Shown: piece by piece, positions 1-64,000 of the stretch
Layout: each line of letters begins with the position of its first letter
How positions within the stretch are numbered: position 1 is the first letter of the stretch
Virus record (IMG/VR): IMGVR_UViG_3300042363_001351
Location: 46,606-110,605 of that record
Strand: one strand, 5' to 3'
Length of the DNA stretch: 64,000 nt
Origin: a virus
Taxonomy: Duplodnaviria > Caudoviricetes
Position numbers and translations under genes: made by a program
Notes under the pieces: model-generated
Database searches by the model: none
Told to the model about the DNA's origin: nothing
Seen by the model: the letters and a program-made list of their open reading frames with translations, nothing else

Positions 1-344
1 TTATAACTCTTGAAAACGTAATAAGTTATATTTCTACTATTGATAATGGTTCATTAGGATCTACCAGCATACAGCTCATAACAGATCTAATTACAAACTT
101 AGCTACTATAGATGATAGTAGTTTAATATCTAACCGTCTAATGAGTATCATTAACAGCTCTATTATTAATATTGGTAATATAGGTGACGGTAGTTTAATA
201 TCTAACCGTCTAATGAGTATCATTAATAGCTCTATTATTAATATAGGTACTATAGATGATAGTAGTTTAATATCTAACCGTCTAATGAGTATTATCGATA
301 TTATTAATTACATTACAAGTTTAGATGATGGCACCTTTGGGTAA
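1..344 (+). CDS. 3' end of a repeat-containing probable virion structural protein (starts before the window)
   Basis: The frame of track ORF 141..344 is open back to nt 3 (ITLENVISYISTIDNGSLG...). It has 24-aa repeats and ends LDDGTFG, like the IDGGxF tails of phage fibre proteins. Confidence 0.6.
   Translation, partial: ITLENVISYISTIDNGSLGSTSIQLITDLITNLATIDDSSLISNRLMSIINSSIINIGNIGDGSLISNRLMSIINSSIINIGTIDDSSLISNRLMSIIDIINYITSLDDGTFG
105..292 (+). repeat. 72-bp in-frame tandem repeat, about 2.6 copies
   Basis: AGTTTAATATCTAACCGTCTAATGAGT recurs at 120, 192 and 264. Confidence 0.9.
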
Positions 345-380
345 TATTTTTTATAAAGTTGAGTTATTTTAATAAAAGAC

Positions 381-388
381 AATAAATA
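381..388 (+). promoter_or_regulatory. T4-type late promoter (AATAAATA)
   Basis: TAAATA core 5 nt before ATG 394. Confidence 0.6.
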
Positions 389-393
389 TAAAC

Positions 394-1221
394 ATGAATA
401 TTAATTTATCAACGATAAATGGAATCTTAAGCGGGAATATAAACCTTGCTTCTGCTACCGTAAAATCGCTTTTAACTCTTGAAGACAACTCCCCGGTTAA
501 GAATTACCTCTCTGACTTTGCGAGCGGTACGATCAACTATATAAGTCAACCATTTATTACAGCTGTTAGCGCTAGTGGTGGTACTTATGGCTCTACTAAA
601 GGCGCTTATTTATCAGCTAACTCTTGCTTATTTACAAATATAACCTCTGACTATACTAGTCAGACTGTTTATCTATATAATTTCATTGACACTGGAGATC
701 CTGCAACCAGTAATATTATATCTTGGCAAAACTTTTACAGTCCTACAATTATTGGAGCTACCACATTTAAAATAAACGATGATAAGCTATTTAATTTAGT
801 AGATGGAAGCTATTCCTACAAGACACTTTATAGAGATTTCCGCTTAAATCTCATTAACAACAACATCGGCAATTTACAAAATTTAAACATAGGCTGCGCT
901 CTATTATCCTCATCCTACACACCTGATGTTCAACATGCATCCTTCGGTACTATATCTTCACATATTATTTCACAAGTAACAGTACCAGGAACTTATGTTA
1001 TTGATGGTGGTTTAAAATCTACACAAAACTATATTGAGTTTCCTGCAGGTACTGGTGTTATTAGTTCTGTAGTATTCTATGTTAGTAGTACAACTCCCGA
1101 AAACATTAAATTAATGGGGTACTATAATACAAGTAGCACTCTTTCACCTGCTACACTTACAGCTACAGGAAACGCATTATATGTCAAGCTATATCAAAAT
1201 ACTATTTTTGACTTAGCGTAA
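394..1221 (+). CDS. Putative virion structural (tail/baseplate-type) protein
   Basis: S/T/N/G-rich, beta-type composition; ALLSSSYTPD..H segment resembles phage tail proteins; late promoter upstream. Confidence 0.5.
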   Translation: MNINLSTINGILSGNINLASATVKSLLTLEDNSPVKNYLSDFASGTINYISQPFITAVSASGGTYGSTKGAYLSANSCLFTNITSDYTSQTVYLYNFIDTGDPATSNIISWQNFYSPTIIGATTFKINDDKLFNLVDGSYSYKTLYRDFRLNLINNNIGNLQNLNIGCALLSSSYTPDVQHASFGTISSHIISQVTVPGTYVIDGGLKSTQNYIEFPAGTGVISSVVFYVSSTTPENIKLMGYYNTSSTLSPATLTATGNALYVKLYQNTIFDLA

Positions 1222-1224
1222 CAA

Positions 1225-1467
1225 TTAAATTCTACCAAGTACTGCCTCAACGGTGAGATCATGCTTCATTGAGTGAAATCTCTCTTCTATGTATTTTTGA
1301 AACGCTAGAGGCTTGACCCAATCGTCTGTCTCCATACTTTCACCGAGCTCTTCATACTTTTTTGATACTTGCTCGATACCCTCTATGAGACAAGCCCATC
1401 TAGTAAGCTCATCAATACCCATCTCTTTTACTTGTCCGTTTTTTAGTTCAAATTTGAATTTGTTCAT
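1225..1467 (-). CDS. Hypothetical protein
   Basis: 80-aa ORF overlapping the upstream gene by 4 nt, with an AGGAACT promoter motif upstream. Confidence 0.7.
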   Translation of the reverse strand: MNKFKFELKNGQVKEMGIDELTRWACLIEGIEQVSKKYEELGESMETDDWVKPLAFQKYIEERFHSMKHDLTVEAVLGRI

Positions 1468-1877
1468 GCCTTATTATCCGAAAGTTCCTTTTCCTTTAAT
1501 TGATTAAAGACATTGGCAATGTTTAACGGTTCAGTGAGGAGAACAGTCTCGTAATTGAGTTCAACTTTAAATTGACTGCCGCACTTTTCACACAAAAACG
1601 AATTTTCAGTATTATAAAATACTGGAGCAGTAAATGTATTTTTACCGCAGGGACAGGAAATAGGTATGGTCTGTAAGTTTATTATTTCTTCACTAAGATT
1701 TGTCTCTTGTTCTTTTGATTCGTTTTTCTTGAGAGATAAAAAATAAAATCCTAAAAATTGTGCAATTACTGCACCAACAAATCCCTGCCAAAAACCTATA
1801 ACATCTTTCAATACAAACCCTATTCCAGAGCTAATTAATAAAGTAATACCTAACGAGAATGTTAATAACCTAAGCAT
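1464..1877 (-). CDS. Membrane protein with a zinc-ribbon domain
   Basis: Two N-terminal hydrophobic helices, then CPCG...CEKC. Confidence 0.65.
   Translation of the reverse strand: MLRLLTFSLGITLLISSGIGFVLKDVIGFWQGFVGAVIAQFLGFYFLSLKKNESKEQETNLSEEIINLQTIPISCPCGKNTFTAPVFYNTENSFLCEKCGSQFKVELNYETVLLTEPLNIANVFNQLKEKELSDNKA
1473..1489 (-). promoter_or_regulatory. AGGAACT-N4-GATAAT promoter motif
   Basis: Minus strand reads AGGAACT TTCG GATAAT AAGGC ATG. Confidence 0.55.
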
Positions 1878-1890
1878 ACTTTATTTTATA

Positions 1891-2220
1891 TTACAAATAA
1901 AGTTTATCAATACAATTAGATAAATCCATAGTTATTTTTTGCCCTATTTCGTCAATAATTTTTAACGAATCCTTAATAGCTTGCTTATTTCTTTTTGGCT
2001 CCTTTTCAGTTAAATTTAAACTTTTTTTAATTTCAAGTAACGATATATACATATCGCTTAAGTGCTCTTTTAGACTTTCGCTAGTAAAGGGAAGAGTTTT
2101 AGATGCTTTTTGATCTTGTTCCTCTTTTTGATGTACTTTGAATTGATTAGATATATCCATATTTAAATTAGGAGCAGCGTTAGATGCGTGGGTGGAGTAT
2201 GGATTTGTTGTACTATTCAT
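1891..2220 (-). CDS. Hypothetical late protein
   Basis: 109-aa ORF; CATAAATA on the minus strand at 2227-2234. Confidence 0.65.
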   Translation of the reverse strand: MNSTTNPYSTHASNAAPNLNMDISNQFKVHQKEEQDQKASKTLPFTSESLKEHLSDMYISLLEIKKSLNLTEKEPKRNKQAIKDSLKIIDEIGQKITMDLSNCIDKLYL

Positions 2221-2253
2221 TGTAAATATTTATGCAATTGAATAAATAATTGT

Positions 2254-2679
2254 ATGAGTAAGTTTGAAAATAGATTCTTTAAAGTGTTAAATGAACAAGA
2301 TGAAGATAGAGCGGCAATGCTCTCTACATTAGATAGAGATACAAATCCGGAAGATTTTGACACAGAGACTAATACACCTACCGATATTAACGATCCAAAT
2401 TCAGCAGTATCCAGAGCTTTATCAGAAAGAGAAGCAGCTATGGTTTCGCAGGTTCGCGAATGGGTTACAAGTATGGAGGAGTTTCTAGAGAACTTAAACG
2501 GTACAGAAAATTCTATTCAAACTGCACTAGCTAATGCTGAAGCAGATACACTATTAGATAAAATGAAGCAATCTGAGCAAAGAAAAATTGCGAGAGTTGC
2601 AACAGAACTAGCAGCTCTAGCTGAATCCTTTAAAGGCTTCTTAGCGCAGTCAAATAACTCGTCTTTAAAATACGTCTAA
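2254..2679 (+). CDS. Putative head-packaged protein
   Basis: N-terminus MSKFENRFFKVLNE; late promoter at 2241-2248. Confidence 0.6.
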   Translation: MSKFENRFFKVLNEQDEDRAAMLSTLDRDTNPEDFDTETNTPTDINDPNSAVSRALSEREAAMVSQVREWVTSMEEFLENLNGTENSIQTALANAEADTLLDKMKQSEQRKIARVATELAALAESFKGFLAQSNNSSLKYV

Positions 2680-3719
2680 CGTTTATTTTTAATATTTGCA
2701 AGTCTAATAATACCTTCGAGATTCTCGAAGGTATTTTTTTCTATAAATTCATGCCCCACTTCATTAATCTTACATGCAATGCATATATCATTAAAGTCTT
2801 TAAACTTTCTACCAAATTTCTCAGGCCATATAAAAACCTTTTCGCCATTCTTGAGTAATATTTCGCTCTTATTTAAAGAAGCGTCATCTATCCATTGACT
2901 ATCAAGTACCCATATTTTATCATACCACCTCAAAACTGTGTCTATTTGTTGTTGTTGTCTTTTAGTAAATGTAGCACTACCTCTATCAGTAATACCGGCG
3001 ACCGCTACACTATTTTTAGTAAAGAAAGCATTTAAAGGTCCCTCAAATATAAAGACACTCTTATAGCTTTCACTTATTCTATCTATATTAAATAGTGTTT
3101 TTTCAGCTCCTATCCTGGAGATATATTTTGGTCTTGATTTGTTATCACTTTGAACTACTGTTCTTGATTGATAAAACTCAATATCTTTATTTTCATTTAT
3201 AAAAGGGATTATTAATCTATTTTTATGCACTCTATCAACAAGCGATACATATAGCGAATCAGGTCTATTAACAGCCGTATTAAGTCTTCTAGATTCAATT
3301 AATTTAATACAAGCATTTACTATAGAATTAGTCTTATAAAACTCCACTTGAGTGAGATCACTTAAATTAATGGAGTCTTTCGGAAGGGTTTCAGTTTTAA
3401 TTTTAACTATTTCCTGCTCAGAAACCTCTATAACATCCTGTTCGTCTACATACTGCTTAATTTCATCTATAATTTCTGCATCAGTCTTTCCTGATACTTC
3501 CTTTACCCACTTTATGGGTTTACTAGACCATCCGCAGTTATGACAGAAAATATTATCATTTTTGGGTATATAATAACATCTACGCTTTTTACCTAAAGAG
3601 CCACCCTCTCTACATATGCAACAACCTCCCTGATATGTATTATTAAATTTATTGAATCTGGGTTGATATATATATTGAAAGAACTTACTAACTGTATACT
3701 CTTCAGGAATATTAATCAT
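2676..3719 (-). CDS. 61: DNA primase (T4 gp61-like)
   Basis: Zn finger CCIC...CHNCG; TOPRIM-like FEGP...VLDSQ; KDFND motif. Confidence 0.9.
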   Translation of the reverse strand: MINIPEEYTVSKFFQYIYQPRFNKFNNTYQGGCCICREGGSLGKKRRCYYIPKNDNIFCHNCGWSSKPIKWVKEVSGKTDAEIIDEIKQYVDEQDVIEVSEQEIVKIKTETLPKDSINLSDLTQVEFYKTNSIVNACIKLIESRRLNTAVNRPDSLYVSLVDRVHKNRLIIPFINENKDIEFYQSRTVVQSDNKSRPKYISRIGAEKTLFNIDRISESYKSVFIFEGPLNAFFTKNSVAVAGITDRGSATFTKRQQQQIDTVLRWYDKIWVLDSQWIDDASLNKSEILLKNGEKVFIWPEKFGRKFKDFNDICIACKINEVGHEFIEKNTFENLEGIIRLANIKNKR

Positions 3720-4588
3720 GTAAAAAGAGATTGTAGTTTATTTCTCAAGAAAAACAACGAATACCACGACTCCTTCTTTTTTAAAATTGCGTTAAAATTA
3801 CGCATATTACACTCATCAATAAATGCTGACCAATTAGCTTCAACGGGAGTATCTAATTGTTCTTGATAATACTTACATTCATCATCCATAGTCATAACTT
3901 TACCTAAGTTAAATAAACTAAAGTTCCTATCATAGATAGCCATTTGCTCCTCGTTTAAAAGAATCTCACCGTCAATCCATTTTTTAATTTTTGCTTTACC
4001 AAATTTTTCAATACCTGGTACGTTATCTGATTTATCACCCGTACAGCACTTAGCAGTCATCCAGTCACCTACATTAGGCCAGCCCGTCTCTTCTTCGAAA
4101 TTTACTACTGTATATTCCTTTTTACGGATAGGGTCGTAAAGTGTAGTATCTTGCTGCACGAGCTGCAGAAAGTCTCTATCAACAGATACAATTACTTTCT
4201 GACCTTGAGATTTATTACAGATATAAGAAATAATATCGTCTGCTTCAAGCTCTCTAGGAAAAATAGATGGAATTCCAAGATGACGAAGTATCAGCTTGAT
4301 AGCATTATTGTTTTGATGCGGTGTAATATCAGAGGATCTATTACCTTTATACTCACTAAATTGTGTCTTTCGCTCGTTTACTTGGTAGTCCGGTTTCTCA
4401 TCCCAGACGAAAATAGTATTATCAGAGTTAAATTTTGTAACGTATGAAAATACAGCGTTTAAAGTAAAATAAATGTGAAAGTTACTAACTTGATCGGGCG
4501 TATCGGTATTAGTGCGCTTCGATTGACTCTTCGCCGTCCAGAACGTTCGATGTATGAGGTTGTTCCCGTCTATTAATAGTTTTTTCAT
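3716..4588 (-). CDS. rnh: RNase H / 5'-3' flap exonuclease
   Basis: LIDGNN, YKGNR, EADD, SVDRDFLQL, GDKSDNVPGI motifs. Confidence 0.92.
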   Translation of the reverse strand: MKKLLIDGNNLIHRTFWTAKSQSKRTNTDTPDQVSNFHIYFTLNAVFSYVTKFNSDNTIFVWDEKPDYQVNERKTQFSEYKGNRSSDITPHQNNNAIKLILRHLGIPSIFPRELEADDIISYICNKSQGQKVIVSVDRDFLQLVQQDTTLYDPIRKKEYTVVNFEEETGWPNVGDWMTAKCCTGDKSDNVPGIEKFGKAKIKKWIDGEILLNEEQMAIYDRNFSLFNLGKVMTMDDECKYYQEQLDTPVEANWSAFIDECNMRNFNAILKKKESWYSLFFLRNKLQSLFT

Positions 4589-4832
4589 TTTTTGCGTATT
4601 GGGCTGTGGATGTCTTTAAAACGTAACTTGGAGCTCGCTCTACATATCTGAGTATATTATTGTTCCTTCCATGATCAAATATAATTTTAGGAACAACCCT
4701 ATTTACCATTTTAGGAATAGATAAAAAACAATAATCAACCGCTTCACTTTTAATATATATTAACATCTCACCAGCGTAAGTACCGGTATGAACTGCATAT
4801 ATATCTCCTAGAGTTAGTTTTTTACTGGCCAT
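4509..4832 (-). CDS. Hypothetical protein
   Basis: 107-aa ORF in the operon; its 3' end overlaps the rnh start. Confidence 0.6.
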   Translation of the reverse strand: MASKKLTLGDIYAVHTGTYAGEMLIYIKSEAVDYCFLSIPKMVNRVVPKIIFDHGRNNNILRYVERAPSYVLKTSTAQYAKNEKTINRREQPHTSNVLDGEESIEAH

Positions 4833-5127
4833 TTTCGTACATTAAATACGATATATATTTTATTGCAAGAGAAGAGAGAGCATCTTTTTCCATTGGAGTT
4901 TTAGCATGCTTTAAAATAATAGGCTTACCGTTAAGATCATAACCTATGACTACAAAATTTGTAAGAAACTCTTTTAATGTTGAAGCAAGAGCGTTTTCTA
5001 ATTGTATTTTTTTATTATATTTTTTCTTCCCCTCGTAATTATTTTTAAGCGCATCCTTAATAAGATCTTTTATATCCTCTTCAGAGAACATATTATCATC
5101 AGAGCTCATAATTATATTTAGTACCAC
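4822..5127 (-). CDS. Hypothetical protein
   Basis: Operonic ORF; true start probably a few codons downstream. Confidence 0.65.
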   Translation of the reverse strand: MVLNIIMSSDDNMFSEEDIKDLIKDALKNNYEGKKKYNKKIQLENALASTLKEFLTNFVVIGYDLNGKPIILKHAKTPMEKDALSSLAIKYISYLMYENGQ

Positions 5128-5437
5128 TATCTATTTGTGGAATACCTCTTTCAATAAGAGTTGTAACTACTACTTCAATAGAGGTAGTTTTAAGAGAAAA
5201 GTTTTTTGGGAATAATCTTCCACCATCGCTAAATTCAAACATTTTCTCACTCTTAAAATCTCTGTTTTCATAACATGTAACAAAAACTGAAGTATTACCT
5301 GGATCGATCATTACGGTCCATTTACGTGGATCAGACTGAGCATAATTATTACAAATCTTCCATACATTAAATCCGCTATCTTTAAGACGCTTTACAAAGT
5401 ACGAAAGAGTGGTAATTTTATTTTTATTAATATTCAT
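5099..5437 (-). CDS. Hypothetical protein
   Basis: Operonic 112-aa ORF with ATGA overlap with gp45. Confidence 0.7.
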   Translation of the reverse strand: MNINKNKITTLSYFVKRLKDSGFNVWKICNNYAQSDPRKWTVMIDPGNTSVFVTCYENRDFKSEKMFEFSDGGRLFPKNFSLKTTSIEVVVTTLIERGIPQIDSGTKYNYEL

Positions 5438-6168
5438 TGTGTGAGAGATGTTATAATATATTTTAATTTAATACTATTATTTAAGATATCAATAACGGTT
5501 ACACCGTATTCTGTGTTAATACCGAAATTTATATCTTCATTAATAAAAGACAATAATTTAATATTATCAAAGTTTAGAGGTAGAGGAGATAGTTCAAAAT
5601 TCACCTCTCCTAGATCAATAGCAAAAACATCAGTATTATGTCTTGCTCTATCTGTTAATTCACCCTTTAACCTACCACTTTCGGTATAGAGATATAGCTT
5701 GTTAGTCTCTGACGCAAAAGTACTACCTTTAATAATTGAGTTAATTGTATCTTTCTTAAGAGTAAACTTAACGTTGTAGTTAAAGCTTTTAATCTTATCT
5801 ATATTGATAGACGGCTTAGTTAAAAAGCCATCTTCATAAAGATGATATTTAAACTTTAGTGATTTACCTTTATATTCTATATTGTTAGAGTTAACAAACA
5901 GGCTAACGTCCTTTGTATCAATCGAATCTACAACTCTAGTAAGTTTCTTAATATCAGGAATATTAATACTACCATTATAGTTTACGTCTATATTTGACAG
6001 TTCGCTATATAATATAAGAGTATTATCTGCTGAAGATATTAGTGAGGATATTAAACCAAGATCTTGATTTGCGTTTAATATAGTCGACTCGTTTATTTTC
6101 GAGATCGCCTCTAGGTACTTGATGCAGTCAATCCGATTTGGAAGCTTTAGTTCTCTTTGGTTTGCCAT
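5434..6168 (-). CDS. 45: Sliding clamp (gp45-like)
   Basis: 244 aa; AISKINES, INIPDIKKL and terminal LKYIITS patterns match gp45; replication context. Confidence 0.75.
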   Translation of the reverse strand: MANQRELKLPNRIDCIKYLEAISKINESTILNANQDLGLISSLISSADNTLILYSELSNIDVNYNGSINIPDIKKLTRVVDSIDTKDVSLFVNSNNIEYKGKSLKFKYHLYEDGFLTKPSINIDKIKSFNYNVKFTLKKDTINSIIKGSTFASETNKLYLYTESGRLKGELTDRARHNTDVFAIDLGEVNFELSPLPLNFDNIKLLSFINEDINFGINTEYGVTVIDILNNSIKLKYIITSLTQ

Positions 6169-6556
6169 TCTGTTTTTCTAGTATATCACCTATTCTAGCT
6201 AAGTTCAAGTTAATTTCTTTTAGAATATCAACTATATCATTATTATGAGGTGCTGGTTTAAATTCCTCTACTGGTGTTACATGTGATTGTTCCACTACAG
6301 CAGGTTCCTGAATGGGTTGAACAGGCTCTATAACAGGCTGTATAGGAGGTTCAATATATTGCTGTGGTGGAGCTTGTTGCATCTCAGCCTGTACAGGAAT
6401 ACGCAAAGCCTGTTCAAACTGATGCTGTATGTTAGGACTTACCGGTTTAACAAATTGCGAGCTACCCACAATCATCTGATCGGTTTGTTTAGCTTGCGCG
6501 TGTACAGTTCCGAAAAACTGTACTAACGCGCGCTGTTCATCTGGAGTCATGTTCAT
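6128..6556 (-). CDS. Hypothetical Q/P-rich protein
   Basis: 142-aa ORF with a low-complexity middle, downstream of gp32. Confidence 0.65.
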   Translation of the reverse strand: MNMTPDEQRALVQFFGTVHAQAKQTDQMIVGSSQFVKPVSPNIQHQFEQALRIPVQAEMQQAPPQQYIEPPIQPVIEPVQPIQEPAVVEQSHVTPVEEFKPAPHNNDIVDILKEINLNLARIGDILEKQNGKPKRTKASKSD

Positions 6557-7397
6557 AGATCCTTAAGAAGCTCGTCAATATCATCATCAATAGAACTCTC
6601 TACCTGTACAGAATCAGTCTGTTTTGTAAAGGTTGGAATTGGTGCACTATCGTAAGAGTCATGCTTCACTTCCGTTTAGATTTAGTATTCTTGACATAGA
6701 AGTGCTCATCAAGCATCTGCTTCAATTCGTCATAAGACTTAAGAGTATAGACTTTAGCAAGATCGAAGACACTATCGTAAATCTTCTTTTGTTCATCATC
6801 GCTAAGATTCAACTTACCAGCAGAGGTAAAGCGTGAAGAGACATAGGTAGGATATTCGCCTTGATTCTCACACTTAATTTTAAAATTAACTCCATTAGCT
6901 CCAAGATCAAAAATTCGTGGACCGAACTCTTCAGCATCCTCACCTTCAATAGCCTCCATAATAATTTTATGAACTTGTTTACCGTAACGAAGCATCTTAA
7001 CCTTGCCGTTATTATCAGGATTGGTTGGATCGTCAATTACATATACATTAACGAGATACTTCTCGAGTCGCTTAATAGCTTTAACCTTCTCCTTTTCATC
7101 TTCAGTACCTGTACGAAGAATGCGGAATCTCTCCTCAGCGATTGGATCTCTTTCACCGAAGGTCATAGGAGATAGAGACTGAACGTACTGTCCTGTCGCG
7201 AAGGATACCCATCCATGGTTGAAGTAGTGGAAGAATGTATTCTTAGGATCTTTTGCAAATGGTAGCAATCTCACAGTGTAGGTATTACCAGGAGTAGTTT
7301 TTAGGATTTCAGTATAAGTTGCAGTATTGTTTTCGCTATCGTTTTTTGATAGTGCATCTTTAATGGATTGAAACATTGACGTGTTAAATGTACTCAT
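6553..7397 (-). CDS. 32: ssDNA-binding protein gp32, apparently frameshifted near 6675
   Basis: VRLLP, NVYVIDDPTNPDNNGKV, YGKQ, IFDL..G.NFKIK motifs. The acidic tail SIDDDIDELLKDL lies in the -1 frame and ends at 6553; the track ORF stops at 6666. Confidence 0.9.
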
Positions 7398-7420
7398 AAT
7401 TTTATTGTTTGTTATATGTT

Positions 7421-8086
7421 CTATTTTAGGCTCGTTATTTTACTTTTCAACAATTGTTTTTCGATTATTGAAAACGCTTCTCTTATTACATTTTTCAACC
7501 GAGTTGATCGTTGAAAATTAACTCTAGTCTCATTTAGTAAATTTTGAAAGTTTGACACAAAAAAATCTAATAATTCTGCTTCTACCTGTCTAATGGTTTT
7601 GTCGCATTGCAGGCCGTGAATTATATAGAAGTTAATTTTATGCTCTCTTAAGTGCTGAACTACTATAGGTGTTGTACCGTTAATATTTGTCTTATATTCT
7701 TGAAGAGTTAGATTATTTTCTCTACAATATCTATATATAAACGAACAGCACTCTTTACATCTATTAATGGTATTCTCACTATCTGGATCTTGCGTTTCCC
7801 TTTTCTTTTGATATAAGGAATAACACTTTAAAGCTTTCGATGTGAGATAGTAATGTAAATCAAAGTAATTTTCCGTTCCGTAATAATCATAAGGAGCTGT
7901 AAAGAAGTCTATCTGCCTTATATTATTGTTTTTCTCAAAAAAGATGCTTAGTTTTTTAAGTGTGGTGTAGGATTGATCATCGAGAGAGCTAAAGTCTTGT
8001 CTTAGTTTAAACGGCTTGTTTTTTATTGTTCTGCCTGCGATAAGGTATGAGTTATAAATAGCTTTCTCTTTTTCTGTTAAAGGCAT
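7421..8086 (-). CDS. Hypothetical protein, possibly gp59-like helicase loader
   Basis: 221 aa, basic and aromatic, immediately upstream of gp32 as gp59 is in T4. Synteny and size only. Confidence 0.4.
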   Translation of the reverse strand: MPLTEKEKAIYNSYLIAGRTIKNKPFKLRQDFSSLDDQSYTTLKKLSIFFEKNNNIRQIDFFTAPYDYYGTENYFDLHYYLTSKALKCYSLYQKKRETQDPDSENTINRCKECCSFIYRYCRENNLTLQEYKTNINGTTPIVVQHLREHKINFYIIHGLQCDKTIRQVEAELLDFFVSNFQNLLNETRVNFQRSTRLKNVIREAFSIIEKQLLKSKITSLK

Positions 8087-8373
8087 CTTCGTTTATTACT
8101 ATTAATATATTTCGTTATATATTTGCTTTTAGTTATGGTAGGATCATACTCTAAAAATATTTTAACTATTTCATAGTTAGAATCAACTCCTAAAAGATCT
8201 TTTAATATAACGCGCAGTTTTTCATCTTGTAAAATTAAAATAAAAACATTCTGCAATGATAGTTTCTTACCCTTTAGTAGTGTACAGAAAGAGCAAAAAG
8301 ATAATAGTATATGCTCACTTTCTCTATCTATTATATCTTGCGACGGATTAATTGTAGTGGTTTTTATGAACAT
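8077..8373 (-). CDS. Hypothetical protein
   Basis: 98-aa operonic ORF. Confidence 0.6.
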   Translation of the reverse strand: MFIKTTTINPSQDIIDRESEHILLSFCSFCTLLKGKKLSLQNVFILILQDEKLRVILKDLLGVDSNYEIVKIFLEYDPTITKSKYITKYINSNKRRCL

Positions 8374-8807
8374 TTGATGAATTTCTTTGTTAGGTTAATA
8401 AAACTATCTGTTAGCTTTCCTGCTGCAAGAACATCTGTCGATTCATCGCACTCCCCGTCGCTTAAAATTTGTGCAAGCTTGCATAGATCAATTTTACATG
8501 TTATATTATTTTTCTTAAAAATAATTCTTCGCTCTGTTAGTATTACAATTATTGCGATATCAGCGCCGTAATTGTTAATCATCCTCGAATGAAGTTCTTC
8601 ATAAAATCCTTCCGCGAAACAGCTTACTACCTTATATTCTTTTATAGTACCGGCAAAGAAATTAGTATTATCAATTACATCTTTATATTTAGAAATATAA
8701 AGTTTTATTTCATTGAGCTCTTCAACACTAAAATCACGCTTACCAGAACGGTAATCTTTAATATTAGACTTTAATTTATTATTCGTATAATAATCAAAAA
8801 TTTTCAC
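8364..8807 (-). CDS. Degenerate DHHA1-like domain protein
   Basis: C-terminal RIIFKK...IDLCKLAQILSDG....LAAG resembles DHHA1 without GGGH. Confidence 0.4.
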   Translation of the reverse strand: MKIFDYYTNNKLKSNIKDYRSGKRDFSVEELNEIKLYISKYKDVIDNTNFFAGTIKEYKVVSCFAEGFYEELHSRMINNYGADIAIIVILTERRIIFKKNNITCKIDLCKLAQILSDGECDESTDVLAAGKLTDSFINLTKKFIKCS

Positions 8808-8837
8808 TGCATCTATTTATTAGTGAAGGGAACTTTA

Positions 8838-10154
8838 TCAACCTGATAATAATTGTAACGTATTGAACGTTTCATCCTCACTGCTAATAGAATCTCCCTC
8901 AGCCTGTGTAATAGTGAGAGTTGAATAATCAATTCTCATAGGCTGTGTATGGCCTCTTGGACCATATCTATTCTTCATCATACCCAATCTAATGATACCT
9001 AAATCTCTGTCTTCTTCGTTTTGAAAGATTGAAACAATTACATCTGCTGTAGCGGCTAGACCAACTGATTCTGAGATTGTTGCAAGGTCGGGATTGTCTG
9101 TATTAAATCCTGAACGATTTAATTGAGTTGCAGAAATTATAGGACAATTAAAAATATAAGACATTGCTCTAACCTGCTCTGTTACATTTTTTATTCTTTC
9201 ATAAGAGTTGGTACCAACAGACGAGTGCAACAAGTTAAGATAGTCGAGAACTATAGCGTGAATTGGTACGCCAGTATCTGTAAGCTTTTTAACAAAAGCC
9301 TTAAGCTGATTGGGTGTAATGGTTGAAGGTGGAAACTCCTTAATAAAGATTCTACCTTTATCCGCTTCTTTTTGATCTTTAATTGCCTGTCTAAGAGAAT
9401 GTGTGTTAGTAGCAAGATCTTTAAGAGGTATCTTACTTACGTTAGTACATATACGGCGCGCGTATAGCAGCTCTGACATCTCTAAGGTAATTAACAAAAC
9501 GTTCTTACCCTGATTAGCTATATTGGCAGCAATATTACCGAGAAAGATAGACTTACCAATATTTGTCTCACCGGCAAATACATACAATGATCTACCATTT
9601 TCAAGAAAGCCTCCATTTAAGGCATCATCCAACCACTCCCACTTGCTTGGAATAGCTTTTTGTACGTTACAAAGATCATCAATAAGAACTTCAATGTTAT
9701 TATACAAATCAAATCCTGTATCTGTAACAAGATTAATATTACACGACTTCTCAATCTTATCTAAAATCTGTGATGTATCGATATTACCCTTAGATATATC
9801 ACCGGCTACATCTAGCATCGTATTGTATACGGCCTTCTCTTTAAGAAATTGCTCTGTATTATCATAGAGTTCGTCTTTGTCGATATTTTTATCAATATCT
9901 TTTAACGACTCTACGAGATTTTTAAAAGACGTCCTTAGGTCATCCGTAGTTAGGTATGATTTTACCTCAGTAAGTGTTGGGAGCTTGCTACGCTTCTCAT
10001 AAAACTCTGAAATAATACTAAAGACACTAGCAATATTTTTATCTTTAAAATATTTAGGCTTAACATAGTCAGCAATAGATGCAAGATATGTAGAATCAAA
10101 AAGTGCTTTATAGCAAAGCACTTTTTCAAAATAATCATTATCTAGTTTACTCAC
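8838..10154 (-). CDS. 41: Replicative DnaB-like helicase gp41
   Basis: GETNIGKS Walker A, ITLEMSE, IKEFPP, LDYLNL, SATQLNR, KNRYG. Likely GTG start at 10154, 6 nt after TATAAT. Confidence 0.95.
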   Translation of the reverse strand: MSKLDNDYFEKVLCYKALFDSTYLASIADYVKPKYFKDKNIASVFSIISEFYEKRSKLPTLTEVKSYLTTDDLRTSFKNLVESLKDIDKNIDKDELYDNTEQFLKEKAVYNTMLDVAGDISKGNIDTSQILDKIEKSCNINLVTDTGFDLYNNIEVLIDDLCNVQKAIPSKWEWLDDALNGGFLENGRSLYVFAGETNIGKSIFLGNIAANIANQGKNVLLITLEMSELLYARRICTNVSKIPLKDLATNTHSLRQAIKDQKEADKGRIFIKEFPPSTITPNQLKAFVKKLTDTGVPIHAIVLDYLNLLHSSVGTNSYERIKNVTEQVRAMSYIFNCPIISATQLNRSGFNTDNPDLATISESVGLAATADVIVSIFQNEEDRDLGIIRLGMMKNRYGPRGHTQPMRIDYSTLTITQAEGDSISSEDETFNTLQLLSG

Positions 10155-10161
10155 AATTGTA

Positions 10162-10818
10162 TTATAACTTACCTTTCCATTTTTCAAGGAACCACCTTTG
10201 ACCCTCATTAAACTCCTCTGTAAACTCTTTCAATCCTGGAGAAGCATGAGTGATCATAATATCTGAAACGCCTAGTTTTAAACCTTCTTTATGGCATGAA
10301 AGACTGTAATCTAAATCATAAAAGTGAAATCCTGCAGGATTGGTTTCGTCGAATCTTACCTTTGTAAAAGCTGTTTTATTAATACAAAGAAAAACTCCAT
10401 CTAGTAGCAAGACCCTTTTAGGATAAGAGCCGAAAAACGTCATAGATTTATTTTTTTCATCTCCATGTGCTACTGCCCCATGGAGCTTACCAGAACCGAA
10501 TCCTCCCCCCATAATGTGCCATAGTGCAGGTTCCTGTAATTTACATTCCGTACTACCTGCAACTCCAATTACATCAAAAGATTCCATAATAGAAGGTAAT
10601 CTATACGCTAGATCTGATTCTATAATTACATCGTCATGACACAGGACGATAGCGTCAAAATTCTCCTCAATAGCAAAATCAATAGCCTTGTTATATACCT
10701 TAGGTAGAGATTCAGTGTTATTTTCCTTAAAAATAAAGCTATTATAAGCAGAGTGATTTTTATTTAGTAGGGTGTTCTTCCTACTACCTTTAGTTGCAGA
10801 AAAATAAAATATATTCAT
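10162..10818 (-). CDS. GT-A fold glycosyltransferase-like protein
   Basis: YNKAI, LCHDDV, LDGVFL, FHFYDLD motifs; start at 10818 overlaps the amidotransferase stop. Confidence 0.8.
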   Translation of the reverse strand: MNIFYFSATKGSRKNTLLNKNHSAYNSFIFKENNTESLPKVYNKAIDFAIEENFDAIVLCHDDVIIESDLAYRLPSIMESFDVIGVAGSTECKLQEPALWHIMGGGFGSGKLHGAVAHGDEKNKSMTFFGSYPKRVLLLDGVFLCINKTAFTKVRFDETNPAGFHFYDLDYSLSCHKEGLKLGVSDIMITHASPGLKEFTEEFNEGQRWFLEKWKGKL

Positions 10819-11480
10819 AAAAATAAAAATGGTGATTTTGTTTCGAAATGATTTACTACCTCCCAAGATTTGTAGTCCTTAAGCATTAAAATCGTACCCT
10901 CTGGAACCAGTTTAAATCCCTCACCTCCTAAGGTTGAAAAGTCGCCGTTATCGTTATAATGCAAGATGGAGCCCTGTCTTGCAATATAAACATCATTAGA
11001 GTCAGTATCAATCATACATAACGCAAAAGTACCTTCAAGTAAGCTTAACACTCTTTTAATTGTTTCGTGAGCAGGGCACTCGCCACTACACTCCTCTGTA
11101 AAGTGCTGTAGTAAATTTGGAATAACAGCTGTATCAACAGGATTAACATCCCAATCGATATGTTTAGCTCTTATTTCTTTATAATTTGTTAATACTCCGT
11201 TATGAACTACGGACCAGGATAGAGATTCGAAAGGATGCGAGGTATCATAAGACCAGGTTCGTTTCGCAGACGTAGGTGCTTGAACGTGTCCAATAAAATA
11301 ATTGTTTATATCGTCCAATTGAACATGATCAAAGTCAATAGTACCCTTCTTTTTAAGAACCATTTGATCACCACCACTATTAAGACCTATCAACCCTGAT
11401 GCAAAGTTACCTCTAGGTAGATTTGCTTGATATAGTACCTCAAACTTAGACGAATTATTAGCTCCAACTATAGCACACAT
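10815..11480 (-). CDS. Class II (Ntn) glutamine amidotransferase, stand-alone
   Basis: N-terminal MC(A)I nucleophile, RG..ASG, HPF, HNGVLTN, LEGTFA motifs. Confidence 0.85.
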   Translation of the reverse strand: MCAIVGANNSSKFEVLYQANLPRGNFASGLIGLNSGGDQMVLKKKGTIDFDHVQLDDINNYFIGHVQAPTSAKRTWSYDTSHPFESLSWSVVHNGVLTNYKEIRAKHIDWDVNPVDTAVIPNLLQHFTEECSGECPAHETIKRVLSLLEGTFALCMIDTDSNDVYIARQGSILHYNDNGDFSTLGGEGFKLVPEGTILMLKDYKSWEVVNHFETKSPFLFL

Positions 11481-11803
11481 TACTTTACAAGATATTCTCG
11501 CTTATCTTTTGGAATTCTCCAGAAAAAATCAATTTTTCCCGTAAGAATGTTTTTAGCAAGTGAAAAATCTGGGTATTCTATACCATCTTCCATAAGATAC
11601 CATGATTTTCTCTCCTTTTTAATCTTCTCAATACCTAGATTCTTAAGAGTCTTACTACCCAAGCCTTTAATCTTAAATAAATCGTTGTTAGATCTGAAAG
11701 GTCTATTAGCTATAATACGTTCAGCTGCTTTTTTACCTATTCCAGGAAGCTTGCAGATGCTATTAAATGACATTTCGTTAAAATCTCGCCAATTTAAGTT
11801 CAT
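11480..11803 (-). CDS. ComEA-like helix-hairpin-helix DNA-binding protein
   Basis: LPGIGKKAAERII..RPF....DL.KIKGLG tandem HhH. Confidence 0.85.
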   Translation of the reverse strand: MNLNWRDFNEMSFNSICKLPGIGKKAAERIIANRPFRSNNDLFKIKGLGSKTLKNLGIEKIKKERKSWYLMEDGIEYPDFSLAKNILTGKIDFFWRIPKDKREYLVK

Positions 11804-11807
11804 ATTG

Positions 11808-11815
11808 TATAAATA
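11808..11815 (+). promoter_or_regulatory. T4 late promoter TATAAATA
   Basis: Exact consensus, 6 nt before ATG 11822. Confidence 0.75.
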
Positions 11816-11821
11816 TAGTAT

Positions 11822-13306
11822 ATGAGTTCCTTTACAAAGCTACTATCTAGACTCACTTCTTTAAATGAAGCAAAAACTTCACCAATGGAGAAAATAATGC
11901 CCGGGTTTCAATCACAGGCTCGTGCTCTTGCTAAATCAAGAGGTGCGTCGTCTGGTACGAGAGAGGGTCGCCTAGCTATGTTGGGTATTTTGTTTGATTT
12001 GGATATAATCGACGATTCAATAGTTAGAATGTTTAAAAATGACCCTTCAGTAAGTAGAATGGTGGAGTATTTTGAAGCTAACGGTATTGCTTCGAAGATC
12101 AAAGCAAAGCGTGATGAAATTCAAGCTCACATTAAAGATCAACTAGAAAATAAAGTAAGTTTCACTACAGGTAATAGAACTGATTCGGCTCAACAGCGAT
12201 ATGAAGTCAATAAGCTTAATGATGAACTTAAAGCGGCGAAGAAGGTAGCAAGATTAGAGCGTAAAAAAGAAACAGCAGGAGCAATGTCATCTATGAGTCA
12301 AACAGTAGATATGTATGATGATCTTATTGGATCTCTTGAATCTTCTTATAGTAGCGAGTATATGTTGGAAATAGTTGCAGATAGAGATAGTGATCTAAAC
12401 GATATAACACAAATTGTAAAATATTTATCAAAGTTCGTAAATGCTGAAGATATAGAGGTTGAAGGAAGAAGCGTTGATGTAGTATTTGGTGCTTCTAGCA
12501 AGCTTGGTAAGATAATATCTAAAATGGGTATAGAGAAAATCGAAAGACAGATAGCTGATGATCTTAAGCCATATGGCGGGGCTGGTGTTATAATACACGA
12601 ACCAGATATTGATAAGAAAGACATGATTGGTAATATCAAGCCAGCTTCAATAGAGGATGAAGAATACTCTAGCGAGGAAGAAGATCAATTAGAAGGTAAT
12701 GATTATGAAGAATTAGCTCAAGATTATAGTTCTGGTATAAATCCTGAAGTATTAAAAGCGCAAAAACAAGCTCTTCGCTCTATCTCCGAGTCTACCGAAG
12801 TAACAGGTACCGCTGCTTACATAAACGAAAGTTTTGGTAAAACCCTAGCAGGGGTAGCGACTGCTGGAGCTATTGGTCTTGGTGGTTTAGGAGTAATGAA
12901 AGGTGTTAATAAAGCAACAGAATATATACAAAAAGCTTTTCCTAGCGATAAACAGCAATTTTTATCCAAAATTACTGATGAGGCAGATCGTAAGAAGATA
13001 ATCGACGGACTACAGGCTCTTAGAGATGCTGGTACTGACGCTCAACTATCAGGAAAATCTGATACAGTTGTGCGTATGAGACATAAATTTAGCGAAGTTG
13101 AAAGAGAAATGCGTAAAAAATACGATATACCTAACAACATTTACTTAAGTGAAAGTCAAGAGCCTACCACATCAACCTATCTTACTGAACAAGTAAAGAG
13201 TGATAGTGTTAGAAGATCACAACCTCAACAAAATTTATTATTTAAAGATAAGTACAAACCTAAAACCTCTTGGCAATTAGAAGAGCTTAGAAAATACGGA
13301 TTATAA
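11822..13306 (+). CDS. Putative head-packaged protein with multiple [IL]xE processing sites
   Basis: Late promoter; LNE, ISE, INE, LSE, LTE sites; acidic linker; Gly/Ala hydrophobic segment. Confidence 0.6.
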   Translation: MSSFTKLLSRLTSLNEAKTSPMEKIMPGFQSQARALAKSRGASSGTREGRLAMLGILFDLDIIDDSIVRMFKNDPSVSRMVEYFEANGIASKIKAKRDEIQAHIKDQLENKVSFTTGNRTDSAQQRYEVNKLNDELKAAKKVARLERKKETAGAMSSMSQTVDMYDDLIGSLESSYSSEYMLEIVADRDSDLNDITQIVKYLSKFVNAEDIEVEGRSVDVVFGASSKLGKIISKMGIEKIERQIADDLKPYGGAGVIIHEPDIDKKDMIGNIKPASIEDEEYSSEEEDQLEGNDYEELAQDYSSGINPEVLKAQKQALRSISESTEVTGTAAYINESFGKTLAGVATAGAIGLGGLGVMKGVNKATEYIQKAFPSDKQQFLSKITDEADRKKIIDGLQALRDAGTDAQLSGKSDTVVRMRHKFSEVEREMRKKYDIPNNIYLSESQEPTTSTYLTEQVKSDSVRRSQPQQNLLFKDKYKPKTSWQLEELRKYGL

Positions 13307-14050
13307 TTCTTTACAATTATTCTGTTCATATATCCCATCAAGCTTATCCTGTTGAAGATACTTGATGGGATCTCTATACCCAGCACTAATAAATCCTTGA
13401 ACGCGCATGCTACTTGAAGGTGTAGTTGCATCAGCAAGACCATCCTCACGATTACTATAGCATGTCCATGTGTTCTCGAACTGTACACCTAATTTCACAC
13501 CTTCCTGTACTATTTCTGCTTTCGACAAGGAGAGCAATGGAGCTTCAATGAGGATCCTATGTTGTCTGTTAAGAGCTGTTAGCTGATTTATACTATCAAC
13601 AAACTCTTGGCTTCCATCCCAGTAACCAGCTAGTGAGTCTACTTGCGCAGCACCGTACCAAACCGAGTCTGCACCGAGACTTTCCGCGTAAGCGCAGCAA
13701 ATTGTAATAAACATTTGATTACGAAACGGAACATATGAAACAGGTTGTGCATCACCAGCAATTTTACTTATATCAGGATTATCTATATCTAAGTTAGTAA
13801 GTGAAGACGTAGGAGAAATATCCTTAAGGTATCTTACATCCAATACCTTATTTGTAAATTTAACATTAGGAAATTTCTCTTCAAGATCCCATTTCTGAAG
13901 CGGTACACACTGCATTTCGCGACGATGCCTCTGACCGTAATCAAAAGTAACGGTATGAATTTCTTCATAACCTCTCTCTGCTGCCATAAAAAGAAGTACA
14001 GAACTATCCATACCTCCAGAAAACGCTAATACAAGTTTTTTATGCTTCAT
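13301..14050 (-). CDS. queC: 7-cyano-7-deazaguanine synthase (atypical C-terminus)
   Basis: SGGMDS PP-loop, FDYGQRH..E, SSLT, YVPFRN, GYWD, APL...SKAEIV, TWTCY. Confidence 0.92.
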   Translation of the reverse strand: MKHKKLVLAFSGGMDSSVLLFMAAERGYEEIHTVTFDYGQRHRREMQCVPLQKWDLEEKFPNVKFTNKVLDVRYLKDISPTSSLTNLDIDNPDISKIAGDAQPVSYVPFRNQMFITICCAYAESLGADSVWYGAAQVDSLAGYWDGSQEFVDSINQLTALNRQHRILIEAPLLSLSKAEIVQEGVKLGVQFENTWTCYSNREDGLADATTPSSSMRVQGFISAGYRDPIKYLQQDKLDGIYEQNNCKEL

Positions 14051-15134
14051 CGTTTATTTCTTCTGGTGTTTCTTCTTCAAGGTTACTATATGACCATTCT
14101 TTCTTGATTCTCTCTTCTAGTTTAGGTAGGATGGTTTCTTCCCAAAGCTTACTATCTTTCCGCCACGATTTGTAATACCCTAATTTAGTGCCGTCTTCAA
14201 GAGCATATGTCGATCCGTTCTGAATAACTACTCCAAGACCGACCGCAAGATCAAGCATGCCGTAATACCTGTCCAATCCGTTAGCAAAGGATAAGTACAT
14301 CTCACCTTCAAGATACTGTTTAATAAACCTGTTTTTACGTGTAAGAGCTCTAATAATAATTCCTGCATAAGATTTTTGACCTACGGCGAGTTCACCGTCT
14401 GTTGTTTTACCATCATCCGACTTCATAGGCTTGCGTGCAAGCTGTACTGTAACTGATGGAAGATAGACGCACGCCTTACCACCCGGCATATGTTTCTCAA
14501 TTGACGGAAACATTGCTGCGGGATCATCGTAAACATGATTAGTACAAAGAATAGTAGTCTGAGTAACAGCACCGAGGTTAGTACAAGTCTGCATTAGCGA
14601 TTTCATAGCACGAGCTTTTGTACCCATATCTGCAGAAGTACTATCTTTACCCATTCGAGCTAGCTCAAGTTCTGATTGAAGATTACCTAAAGAGTCGATC
14701 GCAACAATAAACTTACCCTCAAGTTTCTTTTCTTTAACAGATGTAAGAAATTTAAAGAGAGCGTTACGTGTTTGTTCGATACTGATACACGGTACATACT
14801 TTACCTTACTAATATCTAGACCTAGTCGTTGGGCTCCTTCAGGATCAATAGCATTTTCAGTATCAAAAATTACTGGTATAAGACCTTCTTGTTGAGCCTT
14901 AGCGAGAATCTTTTGTACAAATAATGATTTACCTGTCATAGATTCACCAGCGAGCATAGTAACTCGACCCTTAGGAATACCACCATGAATAGAACCAGAA
15001 ATGATAGCATTAAGAACATAGCTACCTGTATCAACCCAACCACCGACACGGCTTAATGTACTATCACTTAGATAAGTAGCAAAAGGATTTACATCATCGA
15101 TCTCATTTAAAGCGCTTAAAATATCTTTATCCAT
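14040..15134 (-). CDS. uvsX: RecA-like recombinase UvsX
   Basis: DTGSYVLNAIISG, GESMTGKS, FDTE, IDSLGNL, ADMG, TNHVY. Start likely 15134. Confidence 0.93.
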   Translation of the reverse strand: MDKDILSALNEIDDVNPFATYLSDSTLSRVGGWVDTGSYVLNAIISGSIHGGIPKGRVTMLAGESMTGKSLFVQKILAKAQQEGLIPVIFDTENAIDPEGAQRLGLDISKVKYVPCISIEQTRNALFKFLTSVKEKKLEGKFIVAIDSLGNLQSELELARMGKDSTSADMGTKARAMKSLMQTCTNLGAVTQTTILCTNHVYDDPAAMFPSIEKHMPGGKACVYLPSVTVQLARKPMKSDDGKTTDGELAVGQKSYAGIIIRALTRKNRFIKQYLEGEMYLSFANGLDRYYGMLDLAVGLGVVIQNGSTYALEDGTKLGYYKSWRKDSKLWEETILPKLEERIKKEWSYSNLEEETPEEINDEA

Positions 15135-15159
15135 AAAAAAATTATATACTATATTTTTA

Positions 15160-15375
15160 TTAATCAAGAGTTTGATCTTCAACTATAACGTGTTGAGCTA
15201 AATCTTTACTAATAGCAACCTTAGCTCCACACAACATACAAATTATATTTTTACCACCCTGTAGCTTTGTAACGTTGAGCTTTTCGCAAAAACCTAAATC
15301 TCTTAAATTATTACAACCACCACTTAAAGAGGTAATAATTACACGATCGTTATTTTTAACATCGTTAAGATTCAT
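15160..15375 (-). CDS. feoA: FeoA-family SH3-like protein
   Basis: 71 aa; L.D.....VII..L.G...LRDLG.....V.......GAKVAISKDLAQHVIV fits the FeoA pattern. Confidence 0.8.
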   Translation of the reverse strand: MNLNDVKNNDRVIITSLSGGCNNLRDLGFCEKLNVTKLQGGKNIICMLCGAKVAISKDLAQHVIVEDQTLD

Positions 15376-15418
15376 AAAAAAATACCTCTCGTATTATACT
15401 AAGAAAATACGAGAGGTA
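15376..15418 (-). terminator. Intrinsic terminator-like hairpin abutting the feoA start
   Basis: Perfect 13-bp inverted repeat at 15383-15395/15406-15418, 10-nt loop, followed by T7 on the minus strand. Confidence 0.65.
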
Positions 15419-15443
15419 AGTTGGAATTAAATTTATTTAAATA

Positions 15444-15788
15444 TTAATCTTCAAACAACCGGATTACTTCTGGCTCACCTTGTGGTGGTTGAGGTGGGGG
15501 AGTGTTAATATTGTTATATTGAGCAATAATTTTAGTATCCAGCTCAACTTCTGAAAGTACAATATGTGATTTATTAAAAGTCCAGTTATTCTTATCACGA
15601 GATTCGGTGCTCAAGAACTCCATAAAAATATACGGAAAGGACTGAACCTGAAGCTGACCGTTTTGAGGGTTAGGCTGAACATGAATAATAACTGGGTTAT
15701 TCAAGGTAATAGTTTTATCATCTTGACTAACCTCAGTACCGATAACCGTTCTACCGATGTGATCTACAATTGTTTTAATTTTACTCAT
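15444..15788 (-). CDS. Small beta-barrel (Sm-like) phage protein
   Basis: IG.EV......TLNNP...P-rich tail pattern, as in T4-like phage hypotheticals. Confidence 0.55.
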   Translation of the reverse strand: MSKIKTIVDHIGRTVIGTEVSQDDKTITLNNPVIIHVQPNPQNGQLQVQSFPYIFMEFLSTESRDKNNWTFNKSHIVLSEVELDTKIIAQYNNINTPPPQPPQGEPEVIRLFED

Positions 15789-15802
15789 ATAGTTATATTA
15801 AT

Positions 15803-16045
15803 TTAGTTTTTGTTTTTTTCAACTTTTTTATCTAATACCTGATTAATTTCGTCACGCCATACTAAGAGAGCTCGTCTCATTTGCTCAATACCAGGGTGAT
15901 TGTTAGCTCCAGTACCATTATCAAGACCCATCATAATGTCTGAGACGATCTTTAAAACAGAATTAATTCCTGAAACCTTACCTCTAAAATAAGCAGGGTG
16001 AGCTTTAGGCGTATCATCAAGTGCGGGTCTATCTAAGTATTCCAT
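15803..16045 (-). CDS. Hypothetical protein
   Basis: 80 aa, AHPAYFRG motif. Confidence 0.6.
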   Translation of the reverse strand: MEYLDRPALDDTPKAHPAYFRGKVSGINSVLKIVSDIMMGLDNGTGANNHPGIEQMRRALLVWRDEINQVLDKKVEKNKN

Positions 16046-16074
16046 ATGTTTAATTATAAGATATTATTTTTAAA

Positions 16075-18642
16075 TCAACTAAAAAGATCGAACAGTTCTG
16101 TTTGTACATTATCTGTAGGTTTTCTAATTTGCCATTTTACATTATCGTAAAATCTCTCAATAGAATTGTAAAGAATCTTTTCGAACATCTTTTCATAATC
16201 AACTTTAAAAATATCATCATACTCTACCGGTCTATTGTATTTAAAACCTACAACATCAATACCATACTTGTTAGGTTGAAGTGTGTAATAGAATCTGATC
16301 TTATCTCCAGATGAAATTTCTTCGTATTTTTTATCTATGCTTAGTCTCTTATTAATAAAGTTATGAAGATAAGCAGCCTTAACATGAACAGGTGTTCCTT
16401 TCGCTATATTAAACTCCCTACACTTAGTAGCATATTTTTCATAACCCTTCACACCCATAACAAATGCAATATCTTCGATAGGTAGAGTCTTAAACACTTC
16501 ATATGTTTCCTTCAATATATTATTAGTTTGATGATGAGACTGTGTGAGAAGCATTGTCTCTATTATCTTCTTTGCGTAAGGCTTGACTGCGTTAGGCATA
16601 GAGGTTCTAACAACTTCCACACCAGTATATTTAAATTTATCTACTTTAATGCCCTCATCGTCAAGTATGTGCATTACATATCGCTTTTTCTGTAAGAACA
16701 GACCAACATCCGCTATACATTCACGCTTGAAGACGAACCTACTATCTTTTGTTAATAGAGTTTTTTCAGCCCATGATGTAATATTATTGTTGAGATAATC
16801 TTCAACGTCTTGAACGACGTTATAAAACTCAGGATTAATATCGGTACCTTTTTTAATAGGTACACGATCCTCTATACAATCTAAAGAGAAGTAGCATGAA
16901 TCTGTATCAGAATACACCCAGCTCTCTTCAAGAGTATTTTTATCTGTAATATTGAATTTGGTGGTAAGATAGTCCTGAAGAAATTTACCGGCTTGTTTAA
17001 TAATAGCTTGACCTGTTAGAGTCACCGACGAAGCAATATCGTCGTCCCCGATGGGCGCTTGTTTGTTGCCCATGTATCCGTATGCAGAGTTAATAAGAAT
17101 TTTAATAACCATTTGTTTAGTGTTAAGTCTCTCTACTTCATACTTTAATGAAGTATACTCCTCATCACTAGATTTAAGCTTTGCAAGCTGCTGCTTCGTT
17201 TCAAATAAGTCCTTCTTAATTTTTACTCGCTCATTGTAATAATAATCAAGAAACTCAGGTATAATACCTTTCTTCTTCTGAGTAAAAAGAAAACCTGCTT
17301 TTGTTAGGGAGCATTCTTCTGACTTAATAAATGTACTGAATTTATCCGGAGCTAACTCTATACATCTCCCTGAAACGTGATAGATGTTAATATTACCATT
17401 ACTGTTTTTCTCTATTCTACCTATTTTCGTTTCAGGAGATAAATTTAAGGAGATCATAACGTTTGGATATAGAGAGTTAGCATCAAACGACACGACGTTA
17501 TTTTTAAAGCCGCTTTTAGGCTCAGCCACATACGCTCCTGGATTTTTACCAGCTCCCTGATTTCTAATAAAGGTAGATAGTACCTCTTTACGCTTTCTCG
17601 CTCGAATGGTTAGTGCCCCGTTAATCACTGATATAGTTCCCATCGCTCCTTCGAGTGTTGTTAGACCTACATAAGCTAACATTCGTAATAATACCACATA
17701 CTGGAGCTTGTCTTCTAGGCGAACAAGAAGATTAACGTCTTGAATGTTATAGTCTACAAAGGTAGTCCAGTCTGTATCCGCTAGAGTAGATAGGTTCATG
17801 TCACCGTAGTCAACCTTTCTCTCACCTAGTTCTATCTCACCAATTGCATCAAGCTTGTATGACTCTCTCAGCTTAAGGCAGAACCTTCTATAGATATCGA
17901 GATAGTCAATACACGATATACCTTCAATATAATATCGTTTTTGTTGCCTACCGAATTTACCCATAACTTCACGATGGTAAATATTACCTGTGGGTGATAA
18001 GCGATTTACATACTCTTGTCCAAGAATTCTCTCACATCTGTTAATAATATAGGGAATATCGAAGAACTCTGAGTTCCACCCACTTAACACATCTGGATAA
18101 TCACTTTCAATATATTCAATAAACTTAATAAAAAGGTCTCTCTCATTTCTACAGTGAGTATATTTTACTTGTTTGTTATTTCCTGTGTAAGGCTTTAAAC
18201 CAAAAGTGTGAAACTTTTTACTAAAGTTATCGTAACATGTTATTACATTGACAGTATGCTGCGGATCATCTACATCGGGAAATGAATCAACAGAATATGT
18301 CTCAATATCTATAAATGTTATTTTAAGATCATTCTTAGTAAATTCTGGCTTTTCATTTTCCGTCCAAAATGTATCAAGCAGATATTGCTGCACTACTGGT
18401 AAGTTTTCATAAACTCGCTTAATACCAGAGTCTTGAATAAATTTATTACGTTCGTAACTGTTATTGAAAACTTTCTTTTTGGCCTTTGTACCAAAAATTG
18501 TTTTTTTATCACCATTGTTATCTTCAATATAAAGATACGGCGAGACTGATACATCGTAAAGAACGCGCTTACCTTCTGTATCCCAAGTAAATAGCCGAAC
18601 TGACTGAGTTCGGCTACTATACACACAGTTTCTATAAGACAT
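16075..18642 (-). CDS. 43: Family B DNA polymerase gp43
   Basis: DIET, GWNSEFFDIPY, YNIQD exonuclease motifs; SFDANSLYP, KILINSAYG, YSDTDS, KKRY. Confidence 0.97.
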   Translation of the reverse strand: MSYRNCVYSSRTQSVRLFTWDTEGKRVLYDVSVSPYLYIEDNNGDKKTIFGTKAKKKVFNNSYERNKFIQDSGIKRVYENLPVVQQYLLDTFWTENEKPEFTKNDLKITFIDIETYSVDSFPDVDDPQHTVNVITCYDNFSKKFHTFGLKPYTGNNKQVKYTHCRNERDLFIKFIEYIESDYPDVLSGWNSEFFDIPYIINRCERILGQEYVNRLSPTGNIYHREVMGKFGRQQKRYYIEGISCIDYLDIYRRFCLKLRESYKLDAIGEIELGERKVDYGDMNLSTLADTDWTTFVDYNIQDVNLLVRLEDKLQYVVLLRMLAYVGLTTLEGAMGTISVINGALTIRARKRKEVLSTFIRNQGAGKNPGAYVAEPKSGFKNNVVSFDANSLYPNVMISLNLSPETKIGRIEKNSNGNINIYHVSGRCIELAPDKFSTFIKSEECSLTKAGFLFTQKKKGIIPEFLDYYYNERVKIKKDLFETKQQLAKLKSSDEEYTSLKYEVERLNTKQMVIKILINSAYGYMGNKQAPIGDDDIASSVTLTGQAIIKQAGKFLQDYLTTKFNITDKNTLEESWVYSDTDSCYFSLDCIEDRVPIKKGTDINPEFYNVVQDVEDYLNNNITSWAEKTLLTKDSRFVFKRECIADVGLFLQKKRYVMHILDDEGIKVDKFKYTGVEVVRTSMPNAVKPYAKKIIETMLLTQSHHQTNNILKETYEVFKTLPIEDIAFVMGVKGYEKYATKCREFNIAKGTPVHVKAAYLHNFINKRLSIDKKYEEISSGDKIRFYYTLQPNKYGIDVVGFKYNRPVEYDDIFKVDYEKMFEKILYNSIERFYDNVKWQIRKPTDNVQTELFDLFS

Positions 18643-18674
18643 ATAAAGCTATTATAGCTTTACATATTATTAAT

Positions 18675-19889
18675 TCAACTATTCCATCTCTTGAGATATT
18701 TTCTCTCCGAAGAACCATAAGGAGTATTAAGAGCTTCAAGGTGGCATCCTATATTTTCTGGCAACTCTAAAAATCTTTGAGATCCTATGTGTCTAAACAT
18801 CTCAACATTACTATAATATTTTGGCTTATTTTTGAGCACCGCTTCAAGCTTTTGTTCCAAGTCATCACCGGTCTTAAACTTAAGAAACTCTGGAGCATTT
18901 TTATAGGTCTCCATGTCCTGGACCAAGCAGGGTAATCCCATAACGCACGATTCAATAAATTTAATATCAGACTTAGATCTGTTAAAGCTATTATCTAATA
19001 GAGGAGCTATCATAACCTGAGCGTTCAAATTAGCTATAAATCTTGGATAGTCTGCTAATGTCTGCCAGGGATGGAATTCTATTTTACGCTGTTGAACATA
19101 TTTTAGTAGAGGTGGTGGAAATGCTCCTACAAATACCCACTGATATTTATCAATAGTCTTTTCTACTAATTTTAATACATGTGAAAAATCATCTACACCT
19201 CCGTTTTTATTTTCAACATCATAATGAGCACCTGAGCCTGTATATAACACACGAGGTTTTTTCTTATTTTTATCATAGGTGTCGTAAATACGCCTTTTAT
19301 CATATACGTGGCCCATCCAAGAGTACGGTACAAAGTTAGGAATTACAGTTATTTCTTTTTTACCGGTGCGTTCTTGATATAGCTTCTTCATGTAATCACA
19401 GGTAACTGTAACCTCGTCACACATATTGATAATCTCAATACAGTTATTGCGAATTTCATCATTATCAAAAGCGAATTTAAATTTATTATAGTCAGGAATA
19501 TCCTCTCTGAATACAACGTCGTCAACTTCGTAAATTAACTTAAATTGATGATCTTGCTGTACTTGTTTAAGGTATTTAATAAATTCTTTTTGATCAGTAG
19601 AGGCTTGCCTCTGTACCTTAACTGATTTTACTCCTGTATACCATCTTGGATCAAACACCATGGCGGTAAGAGACGTAGAACAACCTACTCCGGTTTCGTT
19701 TATATGTTTTTCAGGCCATAGAATTCTCCAAAAACCACAGCCAGAATAATCTGCAAGATAATTAACATAGCGTGGCAATGAAAGCTCTCTAGGCTGCTCC
19801 GGAGCTACTATTTTCTGCGGTGAAGCTTGTACACCGAAGGGATTTACGAAAGGAACGGCAAAAGGATTAGCAAAAGGCTGCGCAAACAT
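18675..19889 (-). CDS. GT-B fold glycosyltransferase
   Basis: GCGFWR, YEVDD, VIPNF, APLLDNSFNRSKSDIK..E motifs; start 19889 follows TAAATA. Confidence 0.8.
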   Translation of the reverse strand: MFAQPFANPFAVPFVNPFGVQASPQKIVAPEQPRELSLPRYVNYLADYSGCGFWRILWPEKHINETGVGCSTSLTAMVFDPRWYTGVKSVKVQRQASTDQKEFIKYLKQVQQDHQFKLIYEVDDVVFREDIPDYNKFKFAFDNDEIRNNCIEIINMCDEVTVTCDYMKKLYQERTGKKEITVIPNFVPYSWMGHVYDKRRIYDTYDKNKKKPRVLYTGSGAHYDVENKNGGVDDFSHVLKLVEKTIDKYQWVFVGAFPPPLLKYVQQRKIEFHPWQTLADYPRFIANLNAQVMIAPLLDNSFNRSKSDIKFIESCVMGLPCLVQDMETYKNAPEFLKFKTGDDLEQKLEAVLKNKPKYYSNVEMFRHIGSQRFLELPENIGCHLEALNTPYGSSERKYLKRWNS

Positions 19890-19905
19890 ATGTGTTATAT
19901 TTACA

Positions 19906-21714
19906 TTAGTAATCCAAATAGTCAATACGCCTCGTTATACCATTTTGCTTTTCTAGGAAAATAACATCTCCAGTAACCGCTTTAACGGACTCCTTTCTGT
20001 GCGATATAACAATAGAACATTCATCTAAGGTACTAACCCTTTCCTTGAGTATCTCAGTAATTAAGTCAATGCCCTTCTCATCAAAAGACGAATCAAATAA
20101 TTCATCGTATATCGCTATATTGTAACTCACACCTCCTTGCATTCTTCTAATATCAGAAAATGCGAATAAACAAGCAAGATCTATAGATTTACGCTCTGCA
20201 CCTGAGAAATTAAAATAAGAGCATATTTTATTTTTATCATTAACAATCTGCTCTTCAAAATATTCATCAAATACGCATACAGAATTTGAATCTAACTTTT
20301 TAAGATAGTAATACAACTTACTATTGAGAAGTTCTAGAAGTTTGTTTACTATATAAGATTTAACACCCTCTTCACTGATAACAAACTTTACTATATCTAG
20401 AGTGCTTAGCTGTTTAGATATAGTTGAAACTATATCATTTACTTGATTAAGTCTGCTTTGTGTCTCATCAATTAAATCATCAAACTCTGTCTTACTTTCA
20501 TTTAGAGTTTCTATATCTTGTATAAGCTCATCTTGCCACTTTGTCAACTGAGTGATACGATTTGTAATATTTTCGTTATATTGAATCTTTAAGCTAGTCT
20601 CATTTATTAATTTGTTTTTTTCCTGAATAGCTTTTTTAATTTTTAATTTTTGACTCTCTACTTCTTGTATCTTTACGCTAATTTCTTCTACTTCTTTTGC
20701 TATAAGAATCATTTCATCTTTAAGCAATAGCTTTTCTTTATGAATATTCTCTTTATCGTGTTCTTGAATTGGTCTCAAACAAACTGGACAACTATCACTA
20801 TCTGTTCCAATCTTCTTATAAATTTCTTTCTTGTGTATAATAGTAGCTTTTTTATTAGAAGTGTCTCCTACTAATAAATTTTTTAAATCATCATTTTCGA
20901 TAAGTTTATCCTCTAGTTTATCTATTGTGAGTTGAATATCATCAATGTTTTGAATATCTGAACTCTCTTGTAGCTCTTTATTTAGCTTTTCTAGTTCAAG
21001 AGCGTTAGAGGATTGTCTTTCCAAATATAACTTACGCTTGTCTTCCTTTCTTTCAATTAATTTTTGCTTTTGATTATTATAATTTTGAAGTGTTTTATTA
21101 ATTTCATCTAACTTTGCATAATTAATATCATATTCTCTTTTAATATCATTATATTCCTGTCTCAGTGTCGAAATCATCTTACTAAAGACCTCCATTCCGA
21201 AGATATCTTCAATAAACTTACGTTTCTCGACTTTATTTTTTGCCATAAACGGAATAGTATTATTAACCGTCATGATAACACAGTTTTGAAAAATAGCAGG
21301 TGACGCACTCAGAACATCACATATGTATTTGGTGGTATTAGCTATGCTGTCGCGTGTTTTATCTACTCCGTCTTTATAAACACTTACTTTAGTAGGTGTA
21401 AGTGTACGTACAATATGAAATTTATTTTTACCTTTAGGTGAATCTATATTAAATTCTAATTCTACTTGTGTTTTTCCACCTGTTATATTATTTGTAATAA
21501 GATCTTTTTTAATTTCTCTTAAAGTCTCGCCAAAAATAGCAAAGTATATAGCATCAGCCACAGTAGATTTACCTACTGCGTTCTGTCTATCGGGTTTATC
21601 TTTATTATTACCTGTTATAAGGTGTAATCCCTTTCGAAAATCAACCGAAACAACCTCATTACCAACCGATAGAAAGTTTTGAATTGTTATTTTAGTAAAT
21701 GTTACCTTTTTCAT
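19906..21714 (-). CDS. 46: Recombination ATPase gp46 (Rad50/SbcC-like)
   Basis: QNFLSVG, NAVGKS, coiled coil with CPVC hook, FSGAE signature, YDELFDSS. Confidence 0.95.
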   Translation of the reverse strand: MKKVTFTKITIQNFLSVGNEVVSVDFRKGLHLITGNNKDKPDRQNAVGKSTVADAIYFAIFGETLREIKKDLITNNITGGKTQVELEFNIDSPKGKNKFHIVRTLTPTKVSVYKDGVDKTRDSIANTTKYICDVLSASPAIFQNCVIMTVNNTIPFMAKNKVEKRKFIEDIFGMEVFSKMISTLRQEYNDIKREYDINYAKLDEINKTLQNYNNQKQKLIERKEDKRKLYLERQSSNALELEKLNKELQESSDIQNIDDIQLTIDKLEDKLIENDDLKNLLVGDTSNKKATIIHKKEIYKKIGTDSDSCPVCLRPIQEHDKENIHKEKLLLKDEMILIAKEVEEISVKIQEVESQKLKIKKAIQEKNKLINETSLKIQYNENITNRITQLTKWQDELIQDIETLNESKTEFDDLIDETQSRLNQVNDIVSTISKQLSTLDIVKFVISEEGVKSYIVNKLLELLNSKLYYYLKKLDSNSVCVFDEYFEEQIVNDKNKICSYFNFSGAERKSIDLACLFAFSDIRRMQGGVSYNIAIYDELFDSSFDEKGIDLITEILKERVSTLDECSIVISHRKESVKAVTGDVIFLEKQNGITRRIDYLDY

Positions 21715-22760
21715 ACAGTACACTTATTATAAAGATCTAGCGTATAGTTAAGTATATCATTTTTATCTTCTATGTCAAGAAGATTTATAAATTCCTCAAT
21801 AGCGCACGTAATATCAATTCCAGATAGATCTTTATCATTGTTATCATTACTAATTTTATTATAACTCAAATCATATTCTATTTGTAGAGCTTCAGGCTTT
21901 AGTAAATTTAACTTTGATGTAAGAATAGCTAAATCTTCTTGCGATATATTTCTGTCTACTTTAAATTTAACTATATTATTGAGAAATAATGTTTTTATTT
22001 CCGATGTAATAGTTGTAGCCTCTACAAGATCACTCAAATTAATTTTCTTATAGTGAGGTGATATAGTATTTTCAATAAACTCATATTCTTGCGTATCAAT
22101 ATCAAGTATGTGATAGCCTTTAGTATTATCACAATCGCCGAAATCCATTTGAAACGGATTACCTACATACAAAATGGTGCCTGAGCCGTATTTTTTTTCA
22201 TGTCTAAAGTGAAAGTGACCTGAAATAATTAAAGAACTCTTACTTAATAACTCCTTAACACTTAGACCGTCTTCACAATCCTTATATGAATTCATCTTGA
22301 ACGTTTCAATTTCAAAATGACCAAAAATAATATCACTTTTTTCTATTTGTTTAGTAGAGGTACCCCACGGACACAATGTTATTGTTTTATCAAATACACT
22401 TAATGTAGTAACCTTATCTATTACTGAGATATTCCTACTATTTTTAAAGAGAGAAAGAGAGTTAACATCAGTTCTATGTTTATAGTATATGTCATGATTA
22501 CCAACTAAAGCAATAACATTAAAGTCTTCAAAAATTTTTAATATATCTGCAGATACTTGAAGTGTATTAACTGATATCTCACTTCTATTATGATACCAGT
22601 CGCCACAGAATATAATATCCTTTATATTCTGTTTTTTGAGCTCTCTGCAAAGCCAGTTAGCCCAATTCAAAGCAATTTCATGCCATTGAGTGCTATTAGT
22701 ATGTACACCTAAGTGTAGGTCAGATATAATAGCAACTCTAGGCTTATTAATCTTGATCAT
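21711..22760 (-). CDS. 47: Recombination nuclease gp47 (Mre11/SbcD-like)
   Basis: SDLHLG, GDWY, VGNHD, GHFE, SGHFH metallophosphoesterase motifs. Confidence 0.95.
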   Translation of the reverse strand: MIKINKPRVAIISDLHLGVHTNSTQWHEIALNWANWLCRELKKQNIKDIIFCGDWYHNRSEISVNTLQVSADILKIFEDFNVIALVGNHDIYYKHRTDVNSLSLFKNSRNISVIDKVTTLSVFDKTITLCPWGTSTKQIEKSDIIFGHFEIETFKMNSYKDCEDGLSVKELLSKSSLIISGHFHFRHEKKYGSGTILYVGNPFQMDFGDCDNTKGYHILDIDTQEYEFIENTISPHYKKINLSDLVEATTITSEIKTLFLNNIVKFKVDRNISQEDLAILTSKLNLLKPEALQIEYDLSYNKISNDNNDKDLSGIDITCAIEEFINLLDIEDKNDILNYTLDLYNKCTV

Positions 22761-23184
22761 AGAAGTCGTCATCACCATCACCTACAGGTTTAACATAAAC
22801 GAGATTGTTACATGTTTTAGGATCATTCATAATATCCTCATATACTTTCTCTCTATAGTTTTTTTCTGCTTCATGATGCCTTTTTTCCTTTTTAATACGA
22901 TTAACGAACGCATTAAATGCAATCGTTGTAAAATATGAGAAAGGGTTTGACTCAGCAGCAAATTTATATTTTTTACCCTTAAGTGCTGAGTACATTTTAA
23001 TAAGAGAGTCTCCTATCATGTCGTCTTTGTAAGTATAATTAATAAACGAGCTATTATAGCTTAGACCATAAGCAATTTTTTTAATATTCTCAGCAAGGTC
23101 ATCAGTCAAAATATCAGATTCATAGTACTTACGTAAAGATTCTTTAAATTCGACAGGATTTACGTAGTAATTTTCTTTAGACAT
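22747..23184 (-). CDS. 55: Late transcription sigma factor gp55
   Basis: YYVN..EF, FINYTYKDDMIGD, NPFSYFTTIAFNAF..RIKKEK. Confidence 0.93.
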   Translation of the reverse strand: MSKENYYVNPVEFKESLRKYYESDILTDDLAENIKKIAYGLSYNSSFINYTYKDDMIGDSLIKMYSALKGKKYKFAAESNPFSYFTTIAFNAFVNRIKKEKRHHEAEKNYREKVYEDIMNDPKTCNNLVYVKPVGDGDDDFYDQD

Positions 23185-23204
23185 AACTAAATTATATACT
23201 AATG

Positions 23205-24656
23205 TTAATTTATATCAATATCTTTTTCGGTATATAGTATTTTTTCCGCATTATAAATTTGTTTTCTTTTTTCTGAATGCTTCATACCATAATTTAAACT
23301 ATCACACAGGTCAATAATGAGGAGCTTTTTTTTATTTTTATGTAATCTCAATCCTCTACCTATCGACTGTACAGTTCTAATAAAAGATTTACCTCCAGAT
23401 ACGAATAAAATATTATGAAGGTTTTTAATATTAACACCGGTAGAGAATATAGCACTTATTGCAATGCAAATTATATCATCACTACTCTCCATGAGTTTTT
23501 TTATTTTTTCCCGCTCTTCAATTTCCACATCCCCTCTAATAAAGAAGACTCTCTTACTGGAGCATGTGTTTTTTATTACTTCAAACAAGTTTTCACCGTG
23601 TATAATATGATTAACAAGAATTAATGTATTATTAGTAAGCTTATTGCTTAATTGACCTATAAATTTGTTGCGTTTTTCGTGTGTATATATGAAACTAAGC
23701 TCATTTCTATACTCGCTGTCTGTAGTATTTGGAATAATAGGAGATACATAATTAAGATTAATTATTTTAACCTCTACATTTGTAAGATAACTCTCTAGAC
23801 GAAGGTCGTGACTGTTTTTTTCATATAGAACTGGTCCAAGCTTACCTATAATAAACCATCTAGCTAGTTTATCCTCAGGTAGTGTACCTGTAAATCCGTA
23901 TCTATTACTTGTTTTAATATTAGATATAATTTTACTAATCTCATTTGATGATTTTACCTTATGACACTCATCAACTACTAGCAAATCTACATATTTAACC
24001 CATTCGTTATCTTTGAACTGCGAAAGAAGTATCTGAATGTTGCATATAATGACGTTACTCGTGAAGTCTGGCTTGTTATTACCAGTCCATTTTGTTACTT
24101 TAAATGTAGTACCGCTAGCTATAAACTCATCATACGTTTGTTGTACTAGTCCTAAATCCGGTACTATCATTATACACTTAAAAGTAGTAGCGTTGGGCGA
24201 ATTTCTATAATAATTTTCAATTAGAGCAGCAGTAGTTAGCGTTTTACCGGCTCCTGTACCTAAAACACACGTACCCCAACCGTTTTTTATAGCCTTTTCT
24301 ATTACCTCTTCTTGATAGTCTCTTAATTTAAGTGAAAAATCTTTAAAAATTGGATTGGATGATCCGCAGTTAAGCGCTTCTTTAAATTTTTCAGTTAAAG
24401 TTATGTTATCTGTTATTTGATTGGATATTAAGTACTTTTTTATCTCCCAAAATAGACCTAAATCACAAAGGCCTGTAGGAGTAATAGCATATTTTCGTGT
24501 TGGTAATTTAATTCTTCTTGAACTAAATCTTTTTTGTACAAAAACAGCATTTTTATCTTCTACACTAAAATGCTCTCGAAGATTTTCATAAATATCTCTA
24601 TTATCACACTTAATTATTAACTTACGATTTGTTTTAGTGTAATCAAAAGTAATCAT
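23205..24656 (-). CDS. uvsW: SF2 helicase UvsW
   Basis: LRDYQ, GTGAGKT, VDECH, GFTGT, STGVNI, QSIGRGLR. Confidence 0.93.
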   Translation of the reverse strand: MITFDYTKTNRKLIIKCDNRDIYENLREHFSVEDKNAVFVQKRFSSRRIKLPTRKYAITPTGLCDLGLFWEIKKYLISNQITDNITLTEKFKEALNCGSSNPIFKDFSLKLRDYQEEVIEKAIKNGWGTCVLGTGAGKTLTTAALIENYYRNSPNATTFKCIMIVPDLGLVQQTYDEFIASGTTFKVTKWTGNNKPDFTSNVIICNIQILLSQFKDNEWVKYVDLLVVDECHKVKSSNEISKIISNIKTSNRYGFTGTLPEDKLARWFIIGKLGPVLYEKNSHDLRLESYLTNVEVKIINLNYVSPIIPNTTDSEYRNELSFIYTHEKRNKFIGQLSNKLTNNTLILVNHIIHGENLFEVIKNTCSSKRVFFIRGDVEIEEREKIKKLMESSDDIICIAISAIFSTGVNIKNLHNILFVSGGKSFIRTVQSIGRGLRLHKNKKKLLIIDLCDSLNYGMKHSEKRKQIYNAEKILYTEKDIDIN

Positions 24657-25048
24657 AACTGCTCAAGCTTTTGTATTTCAATAATATTTTTAATATCATA
24701 CCCCATACCTGACATAATTTTTTCAACTTTTTCGAGATACTCTACAATAAATTCATACTCTTTTATAGAATCAGCAATAGATGTTAACTCTTCTGTAGCT
24801 TCTGCAGCTATTTCTGCTGTCTGTTGAGTTAGTTTAACTGGAGCTTCAGCTATAATTTTTGTTACAAGTACTTTTTTAAGGTTTTTCTTTTTTTTATGTA
24901 AAGATTGTAGAGTTATTTTTGCATCAATTAATCTAGCCGCCCAAAAATGCTTACGTGAAGGTAACTTAAGTTGTATTTCTTTAATATTAAAATCAGTAAT
25001 TAAAAGATCACCATTAATTTCTTCTTTATATCTTTTTAGCAATTCCAC
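24653..25048 (-). CDS. uvsY: Recombination mediator UvsY-like
   Basis: 131-aa helical protein upstream of uvsW, ending YDIKNIIE. Confidence 0.75.
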   Translation of the reverse strand: MELLKRYKEEINGDLLITDFNIKEIQLKLPSRKHFWAARLIDAKITLQSLHKKKKNLKKVLVTKIIAEAPVKLTQQTAEIAAEATEELTSIADSIKEYEFIVEYLEKVEKIMSGMGYDIKNIIEIQKLEQL

Positions 25049-25073
25049 AGAATTATTATAAATACTTTAGTAA
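25049..25073. promoter_or_regulatory. Overlapping divergent promoters (minus TATAAT; plus TATAAATA 25057-25064)
   Basis: A 25-bp intergenic region holds both elements. Confidence 0.6.
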
Positions 25074-25292
25074 GTGAAATCAACTGTAACATTTAAACAA
25101 TTTTTCTACGAGAATATGACGTCATCGGGAGCTCTAGGTGGATCGAGCGGGGGATTCTCACCAGATAGTATATCTGGTTCAGATTTTTATGCTCCCGGCG
25201 ATGCAAGAATAGCGAAAGGCGGTGCTGTTTATACAAGAGCAGGTAAGCTAAATCGTAAAAAGCGCAAAAAAAGAAATAAATCTAAAAAATAA
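25074..25292 (+). CDS. Small basic putative head-packaged peptide
   Basis: FKQFFYE leader; K/R-rich C-terminus. Confidence 0.6.
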   Translation: MKSTVTFKQFFYENMTSSGALGGSSGGFSPDSISGSDFYAPGDARIAKGGAVYTRAGKLNRKKRKKRNKSKK

Positions 25293-25702
25293 TGGATTTA
25301 GGTCACTGGAATACTAGTCTTATACTTGAAGAAGGTAATATACCTTATGGTTTTATATACAAAATAACCTGTTTACCTACAGGTAAAAAATATATTGGTA
25401 AGAAACAATGTAAGTCAATACTAAAGAGAAGGCCTTTAAAGGGTAAGAAGAACAAAAGACATGAAATAATTGAGACGGATTGGAAGAACTACACTTCTTC
25501 TTCGAGAGAGCTTAATGAAGATATTTCTAAATACGGTAAGGATAGCTTTTTATTTGAAATTATTGAACTTTGCGACTCTAAATTTGCACTAGCTTACAGA
25601 GAGGCTAAAATACAATTCGACGAGGAGGTTTTGTTACGAAATGACTATTATAACGGAATCATTAATCTCAGAGTATCAAAGCCAAAAATCCATATGTCTT
25701 AA
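25292..25702 (+). CDS. GIY-YIG-like nuclease domain protein
   Basis: GFIYKIT...YIGKK, plus downstream E and YN residues. Confidence 0.75.
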   Translation: MDLGHWNTSLILEEGNIPYGFIYKITCLPTGKKYIGKKQCKSILKRRPLKGKKNKRHEIIETDWKNYTSSSRELNEDISKYGKDSFLFEIIELCDSKFALAYREAKIQFDEEVLLRNDYYNGIINLRVSKPKIHMS

Positions 25703-26060
25703 CGATATTCTTCGTAAATCGTATGCTAAATCACTTAGCGATGCTATTAATTTAGATGTTCCTTTTGACGTTAATAATTTAGATATTAAAAAACTTATAA
25801 AACATAATCTTATAATAGATATATGTGAGTTTAAAAAACTTCCGTCAAAAGATTCCTACTTTTATATTAGTAGAGATGAATTTAATGAGGAGTTTGTAGT
25901 AATTTTAGATGAGGTTTTTTCAAAGATGGAACTTTATAAATACGAAAAAAGCAAAAATTTCTTTCAGAATTTTCGTAAATATTTAAAATTAAACGGTTTG
26001 AGTTATATATTAAACGTTTATCTAAAGCAAGTTGGTAACAAATTAGCTTTATTTAGATAA
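25641..26060 (+). CDS. Hypothetical protein
   Basis: 139-aa ORF; start uncertain. Confidence 0.5.
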   Translation: MTIITESLISEYQSQKSICLNDILRKSYAKSLSDAINLDVPFDVNNLDIKKLIKHNLIIDICEFKKLPSKDSYFYISRDEFNEEFVVILDEVFSKMELYKYEKSKNFFQNFRKYLKLNGLSYILNVYLKQVGNKLALFR

Positions 26061-26068
26061 ATATACTT

Positions 26069-26437
26069 ATGAGTAAATTTCTTAAAATAGTAGGTGAAAA
26101 TCTAGCGAGTATAGATAATCCTCAAGCAATCTTCTATCTTAAGCTTGTAGATGATAAAGGAAACGATATTGGCTATGAACCAATACAGTTAAGAGGCACT
26201 ACTTACGCAGAAGATGTATTTTTAAAAATAAAAAATGCTATCAGTGAGGGTTCAGATATAAACTCTACTCCAGAAGAGGATAACGAAATTTATGCTGGTG
26301 CAGAGGCTTTAAGTGATATGGGTGATAGGGATACGACAGCAAGACTTAAAAGACTTAAAGATACTGCAAGAATAAAAAGACCTATAATTAATGCCACAAT
26401 TACAAAACTAGCAGACAGTTTATCGAAAGTACAATAA
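26069..26437 (+). CDS. Putative head-packaged protein
   Basis: MSKFLKIVGE leader; GATAAATA at 26056-26063. Confidence 0.6.
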   Translation: MSKFLKIVGENLASIDNPQAIFYLKLVDDKGNDIGYEPIQLRGTTYAEDVFLKIKNAISEGSDINSTPEEDNEIYAGAEALSDMGDRDTTARLKRLKDTARIKRPIINATITKLADSLSKVQ

Positions 26438-27117
26438 TGTCCAAAACTCTAAAAATAATATCAAAGTACTATAAGGTGTTAGGAGAGCAAGCTCCTGATG
26501 AGCAGCTAGGAGGAGGTGAGGCTTCGCCAGTACCTGCTGAGGCGCAACAGACTGGCAGCCTACTAAGTGAAAACGAAAAGTATGTGATAAAAATACTCAC
26601 TAATGCTTTTATCTTTAATCCTAATTTATTCGATAAGTCAAAACAAAAATATATCTATAGTAAGATTGATCAAATAAAAGGAATGGTGAACGTACCGGTC
26701 TCGAAAACAGTGGATGAGATTAAAAAAATTATAGCTATAGACAGAAGCTTGAGAGTTGAGTCTAAGACGCTTTCGCTATTAGATAGTTATATGATTTTAA
26801 TTGAGCAACCTGCTGACGCTACAGAACCGCAAGGTGGCTCTCAGCCAGCTCAAAAAAATATTGTTAATCAATCAACGGAGGGTGAGTTGAATGGTGAAGG
26901 TAATAATTTAAATTTAGCTGAAATTTTTCCACTCTATAAAGAATTAATACTCAAGGCTCTTAAGCACGCTCCCACTGAAGAAGAGTTAATGATAATAAAG
27001 CCGGTCGTGAATGAATTTGCTGATTCTGACCCAGAAAAAATAGTAGAAGCTATTCAAAATATTCTAAGTCAATCTTTAGAAGATAAAGAAGTAGAAGACA
27101 ACTTGAGCAATGCCTAA
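26437..27117 (+). CDS. Putative head-packaged protein with internal duplication
   Basis: SKTL....Y..L.EQ occurs twice, each followed by a P/Q linker and a helical domain. Confidence 0.6.
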   Translation: MSKTLKIISKYYKVLGEQAPDEQLGGGEASPVPAEAQQTGSLLSENEKYVIKILTNAFIFNPNLFDKSKQKYIYSKIDQIKGMVNVPVSKTVDEIKKIIAIDRSLRVESKTLSLLDSYMILIEQPADATEPQGGSQPAQKNIVNQSTEGELNGEGNNLNLAEIFPLYKELILKALKHAPTEEELMIIKPVVNEFADSDPEKIVEAIQNILSQSLEDKEVEDNLSNA

Positions 27118-28366
27118 TTGGAATCTAGAAAAAATCTATTCAGAAAGGGTGAAGGATGTAGGCCACATCTCTCAACCTAGACATATTGTTACAGAGTTTA
27201 CTTCTAAGAGCCAGGTTAAAAAAGCTATTGTAAATAATAACCCCTCATTAAAGGTAGGTACAGATAAAAAGGGAGCAATAAGATTGCAGCCTAAGGTTAA
27301 GGTTGATGATAAAGAGAAATTTACTCAGGATTTTCTTAATACTCTAGATGATATAAATCTTATAGTAGTAGATGTAATACCTCCAGGAGCTCCTGATTCA
27401 CCCTCTAGTGCTTTTAACTCCTATAAGGTAAAGGACTCTGCTAGTAATGAGTTTGTTATTACATTAGGTGGAGGTTCGTTCGGTAACGCCGGGATGAATT
27501 ATGAAAGAGAAATATTAAAGGCTGCTGAAGCTTATTTTAATAAGCCTGAGGAGGTAGAAAAACCTAAATTTATAGAAAAAATAGAAGACTATTTAAATGT
27601 AAAATTTACAGATTTAGATAAAGGTAAATCGTTTGAAAGAAAGGTTAAGAGACCTCTTACAGATGAGGGTCCGAGTGATAAGGGAGATGAGATATCTGAT
27701 ATAACATTTATAGATGAAGATAAAAATAAGTATTACATCTCGATAAAAAACATAGGAGGTAAAACAGTTTCAAACGCTGGCGCTAAGGGCATGTTTAAGC
27801 TTTCTGGAGATGAAGTAGAGTTTACAAACCAAGAGCGTAATAAAATTGGAGGTAAACTATTAAGTGCAGCAAATGCTAACATAGATAAAATTATACGCGG
27901 TCTTGAAGATTATATAAAGGAGACACCTTCGCAGCCCGATCAAGATAAAAATATAGATACTACAGACGAGTCAGATATTGAAGCATTGCAGAAATTTTTA
28001 GGTTCTGCATTTGATTACGGGTATATTTACGTTAAGCAAAAAAACAAAAGAGATGATTTAGAAATAGCAGATCTCACCACAAAAGAAGATCTTTACGATT
28101 TTGTTGGTGATATTAAAAAAGTAGAAGTAAAATACCCTTATTATCTTAATTCAATTAGATCGCGAAAACACGCATCTATTATTTTGACTACTGACAAAGG
28201 TGTCTATAGTTTTGATATTAGAAATGCAGCTGGAGATGTTATACCTAATCAAATTAACCTTGTGAGAGGTGGTAGTAATAAAGATATTAAGCTTAATAAA
28301 GCTAATATATCTAAGATTGGTACGGGTAACTCAGAAATAGAAAATATATTATCACAATATGATTAA
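27110..28366 (+). CDS. PD-(D/E)xK restriction-endonuclease-like protein
   Basis: GMNYERE, then ISDITF...YYISIK (D-x11-S-x-K). Confidence 0.5.
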   Translation: MPNWNLEKIYSERVKDVGHISQPRHIVTEFTSKSQVKKAIVNNNPSLKVGTDKKGAIRLQPKVKVDDKEKFTQDFLNTLDDINLIVVDVIPPGAPDSPSSAFNSYKVKDSASNEFVITLGGGSFGNAGMNYEREILKAAEAYFNKPEEVEKPKFIEKIEDYLNVKFTDLDKGKSFERKVKRPLTDEGPSDKGDEISDITFIDEDKNKYYISIKNIGGKTVSNAGAKGMFKLSGDEVEFTNQERNKIGGKLLSAANANIDKIIRGLEDYIKETPSQPDQDKNIDTTDESDIEALQKFLGSAFDYGYIYVKQKNKRDDLEIADLTTKEDLYDFVGDIKKVEVKYPYYLNSIRSRKHASIILTTDKGVYSFDIRNAAGDVIPNQINLVRGGSNKDIKLNKANISKIGTGNSEIENILSQYD

Positions 28367-30053
28367 TTTTAGACAGTATTTCAATTTATTAATTGAGGGG
28401 GGTAATGTTTTTAAACAAAACCCAACTCAACGTATAAACCTAACCGATATTAAACCTACTATTGACTTTCTGTCTAATATAGTGGGTTCTGATTTGATGA
28501 AAAATCTTTTAGGTAGTACTGGTAAGAGAGAGACGTCAGGTGATTTAGATATAGCCATAAACGAAACTAAAATGTCAAAAGTAAAGCTATACGACGTTCT
28601 TGCTAGCTGGTGTATGGAGAGAAATTTAAATCCTAAGGATTATATTGCTAGATCTGGTATAAGTGTGCATTTTAGAACGCCAATATATAATAAAGATGGT
28701 GAATACGTACAAACAGATTTTATGTTTGTACCAGATATAAACTTTGCAAAGTTTGCTCTATCTAATGATGAGCCTTTCCCATTGAAGGGAGCTTACAGAA
28801 GTATTGTGATGGCTAACTTAGCTAAAAATTTAAACTTAAGATGGAGTGGTCTAAATGGAATTACAGATAGACAGACAGGCAACACTATAGAAAATAAAGA
28901 CACTGATAGAGTGGCTCAAATTCTATTAGGAGATTCTAATGCTCGTACTAGAAATTTATTCAATATAAATTCTATAATAAAGTTTTTGCTTAAAAAGTAT
29001 AAAGATATTAACATAGTTATGTCTCTCCTAGATGAAGCTAGACAAACAATAAAAAGAGACGGAGTTGATATATTTAGCGAAAGTGGTGTCATTAAAGAAA
29101 GTACTAATATAACCGGACAAAGAGTAGGAGTACAGCATTTATATTCTGAATACAAGCCAGAACAGTATTCAATGGATTTTGAAAATTTTACAAAACTTCT
29201 CGATGCATTAGAGGAAACTAACGGTATTATTCAACCAGGCAACTCTAGTATAACGGAGAAAGCTGATGGATTATCGGTTAAGTTTGGCGTAACACCTAAA
29301 GATAAGTTCTTTTTACAGGGAAGTTATTCCGGTCCGGTTACAGATGGCAGCTTTGAAAATAAGATAAGACACGAGCCAACAAAGAGAGCGTTCGAAGATA
29401 ATTTTAGTAAAATTAAAAAACTTGTCTTTAAAACACTCTTACGTTACAAGAAGGATTTAAAGCTAGACGGACTTAGAGTCCAGGCAGAATGGCTATACTC
29501 GCCTTTTGCATTAACACGTGAAGATGCGCCGGGTATTGTCTATTTTGTAGCTACCAACTATCAAAAGGATAAACTAGGAGTTTGGTCTACCTTTCCTCTT
29601 ATTAATGTAACTGATTATAATGGGCGCGAGCTATCAGCAGAGTTAATTCAAGATATTACAAAGAGCTTGGTTGATTTATCTAATGATAATGTAAAGTTTA
29701 TACCTCTTGATATTGACGTCTTCGATCCAATAAATCTTAAGTATGAGACCGACAGCGCAATTCAAGAAATAAAAACTTTTGAATCTCAAAATCCAAACTA
29801 CGAAGAAGTACTTTTTAATACTTCAAGGAAGCGTGACGATCAATTGGCTAAGAAGGCCATGAGATCTCATTTAGTAAAAATACTTTTACCATATCAACGT
29901 AGAATGCATACAAAAATACTTCGCAAGCTAGGAAAGCTAGCTGGTAAACTAGGAGACTATGAAGGACTTGTAGTAAAAATATTACAACCGGATGAAGTTT
30001 TTACCTTTAAGGTAATATCACCAACATTTCACAAAAACAAAGGACGTATATGA
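28359..30053 (+). CDS. Pol-beta-type nucleotidyltransferase fused to an ATP-dependent ligase-like domain
   Basis: LGSTGKRETSGDLDIA and VQTD in the N-half; TEKADG, QAEW, EGLVVK, FKV in the C-half. Confidence 0.7.
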   Translation: MINFRQYFNLLIEGGNVFKQNPTQRINLTDIKPTIDFLSNIVGSDLMKNLLGSTGKRETSGDLDIAINETKMSKVKLYDVLASWCMERNLNPKDYIARSGISVHFRTPIYNKDGEYVQTDFMFVPDINFAKFALSNDEPFPLKGAYRSIVMANLAKNLNLRWSGLNGITDRQTGNTIENKDTDRVAQILLGDSNARTRNLFNINSIIKFLLKKYKDINIVMSLLDEARQTIKRDGVDIFSESGVIKESTNITGQRVGVQHLYSEYKPEQYSMDFENFTKLLDALEETNGIIQPGNSSITEKADGLSVKFGVTPKDKFFLQGSYSGPVTDGSFENKIRHEPTKRAFEDNFSKIKKLVFKTLLRYKKDLKLDGLRVQAEWLYSPFALTREDAPGIVYFVATNYQKDKLGVWSTFPLINVTDYNGRELSAELIQDITKSLVDLSNDNVKFIPLDIDVFDPINLKYETDSAIQEIKTFESQNPNYEEVLFNTSRKRDDQLAKKAMRSHLVKILLPYQRRMHTKILRKLGKLAGKLGDYEGLVVKILQPDEVFTFKVISPTFHKNKGRI

Positions 30054-30583
30054 TAAGCTTTAAATTATTCTTCGAACAAAATAAAGAGACTGTGGCTATT
30101 TTCCCTGGAGGATTTAAACCACCTACAAGAGGTCACTTTGAAGCATTAGAGCAGTTATTAAAAATATCTAACAAAGGTGTAATTTTTATTGGTAAAAGTC
30201 CTCGTGATGGTATAGACCAAGAAATGGCGTATCAAATTTGGAGCATATACGCTCCATACTTAACCAAACCAGTAGAAATATATAAGAGCCCGGTTACTCC
30301 TTTAAATTCTACGTATGACTACGCTTTAAATAATCAAAATTTAAATATAATAGTTGGTGCAGGTCCTGAAGATAGTAGTAGATATAACTCCTTCCGCAAA
30401 AATCCTGAAAAATATCCAAATGTACAAATATTAGATATACCTTTAAGTGGTGAGGGAGTTAGAGGTACACAGACAAGAGAAAAAATTATGAGCAAAGATC
30501 CAGCCTCTTTAGATTTTTTTATTCCGGAAATTATAAATCAAACAGATAGAGAAAGAATTAAGAAGATACTAGGTATAGCATAA
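30050..30583 (+). CDS. HIGH-superfamily nucleotidyltransferase (cytidylyl/adenylyltransferase-like)
   Basis: FPGGFKPPTRGH; C-terminal VRGTQTRE. Confidence 0.8.
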   Translation: MISFKLFFEQNKETVAIFPGGFKPPTRGHFEALEQLLKISNKGVIFIGKSPRDGIDQEMAYQIWSIYAPYLTKPVEIYKSPVTPLNSTYDYALNNQNLNIIVGAGPEDSSRYNSFRKNPEKYPNVQILDIPLSGEGVRGTQTREKIMSKDPASLDFFIPEIINQTDRERIKKILGIA

Positions 30584-30591
30584 ATAATAAT

Positions 30592-31077
30592 ATGTCAAAA
30601 AGAGAAGATTTTAAAATGTTAGCAGAGGCTTATGGTAGTGTAGGTGGGTTACCTCTTACACCTTCAAACATGCTCGGTGGTAAGCCTGTAATGATAACAA
30701 TGGATTTACCTGGAGCAGAAGTAGATCATGAAAGTCATGAATCGCATGAAGAGGAACATGTGGAGCGTGAGGGTGAGAGTGATCCGAGTGAGATAGAAAT
30801 GGCGTCAGCAGAACTTCATAAACTTGCAGAATATGCTCCCAAGTTAAAAGAAATGGTACAACAAATGTCTGGTCTTGAGGGGTGGATTGCTTCTAAAATT
30901 ACTAAAGCATCTGATTATATATCCTCCGTATATCACTGGTTAGAGTTTCAACAGCACGAAGGCGGTGAGAGCTGCAGTCATGAAGAAGAAGACATGTATA
31001 ATAAAGGTCATGGAGACGCAGAATGTCCTTACGCAAAAGAGGGCTGTACTTGTGGAGGATGTCCAGATTGTAACTAA
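30592..31077 (+). CDS. His/Glu-rich late protein with a Cys-rich tail
   Basis: HESHESHEEEH; WIASKITKASDY; CPYAKEGCTCGGCPDC; CATAAATA at 30579. Confidence 0.65.
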   Translation: MSKREDFKMLAEAYGSVGGLPLTPSNMLGGKPVMITMDLPGAEVDHESHESHEEEHVEREGESDPSEIEMASAELHKLAEYAPKLKEMVQQMSGLEGWIASKITKASDYISSVYHWLEFQQHEGGESCSHEEEDMYNKGHGDAECPYAKEGCTCGGCPDCN

Positions 31078-31517
31078 TGAAAAGCTTTAAGAAATTTTTC
31101 GAGGCTACAGTTATAGGTCTAATTGAAAAAATAGAACTAGCTGGAATCGGTTCTCTTGAAGCTAAAATAGATTCCGGTAATGGAGCCTATAACGTTTTAC
31201 ACGGAGAGAATATTACAAAGCAGGGTAATAAGGTTACCTTTACAACTATAGGTGGTAAGAGAATCATAAAAGACGTTCACGATACTATTAATATTAATGT
31301 AGGAGCTGGTCACGTTGAAGAAAGGCCTGTTGTTTCATTTAGAATGAAGTTTGCAGGAACAGAGTTTGATAATATTCCGTTTAGTATCGGAGATAGATCA
31401 CAGAACGAGTATAAAGTCCTTATAGGTAAAGATTTTATTAAGCAGCTCGATGCGCTAATTGATGTAAATTCGAATCACATTGCTGATGATAAGATTGAGG
31501 TTGACTATACCAATTAG
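31077..31517 (+). CDS. Retropepsin-like (RimK-associated type) protease
   Basis: AKIDSGN, ERPVV, DRS..EY.VLIG.DF motifs. Confidence 0.8.
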   Translation: MKSFKKFFEATVIGLIEKIELAGIGSLEAKIDSGNGAYNVLHGENITKQGNKVTFTTIGGKRIIKDVHDTININVGAGHVEERPVVSFRMKFAGTEFDNIPFSIGDRSQNEYKVLIGKDFIKQLDALIDVNSNHIADDKIEVDYTN

Positions 31518-32037
31518 GAGGTTCTCTTTTTGTCCATAGAGCAAAATCTTTATCATATAAAATATAATTTCTATATTGATCAACAGCTGTGAGATCATCG
31601 AAATTAGGAATTACTTTACGACAGATACAATCTGCACCAATCGCAATAGCATAAGGAGTTGGAGCAGTTTTTACAATAGTTGTATTGTGTAAATTTCTAC
31701 TACACCATACAATGAATTCCTTTGTGAAATGCTCTACTGAGCTAGGCCACCTAAACATTCTTTCTTCAAATTGCTCTAGAGTGTGGTTTACTAACCACAT
31801 AAAGTTATCTTTTGATTCTCGAGCCCAGATGGAACATTGATGCTTCGCATAACCTTTACCGGATTTGCGCGGTTTACCAGTTTTAGTTCTAGGTGTAGAT
31901 GGATGATTTAAGATCTCTTGCGGAAAAGCATGAGCTAACATAATAGCTCCCTCAATTTGCATTTTAGATCTAACGTGTTTATCACAAAGATCCCGTGCTG
32001 CTAACACGGGATCTTCATTAGTAATAAAAATATTCAT
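31438..32037 (-). CDS. Pyrimidine-dimer DNA glycosylase/endonuclease V-like family protein
   Basis: MNIF....DP..AA..LCDKH..KM..E..ML, H.CSIWARES..N..WL, YR.Y, W.KR..P.W. Confidence 0.7.
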   Translation of the reverse strand: MNIFITNEDPVLAARDLCDKHVRSKMQIEGAIMLAHAFPQEILNHPSTPRTKTGKPRKSGKGYAKHQCSIWARESKDNFMWLVNHTLEQFEERMFRWPSSVEHFTKEFIVWCSRNLHNTTIVKTAPTPYAIAIGADCICRKVIPNFDDLTAVDQYRNYILYDKDFALWTKREPPNWYSQPQSYHQQCDSNLHQLAHRAA

Positions 32038-32042
32038 ACCGT

Positions 32043-32059
32043 AGTATGACTAAGTTCCT
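32043..32059 (-). promoter_or_regulatory. AGGAACT-N4-CATACT promoter motif
   Basis: 5 nt upstream of ATG 32037. Confidence 0.55.
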
Positions 32060-32726
32060 ATTTAGAGGCCATATCAATAAACTTATAAAACTCAGTTCGA
32101 GTCTTTTCATCCTCCATAAAATCACCTGTAAGTTTAGAAGTAATCATATAACAACCTTCATGCTTAACACCGCGATGACATGCGCAAGTATGTTGAGCTT
32201 TAATAACCACAGCAATACCGCGATTTTTTTCACATACCTGATCAATAGCTTCAGCAATTTGCTTAGTAAGACCTTCCTGAATTTGAGGTCTACGAGCGTA
32301 AAATTCTACAATACGATTGAGCTTGCTGAGACCTATCACCTTACCATCGAGAGAGGGAATATAAGCAACATGCGCAACTCCTGTGAAGGCAAGGTGATGG
32401 TGAGAACAGAGCGATTTAACAGGAATATTACACTGAGCAATTACACCATCATAACCGTCAGTAGGAAAAGCGGTTACCGACGGTGGGCTATTATAACATC
32501 CTGAAGCAATGTCATTTACAAAAGCCTTTGCCACACGCATAGGAGTATTAGAGGAATTAGGATCGTTTCTCCAATCAAAGCCAAGCGCGTCTAGATACTT
32601 TTCATAAGCCTTAGCAGCTCTTTTTATAATAGATTGCTTTTCTCTATCTGTACGCGGAGCATTTCCATTAGCGTTAGGAAGCTTAACTTCTTCTCCTGTT
32701 ACATCATGTTCATCTAATTCATCCAT
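32058..32726 (-). CDS. folE: GTP cyclohydrolase I
   Basis: [37 protein letters not shown]. Start 32726 follows TTGATT-N17-TATAAT. Confidence 0.96.
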
Positions 32727-32777
32727 AAGAAAATTATAATATAAGGATAAAGCTAAATCAACCATAAATATATACAT

Positions 32778-33674
32778 ATGAGTAAAATAACTCAAAAAGA
32801 ATTACTTCAGGAGGGGTTTTTAGATACTATTAGACAAGCAGCTGGTAAGATTACAAAACCGCTTGCGAGAGTAACTGCAGGAGCCTTAGGTGGTGTTGGT
32901 AAGGCTGCTTTGCAGGTAGGTAAAGACATAGTGACAGGTAATACTGGAGCAACTTTATCAAATGTAGCGAGACAAGGCGTAAGCGGTGCAGTAAATGCAT
33001 ATAAATCAGAACGCGATAAGCAGATTATTGCTTCACCGGAGAGATTTGTAGAAAATGAATTAAAGACAAAGTGGAATAATACCTTCAATCCCAACTCAAT
33101 AAAAATTACATCTTCTCAAAAAGAAGAAATAGGTAGAACAAGCGTTGCTAGACATTCGGAAGAAACACCAAGGACGTTTGTATATTTTGAGGCTTCAAAA
33201 TACAATAAAACCACTGGAAATTCAACACAGCAAATCGGAGGAGTAACTCAATTAAAGGGCGTTGCAACGGTAATTAAGGGTAGTGATGGTAAGTTTAATA
33301 TAATTGAAATTAAGGATGAAGATGGTAATACTATAAATCAAGGTGCACAACAAACTATACCTAATTTAAATGATTTAATGAATAAGTTAAACTTTAACAT
33401 TAATAACTCAACCGCCGGTAAATGGGCTGTAGCTCTAAAGAGATCTTTCCGAAATGCATTGCCAGATCCTAGAAAAGATATAGATAAACTAATACCCGCA
33501 GCAGTAAATAATGATAATTATGTACTTACATCAGCTGATGTTACCATCTTACGTCAATACCTTAAAGATGAAATGTTAATCTCTGAAAAAAATACTCAAA
33601 AAGATTTACTAGTACAGTTGAAATTGCTAAATGACTCATATAAAAGTATTAATAATATTTTCTATATCAAGTAG
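32778..33674 (+). CDS. Putative head-packaged/ejected protein
   Basis: LLQE-GF leader followed by a G/A-rich amphipathic helix; late promoter at 32763-32770. Confidence 0.55.
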
Positions 33675-34430
33675 AGATAGTACTTTGCAGTAGTTACCAT
33701 GTTTTTCAGTTAAAAGTTTAATTTTATCTTCACTAGATATAATAACTATTTGTTTGTCAGGATAAGATCGATGAAGTAGTGATATCTTAACATCAAAATC
33801 TTGCTGCCATTTAGGGTAAGCATACCCCGTAACCTCTACTAGCTTATCATTTATAACAAAATCAACAATCTTTACCTTATTATTTAGCAGCTTAAAGTGA
33901 TGCTCGTAAGTGTAATTTACATTATTATCTTCCAAAATTTCGCTAAATTTTACTTCATACGAACTTCTAAATTTTTTGCCATTTTTATTTAAGAGTGTGC
34001 AGCCAATATATTTATCTCTTGTAAAGTTAGGATTAAGGCTACCCTTTCTAAAGCCACAGGCCGGGTTAGAAGTGCCGTAAATTTCTAAATAGGTTAAACC
34101 TTTTGTTTTCTTAGGTTTACCTTTAATGCTTTGTGATCGTACTATTGACGATTTAATAGATCTTGTCTTTTTCTCCCGTTCAATTAGTTCCTGTGGTAGG
34201 TTATTTATAATATAATTTTTAATTGTCGAACTGCTTATATTTAGCTTTTCACGAATTTCATGGCAATCCAAACCCTCTCTTATTAAGTTAGTTATTAAAT
34301 TTAGAACTTTAACCTCACCTCCATTGCTTATTATCCAGGAAGATACTCTTTTACCATCAATTACATAATACGAAGCATAGTTTTTACCCTTTTTGGTAAT
34401 TAAACCAGATCTCATTGAAGTTTTATTCAT
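33636..34430 (-). CDS. Free-standing homing-endonuclease-like protein (HTH + basic linker + PD-(D/E)xK)
   Basis: EIREKLNISSSTI HTH; RSSYE, IVDF, VEVTG nuclease motifs. Confidence 0.65.
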   Translation of the reverse strand: MNKTSMRSGLITKKGKNYASYYVIDGKRVSSWIISNGGEVKVLNLITNLIREGLDCHEIREKLNISSSTIKNYIINNLPQELIEREKKTRSIKSSIVRSQSIKGKPKKTKGLTYLEIYGTSNPACGFRKGSLNPNFTRDKYIGCTLLNKNGKKFRSSYEVKFSEILEDNNVNYTYEHHFKLLNNKVKIVDFVINDKLVEVTGYAYPKWQQDFDVKISLLHRSYPDKQIVIISSEDKIKLLTEKHGNYCKVLSLLDIENIINTFI

Positions 34431-34487
34431 GATGAATATTTATTCAATGATGTTGATTTTATAAAGTTTCACATTATATATAAAAAT

Positions 34488-35123
34488 ATGAATTATAAAT
34501 CCACAAAAGTACTTAATCTTGGATCTTGTGCATTTAGGCAGCCAAATGCCGCCTTTAACAGACAGGATGCCGGTAACAACTCACAAAGGTGTAGTAAGTT
34601 GCACGGTTATCGTTTAAAAGCTAAGTTTTGGTTTGGATGCACGCACCTAGATGATAAAAATTGGGTTCAAGATTTTGGTGGATTCAGACCAATTAAAGAA
34701 CTTTTCGCATATCAGTTCGATCACACTACATGCTTATCATACGACGATCCACTATTACCTCTGTTTGAAGAACTTGACAAACAAGGTGGCCTTGATCTTA
34801 GAATTATGCCAGAGGGAACTGGTATAGAAAAAATTGCTAAATTCTGCTGTGAAAAAATGCAAGAATTTGTTAATAACCAGAGTAATGGTAGGGTGTGGGT
34901 AGATAAGGTAGAGGTTTTTGAACATGAGGAAAACTCTGCAATCTTTACCCCTCTGTATGACGTGCTTTGCTCTCCGCAAGAACCTAAACAAGATGAAGTT
35001 GCATCATTAGCCTCTGAACCAATTACTGAAACAGCACCGGCTATTAATACTAATGCCGCACCTGTAGGTAATCATGTATCTCAAGGTATGGGCAATCCGT
35101 TTGCTGGTACTAGCTGGGGCTGA
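34488..35123 (+). CDS. queD: 6-carboxy-5,6,7,8-tetrahydropterin synthase
   Basis: CSKLHGY, W..DFG, FDHT, VFEH.ENSA. Confidence 0.88.
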   Translation: MNYKSTKVLNLGSCAFRQPNAAFNRQDAGNNSQRCSKLHGYRLKAKFWFGCTHLDDKNWVQDFGGFRPIKELFAYQFDHTTCLSYDDPLLPLFEELDKQGGLDLRIMPEGTGIEKIAKFCCEKMQEFVNNQSNGRVWVDKVEVFEHEENSAIFTPLYDVLCSPQEPKQDEVASLASEPITETAPAINTNAAPVGNHVSQGMGNPFAGTSWG

Positions 35124-35873
35124 TTAATGTTTTGCCTCTAAAACATCAACAATAAATCGTAAAATTTTACTTCTTACGATTTCTGTTTCACCAAATTTAA
35201 ATGCGTAGATTTCATTATCTACGCATTTTTCATTGTTAAAGCGTTTAAATATCTCTTCGTATCCCGAAGCTTTACCAATGTCAGATTGCTTTAAATCTCC
35301 ACAAACAATATATTTTGTATTTTTACCAAAGCGGGTTAATATTGTAACAAGCTCACCCTTGGTTAAGTTCTGTGCTTCATCTACTATTACAACACTATCG
35401 TTGAATGTAAGTCCTCTAACAAAGTTAACAGGCACTGCATGTATAATGTTACTAGACTGTAGTAACCCGCATGTACTATCATCGGTAACCTCTCTAACCT
35501 TTTCAATTAAAGGCATTGCGTAAGGTAAGAATTTATCATCTACCTCACCTGGAAGTGCACCAATAGATCTTGACGCAGACTCAATAACAGATCTAATGTA
35601 GGTAATACCTCGCGTCTTTTGATCTTTTATAAGCTCCAACCCAGCAAGTACGGCAATATATGACTTTGCACTACCCGCTGGTCCATCAACAAAGACCATA
35701 TTAGTCTCTTCACGCTTTATGCATTCATAAAACGCTTTGTGGTTGGTATTGAAGTAGAAGGGCTTTTTAATTTTAAAATTAAAAAGCCAGTTTTTTTGGA
35801 TAGAATCTTCGATATCTACTAATTCATCCAAACCTGCATTTTTACGCTTACGCGTAGGGGACTTGTGAGTCAT
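35124..35873 (-). CDS. phoH: PhoH-like ATPase
   Basis: GPAGSAKS, GALPG...K, VRGLTF, DEAQN, TRFG, GD.KQSD, VRS. Confidence 0.92.
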   Translation of the reverse strand: MTHKSPTRKRKNAGLDELVDIEDSIQKNWLFNFKIKKPFYFNTNHKAFYECIKREETNMVFVDGPAGSAKSYIAVLAGLELIKDQKTRGITYIRSVIESASRSIGALPGEVDDKFLPYAMPLIEKVREVTDDSTCGLLQSSNIIHAVPVNFVRGLTFNDSVVIVDEAQNLTKGELVTILTRFGKNTKYIVCGDLKQSDIGKASGYEEIFKRFNNEKCVDNEIYAFKFGETEIVRSKILRFIVDVLEAKH

Positions 35874-35908
35874 GCACTAGTATTTATTCAAAAACACTTG
35901 ATTCTATT

Positions 35909-35925
35909 AGGAACTATATCATAAT
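35909..35925 (+). promoter_or_regulatory. AGGAACT-N4-CATAAT promoter motif with TTGATT -35
   Basis: Upstream of queE ATG 35935. Confidence 0.6.
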
Positions 35926-35934
35926 ATTATATAT

Positions 35935-36696
35935 ATGAGTACGGATTATAATACAGAGACTATCTTTTTAAGTGATGATCTTGTCTTTTACACACTAGAA
36001 GGGGAAGGTGAGTATATCGGTCAACCTTCTGTCTTTATGAGGATGTCCATGTGTAATTTGAGTTGTTCCGGGTTTGCGTCAAAAGATTCTCCTAATGGTT
36101 GTGATTCGTTTATTTCTTGGTCAGTAAAGAATAAGAAGTCATTTAATGAAATCTTCGAACTCATGGAGACCGGTAATCACGTCACTCACTTGCGTGAGGG
36201 TGCTATTTGGAAGCTAACTGGTGGTGAGCCTATGATTCAGCAGAAACAATTGCTTAAATTTGTTGAGGCGTTTAGAGATCGATATAATTTTACACCTCGG
36301 ATCGATTTCGAGACTAATGCTACTTTAATGCCTGATGAGCGTTGGGTTACAGAATTTAATGCTACTTTTACTACCTCACCTAAACTTACCACTAACGGCG
36401 ATCCAGAGGAAAAGACCTATAAGCCAGAAGTACTGAAATGGCATAAAGATCATAACTCTGGATTCAAATTTGTAATTAGCAGATCAGAAGACATTGAAGA
36501 AATCTGGCGTAAATATGTAAACGATAAGGAAAATATTAACGTACCACTTAGTCGTGTATGGTTTATGCCATGTTGCGGGTCACGCGAAGAGCATATTGAG
36601 AAAGCTCCAGCTGTTGCAGAATACGCTAAAGCAATGCATGTTAATTTTAGTCCTAGACTGCATCTTTTGTTGTGGAATTTAGCTCTCCGAGTATAA
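35935..36696 (+). CDS. queE: 7-carboxy-7-deazaguanine synthase (radical SAM)
   Basis: FYTLEGEG..G.PSVF.R..CNLSC...CDS, TGGEP, ETN, SPK, PRLH. Confidence 0.92.
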   Translation: MSTDYNTETIFLSDDLVFYTLEGEGEYIGQPSVFMRMSMCNLSCSGFASKDSPNGCDSFISWSVKNKKSFNEIFELMETGNHVTHLREGAIWKLTGGEPMIQQKQLLKFVEAFRDRYNFTPRIDFETNATLMPDERWVTEFNATFTTSPKLTTNGDPEEKTYKPEVLKWHKDHNSGFKFVISRSEDIEEIWRKYVNDKENINVPLSRVWFMPCCGSREEHIEKAPAVAEYAKAMHVNFSPRLHLLLWNLALRV

Positions 36697-36701
36697 TTGT
36701 T

Positions 36702-37334
36702 ATGAGAAATGTTAATCTTCCTAAATCTCGAGTTTATATCCGTAAAGACGCTTTTGGTGGTAGTGTAGAAGAATTTGAGCCAGCATGGCTGGTATCTGTT
36801 AGAGCATTAAGAAATCGCCCTTTCGTATTTCAGGTATGGGTAGATGCTTATGCGGCATGCTATGATAAAATACCACCTCAATGTGTATACTGGCGCGAGC
36901 CTGAAACGTATCATAACGCTTTACCTCTACATAAAATTCAAATGTGGGAATGTTTAAGTGGATCTGTAGAGCTCTGGCAAAAATTACAACTAGTTGATGT
37001 ACCTATGCTTGTTAATCTTGGTAAAGGAGCTCAGCCGATGACAGGTCACTACTGGTTTACTCTTGACTTTCTTCCTGAGAATAATTCTTTAGGAATGCTA
37101 GATGTAGGAGATGTCGAGCTGTTAGAAGAACATAAAGAGGGTAATGTAATTAAATTAGAGAATGGACAAATAGCTATTTACCCAAATAATAGACTCAAAT
37201 GGTTACCTATATCACTAACACCGCAAAGTGCTATAAGCGAGATTCCTAATTGGGAGGTAGCAACAAATGAAAAATGGGATGACTGGTGGGATGATTCGAA
37301 TGAAATTCTTGGTGATGCTAAGTGGGCATATTAA
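36702..37334 (+). CDS. Conserved-looking phage hypothetical protein
   Basis: Trp-rich; YWFTLD, EHK, GQIAIYPNNR motifs. Confidence 0.65.
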   Translation: MRNVNLPKSRVYIRKDAFGGSVEEFEPAWLVSVRALRNRPFVFQVWVDAYAACYDKIPPQCVYWREPETYHNALPLHKIQMWECLSGSVELWQKLQLVDVPMLVNLGKGAQPMTGHYWFTLDFLPENNSLGMLDVGDVELLEEHKEGNVIKLENGQIAIYPNNRLKWLPISLTPQSAISEIPNWEVATNEKWDDWWDDSNEILGDAKWAY

Positions 37335-37351
37335 CTTTTTTTAGTTATATA

Positions 37352-37954
37352 ATGAAAGCCTATAAGACTCTTGTATTAAATAAGTATTATTTTCCTGTTG
37401 CTGTTGAAGGAGTGCAGAAAACATTTGGAAATATATTTTCCGGTGCGGTAATACCTCTCGATATAACATACGAAGAGGGAGATGATGCTAGTGTAAATCT
37501 AGAGAATGTAGAGTACTTTACTACGGTCCCTGGGGTTAAAGATTGGCTATTGTTACCTATAAGGCCTTATGATGATTATCTGCACACAGCGCGAGGACCT
37601 GTAAGAATTCCTCAGGTAGTAATCTGCACAAACTTCGATAGAGTTATTTTTAATCGCGTACAGTTTCCTACTAAACATAATATCTATAAAAGAGATAATT
37701 ACACTTGCGTATATACAGGTAAAAAATTAACTAAAGAAGAACTTAGTGTTGACCATGTAGTACCTAAAAGTAAGGGTGGTAAAGATACGTGGGAGAATCT
37801 TGTAACGTGTGACAGACTTCTAAACTCTAAAAAAAGTAACAAGTATTTGAGTGAGGTAGGTCTTAAGTTAAGATATAGACCATATAAACCAAATAATGGA
37901 CTTACTTTCGATATTTACAAAGATGAATGGTCTTCTTTCTTGAAAAATTGCTAA
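37352..37954 (+). CDS. HNH endonuclease
   Basis: RDNYTCVYTG, SVDHVVP.SKGG..TWENLVTC...N..K. Confidence 0.88.
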   Translation: MKAYKTLVLNKYYFPVAVEGVQKTFGNIFSGAVIPLDITYEEGDDASVNLENVEYFTTVPGVKDWLLLPIRPYDDYLHTARGPVRIPQVVICTNFDRVIFNRVQFPTKHNIYKRDNYTCVYTGKKLTKEELSVDHVVPKSKGGKDTWENLVTCDRLLNSKKSNKYLSEVGLKLRYRPYKPNNGLTFDIYKDEWSSFLKNC

Positions 37955-37972
37955 TAGCGCATATATAACAAT

Positions 37973-38704
37973 ATGCGCATAGCTTTCTCAGGTACAGCAA
38001 ATACAGGCAAAACAACTCTTATTAACAATTTCTTAGCTGTTTGGTCCCAGTATACAACTCCAGAAAAAACCTATAGGGATCTTATTAAGGAAAAAAACTT
38101 AACACATTCCTCATCTACTACAACCGATACGCAGTGGGACATTCTTAATTTTATGATTGATCAGCTTCAGTCATATGATAAAAATTCTAAGGTGGTATAT
38201 GATAGATGCCCGTTGGATAATTTAGCTTATACGCTATGGGCTCACGATAAAGGAATTGAAGGATTTGATAAGAAATATGTTGATAAGTGCATTACCTTAA
38301 CAAAGGAATCCATGAGACATTTAGATATTATCTTTTTATTAGAGTATGACGGTTCAATTAAAGTAGAGGATGATGGATTAAGAGATGCAAATGTAGAATA
38401 TATAAAAGAAATAGATAACATCTTTAAAGCGTTATTTGCTCAATACGAACAAAACTATGATGCTGATATATTTTTCCCTAAGGATGACTCTCCTGGTATA
38501 ATTGTATTACCTACTAATCCACAAAGACGTATTGATATTATTTCAGAATATATTAATACCGATGGCGAACTCTACGGAGACGAACACTCCTTATTCAACC
38601 CAGAGAAGCTGGATGAGCTCGAAACTCTTGTTAGACAGCAAAAAGCTGCCCTAGAACAAGAAGAGAAGGAGAAAGAGCTGTTTAAGAAGTTTGGGTTAAC
38701 TTAA
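37973..38704 (+). CDS. P-loop NMP-kinase-like protein (AAA_28 type)
   Basis: GTANTGKTT, YDRCPLD..AY, EDDGLR. Confidence 0.75.
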   Translation: MRIAFSGTANTGKTTLINNFLAVWSQYTTPEKTYRDLIKEKNLTHSSSTTTDTQWDILNFMIDQLQSYDKNSKVVYDRCPLDNLAYTLWAHDKGIEGFDKKYVDKCITLTKESMRHLDIIFLLEYDGSIKVEDDGLRDANVEYIKEIDNIFKALFAQYEQNYDADIFFPKDDSPGIIVLPTNPQRRIDIISEYINTDGELYGDEHSLFNPEKLDELETLVRQQKAALEQEEKEKELFKKFGLT

Positions 38705-39882
38705 ATGTTCTGGATTACTCCTGTAGTTCCGTAAGAGTGTCTATTACCACCCCAGGTCCAATACCTTACGTTTTGACCTGCATAAGTCATACTCACTAAC
38801 TGTATGAAGCTGTAACCAGGTAATATTCTAAAATTTGCATTTTGTGACATTGCTGATCCAGCAACTGCTTCATATATAGGCACTCCTGGAGAATTGATAA
38901 GCATTTGGCTCACAGTTGGAGTTTCGAGATTGAGAGAGTAACCGAAATAATAAGCATATGATCCAACTATGGGTGATACATAATGTATGCTATTTAAGTT
39001 TATAATTACAGGCTCTCTTGCAATAAAACTCACTTTATTGTTAGGCGTTCCTCCGAATCTCTCAAATGGTCCGTCATTGACTCCATTTTGACCTAATGTT
39101 GTTGTAGTCCATCCTTGATCTACACCTCTATTATCTAAAATAGAAAACGAGACTGGCTCTCTATTATACATGTTCCAAACAAAAAGTTTTGGATGTGTTC
39201 CACTAATACCTACAGCAGCAGTAGTACCAAAACTGTATTCGGATTGACCTGCAATAGTTGTTCTAATACTACCTATTAGTCGTCTACTTCTATCTGTAGG
39301 GTGAAGCGCTATACCATCTATATAATTCGTCTCTGCCGTAGAAATAAAATTATTAGGTCCGACATTTTGATTAGACCACGGTCTCGAAGTAATTTCAAAC
39401 GCTCCGCCTTTTATACCTAGATATATATCATAACATGTATCCGCTATACTACAAATATTAACTAACGAAGTTCCTATAACAGTATTATAGGTATACGCCT
39501 TCCATGCAGATAACGCTGTGTCGTAGAGTGTAACTGTATCTCCTTTAAATGGATGAACGTACAAAGTACCAGCATTTAAACCAGTAAGACTTGCAGTCGG
39601 TGTAGGGTTAGTTGGATTTAGCGACATCCTAACGTTCATTATACTAGGGAGAGCTGCGTTAGATACTATCTTAAGTTCAGCGCTTAAAATACTTATATCT
39701 GTCGCGTAAGTGCTAAGAACTCCTGCAAATGTTGTTTGCTCAATAGGAAGTATAACATCCTTATAATCAATAATATTTGTACCTTGTGGATTCTCTACGA
39801 TTAAGAAATCACCACTTGTTACATTGAATACTTGTGGTAATTCTTTTATATTCGTATATGTCTTGGTATCGCAGTTGGCCAT
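38701..39882 (-). CDS. Putative virion structural protein
   Basis: T/S/G/N-rich; NIKELP N-terminus; late promoter at 39888-39895. Confidence 0.55.
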   Translation of the reverse strand: MANCDTKTYTNIKELPQVFNVTSGDFLIVENPQGTNIIDYKDVILPIEQTTFAGVLSTYATDISILSAELKIVSNAALPSIMNVRMSLNPTNPTPTASLTGLNAGTLYVHPFKGDTVTLYDTALSAWKAYTYNTVIGTSLVNICSIADTCYDIYLGIKGGAFEITSRPWSNQNVGPNNFISTAETNYIDGIALHPTDRSRRLIGSIRTTIAGQSEYSFGTTAAVGISGTHPKLFVWNMYNREPVSFSILDNRGVDQGWTTTTLGQNGVNDGPFERFGGTPNNKVSFIAREPVIINLNSIHYVSPIVGSYAYYFGYSLNLETPTVSQMLINSPGVPIYEAVAGSAMSQNANFRILPGYSFIQLVSMTYAGQNVRYWTWGGNRHSYGTTGVIQNI

Positions 39883-39934
39883 ATTTATATTTATTAGAGT
39901 TGATTTTTTTCCTATGTGTAGATAATTAAATTAG

Positions 39935-40780
39935 ATGGTTGAAAGGAAAGAAAAGATAGGCGTTGGTATTATTACTTGTAACAGACCTGATTATTTAATT
40001 GGTCTTTTAAATTCTTTAGTTCAATGCGAAGATATTATTGATGAACTAGTTATAATCAATGATGGTAACCCTGTTAAAGATTTCAAATCTCCTCTTAAAA
40101 ACTATAATTGGTTGGATAATCCTGAAAATATAGGGGTAGGTAAATCGAAAAATAAAGCTATGCAACATCTCTTAGATAAAGAATGTGATTTTATCTTTAT
40201 TATAGAAGATGATATGATTATATTAGACCCTACTATATTTACCAAATATATAGAAGCATACAAGTTAAGTGGTATACATCACTTTAACTACGGGCCAGGT
40301 TCACCATTTAATCGTAAACAGGATATTCAATTTGATTTACATAATAGACATCTACTCAAGCAAGACACGGAACCTAATCCAAAAATGGTATTGGATTATA
40401 AAACAGTAAAGGTTTCCTTGTTTGAGCATACTGTAGCGATGTTTTCTTTCTTTACTAAGGAGGTACTCGAGAAAGTTGGTCTTATAGATGAAAGGTTTTA
40501 TAATGCTTGGGAGCATGTTGATCATACATATCGCATTATAAAAGCTGGATATCATCCGCCATTTTGGTGGTTTGCAGATTTATATGACAGTCATAAGTAT
40601 CTTACAGAAGCTCCCGGAGCTATAGATAACTCTTCCATTGCCAATAAAACAGAACAATGGGAAAAAAATGTTTATGGTGGGAGAGAAATATATAAGCAGA
40701 AACATGGTCACTATCCTAATCAGCCACCTTATACCTCGAAGGATGAGGTTATTAAAACAATCAAACATTTAAAAAAATAA
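39935..40780 (+). CDS. GT2 glycosyltransferase
   Basis: IITCNR, INDG, N.GV...KN, IEDD, DERF..AWEH.D. Confidence 0.85.
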   Translation: MVERKEKIGVGIITCNRPDYLIGLLNSLVQCEDIIDELVIINDGNPVKDFKSPLKNYNWLDNPENIGVGKSKNKAMQHLLDKECDFIFIIEDDMIILDPTIFTKYIEAYKLSGIHHFNYGPGSPFNRKQDIQFDLHNRHLLKQDTEPNPKMVLDYKTVKVSLFEHTVAMFSFFTKEVLEKVGLIDERFYNAWEHVDHTYRIIKAGYHPPFWWFADLYDSHKYLTEAPGAIDNSSIANKTEQWEKNVYGGREIYKQKHGHYPNQPPYTSKDEVIKTIKHLKK

Positions 40781-41367
40781 TGATATTATCTAAAAACGAA
40801 CTAGACAGTCAAAATATTGAAGAATTTGAAGATCTCTTACAAGAATATAAAAAGATATCTCCAAAATATTTTATGGAGATTGGATCGATGTACGGCTGGT
40901 CTTTGCAGCATTTTATTCATTATGGTGAATATGAATCTACTGCTGTAGTAGTTGACTTGCCGGTTAGACATTTCGTAGGACCGGGAGACTGGAGAGTAGA
41001 AAAACAGGAATATAATTATAAAAATGAATGGCCTAAATGGGCCAAGGAAAGGAAATGTAAGTTGTTTTTAATTCCAGATAGTTCGCTTAAGCAGACTACT
41101 CTGCAGAAAGTACGAGACATTTTAGGTAATAATAAGCTTGACTTTCTTTTTATAGATGGAGATCATAGGTATGAAGCTATTAAGTCTGATTATGAAATGT
41201 ATTCACCTCTTGTAAAGAAAGGTGGTGTAGTGGGATTTCATGATATAGGCGAAAAGGAAGAAGGTGGCGGTCGTCGGTTTTGGCTAGAAATAAAAGATAA
41301 GTTTCAGCACAGAGAAATCTTAAAAGATAAAAATAAAGAAAAAGGCATAGGTTTATTATATGTTTAA
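40780..41367 (+). CDS. Class I SAM-dependent methyltransferase
   Basis: MEIGS..G, DFLFIDGDH.YE...D, GG...FHD. Confidence 0.85.
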   Translation: MILSKNELDSQNIEEFEDLLQEYKKISPKYFMEIGSMYGWSLQHFIHYGEYESTAVVVDLPVRHFVGPGDWRVEKQEYNYKNEWPKWAKERKCKLFLIPDSSLKQTTLQKVRDILGNNKLDFLFIDGDHRYEAIKSDYEMYSPLVKKGGVVGFHDIGEKEEGGGRRFWLEIKDKFQHREILKDKNKEKGIGLLYV

Positions 41368-42181
41368 AATTGCCGTCGGTACAAATTTATTTGGTTCATG
41401 CCCTAGACAAGATCTAGGGATACAGAGTTTACTTAAGTGTAAAAAAATACTGGGTGATCAAATTGATCTTTTTAATGTACAATTTGCTAACGGTAAGGAC
41501 TTAACAGAGCATAGCGAAATAAAGACATTAAAATGTTTAACAAAAACCTCTAAAGAAGTATGTAATGGTGAGAGAGAGCTTCCAATAGTTCGTGAAATAT
41601 TCGATAAATTAGCTGATCTAGGGTATGATTATTTTTGCTTTGTTAATTCTGATATAATTGTTACCCCTAATTTTTTTAAAGAAATTCTAAAAGAAAATCA
41701 TGAAGCTTATATTGCTTCGCGTTTAGCTATCGAAGGAGATATACAGGATTTAAATTTTACTATTTCTATAAACGAATCAAAAGGTAAGGTAAGAAATAGC
41801 CATTATCAAGTTTCTGGTTTCGACGCTTTTACTATAAAAACTGATTGGTGGAAGGAAAATAGACTTATTTTCCCTGAGTACGTATTTGCTGTAGTATATT
41901 GGGACACGCATTATGCTACATTATTGCTAAAAAATGCAGATACATATATGCAAAATAAAAAACCAACATTATTTCACATAATACACGAAGATAAGTCCTC
42001 GTCACAGTGTGAAGAGTTCTTTTATAATCAGGATACTTTTTCGAAAAAGTATACAGAGGATTTTAATCTATGGCACAGATTTTTATTTGAAGTTCTTCTA
42101 AGAAGAGGTATTAATAATAACTATGTGTATCCTTTTCCTGATGAGATAGAAAAACAATATCAATATTTTAAATCAAACTAA
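41360..42181 (+). CDS. GT-A-like protein
   Basis: FCFVNSDI, GFDAF, WD, H..H. Confidence 0.6.
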   Translation: MFKIAVGTNLFGSCPRQDLGIQSLLKCKKILGDQIDLFNVQFANGKDLTEHSEIKTLKCLTKTSKEVCNGERELPIVREIFDKLADLGYDYFCFVNSDIIVTPNFFKEILKENHEAYIASRLAIEGDIQDLNFTISINESKGKVRNSHYQVSGFDAFTIKTDWWKENRLIFPEYVFAVVYWDTHYATLLLKNADTYMQNKKPTLFHIIHEDKSSSQCEEFFYNQDTFSKKYTEDFNLWHRFLFEVLLRRGINNNYVYPFPDEIEKQYQYFKSN

Positions 42182-43059
42182 TGATAGTACAGATTACAAT
42201 TACTAAAAACGAGTGCTTTTTATTAAAGGAAATGTTGCCTATATGGAGCAAGTATGCTGATGGATTTTTATTTTATAATGATGATTCGACAGATGATACT
42301 CTTGAGTTTCTCGAACAAAATAAAGAAAAATACAATATCCTCTCTATTATAAACAGACGGGAAGATAACTCAAAACATCTCAAGATGGAATCCAATATGA
42401 GGCAGCAGCTTTATGATGAAGCTTTAAAATATACAGATAAAATTATTTGTATGGATTCAGATGAATATCTTGAAAGTGATTTAACTAAGGAAAACTTAGA
42501 AAATATACTAGATCAAGCTACTGACTGTACCTTTTATCTTCAATGGGTTCAATATGCTAGTAAGGATACCGTTAGGGTTGATGGTAGTTGGAAGTGGACT
42601 CCTACGGATAGAATAGGTAAATACAATCAAAGAGCTCTCTACCCTACAAGTCAATCACATTCACTTCATTTACCTCAAACAACAAACGCACAAATATTTC
42701 CTCCTGATGTAATGTATATAGCTCACTTACAGTGGCTAGATAAAAGATGGGTCGGAGTAAAGCAATATTATTGGAAGGTATGGGACTATATAAATAGACT
42801 TATTCACAATGTTAAGACTATCGGCTCTGAGGGGTACGATCATTCTGTAAATAATTTTGAATGGGAGTATGCTTACGCGCCAAAGGAACTAAGAGTTAGA
42901 GAAGATATTTATAAAGTACAAGATATGAAAAAGAATGATAAATTACTTCTTATTCAAGAATATACACAAAAATATGATATACCTAATTTAGGAGATTGGG
43001 GCATGGGCATTTACGACTATATTACTAAAAAAAATAACACCGAATCGAAAGATAGATAA
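42181..43059 (+). CDS. GT2-like glycosyltransferase
   Basis: KNE, DDSTDDT, MDSDE motifs. Confidence 0.75.
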   Translation: MIVQITITKNECFLLKEMLPIWSKYADGFLFYNDDSTDDTLEFLEQNKEKYNILSIINRREDNSKHLKMESNMRQQLYDEALKYTDKIICMDSDEYLESDLTKENLENILDQATDCTFYLQWVQYASKDTVRVDGSWKWTPTDRIGKYNQRALYPTSQSHSLHLPQTTNAQIFPPDVMYIAHLQWLDKRWVGVKQYYWKVWDYINRLIHNVKTIGSEGYDHSVNNFEWEYAYAPKELRVREDIYKVQDMKKNDKLLLIQEYTQKYDIPNLGDWGMGIYDYITKKNNTESKDR

Positions 43060-43061
43060 TT

Positions 43062-43913
43062 ATGTATTTTTGTACAGCAGCCGATAGCGGCCATTATCCT
43101 GTTTTATTAAACATGATAGGCTCTTTGTTCAAACACAATGCTCAAAGTATTGAAGGTATAGCTGTGTTTGACTTAGGTCTAACAGCTAGCGAGATTAACG
43201 AAATTAAAAAAATAGACAAAGTTCAAGTTGTCGAAGTTGAGAAAATTCACCCTCTTATTATAACACCGCTTCATTCAGACAATAGTAGATGGGTGAAAGG
43301 TCTTTTTTCATGGAAAGCTGTAGCTATAAAACAAGCCTTGGAAATGTTTCCTTATGTACTGTATTTAGATGCAGGTACAACTATACTCAAACCCCTCGAT
43401 CCGCTTTTTAAACATATACTACAGAATGATTATTTTATTACTGACTGCGGACACTCTATCAAATGGATGACTACTAAATATATTATTAATAAATTTAGAC
43501 TAAACACATCACAAACAGATTGGATTTTAAGGGATAGTGTATTAGGTATTGATGCAGGGTTTATTGGTTTAACGCAAAAAATGTATAATCAATTTATTTT
43601 ACCGCTTTACGAGCTATCCAAAGAAATTCAAAATTTCGTTGATGATGGTACCTGTCCTGAAGGTTGGGGTACAGCAAGACACGATCAAACCCTATTCAGT
43701 ATACTAGCTAGGCAGTTAGATTTAACTGTACTAAACCATGATAGAGAAATTGAGGAATGCATTTTAACTTACAGTGATTATAAGACACCTTTTCATATAA
43801 CCCACGCAGCTCACAAAGTACGTGAAGATACTTGTATATATAGATCGAGAAGAAATATAGATATGAATATGTTAAATCATCATATTAGTTTTTTAAGAAA
43901 ATCTTCTAATTAG
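43062..43913 (+). CDS. GT-A-like protein (DUF1647-like)
   Basis: VFDLGL, SWK, LYLDAG, RHDQTLFS motifs. Confidence 0.6.
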   Translation: MYFCTAADSGHYPVLLNMIGSLFKHNAQSIEGIAVFDLGLTASEINEIKKIDKVQVVEVEKIHPLIITPLHSDNSRWVKGLFSWKAVAIKQALEMFPYVLYLDAGTTILKPLDPLFKHILQNDYFITDCGHSIKWMTTKYIINKFRLNTSQTDWILRDSVLGIDAGFIGLTQKMYNQFILPLYELSKEIQNFVDDGTCPEGWGTARHDQTLFSILARQLDLTVLNHDREIEECILTYSDYKTPFHITHAAHKVREDTCIYRSRRNIDMNMLNHHISFLRKSSN

Positions 43914-43916
43914 TCT

Positions 43917-44723
43917 ATGAAAATAGCATTATGCTTAGCGGGTCAAATAAGAACCTTAGACGCGAAAATAGTAATACAAAGTCTTAAGACTTTTTTTCTA
44001 CAAAACTACGACTGTGATGTCTATATTAGTACTTGGGACAATCGAGGGGTATCATATTGTCACGGTAATGTGAGTGAGGCTGAACGAATTAAATCTAATA
44101 ATTTAATAACTGCAGACGTAATCCGAGACATAATTCCAGGTAGTCTTGTAGAAGTAGAAAATTTGAATCAATGGATAGAAAATCTCACACCGGAATATAG
44201 ATGGTACTACGAAAACTGTCATGTACATCATAAGGGATTTCTACCACAGCTCTATAAAAAGCATAGAGCTTATGAAATGATTAGAGATAGATCAGAGGTA
44301 AATTATGATTATATCATAATAACAAGACCTGATATATTTTATTGGGAGAATTTAAACATAGAAAAATATTTAAAAGAAAAAAACACTATATTTAATTTTA
44401 ATCTCGAAGGTAGTATGTGCTACCATCCAAGCAGAATATACGATATCTTCTACATGGGCGATAGGGAAAGTGTTGAAGGTATATCTGAGACATATAACAA
44501 TATTAAGTACTTACTAGACGATCCGTTCGGTAGCGGGTTGGATACATTTGATGCTTGTAAGATGTTATATTTGTTTGCTAGAAAATATAAAAACTTGAAC
44601 GTTCAAACAGTTAGTTCAATTCCAGGAGCTATATTTAGAGGTGATACTGAAACAGAAATGCATTACTATTCTAAACTAACAGGGTTTGACGTTGATACTC
44701 TTAAAAAACAAATTAATATTTAA
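43917..44723 (+). CDS. Glycan-locus hypothetical protein (putative transferase)
   Basis: MKIALCLAGQIR, ISTW, YD..I.TRPD. Confidence 0.55.
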   Translation: MKIALCLAGQIRTLDAKIVIQSLKTFFLQNYDCDVYISTWDNRGVSYCHGNVSEAERIKSNNLITADVIRDIIPGSLVEVENLNQWIENLTPEYRWYYENCHVHHKGFLPQLYKKHRAYEMIRDRSEVNYDYIIITRPDIFYWENLNIEKYLKEKNTIFNFNLEGSMCYHPSRIYDIFYMGDRESVEGISETYNNIKYLLDDPFGSGLDTFDACKMLYLFARKYKNLNVQTVSSIPGAIFRGDTETEMHYYSKLTGFDVDTLKKQINI

Positions 44724-44724
44724 A

Positions 44725-46587
44725 ATGAAAATTATAATACCTCTCAACGGTAAGGGAGCTAGATTTAGTGAAAAGGGATATACTGATAGTAAGCCGTTTA
44801 TAAATATAAACGGTACTAGTATTTTGTGTAACGTAGTTAAGTCTCTTAATATTGATAAAGAAGAGTTAATTATACTAGCAAGAAAAGAATATACAAAAAA
44901 TAATTTAGATTTTTATCTTTATAAAAACTTTCCTAAGATTAAAAGTAAAGTAGTATATCTAGAAAAGGATACCATTGGCCCAGCTGATACTCTTCTTACA
45001 GGCCTTAAAAGCCTTTATAACGGTACTCTAGTAGATGAACCCTTCTTAGCTATAGACAGTGATACTATTTACAATGATGAAATTATATCTAAGCTAAAAG
45101 ATATAAACTCACCTTGTATTTTTTATTCTGAAACTACAGAAGAAGCACCTCTTTATTCGTATATTAAAATTGATGAAAACAATAACGTAGTTGATATAGC
45201 GGAAAAAATAAAAATCTCTAATCTCGCTAACACTGGAGCATACTTTTTTAATTCTTCTAAGAGGTTTTTTGAAATAGCTGAGAGTCTTTTAGAGGTTAAT
45301 AAAGATAATAGAGAAATCTATACCTCGCTAGTTTATAAAAAGATGATAGATGATGGCGCTCCTGTAAAGAGTATCTTTGTAAATAGTTTTAATGCGGTAG
45401 GTACTCCTTTGCAGTTGCAGAACTACAGTATGAACAATAAATCAAAACCTAAAAGATTTGTATTTGACTTAGATAACACTCTTGTAACTCACCCTAGAGT
45501 TTCTGGTGATTATAGTACGGTAGAGCCTATAACGGAAAATATAAATTTCTTAAAACATTTAAAGGATGCAGGTAATTATATTATTATATATACCGCTAGA
45601 AGAATGAAAACGCATAGTGGCAATGTTGCAAAAGTAGTAGCAGATATAGGCGATATAACTATACAAACACTCAAAAAATATGACATACAATATGATGAGT
45701 TGCAGTTTGGTAAACCTTATGCAGATTTTTATATTGACGATTTAAGTATTAATCCGTTAAAGGAGGATTTACAGCAGTGCACTGGTTTCTACTATCCTAA
45801 AAAAGTAGAGTCGAGACCTTTTAATACTGTCGAAATAATCGGCGACATAGTTACTAAAAGAGGTAATATATCGGGTGAGATTTATTGGTATAAGAACTGC
45901 CCGTACTATATTATAGATAAGTATTTCCCAAAAATTTATAGTTTGAGCGACAGCTTCATACAGATGGAGAGAGTAGAGGGAGCCTCGTTTTCACACCTTT
46001 ATACAAGCGGACTAGTAACTGAGACTATCTTATCTAAGATATTAACAGCACTAGATGATATTCATAAATTCAACGAACCTCGTAAAGGTGTCTATATTAA
46101 TAATTATAAAGAAAAAATATTAAAAAGATTTGAAGAAAACAAACAATTATATGCTTCTCTAAATGGTTCAAATGCGGTACTATCTGATTTAATAGAAGCT
46201 TTCGATAATTATAAAATAGAAGATGGTAGTATTATTCATGGAGACCCGGTCTTTTCTAATATATTTTTAACTACCAGTAATGATATAAAATTCATAGATG
46301 TAAGAGGTAGTAATGGATGCGAATTAACAATATATGGCGATCCTCTTTATGACTATGCAAAAATCTATCAGTCAATATTAGGGTATGATTTTATATTACT
46401 TGGTAAGGAGATAGATTTGCAGATAGTTGAAGAGATGAGAAGAATCTTTATTGATCTTATTACAAAGAAAAATATAGACATTGATATAGTTTCGCATATA
46501 ACAAAAAGTCATATTTTTAGTCTACTTCCTCTTCATACTGACGAAGTAAAGATTAAAAAATATTTCGATCTAATAAAAACAATTTAA
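44725..46587 (+). CDS. Trifunctional sugar nucleotidyltransferase + HAD phosphatase + APH-type kinase
   Basis: IP..GKGARF...KP and DSD; FDLDNTL, TAR, GKP.ADFYIDD; HGDP..SN, FID.RG, YDYAK. Confidence 0.8.
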   Translation: MKIIIPLNGKGARFSEKGYTDSKPFININGTSILCNVVKSLNIDKEELIILARKEYTKNNLDFYLYKNFPKIKSKVVYLEKDTIGPADTLLTGLKSLYNGTLVDEPFLAIDSDTIYNDEIISKLKDINSPCIFYSETTEEAPLYSYIKIDENNNVVDIAEKIKISNLANTGAYFFNSSKRFFEIAESLLEVNKDNREIYTSLVYKKMIDDGAPVKSIFVNSFNAVGTPLQLQNYSMNNKSKPKRFVFDLDNTLVTHPRVSGDYSTVEPITENINFLKHLKDAGNYIIIYTARRMKTHSGNVAKVVADIGDITIQTLKKYDIQYDELQFGKPYADFYIDDLSINPLKEDLQQCTGFYYPKKVESRPFNTVEIIGDIVTKRGNISGEIYWYKNCPYYIIDKYFPKIYSLSDSFIQMERVEGASFSHLYTSGLVTETILSKILTALDDIHKFNEPRKGVYINNYKEKILKRFEENKQLYASLNGSNAVLSDLIEAFDNYKIEDGSIIHGDPVFSNIFLTTSNDIKFIDVRGSNGCELTIYGDPLYDYAKIYQSILGYDFILLGKEIDLQIVEEMRRIFIDLITKKNIDIDIVSHITKSHIFSLLPLHTDEVKIKKYFDLIKTI

Positions 46588-46602
46588 GCGATTGATACTT
46601 AT

Positions 46603-46619
46603 AGGAACTGCTATATACT
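46603..46619 (+). promoter_or_regulatory. AGGAACT-N4-TATACT promoter motif with TTGATA -35
   Basis: 6 nt upstream of ATG 46626. Confidence 0.6.
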
Positions 46620-46625
46620 TTCTTT

Positions 46626-47954
46626 ATGACGAATAAAAAAGAAGCTATCTTACAGCTCGTTAAAGAATTTGTAGCAGAAAACGCCGAGCAAAAAAAATGG
46701 GTTGCTGGTAAAGACTGGGTACAGTACGCAGGACCGTTTTTTGACGAAAATGAGTATGTAGCTTCTATCGAGACGTTGCTTAATGGATGGTTGGTCTTAG
46801 GCCGTTGCGGTATTAATTTTGAAAATAAATTTCCTAAATTGCTCGATAAGCAATATGGCATTCTGACAAATAGCGGCAGCAGTTCTAATCTAATTATGAT
46901 GTCCGCTCTAACTTCAAAAAGGCTCTATAATCTCAAGAAAGGTACAAAGGTCATAACACCGATTGCTGGATTCCCTACTACTATCAACCCTATTTTTCAA
47001 TTAGGATTTGAGCCTCTGTTTGTTGATATAGATTTAGACACATTAAATCTAAATCTAGACCAGGTCGAGCAAAAGGCTAAAGAAGGAGCTAGAGTTATTA
47101 CTTTTGCTCACGTTCTAGGAAATCCTCCTAATATGGACGATCTGATGCAAATCGTTAAAAAATATGATCTTATTTTATTAGAAGATTGTTGTGATGCACT
47201 AGGATCGACATATAGAGACAAGCCTTTAGGAAGCTTCGGAGAATTTGCAAGCTGTTCATTTTACCCTGCGCATCATATTACTATGGGTGAAGGTGGTTTC
47301 GTAGCATGTAATACGCATCAACAGGAGATTGTAGCAAGAAGCTTTAGAGAATGGGGAAGAGGATGTTATTGTGTAGGTATGAAGGCTGGATTGCTTAAAA
47401 ACGGATCCTGTGGAAATCGTTTTAGTAATTGGCTTCCGTCTCTACCAGATGAAATTTTTGACCACAAATATGTTTATGATGAGATAGGCTATAACTTAAA
47501 ACCTATTGAAATTCAAGCCGCAATGGGTCTTGAACAAATTAAAAAATTGCCTCAAATTACCGAGAGACGTAAGCATAACCACTTTAAATTAGTTACTATA
47601 TTCAAGCAATTCGAAGAATATTTTATTATTCCTAAAGCTACTGAAAACAGTGATCCTAGCTGGTTTGCGTTCGCCTTAACAATAAAAGACAGAGCGCCCT
47701 TTAAAAGAAAAGACATAGTTGATTTTTTTGAATCGAATAAAATTCAAACTAGACCCTATTTTGCTGGTAATATTATGCTACAACCCGCTTATGAAGGTCT
47801 TATGGATAAGAATGAGGTAATTAATAATTATCCTAATGCTAGAAAGGTTACTACAGATACATTCTTTCTAGGAACCAGTCCTGTAATAACTGATGAGCAG
47901 CTTGACTATATAGAAAACGTGCTTAAATCTTTTATACAGTCACGCGTATTATAA
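46626..47954 (+). CDS. rfbH: NDP-4-keto-6-deoxyhexose 3-dehydrase (E1/DdhC type)
   Basis: NSGSSSNL, EDCCDALG, SFYPAHHITMGEGG (His instead of the PLP Lys), WGRGCYC...C, DHKY. Confidence 0.9.
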   Translation: MTNKKEAILQLVKEFVAENAEQKKWVAGKDWVQYAGPFFDENEYVASIETLLNGWLVLGRCGINFENKFPKLLDKQYGILTNSGSSSNLIMMSALTSKRLYNLKKGTKVITPIAGFPTTINPIFQLGFEPLFVDIDLDTLNLNLDQVEQKAKEGARVITFAHVLGNPPNMDDLMQIVKKYDLILLEDCCDALGSTYRDKPLGSFGEFASCSFYPAHHITMGEGGFVACNTHQQEIVARSFREWGRGCYCVGMKAGLLKNGSCGNRFSNWLPSLPDEIFDHKYVYDEIGYNLKPIEIQAAMGLEQIKKLPQITERRKHNHFKLVTIFKQFEEYFIIPKATENSDPSWFAFALTIKDRAPFKRKDIVDFFESNKIQTRPYFAGNIMLQPAYEGLMDKNEVINNYPNARKVTTDTFFLGTSPVITDEQLDYIENVLKSFIQSRVL

Positions 47955-47975
47955 AAATACTCGTGTAGTTTTTAT

Positions 47976-48929
47976 ATGAAAAAAATTGTATATATTACAG
48001 GGTGTTTAGGTTTTATAGGTTCTTATATAACGAGAGCGTGTCTTAATCGTGGATGGTATGTAAAGGGTGTTGATAAAATCACTTACGCAGCAAATAAGAG
48101 TATACTCAACGAGTTTAATAATTATAATAATTTTTCATTTGTAAATAGAGATATAAATGAGCTTAAGTTTTTATACGACTGCGATTATGTAATTAATACA
48201 GCAGCAGAGACTCACGTTGGTAATTCTATCGTTAATAGTGATGAATTTGTACACTCTAATATTAACGGGGTACATAATCTTCTAGAGCTTATTAAAAACC
48301 ATCGAGGTGAAAATTCTTCAAAGCCTATTTTCTTACACTTCAGCACCGATGAAGTGTATGGAGACATTGAGCAGGGTCTCCATACCGAGCAAGATTTACT
48401 CAAGCCTAGTAATCCCTATTCAGCAACAAAAGCAGCTGCTGATATGCTTGTATTAGCTTGGGCTAGAACCTACAACCTACCTTATATTATAATTAGACCT
48501 ACCAACAATTACGGTATAGGTCAATATGTTGAGAAACTTATTCCTAAATCGTGTAAATATCTCAACGTAGGTAAAAAAATACCTATTCACAACAGCGGAG
48601 AACCTATACGTAACTGGCTTCATGCAGAAGATACTGCTAATGCAGTTATTACAATAATTGAATCTAACTCTGTAAATGAGGTATATAATATTTGCGGAGG
48701 CTTTGAACAAAGCAATCTCGAAACGGTAGTAAAATTAATAAAGGCATACGGTATCGACAAAAACAAAGTTAACAATTATATAGACTGGTCTTGTAATAGA
48801 CCTGGTCAAGATGTTAGATATGCTTTAGACGACTCGAAGCTTAGATCTCTAGGGTGGGAGCCTAAAAAAGAATTTGACGTTGAAATTAAGGCAATTACAG
48901 ACTATTATAAAGATAGGTTTATATGGTAA
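47976..48929 (+). CDS. rmlB: dTDP-glucose 4,6-dehydratase
   Basis: GCLGFIG, DKITYA, AAETHV, STDEVYG, YSATK, NNYG, RPGQD.RY. Confidence 0.9.
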   Translation: MKKIVYITGCLGFIGSYITRACLNRGWYVKGVDKITYAANKSILNEFNNYNNFSFVNRDINELKFLYDCDYVINTAAETHVGNSIVNSDEFVHSNINGVHNLLELIKNHRGENSSKPIFLHFSTDEVYGDIEQGLHTEQDLLKPSNPYSATKAAADMLVLAWARTYNLPYIIIRPTNNYGIGQYVEKLIPKSCKYLNVGKKIPIHNSGEPIRNWLHAEDTANAVITIIESNSVNEVYNICGGFEQSNLETVVKLIKAYGIDKNKVNNYIDWSCNRPGQDVRYALDDSKLRSLGWEPKKEFDVEIKAITDYYKDRFIW

Positions 48930-48971
48930 GTAGTATAAATTTTTTGTATATAAAAAACTTTTAAAAATATT

Positions 48972-49769
48972 ATGAATGCAAGAGAAGGTAAATGTGTAAA
49001 GATTCTAACTGATCTTATTGAAAATGACGGCCTAGTAGGTATAAAAACTAGTTTTGAAGACGAAGGTGCGACGTTTAATGAGACTATTCGTTTAAAGGAA
49101 ATTTGTAATCAATCTAAGACTAAGATTACACTTAAAATTGGCGGGCCTGAAGCAATACGCGATTTAAAAGACTCACTAATTATAGGTGTAAAGGGATTAG
49201 TAGCACCAATGGTAGAGTCAGAATTTGGGTTAAAAAAATTCATTCAAGCTACTAAAATACATATTACTGAAAGTGTTCTATCATCATTGCAGTTAAATAT
49301 AAACGTCGAAACAATTACATCAGTTCAAAATGTAGAAAAAATGCTTGAATCTGTAGAGTCGAAAGACCTATACGGAGTGACGGTTGGAAGAGTAGACCTT
49401 GTCTCATCTATGGGTAGAGATAGGCAGTACGTAAATAGTGACGAAATATATAAATTGACTAAATCGGTATTCACTAAAGTTAAAGCGAAAGGATTAAAAG
49501 CTTGTTTAGGAGGAGCAGTATCAGTAGAGTCTTTAGAGTTTCTTAAAAATCTTCACTCTGAAGGTCTTTTAGATAAGTTCGAAACACGGTATGCAATATT
49601 TGATCCATCCATTACATTAAAAAATCTATCTAGAGCTCTTTCAAAAGCTCAAATGTTTGAATATGAATGGTTGATGTGCAAACATGAACAGTATAATATC
49701 GCATCAAACCAAGACATTAAGCGCATTCAGATGATTCAAGATAGGATCAACCAATCTGTTAGTTATTAA
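48972..49769 (+). CDS. HpcH/HpaI aldolase / citrate lyase-like protein
   Basis: KIGGPEA..D, APMVES.F, NVET, GRVDL..S. Confidence 0.75.
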   Translation: MNAREGKCVKILTDLIENDGLVGIKTSFEDEGATFNETIRLKEICNQSKTKITLKIGGPEAIRDLKDSLIIGVKGLVAPMVESEFGLKKFIQATKIHITESVLSSLQLNINVETITSVQNVEKMLESVESKDLYGVTVGRVDLVSSMGRDRQYVNSDEIYKLTKSVFTKVKAKGLKACLGGAVSVESLEFLKNLHSEGLLDKFETRYAIFDPSITLKNLSRALSKAQMFEYEWLMCKHEQYNIASNQDIKRIQMIQDRINQSVSY

Positions 49770-50404
49770 TGAACGTTCTCATTACAGGAGCCTCTAGAGG
49801 TATAGGTAAATCTATATCAAAAATATTTACTGATAACAATCATCAAGTCTATGCCCCTACGCGAAGTGAGCTAGATTTAACCAGGAGACCTGTACTTAGA
49901 GAAACTAATTTTGATATTATTATTAATAATGCTGGTATAAATCCTTTAAACTCGATAGACGAAATAGCAGATAACGATGTAATGCAGGTAAACTACCTGT
50001 CACCGCTAGAAATAATACAACAGTGTCTACCACACATGATAAAACAAAAATACGGTAGAATAATTAATATAGGTAGTATTTGGATTGAGATTGCTAAATC
50101 AAAAAGACTTGCGTATAGTGCTAGTAAAAGTGCGTTACATTCTTTAACAAAAGCTTTAACTGTAGAGCATGGTCATACTAATATTCTTGCTAATACCGTC
50201 TCACCTGGTTTTATAGGTACGAGTCTAACGTTTGAAAATAACTCAGAAGAGGAAATTAATAATTTAATACAAAAAGTTCCTATCGGTAGGTTAGGATATC
50301 CAGAGGAAATTGCAAACATCGTTTACTATCTTACAGTTAATAATAACTTTATTACAGGTCAAAACATAATAATAGATGGAGGATTTTCATGTACAACGAA
50401 TTAA
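49769..50404 (+). CDS. Short-chain dehydrogenase/reductase
   Basis: TGASRGIG, NNAG, YSASK, PG, IDGG. Confidence 0.9.
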   Translation: MNVLITGASRGIGKSISKIFTDNNHQVYAPTRSELDLTRRPVLRETNFDIIINNAGINPLNSIDEIADNDVMQVNYLSPLEIIQQCLPHMIKQKYGRIINIGSIWIEIAKSKRLAYSASKSALHSLTKALTVEHGHTNILANTVSPGFIGTSLTFENNSEEEINNLIQKVPIGRLGYPEEIANIVYYLTVNNNFITGQNIIIDGGFSCTTN

Positions 50405-51420
50405 CAATAAGCTCTAAAATAAAAAACTATAAAGTAAGATTTATTAACTCTATTAATGATATTGTTTTAATGTGTGAACAAAACAATACTATTACGTTTG
50501 TAGATAAAAAAGTAAAAGAGTCTTTTTCGCAATTGTCGATTGATGGCTTTGTTGAAATTGATAGTAGTGAGGATATAAAAACTCTTGAAGGGGCGGAATT
50601 TATATACAATATTCTTTCTAATAAAAAAGCAAATAAGCACACTAAGGTTATTGTAATCGGAGGTGGAGTTCTTCAAGATCTTATAGGTTTTTGCGCTTCT
50701 ACTTACTGCAGAAGCATACAATATACTCTAATACCTACTACATTATTAGCTCAAGCAGATAGCTGTGTAGGGGGTAAGACGTCGCTAAACTTAAAGGGTA
50801 AAAAAAATATTTTAGGTACATTTTACCCTCCTAGTGAGATTGTAATCTTACCCGATTTTACGCAAACTTTGTCACCTACGGATCTTATTAGCGGCTTAGG
50901 AGAAATATATAAATTTCACATTTTGCAGAGTGTAGTGCGGTCCTTTAATACTCATAAAATTGCTGATATGGTCTATAAGGGTCTTGAATATAAAATTGAC
51001 ATTATATCACGCGACGAGTTCGATGAGTCAGAAAGAAAGTTTCTCAACTTTGGTCATACCTTCGGACATGCCTTGGAGTCTATATCTAATAATAAAGTGC
51101 CGCATGGTGTCGCTGTTATTGCAGGATGTATGTTAGCTTTATCAGTATCAAAAAGAAAAAATTACGACATTCAAGACTATCAATATACGCTCGATCTTGG
51201 ATTATCACTCATCAGTAAGAGTGGTATTGTATTTAAGAGAGAGTGGTTTGAGTTGTTAGATCTGTTAGATATAATAAAATCTGATAAGAAAAGTACCGGT
51301 AAATTAACAATGGTTTTAATGAACAACGGGCCTATATTAGAAGATATTGAAGATTTGTCTATTATCGAACAATCTATTACAGAGTTATGCGAGTATCTGA
51401 CTACATTATACAGTATTTAA
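50389..51420 (+). CDS. 3-dehydroquinate synthase-like sugar-phosphate cyclase
   Basis: GGGVLQD, PTTLLAQADSCVGGK, KN..G.F..P, LNFGHTFGHALES, HG.AV. Confidence 0.88.
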   Translation: MYNELTISSKIKNYKVRFINSINDIVLMCEQNNTITFVDKKVKESFSQLSIDGFVEIDSSEDIKTLEGAEFIYNILSNKKANKHTKVIVIGGGVLQDLIGFCASTYCRSIQYTLIPTTLLAQADSCVGGKTSLNLKGKKNILGTFYPPSEIVILPDFTQTLSPTDLISGLGEIYKFHILQSVVRSFNTHKIADMVYKGLEYKIDIISRDEFDESERKFLNFGHTFGHALESISNNKVPHGVAVIAGCMLALSVSKRKNYDIQDYQYTLDLGLSLISKSGIVFKREWFELLDLLDIIKSDKKSTGKLTMVLMNNGPILEDIEDLSIIEQSITELCEYLTTLYSI

Positions 51421-53117
51421 GAGATGAATATAAAGTAGATACTATATTCACCGTATCGGGCGGTGGATGTATTTTTCTTATTGACTCCTTAGGAAAGACA
51501 GAAGGTGTTAAATATATTGCACCTCATCACGAGCAAGCTGCTGCAATAGCAGCTGAAGGTTACGCTCGTTTAAATAATAAGCTTGGAGCATGTATAGTAA
51601 CAAGCGGACCTGGCGGTACTAATGCTATTACAGGTACTTTATGTAGCTGGCTTGACTCTATTCCAGTTATTGTTATAAGCGGTCAAGTTAATAAGGAAAT
51701 GACGACAAATTACACCGACCTGCCGCTACGTCAGCTAGGTGATCAGGAGTTTAATATTATCGAGTCAGTAAAAAATATGACTAAATTTGCTAAGCAAATC
51801 AATAACTCTAAAGATATAAAATATTATCTCGATAAAGCCTGCAAACTTGCTACTACAGGTAGACCAGGACCAGTATGGTTGGATATACCTCTAAACGTTC
51901 AATCTGAAAATATTAACCCAGACGAGTTAGAAGGGTGGAGTGATTTAGAGGAACTACCTGAACCTACTAACATTGAAATTGATAAAGTTTTAGAAGAGTG
52001 GTCAAAGGCAAAAAAACCTCTAATGATTGTAGGTCACGGAGTTAGGTTAAGTAACGGTATAGATAAACTACATCAACTTTTAGGACAAGTTAATATACCG
52101 ACTATTACAGCTGTCAATGGTAATGATATAGTAAATTCTGATTACCCATATTATTACGGTAGGTTTGGTACCCACGCGCAAATTTGCGCTAATAAACTAC
52201 TAAGCGAATGTGACTTTTTACTTACTATAGGTAGTAGACTTTATGTAAGACAGACGGGATATAACTTTAAAGGATTTGCAAAGCAGGCATATAAGGTCCA
52301 TGTAGATATAGATAAAGGCGAGCTAGATAAACCTACTTTATTTAGCGATTTGAAAATTCATTCTGATGCAAAAAAATTTATTGAAAAGATTGTTAATAAA
52401 AAAATTCCACAAACAGATCTAAAATGGATAGAGGAATGCGATAGAATTAATATATCATCTCCTAAGGTATTACAAAGACATAGAGATAATATAAACTATG
52501 TAAGTCATTATGCCTTTCTAGAAAAATTATCTAAGTTAATGCCTCGTGATCATCACATAGTAACTAGTGATGGGTCAGCTAATGTAGTGACTATGCAAGT
52601 TATGGATCTTACAGGTGATCAGAGACTTATAACTAATACAGGCTGCGCTCCTATGGGATATGGTCTACCTGCTGCTATAGGTGCTTCTATACATCATAAA
52701 ATAATATGCTTGGAAGGTGATGGTAGTTTACATTTAAATATACAGGAACTTCAAACAGTAAAGCACTACAATCTTCCTATTAAAATAATTCTATTAAATA
52801 ATGACGGTTATCTTTCTATAAAGATCTCGCAAAAAACTTTCTTTAATGGCAATTATGTCGCCTCGGAAAAAAATAGCGGGGTATCGTTTCCTAGTTTTGA
52901 AAAAATAGTAAAAGCGTACGATATTCCCTACACTAGCATAAGAAAGAACGCAGATATTGAGACAGCTCTAGAGAGTTTTTTAAGCTGTGAGGGCCCCTGT
53001 GTGTGTGAGGTCTTTACTGATCCTAATGAATACCATGAACCTAAGGTAATGGCTAAACTAGATCAAAGCGGTAAAATGATTCCAGGCGAACTGGAGAATA
53101 TAAAATGGATAGAATGA
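51387..53117 (+). CDS. ThDP-dependent carboligase (YerE/acetolactate synthase-like)
   Basis: HHEQAA..AAEGYAR, TSGPGGTN, GRPGPV..DIP, MGYGLPAAIG, GDGS...NN. Confidence 0.88.
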   Translation: MRVSDYIIQYLRDEYKVDTIFTVSGGGCIFLIDSLGKTEGVKYIAPHHEQAAAIAAEGYARLNNKLGACIVTSGPGGTNAITGTLCSWLDSIPVIVISGQVNKEMTTNYTDLPLRQLGDQEFNIIESVKNMTKFAKQINNSKDIKYYLDKACKLATTGRPGPVWLDIPLNVQSENINPDELEGWSDLEELPEPTNIEIDKVLEEWSKAKKPLMIVGHGVRLSNGIDKLHQLLGQVNIPTITAVNGNDIVNSDYPYYYGRFGTHAQICANKLLSECDFLLTIGSRLYVRQTGYNFKGFAKQAYKVHVDIDKGELDKPTLFSDLKIHSDAKKFIEKIVNKKIPQTDLKWIEECDRINISSPKVLQRHRDNINYVSHYAFLEKLSKLMPRDHHIVTSDGSANVVTMQVMDLTGDQRLITNTGCAPMGYGLPAAIGASIHHKIICLEGDGSLHLNIQELQTVKHYNLPIKIILLNNDGYLSIKISQKTFFNGNYVASEKNSGVSFPSFEKIVKAYDIPYTSIRKNADIETALESFLSCEGPCVCEVFTDPNEYHEPKVMAKLDQSGKMIPGELENIKWIE

Positions 53118-53884
53118 AGTCTATTTTAATAACAGGAGGAAATGGTTATATAGCAAAAAGTCTATTTAACAATCTATCCGATGACTATGAGGTAACTTCT
53201 ATTTCTCGTAGTAACTTTGATTTAACTAATAGAAGCGAGGTCAATAATTTTTTTCAAAACAAATATTTTGATATAGTAATTCATACTGCTGTTATTGGAG
53301 GTAGTAGATTAAAACAGGAGAACTCTATTGTACTGGATAGTAATTTACAAATGTATTATAATCTTTTAGAAAATAAATCTCATTTTACGAAGTTTCTACA
53401 TTTTGGTTCAGGCGCTGAGTTATATGCCCGCAATACTCCATATGGCTTGAGCAAATATATTATTAACGAGTCTCTCAAAGAGAAAGAAAATTTTTATAAT
53501 ATAAGAATCTTTGGTTTGTTTGACGAGGAAGAGATTTATACACGCTTTATAAAAGGTAACATAATAAGATACATAAAAGGAGAACCTATACAAATTTTTG
53601 AAAATAAAAAAATGGACTTTTTTTATATGCGCGATCTTCATACACTAGTTAGACATTATATAGAAAAAGATAATCCGCCTAGTGAAGTTAATTGCTCTTA
53701 TGATACAAAAGTAAGTCTTAAAGATATTGCTAATAAAATTAATTTATTGAGCAACTATACTGTACCGATTATCTGTAACGATACAAAAGGTATAGATTAT
53801 ATAGGTGACAAGTGTATTATAGATTGCGAGCTTATTGGTCTAGATAAAGGCATTAATTATGTTTATAGTGACTTGAAAAAATAA
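53105..53884 (+). CDS. NAD-dependent epimerase/reductase
   Basis: TGGNGYIA, GSGAE, YGLSK. Confidence 0.85.
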   Translation: MDRMKSILITGGNGYIAKSLFNNLSDDYEVTSISRSNFDLTNRSEVNNFFQNKYFDIVIHTAVIGGSRLKQENSIVLDSNLQMYYNLLENKSHFTKFLHFGSGAELYARNTPYGLSKYIINESLKEKENFYNIRIFGLFDEEEIYTRFIKGNIIRYIKGEPIQIFENKKMDFFYMRDLHTLVRHYIEKDNPPSEVNCSYDTKVSLKDIANKINLLSNYTVPIICNDTKGIDYIGDKCIIDCELIGLDKGINYVYSDLKK

Positions 53885-53905
53885 ACTTATATATTAAAAT
53901 ATGTT

Positions 53906-54490
53906 ATGATTATCGAACAACCTATCTATAATGGAGATTTAATTCACAAGCGCTTTGCTTATCAGTTTTTTAAGAAGGAAGTATCGCCGTATGGTAATAT
54001 TGTTGCTTTTCGCGCTCCCATGTACGTTAGCGATAACCTTATCGATCTAGAAGATTCTCTCAGTAAGGACTTTATCTTTAGTGATGACGCTATTAACTTT
54101 TGTTGGGAAATTCCAAATCTTTGCCCGTTTGGTGCAGTGGCGTTTCAGCGACTTTTCAATGCAACTATTGCTAATATTCTCGCTATGATAATTAAAAAGC
54201 CGCTTGAGATGAAAGGTGACGATATTATGGTTCATGATACCTTTATAGGTGGTTCTGATAAAAAACAATACGAAGTAGGTAAGGTTAGTGTATCTATTAC
54301 CTACTCTAAGGAAGGAGTAGCTATTGGTCATACCGGTATTAATATTAACGCTGGTAATAAGGCTCCGGGTTTTGCATATAGCTCAAAATTAACAGATGAT
54401 CAAGCTATCAATCTAATGCATGCAGCTATTAATTACTTCAATGAAGAGATTAAAGACATGCAAATTGCTACTACAAAAGTTATTGTATGA
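53906..54490 (+). CDS. DUF366-like protein (lipoate/biotin ligase-like fold)
   Basis: YNG..I...FAY, IVAFR, DLED, FQRL, GDD, K.SVSI, HTGINI. Confidence 0.7.
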   Translation: MIIEQPIYNGDLIHKRFAYQFFKKEVSPYGNIVAFRAPMYVSDNLIDLEDSLSKDFIFSDDAINFCWEIPNLCPFGAVAFQRLFNATIANILAMIIKKPLEMKGDDIMVHDTFIGGSDKKQYEVGKVSVSITYSKEGVAIGHTGININAGNKAPGFAYSSKLTDDQAINLMHAAINYFNEEIKDMQIATTKVIV

Positions 54491-54861
54491 CGTTTTTTGA
54501 GATTTTAAGAGCATTATTTTTTAATAAAATAAAAAATAATGAAGAACTAAACAACGATAGTTTGGTTCAGTTCACTCCATACATGGTAAATAGGTGGCTG
54601 TCTTTTTACGATAAGAGTAAAACCATTTTTGTTAATGAAACTTTAAACAGGTTTTGCTCTCTTTTTGAAGATAAAAACGAAATGTATAAATTATATAATA
54701 ATCTCATACCTCAGTCTAAATTTAAAAAAATTAATTACATTAAAAAAAATAAAGAAAAGGTAGAGGAAGATTCTACAATATCTATTATAGCTAAAAATAA
54801 TATGCTCTCAATTAGAGAGATACAAACATACATTGATTTAACAGAAAACAAACTTAAATAA
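54487..54861 (+). CDS. 62: Clamp loader small subunit gp62-like
   Basis: F.PYMVNRWLS...N pattern; YIKK. Confidence 0.7.
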   Translation: MTFFEILRALFFNKIKNNEELNNDSLVQFTPYMVNRWLSFYDKSKTIFVNETLNRFCSLFEDKNEMYKLYNNLIPQSKFKKINYIKKNKEKVEEDSTISIIAKNNMLSIREIQTYIDLTENKLK

Positions 54862-54865
54862 CATC

Positions 54866-55306
54866 ATGGCACAAGCAAGTATCGATCAACTAACACCTAC
54901 AAGAAGCCTTATTGACCTCTCTGCACACTCGAGTGGAGATTTTGGTCTTGAAGATTATGAATTAAATTTTATTTTTGATGATATTGTTTTAGTAGAATAT
55001 ATCGACCTAACATCTACTGGTGATGGTATTATGCGTAATGGCTTGTACATTCCTACTAACACTCTCACAAGGGCATGGAGAAAGGCAAAAGTTATTCTTG
55101 CAGGTCCTCAGGCAAAATATACAAAGGTAGGTGACATAGTGATTTTCCCTAATAACCTAGGCGTAACTGTTTCCAACATCGATATTAACGGGTATGGTAA
55201 AATCAACAATGCAGTCTTTTTAAACGAAAGTAGAATTTTCGGAATATGTAAACCAAAACAAAATGGCAGTATCGATACAAACTCTGGAGAGTCTTCTGCT
55301 CAATAA
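54866..55306 (+). CDS. GroES-like co-chaperonin
   Basis: D.VLVE...GLYIP....A.V..AGP....KVGDIV...FLNE.RIFG; late promoter upstream. Confidence 0.75.
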   Translation: MAQASIDQLTPTRSLIDLSAHSSGDFGLEDYELNFIFDDIVLVEYIDLTSTGDGIMRNGLYIPTNTLTRAWRKAKVILAGPQAKYTKVGDIVIFPNNLGVTVSNIDINGYGKINNAVFLNESRIFGICKPKQNGSIDTNSGESSAQ

Positions 55307-55640
55307 CGTACTTGATTTACGGTTTATTAGGCGCATTCCTATTGCCAATAAGCCAGCAACGCGTAGAATGTTGTGCACGAAATCGTACGATCTATTAAAC
55401 TCTACAAATGGACGTATAGTACTTAACTATAAACCACCACAACATAACAAGCAGTTTAGTGAGACAAAACAAAACGCTTGTGTGGTTTGGGATATACTAA
55501 TGCAGGATTATAGAATTGTATCTGCTGATCAAGTAACAATAATACGTAAAGTACCAGCTAATGAGGAGTTCTGGACTTTCTTTAATAAAGAGATATATAC
55601 TCTTAATACGGAGCAAAAAATTCTGTATATGGAATCATGA
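55263..55640 (+). CDS. WYL/Sm-like SH3-fold protein
   Basis: F.RR....RRMLCT...VVWD...DYR. Confidence 0.55.
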   Translation: MAVSIQTLESLLLNNVLDLRFIRRIPIANKPATRRMLCTKSYDLLNSTNGRIVLNYKPPQHNKQFSETKQNACVVWDILMQDYRIVSADQVTIIRKVPANEEFWTFFNKEIYTLNTEQKILYMES

Positions 55641-55978
55641 ACATAGAGCTCTATTCAAAAATACTACAAAGCTATTTGCAGTCAAAAGTAACCATAAAAT
55701 GTAATAACAAGGTTCTCAAGACAGGTAAGCTCACACTGTTTAATATAAAGCAATACTTTATTAGATTTTATATTGAGACAGATAAAAAGACAAATAAAGT
55801 ACTCGAACTTCCGTATCCCTTTTTAATGAATGTGGATGACGGTATGTGTACTCTAAATTACAAACTTACATCTCTTTGTAATAATCACTACGAAACAGTA
55901 AACGCTTTAAGAGGTATCAATAAATCCAGTGCTAATAAAATCTACGATAATATTGTAAACATCATACCTTTAAATTAA
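55637..55978 (+). CDS. Hypothetical protein
   Basis: 113-aa operonic ORF. Confidence 0.65.
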   Translation: MNIELYSKILQSYLQSKVTIKCNNKVLKTGKLTLFNIKQYFIRFYIETDKKTNKVLELPYPFLMNVDDGMCTLNYKLTSLCNNHYETVNALRGINKSSANKIYDNIVNIIPLN

Positions 55979-55995
55979 AGGAACTGTTTTATAAT
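55979..55995 (+). promoter_or_regulatory. AGGAACT-N4-TATAAT promoter motif
   Basis: 7 nt upstream of ATG 56003. Confidence 0.6.
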
Positions 55996-56002
55996 ATGTA
56001 TA

Positions 56003-57643
56003 ATGACAAATCTGCTCAGTAAATTTCCTGATAGCTTTACTCCTAACAAGCAACAAATAAAGCTAATAAGAAATATTGAGCAGGCTTTTGAGGACGGTTA
56101 TAAATTCGTGGTATGTAGTGCTCCAACAGGGTCGGGTAAGTCCTTCATATCAAAAACTCTTGGGAATAACTCCAGACCTCCTACAAAAGACTTTCTAGAT
56201 CTGGTTAATACATATCAGGTATTTAAAAGATCGCAAACAGGTGATTACCAGTATTCAGATGAAATACAGGAGCAAAAACCATTCGGAGCTTTTGCTCTAA
56301 CTATAACCAAAGCTCTACAGGATCAATATAAAGATTTATTTTCTGAGGTTGATGTTCTGAAAGGTAAGTCTAACTATCAATGCTCGTACGATGAAAATTA
56401 TAATGTAGAGTATGCACCGTGTGTATTATCTAAAAAAATAAAAGATGAATGTTGGAATAAAAACTCCTGCCCTTATTACGAAGCGCGTAATAGAGCCATA
56501 ACCTCTTGCTTCTCTACTCTCAACTACAATATGTTTTTTGCTTTACCTTATCATGTAAAGCGCAAGCAGTATATTATTTGTGATGAAGCTTCTGAACTTG
56601 AAGATCAATTAGTAAAAGAGTTCTCGTGTCAGATTAATTTTGAAATTTTAAGAAAACTAGAGGTTGCTATAAGACCGTTACCAAGTGATGATGATTACGG
56701 AAAATTAGGTAGATGGTTAAGTACGCTATCTATGGATATAGAAGACAGGGTAGAAGAATTGAAGGAAGTAACAGGAAAGAATGATAGTAAGAATACCGCT
56801 CTGTATGTAAGTGAAAAAAAATCTGAATTAATCTCTCTTTTGAATCTTCAGTCAAAAATTAAAACTCTTATTGATACGTGGCATGATAGTGAGTATATTG
56901 TAGAAAGAGTTGCAAAAGGTGTTAATTTTATGCCTCTAAAAGTTGATAAACTTTCGAAGCATATTTTCGATTACGCAGATAAAGTAATATTGATGTCAGC
57001 TACTATCATCGATCCCTCTAATTTTTGCAAAACACTAGGCATCGATAAATTTAAGTATATAGAGGCAGAGTCTACCTTTGATTCTTCTAAAGCGCCAATA
57101 TACGCTAATACTAAAATAAAGCTAAATTACAATAACCTACAATCCAATCTACCTAAAATTATAAAACAAATACGTGAAATTTGTAATATACATAGCAATG
57201 AAAAAGGTATTATACATACACAGACTAATACTATAACTAATTATCTTAAGGATACACTGAGCGATAATAGAGTGTTGTATAGAGAGCCGGGTGTTAAAAA
57301 TGAAGATATTCTTGAGATGCATCAAAATAGCAATTCACCTACTATTTTAGCATCACCGTCTATGTCGTATGGCGTAGATCTAAAAGATGATTTAGCGCGC
57401 TTTCAAATCATAATTAAAGCTCCCTATCTACCTATGATAGATAAAAGAGTAGAGAAAATGATGAAGCTAGACTTTAGCTGGTATATGAATAAAATGCTCT
57501 GCTCGTTAATTCAAGCTTGTGGTCGAGGGGTGAGATCGCATAAAGATCATTGCGTTACTTATATCTTAGATGCAGCTATTACAGAGGCTATTATTAAGAA
57601 TAAAAGTAAAATTCCAAAATATTTTTTAGATAGGTTTGTGTAG
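56003..57643 (+). CDS. DinG/XPD-family helicase
   Basis: APTGSGKS, LQDQY, KGKSNY.C plus further Cys (Fe-S), DEAS, MSAT, QACGRGVR. Confidence 0.88.
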   Translation: MTNLLSKFPDSFTPNKQQIKLIRNIEQAFEDGYKFVVCSAPTGSGKSFISKTLGNNSRPPTKDFLDLVNTYQVFKRSQTGDYQYSDEIQEQKPFGAFALTITKALQDQYKDLFSEVDVLKGKSNYQCSYDENYNVEYAPCVLSKKIKDECWNKNSCPYYEARNRAITSCFSTLNYNMFFALPYHVKRKQYIICDEASELEDQLVKEFSCQINFEILRKLEVAIRPLPSDDDYGKLGRWLSTLSMDIEDRVEELKEVTGKNDSKNTALYVSEKKSELISLLNLQSKIKTLIDTWHDSEYIVERVAKGVNFMPLKVDKLSKHIFDYADKVILMSATIIDPSNFCKTLGIDKFKYIEAESTFDSSKAPIYANTKIKLNYNNLQSNLPKIIKQIREICNIHSNEKGIIHTQTNTITNYLKDTLSDNRVLYREPGVKNEDILEMHQNSNSPTILASPSMSYGVDLKDDLARFQIIIKAPYLPMIDKRVEKMMKLDFSWYMNKMLCSLIQACGRGVRSHKDHCVTYILDAAITEAIIKNKSKIPKYFLDRFV

Positions 57644-57656
57644 ACTAAATATATGA

Positions 57657-58769
57657 GTGAAGGATTATACCTACAACTTTGAAATTAAAGACCTTCTTAC
57701 TCAATTTCTTGCAGCTTTTGATGATGTAGTAATTAAAAGATATGACGCTAATAGAAACGCTAAGGAGAATATAGAGGTAAGATATGTACTAGCACCTAAA
57801 CAGCGTGTAATGTACGATATTGTTAATAAAGCGCAAAATCTTACATTACCAGTAGTTGCAGTTAGTGTAGCAGGTATAAGTAGAGACACTTCAAGAGTCT
57901 TTAATAAATTAAATACTGTCTTTAATAAAATAGATAGTAGATCTAGTAGTAATATTGGTATGCCTGTACCAATTAATATCGAGGTTAATATGTCTATATT
58001 AACTAGATATCTTCAAGATCTAGATCAAATTTTATCTAATTTTATTCCATACAGTAACCCCTATATTATTCTTTCTTGGAAGGAACCATCAAATGTAAAT
58101 TCTGAACCTATAGAGATTCGATCTGAGGTTTTATGGAGTGGTAATATTTCATTAAATGAACCTACTGATATATCATACTCAGAAAAATTTAGAGTAGTAG
58201 CAGATACCAATTTTACAATAAAAGGATGGTTGTTTAAGAACGCAAATGAAACCTCAACACCAATATATTTTATCGATACTAACTTTATTACATCTAGTAA
58301 AAATATTATTGTAGCTGATTCTGATTACGATACGTTTTTTAATTCTCTATCTGACGCTACTGAATCAGTTAAGCTTTCTGCTATACCCACAAATAGTAGT
58401 ATATATTATAATATTAGCAGCAAGCTAATTGAGATAACCTCAGACTTTACACTTAATAGCGCTATAACGGCTTACAACTCATATGTAATATATGGATCTA
58501 ATTTCAGCCGTACTAATAAAATTCTTCTAAGCTCGTCAGCCCCTATACCATATTTATCTAGTTACTATTCTACAATATCATCTAAATACACAGGAAGTGT
58601 ATCCGGTTATTCCGTTTTATCATCTACTTACAATATAATGAATGATAATATGATTACCTTAGATCTTACTAATATACAAACACCTAGCGTATTTAATATA
58701 ATTATTAGCAATGAAGTCGGTTGGTGTAATAGTTACGATATAAATAGCTTTACTTTTACGAAATCTTGA
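57657..58769 (+). CDS. 15: Tail terminator/sheath stabilizer gp15-like, with C-terminal extension
   Basis: QF.AAFDD..I.R, PKQR, LP, PVP.NI, QI...FIPY..P, FTIKGWLF. Confidence 0.75.
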   Translation: MKDYTYNFEIKDLLTQFLAAFDDVVIKRYDANRNAKENIEVRYVLAPKQRVMYDIVNKAQNLTLPVVAVSVAGISRDTSRVFNKLNTVFNKIDSRSSSNIGMPVPINIEVNMSILTRYLQDLDQILSNFIPYSNPYIILSWKEPSNVNSEPIEIRSEVLWSGNISLNEPTDISYSEKFRVVADTNFTIKGWLFKNANETSTPIYFIDTNFITSSKNIIVADSDYDTFFNSLSDATESVKLSAIPTNSSIYYNISSKLIEITSDFTLNSAITAYNSYVIYGSNFSRTNKILLSSSAPIPYLSSYYSTISSKYTGSVSGYSVLSSTYNIMNDNMITLDLTNIQTPSVFNIIISNEVGWCNSYDINSFTFTKS

Positions 58770-58788
58770 TTAAATATATATACTAAAG

Positions 58789-60609
58789 ATGGCCGATACT
58801 ACCTCAAATCAGAACAAAAACTACGTAACTAACGATGGAAGATCGTCTACTTTTGGTAGAAATTTAATGTCATATATTCAGAATAAGTTACCTTATTCAA
58901 ATATTGTAGATACTGAAAATAACGAGTTAAATCCAAAATATAAAACATTCGCAAATGTAGGAATGAGGAGATCAGAGGCTCTCGCTAAGCACTCTATATC
59001 TATTGCAAATGAATATAATAATATGCCTATTGGCTCGATGGGTAAGGATACTTCATTTGGCCAAGTAATGTATGCTAACATACAAGAAAATAAGGGCGCG
59101 AGAATGAGAGATTATAGAGTTATGGCGGCCTATTCAGACGTGGCTGATGCTTTAGATGAGATTTGCGACGAAGCGATAAACACTGATGAGAACGGTAACG
59201 AGGTAAACATTAAATACAAAAACGTAGATTTAACCGGTAAGGATAAAACTATGTTAGATGAAGAATTTAGCAAGTTTGTTAATTATTTTGATTTCAAGAA
59301 TAGAGGCTGGCAGTATTTTAGACAGTTTCTAATAGAGGGTGAATTGTTTTTTGAGCTTATTATACATAAGGATTATATAAACGAAGGTGTACTAGGAGTG
59401 GTAAATCTTCCTGCTGAGCTTATTGACCCGGTATATAATAATATACAAAACATGATGGTTAAGGGGTTCATATACAAAAAGCCGATTTTTGACCCTACTA
59501 GACCAGATAAACAAGAGAAGATTGAATTTATACCTTTAGATGAAAATCAAGTTGTTTATATCAACTCTGGTGTTATGAACGAGACTAAGAATATGGTTTT
59601 GCCATTCTTAGAGAATGCTCGTAGAGCTTATAGACAGCTCTCATTAATTGAGGATGCTATTGTAATTTATAGATTAGTGAGAGCTCCTGAAAGGCTTGTA
59701 TTTAACGTTGATGTAGGTAATATGCCTGCTCCAAAAGCTGAGGCCTATCTCAAGAAATTAATTAGTAATTATTGGTCATCAAAAACATTTGACATCGATC
59801 AAGCTGATGTAGTTAAAAAGTTTAACCCCCAATCAATGCTTGATGCTTTTTGGTTTCCGAAGAGATCGGGGTCGGAGGGTTCTAGTGTATCACAGTTAGC
59901 TGGTGGACAGAATTTAGGTGAACTAGCTGATTTAATGTACTTCATTAAGAAGCTATACAGGTCCCTTAAAGTTCCTACATCGAGACTTGACCCGGAGGAT
60001 GCTTTTAGAGATGGTTCTGAGATTTTACGCGAAGAATTAAAGTTCGCAAGATTTATTATCAGACAACAACAGAGGTTTTCAGCTGGAATTAAAAAGGGAT
60101 TTGTCACACATTTAAAGTTTAAGGGATTATGGGATAAGCTTGATTTAAACGAACAAAATTTAGAGATAGCATTTAATGTACCTACTAACTTTTACGAAAT
60201 GCGCGAAAGTCAGCGACTCGAGCAGAAAGCATCTAACTTTAATAGTATAGCATCTAGTGAGTTTGTATCTAAAACATATGCACAGAAAAAATATCTCGGA
60301 TGGAGAGATAAAGATATTCTTGCTAATAGAGAGTTTTTACGTAAGGATGCTGAGCTACAGTGGGAATTACAACAAATTTCAACATTAGGACCTGCTTGGA
60401 GAGAGCAGGTAATAGCACAGGATGTTGCCGGTAGTGAAGCGACAGGCGGTGAAATGGGTGGCGGATTGGGTGGTGCTGGTGGCGCTGGTCCAGGAGCTCC
60501 GCCTCCAGAGTTCGGAGGAGGTCCAGCTGAGGCAGGGCCGGGAGGTGCAGCAGCGCCAGGATCAGAAGCGGGTGCACCTCCTCCTGAGACCCCTGCACCA
60601 GCAGCATAA
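58789..60609 (+). CDS. 20: Portal protein gp20
   Basis: YR.MA....V..A..EI, L..IEDA.VIYR..RAPER..F..DVGNMP..KAE.Y, L.VP.SRL. Confidence 0.96.
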   Translation: MADTTSNQNKNYVTNDGRSSTFGRNLMSYIQNKLPYSNIVDTENNELNPKYKTFANVGMRRSEALAKHSISIANEYNNMPIGSMGKDTSFGQVMYANIQENKGARMRDYRVMAAYSDVADALDEICDEAINTDENGNEVNIKYKNVDLTGKDKTMLDEEFSKFVNYFDFKNRGWQYFRQFLIEGELFFELIIHKDYINEGVLGVVNLPAELIDPVYNNIQNMMVKGFIYKKPIFDPTRPDKQEKIEFIPLDENQVVYINSGVMNETKNMVLPFLENARRAYRQLSLIEDAIVIYRLVRAPERLVFNVDVGNMPAPKAEAYLKKLISNYWSSKTFDIDQADVVKKFNPQSMLDAFWFPKRSGSEGSSVSQLAGGQNLGELADLMYFIKKLYRSLKVPTSRLDPEDAFRDGSEILREELKFARFIIRQQQRFSAGIKKGFVTHLKFKGLWDKLDLNEQNLEIAFNVPTNFYEMRESQRLEQKASNFNSIASSEFVSKTYAQKKYLGWRDKDILANREFLRKDAELQWELQQISTLGPAWREQVIAQDVAGSEATGGEMGGGLGGAGGAGPGAPPPEFGGGPAEAGPGGAAAPGSEAGAPPPETPAPAA

Positions 60610-60624
60610 CGACTAAATATACGT

Positions 60625-61770
60625 ATGTCTTTAGCATGTGAAGTATTACCTGTATCAGCATTTCAATCTACTAATTTAAACAATAAATTAGAGACGTACG
60701 GTGATCTTGCAGATAGAATAAAAAGATCTCTAGGCTACCCTCTTATAACCCTTGAAATACATCAAGATCAACTATTTCAAAACATACAAATAGCAATAGA
60801 GTACTTCTCTAAGTTCGCTGGGTATACAAAAGAGTTTTTGGTGTTCGATTCACAATTATATGAAAAGAATAAAGGCATCAGATTGGATCATTTATTTACC
60901 TTGGCAAAAGCAGGGCTTACTGATAAGCAAAAAGTAAATAATGCGCCTGTATGGACTGGAGCTGATTTTACGGTTGAAACTCCAGAGACGGTTTATATAA
61001 GCACCACTGCTCTAAACTCGTCAATATTTTCTTCTTCTTCTACCCTATCCGGTGTATTTGATCAAGGATTGACTGAATTTGAAATAGTTGATAAAACAAT
61101 CTACAATTCTATAACCGCGTTTAATAGTAGTTTGAGCGGAATTTTTAGAAAATCAGTTAATAAAAAGGTATCTCTACAATCGCAAGAATCTACCGCGATA
61201 GAGTATTCAAATGTATTTGATTATGATGCTATGGATTATAGAAAGGTAGTATCTGTTATCGATTTTGAAGAGGGTTCAAATCAAGGCGTCAATACCTTAT
61301 TCACCCTTGAGCAAACCCTCGCTCAACAGACCTATTTTAGTTACGCTATGGGTAATTACGGATTTGATTTAGTATCTTGGTATACACTAAAAGAGTGGTT
61401 AGATACGAGAGAGAAATTATTAGCTATAAAAAGAGATTTAAAGTTTGATGAAAGAACGCAATATCTTCAAATGTATCCACAGCCTAATAAGAGTCGCTTT
61501 TACGGTGTTATAGCTTGCTATTTGGAGAGACCAATTCGCGATCTTGTTAAAGAGCAATGGGTCTATGAGTATGCTGTAGCACTATCAAAGATAGTTATAG
61601 GTCGCGTAAGAAGCAAATTTACTGGAGTATCTCTATTAGGTGGCGGCTCTTTGAATTATGATTTACTTCAAGAGGGCTTAACAGAGAAAAAAGATCTAGA
61701 ACAAATGCTACTTACCGGCGCGTCTGCTGGTTTTGGAGATGCAGACCCTCCTTCTTTCTTTATAGGTTAA
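60625..61770 (+). CDS. 13: Neck protein gp13-like
   Basis: I.RSLGYP.I..E, WV.EYA.AL.K...G..RSKF....GG..LN, PP.F.IG. Confidence 0.85.
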   Translation: MSLACEVLPVSAFQSTNLNNKLETYGDLADRIKRSLGYPLITLEIHQDQLFQNIQIAIEYFSKFAGYTKEFLVFDSQLYEKNKGIRLDHLFTLAKAGLTDKQKVNNAPVWTGADFTVETPETVYISTTALNSSIFSSSSTLSGVFDQGLTEFEIVDKTIYNSITAFNSSLSGIFRKSVNKKVSLQSQESTAIEYSNVFDYDAMDYRKVVSVIDFEEGSNQGVNTLFTLEQTLAQQTYFSYAMGNYGFDLVSWYTLKEWLDTREKLLAIKRDLKFDERTQYLQMYPQPNKSRFYGVIACYLERPIRDLVKEQWVYEYAVALSKIVIGRVRSKFTGVSLLGGGSLNYDLLQEGLTEKKDLEQMLLTGASAGFGDADPPSFFIG

Positions 61771-61771
61771 T

Positions 61772-62215
61772 ATGTCGATACGTCAGTCTAGCAAGTATAG
61801 ACAGGGAGTGTTTGTACCAGTTAATAAGGAAAAATTTCTAGGTTTAAAAGCAATTTATAGATCAGGTCTAGAGCTCAAATTTATGAGGTTCTGTGACAAT
61901 AATCCTAATGTTATAAAGTGGGGAAGTGAGAATGTAGTGATACCTTATATTTCACCTCTTGATGGTAGAGCTCATAGATATTTCGTAGATAATTTTGTCG
62001 TTATAAAAGAAGATAATTGCGTTAAGAAATATCTGATAGAGATTAAGCCTTCAAAGCAGACTCTACCGCCTACAACAAAATATAAAAAGAAAGAGCACCT
62101 TGTATATGAACAAACAATGTATTTAAAAAACCAAGCAAAATGGCAGGCTGCTACCGAGTTTTGTAAAAAGAAAGGTTTAGAGTTTTTAATACTCACAGAA
62201 AAGCACCTAAAATAA
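61772..62215 (+). CDS. 4: Head completion nuclease gp4-like
   Basis: YRS.LE..FM..CD.N..V..W.SE, HRYF.D, EIKP, N.AKW.AA, ILTE. Confidence 0.9.
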   Translation: MSIRQSSKYRQGVFVPVNKEKFLGLKAIYRSGLELKFMRFCDNNPNVIKWGSENVVIPYISPLDGRAHRYFVDNFVVIKEDNCVKKYLIEIKPSKQTLPPTTKYKKKEHLVYEQTMYLKNQAKWQAATEFCKKKGLEFLILTEKHLK

Positions 62216-62247
62216 TAGATTTTTGTAACTAAACAATAAATATAAAT

Positions 62248-62913
62248 ATGGCATTAAAGCTTAACCTATTAGTGGAGAAACCAGCTCTAGACGATCAATT
62301 CGAATACGTTGTAGAGGAGTCAAATAGAAATGCACCTTCAACTTTGTTTATTAAGGGGCCTTATATGATGGCTGAAGGAGTTAACAAAAATAAGAGAATG
62401 TACCCTATAGACGAGTTAAGAAGAGAGGTACAGCGTTATAACGAAGAAATGGTTATACCAGGGAGAGCTATGGGAGAGCTTAATCATCCAGCGTCTGCTG
62501 ATGTTGATCTTGAGAGAGCATGTCATATGGTTACTGAGCTATACGAAGATAATAATGTTTTCTACGGCAAGTCAAAAGTACTTTCGACACCATGTGGTAT
62601 GATAGTTAGATCTCTAATCAATGATGGTGTAAAGGTGGGTATGTCTTCAAGAGCGTTAGGTACTCTCGAAGAAGGTTCAAGTCATAATGTAGTTAGAAAT
62701 CTTAAACTAGTAGCAGTTGATTGTGTAGCAGATCCTTCCTTTCCAAAAGCTTTTGTGAATGGTATTTTAGAGTCTAAACAATGGGTAGTAGCAGAAAATG
62801 GCAAGTATGAAGAAGTTTATGAAAACTTCGCTAAATCTATTAGCAAGCTCCCTACTAAAGGAGTTGATGCATTTTTAAGAGAACATATACTAAAATTCAT
62901 CCGTTCGATATAA
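62248..62913 (+). CDS. 21: Prohead protease gp21
   Basis: N.N.R.Y, GELNHP, G.SSR.LG, D.VADPS...AF. Confidence 0.95.
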   Translation: MALKLNLLVEKPALDDQFEYVVEESNRNAPSTLFIKGPYMMAEGVNKNKRMYPIDELRREVQRYNEEMVIPGRAMGELNHPASADVDLERACHMVTELYEDNNVFYGKSKVLSTPCGMIVRSLINDGVKVGMSSRALGTLEEGSSHNVVRNLKLVAVDCVADPSFPKAFVNGILESKQWVVAENGKYEEVYENFAKSISKLPTKGVDAFLREHILKFIRSI

Positions 62914-62921
62914 ATAATAGT

Positions 62922-63191
62922 ATGTCTAAGCAAGTAGCTAAAAAAGATTATGATGGTGATGGAGAGATTGAATCACCAGAAGAAGAATATAAAGGTACAA
63001 AGGATAAAGCTATAAAGTCTGCTAAAGCAAAGAAAAAGAAAAAGGTAGTTAAAGAAACTACAGATATAAAGAACTTTATTGCATCAATTTCTACAAAAAA
63101 ATATGCACTTGCTCATAAATATTTAAAACAAGTAATAGAAGATAAGATTAAATCTAGAATATCTTCTTCACTTAACGAACCACTCTTTTAA
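62922..63191 (+). CDS. Small prohead-associated protein
   Basis: KKDYDGDG.IES...EY.G..DKAI motif; TATAAATA at 62909-62916; lies between gp21 and gp22. Confidence 0.6.
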   Translation: MSKQVAKKDYDGDGEIESPEEEYKGTKDKAIKSAKAKKKKKVVKETTDIKNFIASISTKKYALAHKYLKQVIEDKIKSRISSSLNEPLF

Positions 63192-63193
63192 CT

Positions 63194-64000
63194 ATGAAAG
63201 TATCTACACTAATAACTGACGAAGCAAAGCAAGTTTTAACTGAAGAGTCTCTTCAAGCTATTGAAGATGCTTTTACTAAAAAGCTTGAACTTACCGTTGA
63301 ATCTGCACTTGCACAGCAAGACGATCTTTATTCAAAGAAGCTAGAGCAACTTATTGCTGCTATTGATAAAGATCATACTACAAAATTAAAGAGAGTTGTT
63401 GAAGCTATCGATAAAAACAATTCTAACAAGCTTGTTAATGTAGTTAAAAGATACGAAACAGAACTTACTAACGAAGCAAATAGCTTTAAAGAAACTCTTG
63501 TTGAATCTATTTCAAATTACTTAGAAGAGTTTCTTGATGAAGCGGTTCCAACTGAGGCAATCACTGAAGCTACTAAAAACAGAACAGCTAGAGAAGTTCT
63601 CGGTAACCTACGTAAGGTTCTTGCTATTGACTCAGCTCTTATGAGCGAGTCGGTTCAAGATGCGGTAATCGATGGTAAGAAGCAAATCGACGAGCTTTCT
63701 AAGAAAGTAGAAGAGCTTTCTAAAGAAAACACTCTTATTAAAGAGAGTTACTCTAAGACCAAATCAGCTCTTATTCTCGAATCAAAAACATCTGGTCTCT
63801 CAGATAAGAAGAAAGAATATATCAAAAGAGTGCTTGGTGATAAGACACCTAGGTTTATCGAAGAAAACTTCGATTATACACTTAGACTCTTTGATAAGAA
63901 AGAACAAGAAAGAATCGATATCATTAAAGAGCAGGCATTTAATGAAAGAAAAGTGAAGGCTGATGCACCTGTTATTAGAGAATCAGTTCAGCCAAAACAA
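63194..64000 (+). CDS. 22: Prohead core scaffold gp22-like (runs off the window; absent from the ORF track)
   Basis: MKVSTLITDEAKQVLTEESL..., open to the end; coiled coil with many [IL]xE sites; LVESISNYLE; follows gp21. Confidence 0.85.
   Translation, partial: MKVSTLITDEAKQVLTEESLQAIEDAFTKKLELTVESALAQQDDLYSKKLEQLIAAIDKDHTTKLKRVVEAIDKNNSNKLVNVVKRYETELTNEANSFKETLVESISNYLEEFLDEAVPTEAITEATKNRTAREVLGNLRKVLAIDSALMSESVQDAVIDGKKQIDELSKKVEELSKENTLIKESYSKTKSALILESKTSGLSDKKKEYIKRVLGDKTPRFIEENFDYTLRLFDKKEQERIDIIKEQAFNERKVKADAPVIRESVQPKQ

Follow-up and report, generated by a model that had tools for sequence, protein, structure and literature searches.

A queC, amidotransferase and glycosyltransferase cassette of uncultured T4-like phages is likely part of a dispersed DpdA3-type 7-deazaguanine DNA-modification system

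Introduction

Does a queC gene lodged in the replication block of an uncultured T4-like phage, together with genes for a helix-hairpin-helix (HhH) protein, a free amidotransferase (GAT) and a glycosyltransferase (GT), serve the modification of phage DNA, and which base would result? In the Queuovirinae (phage 9g type; e.g., Vibrio phage vB_VhaS_R31B), a Gat-QueC fusion leads to dG+ (archaeosine) in DNA. The initial annotation of the locus had proposed that an amidino (archaeosine) or amido (ADG) base arises from a split Gat/QueC, that the GT glycosylates this base in DNA, and that the HhH protein tethers the enzymes. If the sugar-on-deazaguanine part of that proposal were true, it would give a widespread uncultured aquatic T4-like group the first known case of a glycosylated 7-deazapurine in DNA. 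We analyzed the window (the whole stretch of 64,000 nucleotides), the contig from which it derives and its relatives.

Results

The cassette and the preQ0 genes

The relevant genes of the window are as follows.

8838..10208, minus strand: gp41/DnaB-type replicative helicase, flank (DnaB_C, 6e-29; phrog_19, 7e-77)
10162..10818, minus strand: GT, a GT-A fold glycosyltransferase of 218 aa (Glyco_tranf_2_5, PF13712, 1.5e-8)
10815..11480, minus strand: GAT, a free-standing class-II (Ntn) amidotransferase beginning Met-Cys (GATase_6, 1e-8; GATase_7)
11480..11803, minus strand: small, basic, ComEA-like HhH protein (HHH_3, 1e-10; ComEA models)
11822..13306, plus strand: opposite-strand late gene of 494 aa between QueC and HhH-GAT (family searches without match)
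13301..14050, minus strand: QueC, 7-cyano-7-deazaguanine synthase family (PF06508, 1e-50; TIGR00364)
14040..15182, minus strand: UvsX recombinase, flank (RecA Pfam match; phrog_97, 2.5e-61)
32058..32795, minus strand: FolE, GTP cyclohydrolase I, preQ0 step 1 (PF01227, 4e-50; phrog_2197)
34488..35123, plus strand: QueD, 6-carboxytetrahydropterin synthase (PF01242, 5e-13; TIGR03367; phrog_2389, 1e-30)
35935..36696, plus strand: QueE, 7-carboxy-7-deazaguanine synthase, radical SAM (Fer4_12; QueE NCBIfam models; phrog_2076, 1e-42)

Pfam and phrog matches confirmed the four cassette genes and both flanks at these positions on the minus strand. The GT gene stood, but not the start first assigned to its ORF (10162–10866); the true start is at 10818. 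The presence of one inserted late gene after queC was borne out by the T4-late-type TATAAATA, located 6 nt upstream of the ATG of the plus-strand ORF. This gene is variable across the clade, with only the C-terminal ∼45 residues (447–494) kept in many relatives, and Pfam and other family-library searches assigned it to no family.

The translational coupling described for HhH, GAT and GT was also seen: the HhH stop and the GAT start have one base in common (TAATG), and the GAT stop overlaps the GT start (ATGA). Gene overlap is nevertheless a weak sign of common function, because UvsX and QueC overlap as well, by 11 nt, in what is a genome-wide style.

FolE, QueD, QueE and QueC are all encoded in the window, so that the preQ0 pathway is complete, and in this clade the pathway genes are spread over three genomic sites. 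A 298-aa ORF (32778–33674) between FolE and QueD was considered as a hidden DpdA and discarded, since it matched no family and is not conserved in the relative G010.

Conservation of the cassette

The order UvsX, QueC, opposite-strand late gene, HhH, GAT, GT and gp41 recurs in well over 100 environmental contigs drawn from IMG/VR, JGI and Tara, with GT identities as low as ∼53% and GAT identities as low as 42%; the arrangement is therefore far beyond chance. These contigs form one deep-branching, uncultured, aquatic T4-like clade, whose MCP and UvsX have ≤34% identity to any cultured phage in the collection. Scans of IMG/VR and metagenomes for distant GT homologs gave matches that all fall within the same clade. 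GT and GAT thus always co-occur with que genes in the relatives, but all cases belong to one clade, and the co-occurrence does not count as independent evidence.

The window's own contig measures 110.6 kb and is 52% complete. Its closest long relative is G001 (UvsX 96% and QueC 93% identity), and the relative G010, which is 93% complete, retains the cassette without HhH.

A DpdA3 block in the relatives

DpdA is the signature protein of phage 7-deazaguanine DNA modification systems (PMC10516641). A profile search with PF01702 (TGT) came up empty for the own contig, the phi19:2 control record and 13 related viral contigs, G010 among them. We rejected this result as proof of DpdA absence, because the control fails: the published DpdA3 of Cellulophaga phage phi19:2/phiST is missed by the profile, and hmmscan likewise misses DpdA2-type candidates. 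A single-sequence phmmer search of the own contig with the phiST DpdA3 gave no match either, as the gene, judging from the relatives, lies beyond the contig end.

DpdA3, a DpdN-like formyltransferase, a P-loop protein and QueF are present in all three related contigs that reach the region (G001, G006 and G010). In G001 and G006, the two nearest relatives, the four genes are adjacent and follow the order of Flavobacterium phage immuto_2-6A (2023, PMC10516641), whose DNA is fully fdPreQ1; in G010, DpdN (PF00551 formyltransferase) lies apart from DpdA3. About 14 further IMG/VR contigs carry DpdA3, the P-loop gene and QueF without DpdN. The G010 transglycosylase is a homolog of the published DpdA3 CGPG_00065, with 47% identity (1e-63) to the annotated DNA guanine transglycosylase of immuto_2-6A and 46% to a Campylobacter CP220 protein. 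Its AF2 model (pLDDT 91) has only tRNA-guanine transglycosylases among its top 50 PDB matches. Identities to immuto_2-6A are 44% for DpdN, 32% for the P-loop protein and 46% for QueF, and the G010 QueF matches that of phage pf16 at 5e-68.

DpdA3, QueF and DpdN are absent from the own contig, which ends at a homolog of G010 171.5–172.4 kb, ∼8 kb short of QueF. By extrapolation from the relatives, this phage would itself encode the three proteins just past the contig end. The full preQ0 pathway in the window and DpdA3 in 3 of 3 relatives reaching the region uphold the assignment of the cassette to a 7-deazaguanine DNA-modification system. The amidino or amido end product, in contrast, was not supported: QueF occurs in the relatives, and in all three other lineages with QueC and a free GAT (see below), and together with the DpdN-like formyltransferase of the clade it indicates preQ1 and fdPreQ1.

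QueC and the free amidotransferase

The PP-loop of QueC (SGGMDS) is intact, and SGGMDS or SGGADS is found in 65 of the 68 clade QueC sequences, the other three having SGGCDS, a gap, and a match one residue short. Alignment to PDB 3bl5 and 2pg3 revealed that three of the four zinc cysteines are replaced, with only the first Cys left and the CxxC..C motif lost. In its place stands LADATTPSSS, which varies little or not at all among the 68 sequences; in phages F86 and pf16, QueC retains the full set of four cysteines. Given this clade-wide loss of the zinc site, the product could differ from preQ0.

GAT also matches the N-terminal domains of GlmS and PurF, which give its best scores. The class-II features are present, namely the N-terminal Cys nucleophile, the Asn-Gly oxyanion hole and the Asp for the glutamine amino group. 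Cys2 and the Asp are conserved, as are the RG, SHP and HNG motifs; the MC start, HNG and a D(T/S) motif recur in 126 clade GAT sequences and line up with the N-terminal domain of GFAT1. At the position of the Arg that binds the glutamine carboxylate (Arg73 of GlmS and PurF), the clade has Gln, within a GHVQAPT motif that is invariant. The same replacement occurs in pf16 and F86, and the fused Gat-QueC of R31B retains the Arg. Without the glutamine-binding Arg, glutaminase activity is uncertain.

A GAT homolog lies directly 3′ of QueC, with QueF nearby, in Vibrio phage F86 (KVP40-like vibriophages), Pseudomonas phage pf16 and the Vibrio jumbo phage 2.275.O. All belong to the same ∼200-aa subfamily, marked by MC..., GHVQAPT, HNG and a C-terminal FxT..P..FL. 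In these phages the QueC zinc cysteines are kept, no GT or HhH follows, and the putative transglycosylase (440–457 aa, of no known family) is presumably DpdA2, whereas here it is the DpdA3 of the relatives. In our phage, GAT and QueC are separate genes with the opposite-strand gene and HhH between them. Both match phrog_10428, GAT at profile positions 100–186 and QueC at 256–473. A search for longer, fused GAT homologs found none, which is weak evidence.

Since GAT adjoins QueC in three other lineages, each with QueF close by, its most likely role is to assist QueC in preQ0 synthesis and not in that of archaeosine. Thus, of the split Gat/QueC first proposed, the link between the two proteins is supported by these lineages and by phrog_10428, and the archaeosine-type product is not. 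Immuto_2-6A makes fdPreQ1 without GAT, which the pathway therefore does not need. The pairing of QueC with a downstream free Ntn amidotransferase is a recurrent, uncharacterised two-gene module, found in four phage lineages and always with QueF, which suggests a glutamine-dependent form of preQ0 synthase.

The glycosyltransferase and the HhH protein

The AF2 model of the GT (pLDDT 97.4) has a confident GT-A fold. Foldseek placed it, with probability 1.0, among GT-A enzymes such as the UDP-binding majastridin. In the PDB, majastridin (TM 0.68) and STIV A197 score highest, and protein O-glycosyltransferases come next. An HDD sequence, a DxD-type acidic motif, is invariant in 153 GT sequences, and the pI is near neutral. 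The GT is a core gene of the clade and always adjacent to GAT. No homolog was found among 50,697 cultured-phage records, and none of the other phages examined that have QueC+GAT or DpdA3 encodes the GT. Where relatives of the GT are fused to other domains, these are TPR and GT41/OGT-like, and the nearest cellular homolog, in the one cellular context recovered, stands alone beside groES-groEL with no que genes around it. One fused relative, P0133 (432 aa), was considered as a GAT-GT fusion and set aside, its N-terminus being TPR and not GAT.

T4-type and other phage DNA glycosyltransferases need a hydroxylated pyrimidine from a ThyA homolog or Tet/JBP, and the T4 glucosyltransferases have the GT-B fold. 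Like phage DNA glycosyltransferases such as the T4 alpha- and beta-glucosyltransferases, the GT is an early/middle gene product of the replication block, in which T4 beta-gt adjoins uvsX. It differs from the T4 enzymes in being a small GT-A protein of PF13712. ThyA-family and Tet/JBP genes were looked for, also in the relatives, and none was found; only ThyX is present. Action of the GT on a hydroxymethyl- or hydroxy-pyrimidine thus found no support.

The HhH protein has a pI of ∼10 and, from its sequence, is probably DNA-binding. It is absent from G010 and at least 12 other contigs that retain GAT-GT, and is dispensable within the clade. Its proposed role as a required DNA-targeting subunit is weakened accordingly, since several members, among them the 93%-complete G010, lack it.

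Discussion

We consider it probable, though well short of certain, that the cassette is part of a dispersed DpdA3-type 7-deazaguanine DNA-modification system in which GAT acts as the QueC glutaminase and fdPreQ1 is the product. FolE, QueD and QueE (at 32–37 kb of the window) would provide 7-carboxy-7-deazaguanine (CDG), which QueC would convert to preQ0. GAT would most likely act as a glutaminase subunit supplying ammonia to QueC, in a division of labour like that between the two domains of asparagine synthetase B. QueF would then reduce preQ0 to preQ1, DpdA3 would exchange guanine in phage DNA for the deazaguanine, and the DpdN-like formyltransferase would yield fdPreQ1, probably in place of most or all G. 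The final base is accordingly predicted to be a preQ1 derivative, and the replacement of G would shield the phage DNA from host nucleases. GT and HhH are conserved neighbours with no step assigned to them.

This system is a variant of the known DpdA3 type, set apart by the GT, the zinc-less QueC and the Arg-to-Gln GAT. It shares with immuto_2-6A the order of the DpdA3 block, but in our phage that block lies off the own contig, and QueC is accompanied by a free GAT, HhH and GT-A, whereas immuto_2-6A has no GAT or GT homolog. With the Queuovirinae it shares a class-II amidotransferase paired with QueC, the remaining preQ0 genes and a co-encoded DpdA, here known from the relatives. It differs from them in that GAT and QueC are 1.8 kb apart, the DpdA is DpdA3 and not DpdA1, and the expected product is a preQ1 derivative and not G+.

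Glycosylation of an amidino or amido deazaguanine in DNA, with HhH as the tether, now appears unlikely. HhH, GAT and GT overlap stop-to-start and are kept together in most clade members, HhH is of the basic, ComEA-like kind, no pyrimidine route offers the GT another acceptor in DNA, and the large sugar-nucleotide cluster of the phage could supply a donor. However, QueF and the DpdN-like protein of the relatives would reduce and formylate preQ0 instead of amidating it; among the three other lineages with QueC and a free GAT, all have QueF and none has the GT. HhH is missing from some members, and overlaps in this genome also join genes of unrelated function. The tie between GT and base comes down to adjacency in one clade, and both the domains of the fused GT relatives, which look like protein glycosyltransferases, and the groES-groEL context of the cellular homolog point elsewhere. 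A different target, e.g. a protein or a glycan, is more likely. Equally doubtful is the attachment by the GT of a sugar to a deazaguanine side chain, possibly with help from the atypical GAT and the zinc-less QueC; as candidates that share this low probability, the sugar could sit on the preQ1 aminomethyl group, or QueC could capture a glycosylamine, giving an N-glycosyl amide.

It is just as improbable that GAT partners the GT and not QueC, to build or transfer an amino sugar or glycosylamine destined for glycans or proteins, without relation to deazaguanine. The constant adjacency with its ATGA overlap, the setting apart of QueC by the opposite-strand gene, the best scores to sugar- and ribose-aminating enzymes (GlmS and PurF) and the heavy investment of the phage in sugar chemistry would fit such a pair, but the GHVQAPT subfamily directly follows QueC in three other lineages without an adjoining GT, and no GAT-GT fusion was found, the 432-aa fusion examined having a TPR N-terminus. 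Finally, a role of the que genes in raising queuosine or preQ in host or phage tRNA, with no DNA modification, is very unlikely: queuosine precursors are classic intermediates of tRNA modification and no Pfam-detectable TGT was found on the own contig or 13 related ones, but PF01702 also misses published DpdA3 and DpdA2 candidates, a TGT-fold DpdA3 homolog accompanies DpdN and QueF in the relatives as in a phage with fully modified DNA, and neither queA, queG nor queH was noticed among the ORFs scanned with family libraries.

If the DpdA3-type assignment is true, a very widespread T4-like clade of marine and fresh waters, so far without cultured relatives, probably packages DNA with a preQ1-type deazaguanine for guanine, which bears (i) on its resistance to host nucleases; and (ii) on the recovery of its phages by amplification-based or nanopore metagenomics. 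The QueC zinc loss, the Arg-to-Gln change in GAT and the always-adjacent GT are handles for further deazaguanine chemistry, if any exists.

As a separate observation, G010 encodes CsgG. Curli genes have been reported in pelagimyophages (PMC7029224), and the clade may be pelagimyophage-like, which is a lead only, as no cultured phage is close.

Organization and conservation of the cassette

The genes for QueC, a helix-hairpin-helix protein (HhH), an amidotransferase (GAT) and a glycosyltransferase (GT) were found where the initial annotation had placed them, between UvsX and gp41 on the minus strand, as confirmed by profile matches and coordinates.

Genes of the cassette locus in the window
8838-10208, minus strand: gp41/DnaB helicase, the other flank of the cassette
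start at 10818, minus strand: GT, GT-A glycosyltransferase, 218 aa (Glyco_tranf_2_5, 1.5e-8)
10815-11480, minus strand: GAT, class-II Ntn amidotransferase, 221 aa, N-terminus Met-Cys (GATase_6, 1e-8)
11480-11803, minus strand: HhH, ComEA-like helix-hairpin-helix protein, 107 aa (HHH_3, 1e-10)
11822-13306, plus strand: 494-aa ORF between QueC and HhH-GAT-GT, with TATAAATA 6 nt ahead of its ATG
13301-14050, minus strand: QueC (PF06508, 1e-50)
14040-15182, minus strand: UvsX, one flank of the cassette

The true start of GT is at 10818, which yields a product of 218 aa, the same start as in all GT homologs. HhH ends and GAT begins with one base in common (TAATG), and the GAT and GT genes overlap by ATGA. 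Since there is an 11-nt overlap between UvsX and QueC too, gene overlap is a habit of this genome and provides little evidence for a common function.

The order UvsX, QueC, a variable late gene, HhH (when present), GAT, GT and gp41 was observed in every related locus of sufficient length from IMG/VR, JGI and Tara, with identities as low as ∼53% for GT and 42% for GAT. The co-occurrence of the four genes in relatives, which had been suggested initially as a check, holds throughout, yet without phylogenetic independence, because all loci with the cassette belong to one T4-like clade from marine and freshwater samples. The UvsX and major capsid protein of this clade share ≤34% identity with any cultured phage in the collection. 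HhH is missing in the 93%-complete relative G010 and in at least 12 further contigs that retain GAT-GT, which weakens the earlier view of HhH as a DNA-targeting subunit, at least as an obligatory one.

A predicted DpdA3-type pathway

Three further genes of the pathway were detected in the window, so that, with QueC, preQ0 synthesis is complete.

Additional preQ0 genes in the window
32058-32795: FolE
34488-35123: QueD
35935-36696: QueE

DpdA3 (DNA guanine transglycosylase), DpdN (the formyltransferase of the fdPreQ1 branch) and QueF are not on the window's own contig, a 110.6-kb fragment that is 52% complete, and are known from the relatives G010, G001 and G006; in this phage, they and a P-loop gene would be expected within about 10-20 kb past position 64000 of the window. 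The contig stops in a homolog of the 171.5-172.4 kb region of G010, so that it ends immediately ahead of the capsid gene and misses QueF by ∼8 kb; G011, another related contig, likewise stops directly after the capsid gene. The Pfam TGT model gave no match on the window's contig or on 13 related viral contigs. This absence carries no weight: a control, the published DpdA3 of Cellulophaga phage phi19:2/phiST, was missed by the same search, and hmmscan gave no match in the DpdA2-type candidates of Pseudomonas phage pf16 and Vibrio phage F86.

Every ORF of G010 (196,877 bp) was compared with known proteins. G010 retains the cassette as well as FolE, QueD and QueE, and encodes a bimodular QueF (5e-68 vs. 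pf16 QueF; Pfam QueF_N and QueF) and a 268-aa homolog of phiST CGPG_00065, the published DpdA3, whose identity as the query was confirmed. This homolog shares 47% identity (1e-63) with the annotated DNA guanine transglycosylase of Flavobacterium phage immuto_2-6A (immuto) and 46% identity with proteins of Campylobacter phages CP220 and CP21, and the top 50 PDB matches of its AlphaFold model (pLDDT 91) were tRNA-guanine transglycosylases only. In G006 and in G001, the long relative nearest to the window (96% identity in UvsX, 93% in QueC), the genes for DpdA3, a PF00551 formyltransferase, a P-loop protein and QueF adjoin one another in the order found in immuto (DpdA3, DpdN, 'thymidylate kinase', QueF). 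All four genes were present on each of the three contigs that reach the region.

According to Hutinet et al. 2023 (PMC10516641), DpdA marks systems that modify DNA with deazaguanines as their signature protein, guanine replacement by DpdA3 is complete, and all of the guanine in immuto DNA is replaced by fdPreQ1. The gene content suggests that (i) the system belongs to the deazaguanine DNA-modification systems of the DpdA3 type, with the fdPreQ1 system of immuto as its nearest counterpart; and (ii) on the most economical reading, the DNA of the clade would carry a preQ1-derived base, most likely fdPreQ1. The deazaguanine context first assigned to the cassette is upheld by the preQ0 genes in the window and by DpdA3 in relatives. 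In contrast to immuto, the genes are spread over three sites, QueC is without its zinc site, a free amidotransferase with an Arg-to-Gln change is present, as in pf16 and KVP40-like phages, and HhH and GT are two clade-specific neighbours.

Approximately 14 contig fragments from IMG/VR have DpdA3 with the P-loop gene and QueF but no formyltransferase between them, suggesting a sister group in which preQ1 stays unformylated or is modified otherwise. The small P-loop 'thymidylate-kinase-like' (AAA_28) gene accompanies DpdA3 in immuto, CP220 and this clade, directly adjoining it in CP220 and with DpdN intervening in immuto, G001 and G006; it appears to be a conserved DpdA3 partner that has gone unrecognised. 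The DpdA3 block is close to the capsid gene in CP220 and this clade. Between QueF and DpdA3 of G010 (slice 174001-193000, at 9531-14087) lie a CsgG curli-channel homolog, a FecR-like protein and a CHASE2-adenylate/guanylate cyclase. The ends of this contig (1-7 kb vs. 189-196 kb) are 74-86% identical, with a second, truncated DpdA3 copy at 3-359, probably reflecting a wrap-around assembly that mixed two strains of a circularly permuted genome. At 36672-38704 of the window, QueE overlaps at its end with a phrog_3704 'ferredoxin' ORF, whose product could be the reductant for the radical-SAM step; next come an HNH endonuclease and an AAA_28 P-loop paralog.

QueC and its amidotransferase

The PP-loop of QueC is intact, and three of its four zinc cysteines have given way to the motif LADATTPSSS, which is invariant or almost invariant in 68 clade sequences. 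All four zinc cysteines are kept in QueC of F86 and pf16, phages with a free GAT. G010 has a single QueC, so that its QueF relies on the zinc-less enzyme for preQ0; loss of the zinc site is therefore unlikely to prevent nitrile formation.

GAT, when aligned with the N-terminal domain of GlmS/GFAT, retains the class-II Cys nucleophile, the RG, SHP and HNG motifs and the Asp. The Arg that holds the carboxylate of glutamine is changed to Gln within an invariant GHVQAPT motif and, given this change, glutamine is only a putative substrate. Members of the same subfamily with the GHVQAPT motif are encoded directly 3′ of QueC in F86 (KVP40-like), pf16 and the jumbo Vibrio phage 2.275.O, with QueF nearby in all three. 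GAT and QueC are separate genes here, in contrast to a Gat-QueC fusion; the true fusion of Vibrio phage R31B retains the Arg. A PHROG made from Gat-QueC-like fusions matches GAT and QueC in the correct order, and immuto is without any GAT. The presence of QueC and a free GAT in four lineages makes a functional link between them likely, in agreement with the initial annotation. The constant presence of QueF alongside QueC and GAT argues for preQ0 supply for reduction and against the archaeosine-type product proposed there. We infer that the pair acts as a glutamine-dependent QueC that feeds preQ0 to QueF, rather than in archaeosine synthesis.

The glycosyltransferase

GT has a confident GT-A fold (pLDDT 97.4) and an invariant HDD motif. 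The best structural matches were the UDP-binding majastridin (TM 0.68) and STIV A197, followed by protein O-glycosyltransferases and a nucleoside glycosyltransferase. No GT homolog was found in 50,697 cultured-phage records, hence GT is absent from every other QueC+GAT or DpdA3 phage examined. The wider family comprises about 3,100 cluster representatives, and in its multi-domain relatives GT is joined to TPR repeats and GT41/OGT-like domains, as is typical of proteins that glycosylate other proteins. In the one cellular context retrieved, a Marinamargulisbacteria single-cell genome, the homolog (39% identity) stands alone beside groES-groEL, without que or GAT genes. The phage distribution, the large family, the TPR/OGT-like relatives and the cellular context speak against a connection with the deazaguanine pathway, and GT is doubtful as the enzyme that glycosylates the modified deazaguanine base, the role first proposed for it. 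A slim chance is kept for that role, because no ThyA-family or Tet/JBP gene able to make another glycosyl acceptor in DNA was found, and GT is a core gene of the clade that always follows GAT.

Other sugar-related genes

A large sugar/glycan gene cluster occupies 39935-54490 (plus strand) of the window and encodes two GT2 enzymes, a SAM methyltransferase, a 633-aa nucleotidyltransferase fusion, a DegT/E1-type enzyme, a 4,6-dehydratase, an HpcH aldolase, an SDR, a DHQS-like cyclase, a ThDP enzyme, an epimerase and DUF366. This cluster could supply an unusual NDP-sugar to any of this phage's glycosyltransferases. A 416-aa protein encoded next to DNA polymerase (18675-19925, minus strand) matches the phrog_7162 'glycosyltransferase' (2e-27) and no Pfam family; its homologs are weak, come mostly in pairs within a genome and belong to phi92- and rV5-like coliphages and one Streptomyces phage.

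Follow-up and report, generated by a model that had tools for sequence, protein, structure and literature searches.

A T4-like phage gene cassette that probably encodes a viral version of the bacterial acyl-branched 3,6-dideoxyhexose pathway

Which product is formed by a phage cassette that combines sugar-nucleotide enzymes with look-alikes of dehydroquinate synthase (DHQS) and acetolactate synthase (ALS)? The source is an uncultured T4-like phage. The window, the whole stretch of 64,000 nucleotides analysed here, is phage DNA, as a previous sequence-only reading had held: genes for a portal and for gp3-like, gp4-like and gp21-like proteins are located at 57.6-62.9 kb. The whole record comprises 110.6 kb at ~52% completeness, and the gene-absence searches cover that record. 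Family assignments and motifs point to a phage-borne version of the bacterial acyl-branched 3,6-dideoxyhexose pathway, the type behind yersiniose, erwiniose and caryophyllose, and the phage product is probably a caryophyllose-type C12 sugar; we infer the chemistry from these assignments. The two look-alikes are then probably sugar enzymes, not amino-acid enzymes. The genes are as follows:

39935-44723, + strand: GT2-like glycosyltransferase array with a methyltransferase and ORFs of unknown function (PF00535, PF13704, PF13578)
44686-46587, + strand: nucleotidyltransferase/HAD (EcbF-BcbF type)/kinase-like fusion gene (PF00483, TIGR01689, APH)
46626-47954, + strand: RfbH/E1 3-dehydrase gene (NF011936, 480 bits, cut-off 423; match to PDB 3BCX)
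47976-48929, + strand: NDP-glucose 4,6-dehydratase gene, RmlB type (TIGR01181, 303 bits)
48972-49769, + strand: HpcH/HpaI-fold aldolase gene (PF03328, 39 bits, and AlphaFold model)
49769-50404, + strand: classical short-chain dehydrogenase/reductase (SDR) gene, 211 aa (adh_short/adh_short_C2, 117-119 bits)
50389-51420, + strand: DHQS-like gene (TIGR04425, 294 bits; aroB model TIGR01357, 233 bits)
51387-53117, + strand: YerE/JanthE-like ThDP carboligase gene, three-domain (PDB 8RPH, 375 bits)
53105-53884, + strand: extended-SDR reductase gene, 259 aa (PF01370, 69 bits)

Seven intact co-directional genes fill 46626-53884, and the catalytic motifs are intact in all seven proteins. The enzyme set that the sequence-only reading had placed there was recovered in full, with every ORF at its position, on the + strand and with the domains assigned. 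The proposed coupling of the last five genes, aldolase to reductase, was borne out by overlapping or abutting junctions (-1, -16, -34 and -13 nt). The functional unit reaches upstream to 39935, beyond the seven cassette genes. The fusion gene combines PF00483 (36 bits; Arch_glmU-like nucleotidyltransferase, 62 bits), TIGR01689 (67 bits, residues 256-357) and a weak APH match. It is the sole NTP_transferase of the record and is not kept in related loci; it possibly supplies the activated sugar, and its membership of the cassette is uncertain. The glycosyltransferase/methyltransferase array, whose position is occupied by other sets of this kind in related loci, probably represents the users of the sugar.

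The 4,6-dehydratase is present as previously named, refined here to the RmlB type: the dTDP-type model TIGR01181 scored 303 bits (below the cut-off of 365), the CDP-type model TIGR02622 only 70. GxxGxxG, TDE124 and Y148xxxK are all there, and identity is 59-77% across 46 related loci. The enzyme would convert NDP-glucose into NDP-4-keto-6-deoxyglucose. The E1-type PMP/[2Fe-2S] dehydrase would then remove the 3-hydroxyl group with electrons from a host reductase. The protein matches E1 (PDB 3BCX/3BB8) with 351-355 bits and contains the conserved SFYPAHHITMGEGG, with His replacing the Schiff-base Lys. Its Cys ligands are CC188 and C247-Y-C...x12...C, compared with CYCAPGCDNTC in E1. An E3-type reductase/ferredoxin (PF00175, PF00111) was not found in the 110.6 kb, ~52% complete record. 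Its absence had been noted before, but is not a phage anomaly, the bacterial counterparts also being without a clustered E3. In many related loci and in giant-virus loci, a DegT-type enzyme of ~30% identity takes the place of E1, and 3-deoxygenation is therefore not universal among related loci.

The aldolase matches HpcH_HpaI (PF03328) weakly. Its AlphaFold model (pLDDT 95.3) has a fold in agreement with class II pyruvate aldolases, with SbnG, HpaI, GarL, HpcH and YfaU as best Foldseek matches (TM ~0.6). The protein occurs in more than 900 metagenome clusters. It is proposed to produce a phosphorylated 3-deoxy-2-ulosonic acid: pyruvate and a phosphorylated aldose would give a DAHP-like 3-deoxy-2-ulosonate phosphate, with erythrose 4-phosphate as a guess for the acceptor aldehyde.

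The best PDB match of the ThDP enzyme is JanthE (8RPH), followed by PpYerE (5AHK, 246 bits) and plant AHAS (~230 bits). The protein stays under every NCBIfam ALS cut-off (352 versus 538), which agrees with its previous description as YerE-like and not an acetolactate synthase. Its motifs comprise HEQ48 and GDG444...NN. The reductase contains Y113xxxK; its gene follows that of the ThDP enzyme in 52 of 54 HpcH-anchored loci and is also found in most variant-c loci and in giant-virus loci. A role as YerF/ErwF-like reducer of the branch ketone is proposed.

The DHQS-like protein scored below the cut-offs of both TIGR04425 (400) and the aroB model (305). Phylogenetically, it clusters with TIGR04425, apart from housekeeping AroB (SH-aLRT 97%). 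Every DHQS motif residue for metal, phosphate and carboxylate is invariant in the family, implying a DAHP-like acid as substrate; K202 and R216 are presumably the carboxylate binders, as in the Aspergillus nidulans DHQS structure. The adjacent SDR carries TGASRGIG, NNAG, S103 and Y116xxxK. Both genes come or go jointly in HpcH-anchored loci, and an SDR adjoins true TIGR04425 genes in all eight cases whose flanks were fetched. The DHQS-like protein is proposed to be a ulosonate-7-phosphate phospholyase.

Intact DHQS catalytic residues and enzyme names derived from domain matches would also suit a genuine AroB and a genuine acetolactate synthase, which would raise the host's production of aromatic and branched-chain amino acids during infection; the prasinovirus literature files such genes under amino-acid synthesis (PMC5371798, PMC5454428). 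This auxiliary metabolism is highly improbable. Both proteins remain under the curated cut-offs (aroB and every ALS model), JanthE and YerE are nearest to the ThDP enzyme, and the tree sets the DHQS-like protein away from AroB. Translational coupling ties both genes to those of sugar-nucleotide enzymes, and in other loci the DHQS-like gene is exchanged for a phosphatase and the aldolase for a NeuB-type synthase. DAHP synthase, type I dehydroquinase and the ALS small subunit were not found in the 110.6 kb record (~52% complete). The previous statements that other shikimate and branched-chain genes are missing and that aroB/ilvB labels would mislead thus hold.

The order 4,6-dehydratase, HpcH-type aldolase, SDR, DHQS-like, ThDP enzyme, reductase is kept in about 45 of 55 related viral contigs, so the arrangement lies far beyond chance. 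More than 50 viral contigs contain the block, as do giant-virus MAGs and two Bacteroidota chromosomes, the latter with ThDP-SDR-TIGR04425-HpcH and, in one of them, RfbH as well. The giant-virus loci L138 and L145 contain homologues of the phage ThDP, aldolase, DHQS-like, SDR, reductase and 4,6-dehydratase genes. Upstream of the ThDP enzyme, all four combinations of an HpcH- or NeuB-family synthase with or without the SDR-DHQS pair occur. When the pair is absent, an ORF of 131 aa for a HAD-type phosphatase fills the slot. Its DxDG/T/K/DD motifs are invariant and all three members match the BT0820 family; the top fold match is 2OBB, followed by KdsC-like proteins, with weak scores (E ~1e-3; model pLDDT 68). 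In Arsenicibacter, a HAD_2 phosphatase adjoins ThDP-HpcH, together with a bona fide RfbF, a CDP-glucose dehydratase and RfbH. Both phosphatases imply that the aldol product is phosphorylated. Overall, comparative genomics supports the proposed order of steps. The block variants and the TIGR04425 grouping lead us to infer a DAHP-like phosphorylated ulosonate as origin of the ThDP donor.

Two separate products are conceivable as well, with the ThDP enzyme using pyruvate to form a yersiniose-like C2-branched sugar, and aldolase, DHQS-like protein and SDR forming a separately transferred deoxy-ulosonic (sialic-like) acid. Other viral contigs and Bacteroidota do carry SDR-DHQS modules beside CMP-type cytidylyltransferases and without any ThDP enzyme, and JanthE also accepts pyruvate (PMC12188165). 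Against this, ErwE-type enzymes reject pyruvate (PMC9306805), and the ~52% complete record yielded no CMP-type cytidylyltransferase (CTP_transf_3). The aldolase remains tied to the ThDP gene even without DHQS-like gene and SDR (variant b, Arsenicibacter), and the ThDP clades follow the donor-making genes, a pattern that kinship alone could yield. A division into two products is thus quite unlikely. The previous suggestion that the aldolase builds an extended donor for the ThDP enzyme is most likely correct.

The sequence-only reading had further allowed a carbocyclic donor. The DHQS-like enzyme would finish the aldol ring closure and the SDR reduce the ring ketone, an equally plausible SDR substrate. 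Either the free DAHP-like acid would give dehydroquinate or a quinate-type cyclitol acid, or, after ThDP coupling, the sugar-attached phosphorylated branch would close to a 4-C-cyclohexyl (cyclitol-branched) sugar. The residue set of a cyclising DHQS is wholly invariant, and the motif residues compared hold no signature dividing cyclising from non-cyclising enzymes. Bacteria are known to form carbocyclic sugars, caryose among them, and the enol-pyranose intermediate of DHQS reportedly cyclises spontaneously in solution (Bartlett and Satake, 1988); SDR interception before ring closure is therefore an assumption. Nevertheless, a cyclised acid is unfit as decarboxylative ThDP donor because ring closure destroys the 2-oxoacid, yet SDR, DHQS-like, ThDP and reductase genes are translationally coupled. 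The conserved carboxylate-binding positions favour a free-acid substrate, and closure onto the branch carbonyl would rob the YerF-like reductase, retained with and without the DHQS-like gene, of its substrate. A simple phosphatase can fill the SDR-DHQS slot. Sister SDR-DHQS modules are accompanied by KdsB/NeuA-type cytidylyltransferases and by GT29-like transferases; such machinery serves open-chain ulosonic acids and needs a glycosidic, ulosonic-type donor. A carbocyclic product by either route is accordingly rather unlikely, and the carbocyclic donor gives way to phosphate elimination without cyclisation.

In the preferred acyl-branched pathway, the DHQS-like protein and the SDR probably dephosphorylate and deoxygenate the donor without ring closure. 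Phosphate would be eliminated by DHQS chemistry, and the SDR would reduce the resulting keto/enol group ahead of ring closure, giving 3,7-dideoxyheptulosonate with the 2-oxoacid retained. The ThDP enzyme would decarboxylate this acid and attach the acyl anion at the keto-sugar's C4. Reduction of the branch carbonyl by the 259-aa reductase would result in NDP-3,6-dideoxy-4-C-(tetrahydroxyhexyl)hexose, which the upstream glycosyltransferases and methyltransferase may put onto an acceptor.

In the actinomycete pathway to the antibiotic spinosyn, forosamine biosynthesis involves SpnQ, an E1 homologue whose TDP-sugar substrate is 2,6-dideoxy. SpnQ has no dedicated E3 and uses general cellular ferredoxin or flavodoxin reductases. 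Both the missing E3 and the RmlB-type partner of the phage thus have a precedent. A 'unifying scheme' has been published for acyl-branched sugars (Steitz et al. 2022, PMC9306805). In it, the 2-oxoacid made by an aldolase is joined to NDP-4-keto-3,6-dideoxyhexose by a ThDP enzyme before a reductase completes the sugar. Every enzyme class of this scheme was found intact in the phage, and because the set fits, the cassette is regarded as a virus-borne variant of an already known type of pathway. The enzyme logic of the exotic sugar previously proposed fits; the pathway type itself was already published, including an HpcH-family aldolase for caryophyllose.

Caryophyllose formation in Mycobacterium marinum involves an HpcH-family aldolase (MMAR_2331), a ThDP carboligase (MMAR_2332) and a reductase (PMC9306805). 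Shared with the phage are 4,6-dehydratase and E1 for the 4-keto-3,6-dideoxyhexose, an aldolase likened by family for a gamma-hydroxy-2-oxoacid, a YerE-like ThDP enzyme coupling at C4 and a final NAD(P)H reductase. Caryophyllose is 3,6-dideoxy-4-C-(1,3,4,5-tetrahydroxyhexyl)hexose (PMC5706390). Its branch equals the predicted C6 branch of the phage product and corresponds to decarboxylated, reduced 3,7-dideoxyheptulosonate, which counted in favour of the pathway. In contrast to the published scheme, the pathway here is encoded by a virus, with a dehydratase of the RmlB type instead of the CDP type, and the ~52% complete record encodes neither RfbF nor E3. The SDR and DHQS-like pair, unmentioned in the scheme, is an addition; the 7-deoxy donor would therefore originate from a phosphorylated DAHP-like acid rather than from pyruvate and a 4-deoxytetrose. 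While the pathway logic is known, the spread of the block, the NeuB and HAD exchanges and the TIGR04425 grouping of the DHQS-like protein are new.

Among solved structures, JanthE from Janthinobacterium sp. HH01 (PDB 8RPH/8RPI/8RPJ) comes closest to the phage ThDP enzyme (residues 14-572 aligned). Together with YerE/PpYerE, both belong to a three-domain ThDP family with ketone acceptors and 2-oxoacid donors. In the ThDP motif, JanthE has CDG instead of the canonical GDG seen in the phage protein; the physiological substrates of JanthE are unknown (PMC12188165). AroB and TIGR04425, labelled 'AroB-related putative sugar phosphate phospholyase (cyclizing)' (NCBIfam), share fold and full DHQS motif residue set with the phage protein, and all TIGR04425 genes examined are paired with an SDR gene, as in the phage. 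The phage protein differs in lacking a shikimate context, in its gene position between aldolase and ThDP enzyme, and in its proposed phosphate elimination without ring closure. The published gene table of OtV5 lists acetolactate synthase (037f), 3-dehydroquinate synthase (039f), an epimerase (041r), an aminotransferase (042f) and dTDP-glucose 4,6-dehydratase (043f). Compared via this table, OtV5 has its genes in the same order and on the same strands as L138 and L145. The prasinovirus and giant-virus proteins are 30-44% identical to those of the phage, with a DegT-type enzyme where the phage has E1. The matching order suggests that the prasinovirus "ALS/DHQS" genes have been misfiled, and the copies in algal giant viruses may likewise be sugar enzymes.

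The window forms the final 64 kb of an IMG/VR virus record of 110.6 kb (estimated completeness 52%). The record encodes a portal protein with only ~30% identity to counterparts in cyanophages and other T4-like phages, which indicates a distant T4-like myovirus. When the entire region was used as a nucleotide query against cultured phages, no match was obtained. All seven open reading frames claimed in the sequence-only reading were recovered with the same coordinates and domains. They follow an array of glycan-related genes and precede the phage structural genes:

from 39935: upstream array of GT2-like genes, a methyltransferase, unknown ORFs and a 633-aa fusion protein
46626-47954, + strand: E1 (RfbH), NF011936 above its curated cut-off
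47976-48929, + strand: RmlB-type 4,6-dehydratase, PF16363 190 bits, TIGR01181 303 bits
48972-49769, + strand: aldolase, weak HpcH_HpaI match
49769-50404, + strand: SDR, 211 aa, domain match
50389-51420, + strand: DHQS-like protein, domain match
51387-53117, + strand: ThDP enzyme of three domains, domain match
53105-53884, + strand: extended-SDR reductase, 259 aa, domain match
57.6-62.9 kb: phage structural genes (portal, gp3-like sheath stabiliser, head-completion, prohead-protease)

The catalytic motifs are intact across all seven proteins. The last five genes overlap or abut (junctions of -1, -16, -34 and -13 nt), in line with the coupling proposed for them. A TATAAAT ahead of the aldolase gene was considered as a T4 late promoter and dropped, as TATAAATA is not enriched (12 found vs 17.8 expected). 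Between the reductase, which it immediately follows, and a gp62-like clamp-loader gene lies a DUF366 gene (53906-54490). Of the related loci, only L022 shows this arrangement (63% identity), and the DUF366 gene is therefore probably a phage backbone gene rather than a part of the cassette.

The ThDP enzyme was compared with solved structures. 8RPH (375 bits) is by sequence its nearest solved relative by far, ahead of PpYerE (5AHK, 246 bits) and plant AHAS (~230 bits). 8RPH is JanthE, a YerE-like enzyme which joins 2-oxoacids to ketones (PMC12188165, PMC12247030). The phage enzyme holds the canonical GDG motif, whereas JanthE has CDG. The catalytic glutamate and the GDG...NN motifs are present, and acceptance of a keto-sugar is predicted. 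The enzyme stays below every curated acetolactate synthase (ALS) cut-off (best 354 vs 738 and 352 vs 538). The reductase gene, which overlaps that of the ThDP enzyme, recurs in 52 of 54 HpcH-anchored loci and encodes a putative YerF/ErwF-like enzyme. For the aldolase, a phmmer search against the PDB gave no sequence match, so the fold was examined by AlphaFold and Foldseek. The model (pLDDT 95.3) matched the class II pyruvate aldolases HpaI, GarL, HpcH and YfaU, and also SbnG. The protein thus has the HpcH/HpaI fold and is the predicted supplier of a gamma-hydroxy-2-oxoacid donor.

These enzymes correspond to a published pathway logic for acyl-branched sugars. An aldolase forms a gamma-hydroxy-2-oxoacid, a YerE-like ThDP enzyme (ErwE, MMAR_2332, MyGE) transfers it to CDP-4-keto-3,6-dideoxyglucose, and a YerF-like reductase ends the pathway; for caryophyllose, the aldolase is MMAR_2331, a member of the HpcH/citrate-lyase family (Steitz, 2022; PMC9306805). 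The phage cassette holds each enzyme class of this scheme. The core of the earlier proposal, a sugar pathway with an extended donor, is therefore right, while the kind of pathway is not new, having been described already (PMC9306805).

The dehydratase carries the TDE and YxxxK motifs and scores 303 bits with the dTDP-type model, vs only 70 with the CDP type. An RmlB-type dehydratase implies that the nucleotide is probably not CDP. No RfbF was found in the record, so the CDP activation of the published scheme is lacking. Candidate sources of the NDP supply are the host or the 633-aa fusion (44686-46587), which combines a sugar-1-phosphate nucleotidyltransferase-like domain, a HAD domain and a weak APH-like kinase domain. 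No other nucleotidyltransferase was found in the record, and related cassettes do not conserve the fusion. Its HAD part (residues 256-357) is of the EcbF/BcbF capsule-biosynthesis phosphatase type; stand-alone ORFs of ~100 aa matching this part occur in four related loci (L039, L046, L121, L153).

E1 aligned over its full length with the Yersinia enzyme (3BCX, 355 bits). The PLP lysine is replaced by histidine (AHH215), and the cysteine ligands of the [2Fe-2S] cluster are kept (CC188, CYC247 and a fourth cysteine), with a longer spacer ahead of the last one (x12 vs x7). An E3 reductase had not been seen at first reading, and neither PF00175 nor PF00111 was detected in the 110 kb record (52% complete), nor was any FNR-type or ferredoxin gene. 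The bacterial counterparts G095 and G111 have no E3 near their clusters either. SpnQ, an E1 homologue, reportedly runs on general reductases, and the absent E3 is therefore no obstacle.

The DHQS-like protein scored 233 bits with the aroB model TIGR01357 (cut-off 305). The DHQS motifs GGK, KN, E..K, K..DE, R..LN.GHT.GHA, HG.AV and DKK are invariant in its family. Their residues are taken by us to serve catalytic, metal, phosphate and carboxylate roles, the conserved lysine and arginine presumably being the DAHP carboxylate binders of the A. nidulans DHQS structure. TIGR04425, an NCBIfam family of AroB-related putative sugar phosphate phospholyases, gave 294 bits (curated cut-off 400). Membership on this score was rejected, since ordinary Bacteroidota AroB reach nearly as high (230-286 bits), while true members exceed 420. 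In the DHQS tree, which like the ThDP tree is a quick one, a 97% branch separates five Bacteroidota housekeeping AroB from the true TIGR04425 members together with every viral DHQS-like protein. At clade level, kinship with TIGR04425 is judged real from this tree. A viral scan with the single DHQS-like sequence returned no relatives; an alignment query found them.

The aroB/ilvB labels would mislead, as had been foreseen: both proteins fall below the cut-offs, and the DHQS-like one lies apart from housekeeping AroB. With the ThDP and DHQS-like proteins as queries, cultured phages yielded only records with ordinary aroB/ilvB at no more than ~30% identity, mostly bacterial or contaminated entries. 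Neither DAHP synthase nor dehydroquinase was found in the record (52% complete), nor an ALS small regulatory subunit (TIGR00119), which agrees with the claim that other shikimate and branched-chain amino acid genes are missing. Scores below the cut-offs, genomic surroundings, absent partner genes and tree placement together make true amino-acid metabolism by AroB and ALS, as the labels would have it, very unlikely.

An SDR gene precedes the TIGR04425 gene in all eight true bacterial loci whose flanks were fetched. Clusters of ThDP, SDR, DHQS and HpcH genes occur in two of the eight (L155, L159), one of them with RfbH. The remaining loci hold a GFO/IDH/MocA oxidoreductase, an SIS isomerase, a transaldolase-family enzyme, DUF386 and a KdsB-type cytidylyltransferase. 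In the Bacteroidota locus L158 (5679-11306; also in L154, L160 and L161), a conserved run starts with the oxidoreductase, the isomerase, an SDR and TIGR04425, and continues with the transaldolase-family enzyme (300 bits), DUF386 (YhcH type) and the KdsB-like cytidylyltransferase. By its gene content, the run appears to be an uncharacterised ulosonic-acid-type pathway. This second context is also found in viral contigs, together with GT29-like transferases and aminotransferases. DHQS-like genes without ThDP are present in L124, L129, L134-L137 and L143 (about 5-14 kb) and in L121, L128, L146 and L153, within two recurring modules. The first comprises a GT29-like transferase, a CTP_transf_3 plus cupin protein, a class-III aminotransferase, SDR, DHQS, an epimerase and a DegT enzyme; the second comprises KdsB-like, DegT and DHQS genes. 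Both look like pathways to a CMP-activated deoxy- or amino-heptulosonic (sialic-like) acid. The partners of these DHQS modules handle ulosonic acids, which favours an open-chain product.

The aldolase belongs to more than 900 metagenome protein clusters, the best 120 at least 78% identical to the query, and is present on 55 IMG/VR contigs. The ordered block of 4,6-dehydratase, HpcH, SDR, DHQS, ThDP and reductase is kept in ~45 of these 55. E1 occurs in about half of the related loci and is otherwise replaced by a DegT-type enzyme (~30% identity). Across ~185,000 species genomes, the aldolase family turned up only six times, four of these in Bacteroidota. A 2.7 kb Nitrospirae MAG contig (L060, 701-2616) encodes an HpcH-like aldolase (40%) directly followed by a DHQS-like protein (38-41%), so the pairing exists beyond Bacteroidota and viruses. 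The 11.6 kb contig L057, assigned to a Terrimicrobiaceae (Verrucomicrobiota) MAG, has the full cassette with 51-76% identity and a GC content of 35%; most likely it is a mis-binned phage contig. The cassette also occurs on very large viral contigs (L037, 358 kb; L046, 210 kb). L046 shows a rearranged order of HpcH, SDR, a small HAD-like ORF, a 347-aa ORF, ThDP and DHQS, and its ThDP and DHQS proteins are both long-branch outliers.

Two kinds of module swap were observed. Nine loci contain HpcH, ThDP (~50% identical) and reductase and lack both SDR and DHQS, a conserved 131-aa ORF filling their slot. In this ORF, the HAD motifs DFDGV, T, K and DD are invariant. It matched the BT0820 HAD-phosphatase family in three of three members tested, with weak scores, and the fold matches of a moderate model (pLDDT 68) were BT_0820 first, then the Kdo-8-P and KDN-9-P phosphatases. 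Arsenicibacter rosenii has the order RfbF, CDP-glucose 4,6-dehydratase, RfbH (all bona fide), HAD_2 phosphatase, ThDP and HpcH; it thus possesses the RfbF and CDP-glucose 4,6-dehydratase which the phage record lacks. In ~16 further loci, 4,6-dehydratase, ThDP, SDR, DHQS and reductase are present and HpcH is absent, and a NeuB-family synthase of 356-361 aa adjoins the ThDP gene. As suppliers of a ThDP enzyme, HpcH and NeuB thus each occur both with SDR plus DHQS and without them, so that all four pairings exist, and the reductase accompanies the ThDP gene in the great majority of these variants. In one HpcH-only locus (L020, 11500-13481), genes for a methyltransferase and a sulfotransferase-family protein separate ThDP from the reductase, so the branched sugar may also occur in O-methylated or sulfated form. 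The swaps also bear on a reading in which the cassette yields two separate products. Such a split is possible but less favoured, given that no CMP-type cytidylyltransferase is present in the record and that HpcH remains linked to ThDP in the loci without DHQS.

The unrelated HpcH and NeuB enzymes both make 3-deoxy-2-ulosonic acids and take the same first slot, which points to that product class. The second slot is filled by a phosphatase in some loci and in others by an enzyme of the DHQS type, with a reaction that starts by phosphate elimination; this implies a phosphorylated acid. It would be DAHP-like, since the DHQS-like family keeps the carboxylate lysine and arginine and the metal and phosphate ligands. 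The ThDP step requires a 2-oxoacid. The YerF-like reductase, predicted to act on the branch carbonyl, is retained with or without DHQS. In the simplest consistent mechanism, the DHQS-like enzyme and the SDR would remove the phosphate with deoxygenation and without ring closure, yielding 3,7-dideoxyheptulosonate. Decarboxylative ThDP coupling and subsequent reduction would form a 1,3,4,5-tetrahydroxyhexyl branch, as present in caryophyllose (PMC5706390).

A carbocyclic product is the alternative to this open-chain route. The DHQS intermediate cyclises spontaneously, and a carbocyclic outcome is therefore possible. The ring might be closed on the sugar-bound branch. The ThDP enzyme would first put a phosphorylated six-carbon acyl chain on C4 of the keto-sugar; the DHQS-like enzyme would then eliminate the phosphate and cyclise onto the branch carbonyl, followed by reduction of the ring ketone by the SDR. 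That viruses carry an NDP-deoxyhexose with a cyclitol substituent formed in this way is improbable. To our knowledge, neither such a class of cyclitol-substituted, nucleotide-activated deoxyhexoses nor a biosynthetic route to it has been described.

Four giant-virus loci (L138, L145, L147, L151), two of them labelled GVMAG, encode homologues of ThDP (33-34%) and HpcH (37-44%), and further hold homologues of DHQS, SDR, reductase, a DegT enzyme and 4,6-dehydratase. L138 (3921-10847) and L145 (7419-14406) share the order ThDP(+), HpcH(-), DHQS(+), SDR(+), reductase(-), DegT(+), 4,6-dehydratase(+). The gene table of the prasinovirus OtV5 lists 037f as acetolactate synthase, 039f as 3-dehydroquinate synthase, 041r as epimerase/dehydratase, 042f as aminotransferase and 043f as dTDP-glucose 4,6-dehydratase (PMC2386258). 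According to this table, gene order and strands of 037f-043f equal the pattern of L138 and L145; by this analogy, 038 would correspond to the aldolase and 040 to the SDR, neither gene being named in the table. Reviews file the prasinovirus genes under amino-acid genes (PMC5371798, PMC5454428). In a literature search, no paper reinterpreting the prasinovirus ALS and DHQS genes was found.

Caryophyllose, erwiniose and similar sugars with long acyl branches had, as far as we know, been described only in a small number of bacterial surface glycans. The logic of their formation was proposed only in 2022 (PMC9306805). The cassette places it in abundant uncultured T4-like phages and also in giant-virus MAGs. 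Gene order extends the match to the cultivable OtV5. Since 2008, the "acetolactate synthase" and "3-dehydroquinate synthase" of this virus have been presented in the literature as viral amino-acid genes. A comparison of OtV5 with relatives without these genes could reveal the role of exotic glycans for virions. The natural swaps, HpcH against NeuB-type and SDR plus DHQS-like against HAD phosphatase, lead to a proposed, testable function for the uncharacterised TIGR04425 clade and its viral relatives, namely the removal of the terminal phosphate from a DAHP-like acid with deoxygenation. This would provide a 7-deoxy donor, the origin of which is not given by the published scheme; that scheme is without the SDR and DHQS-like pair, whereas the phage cassette has both.
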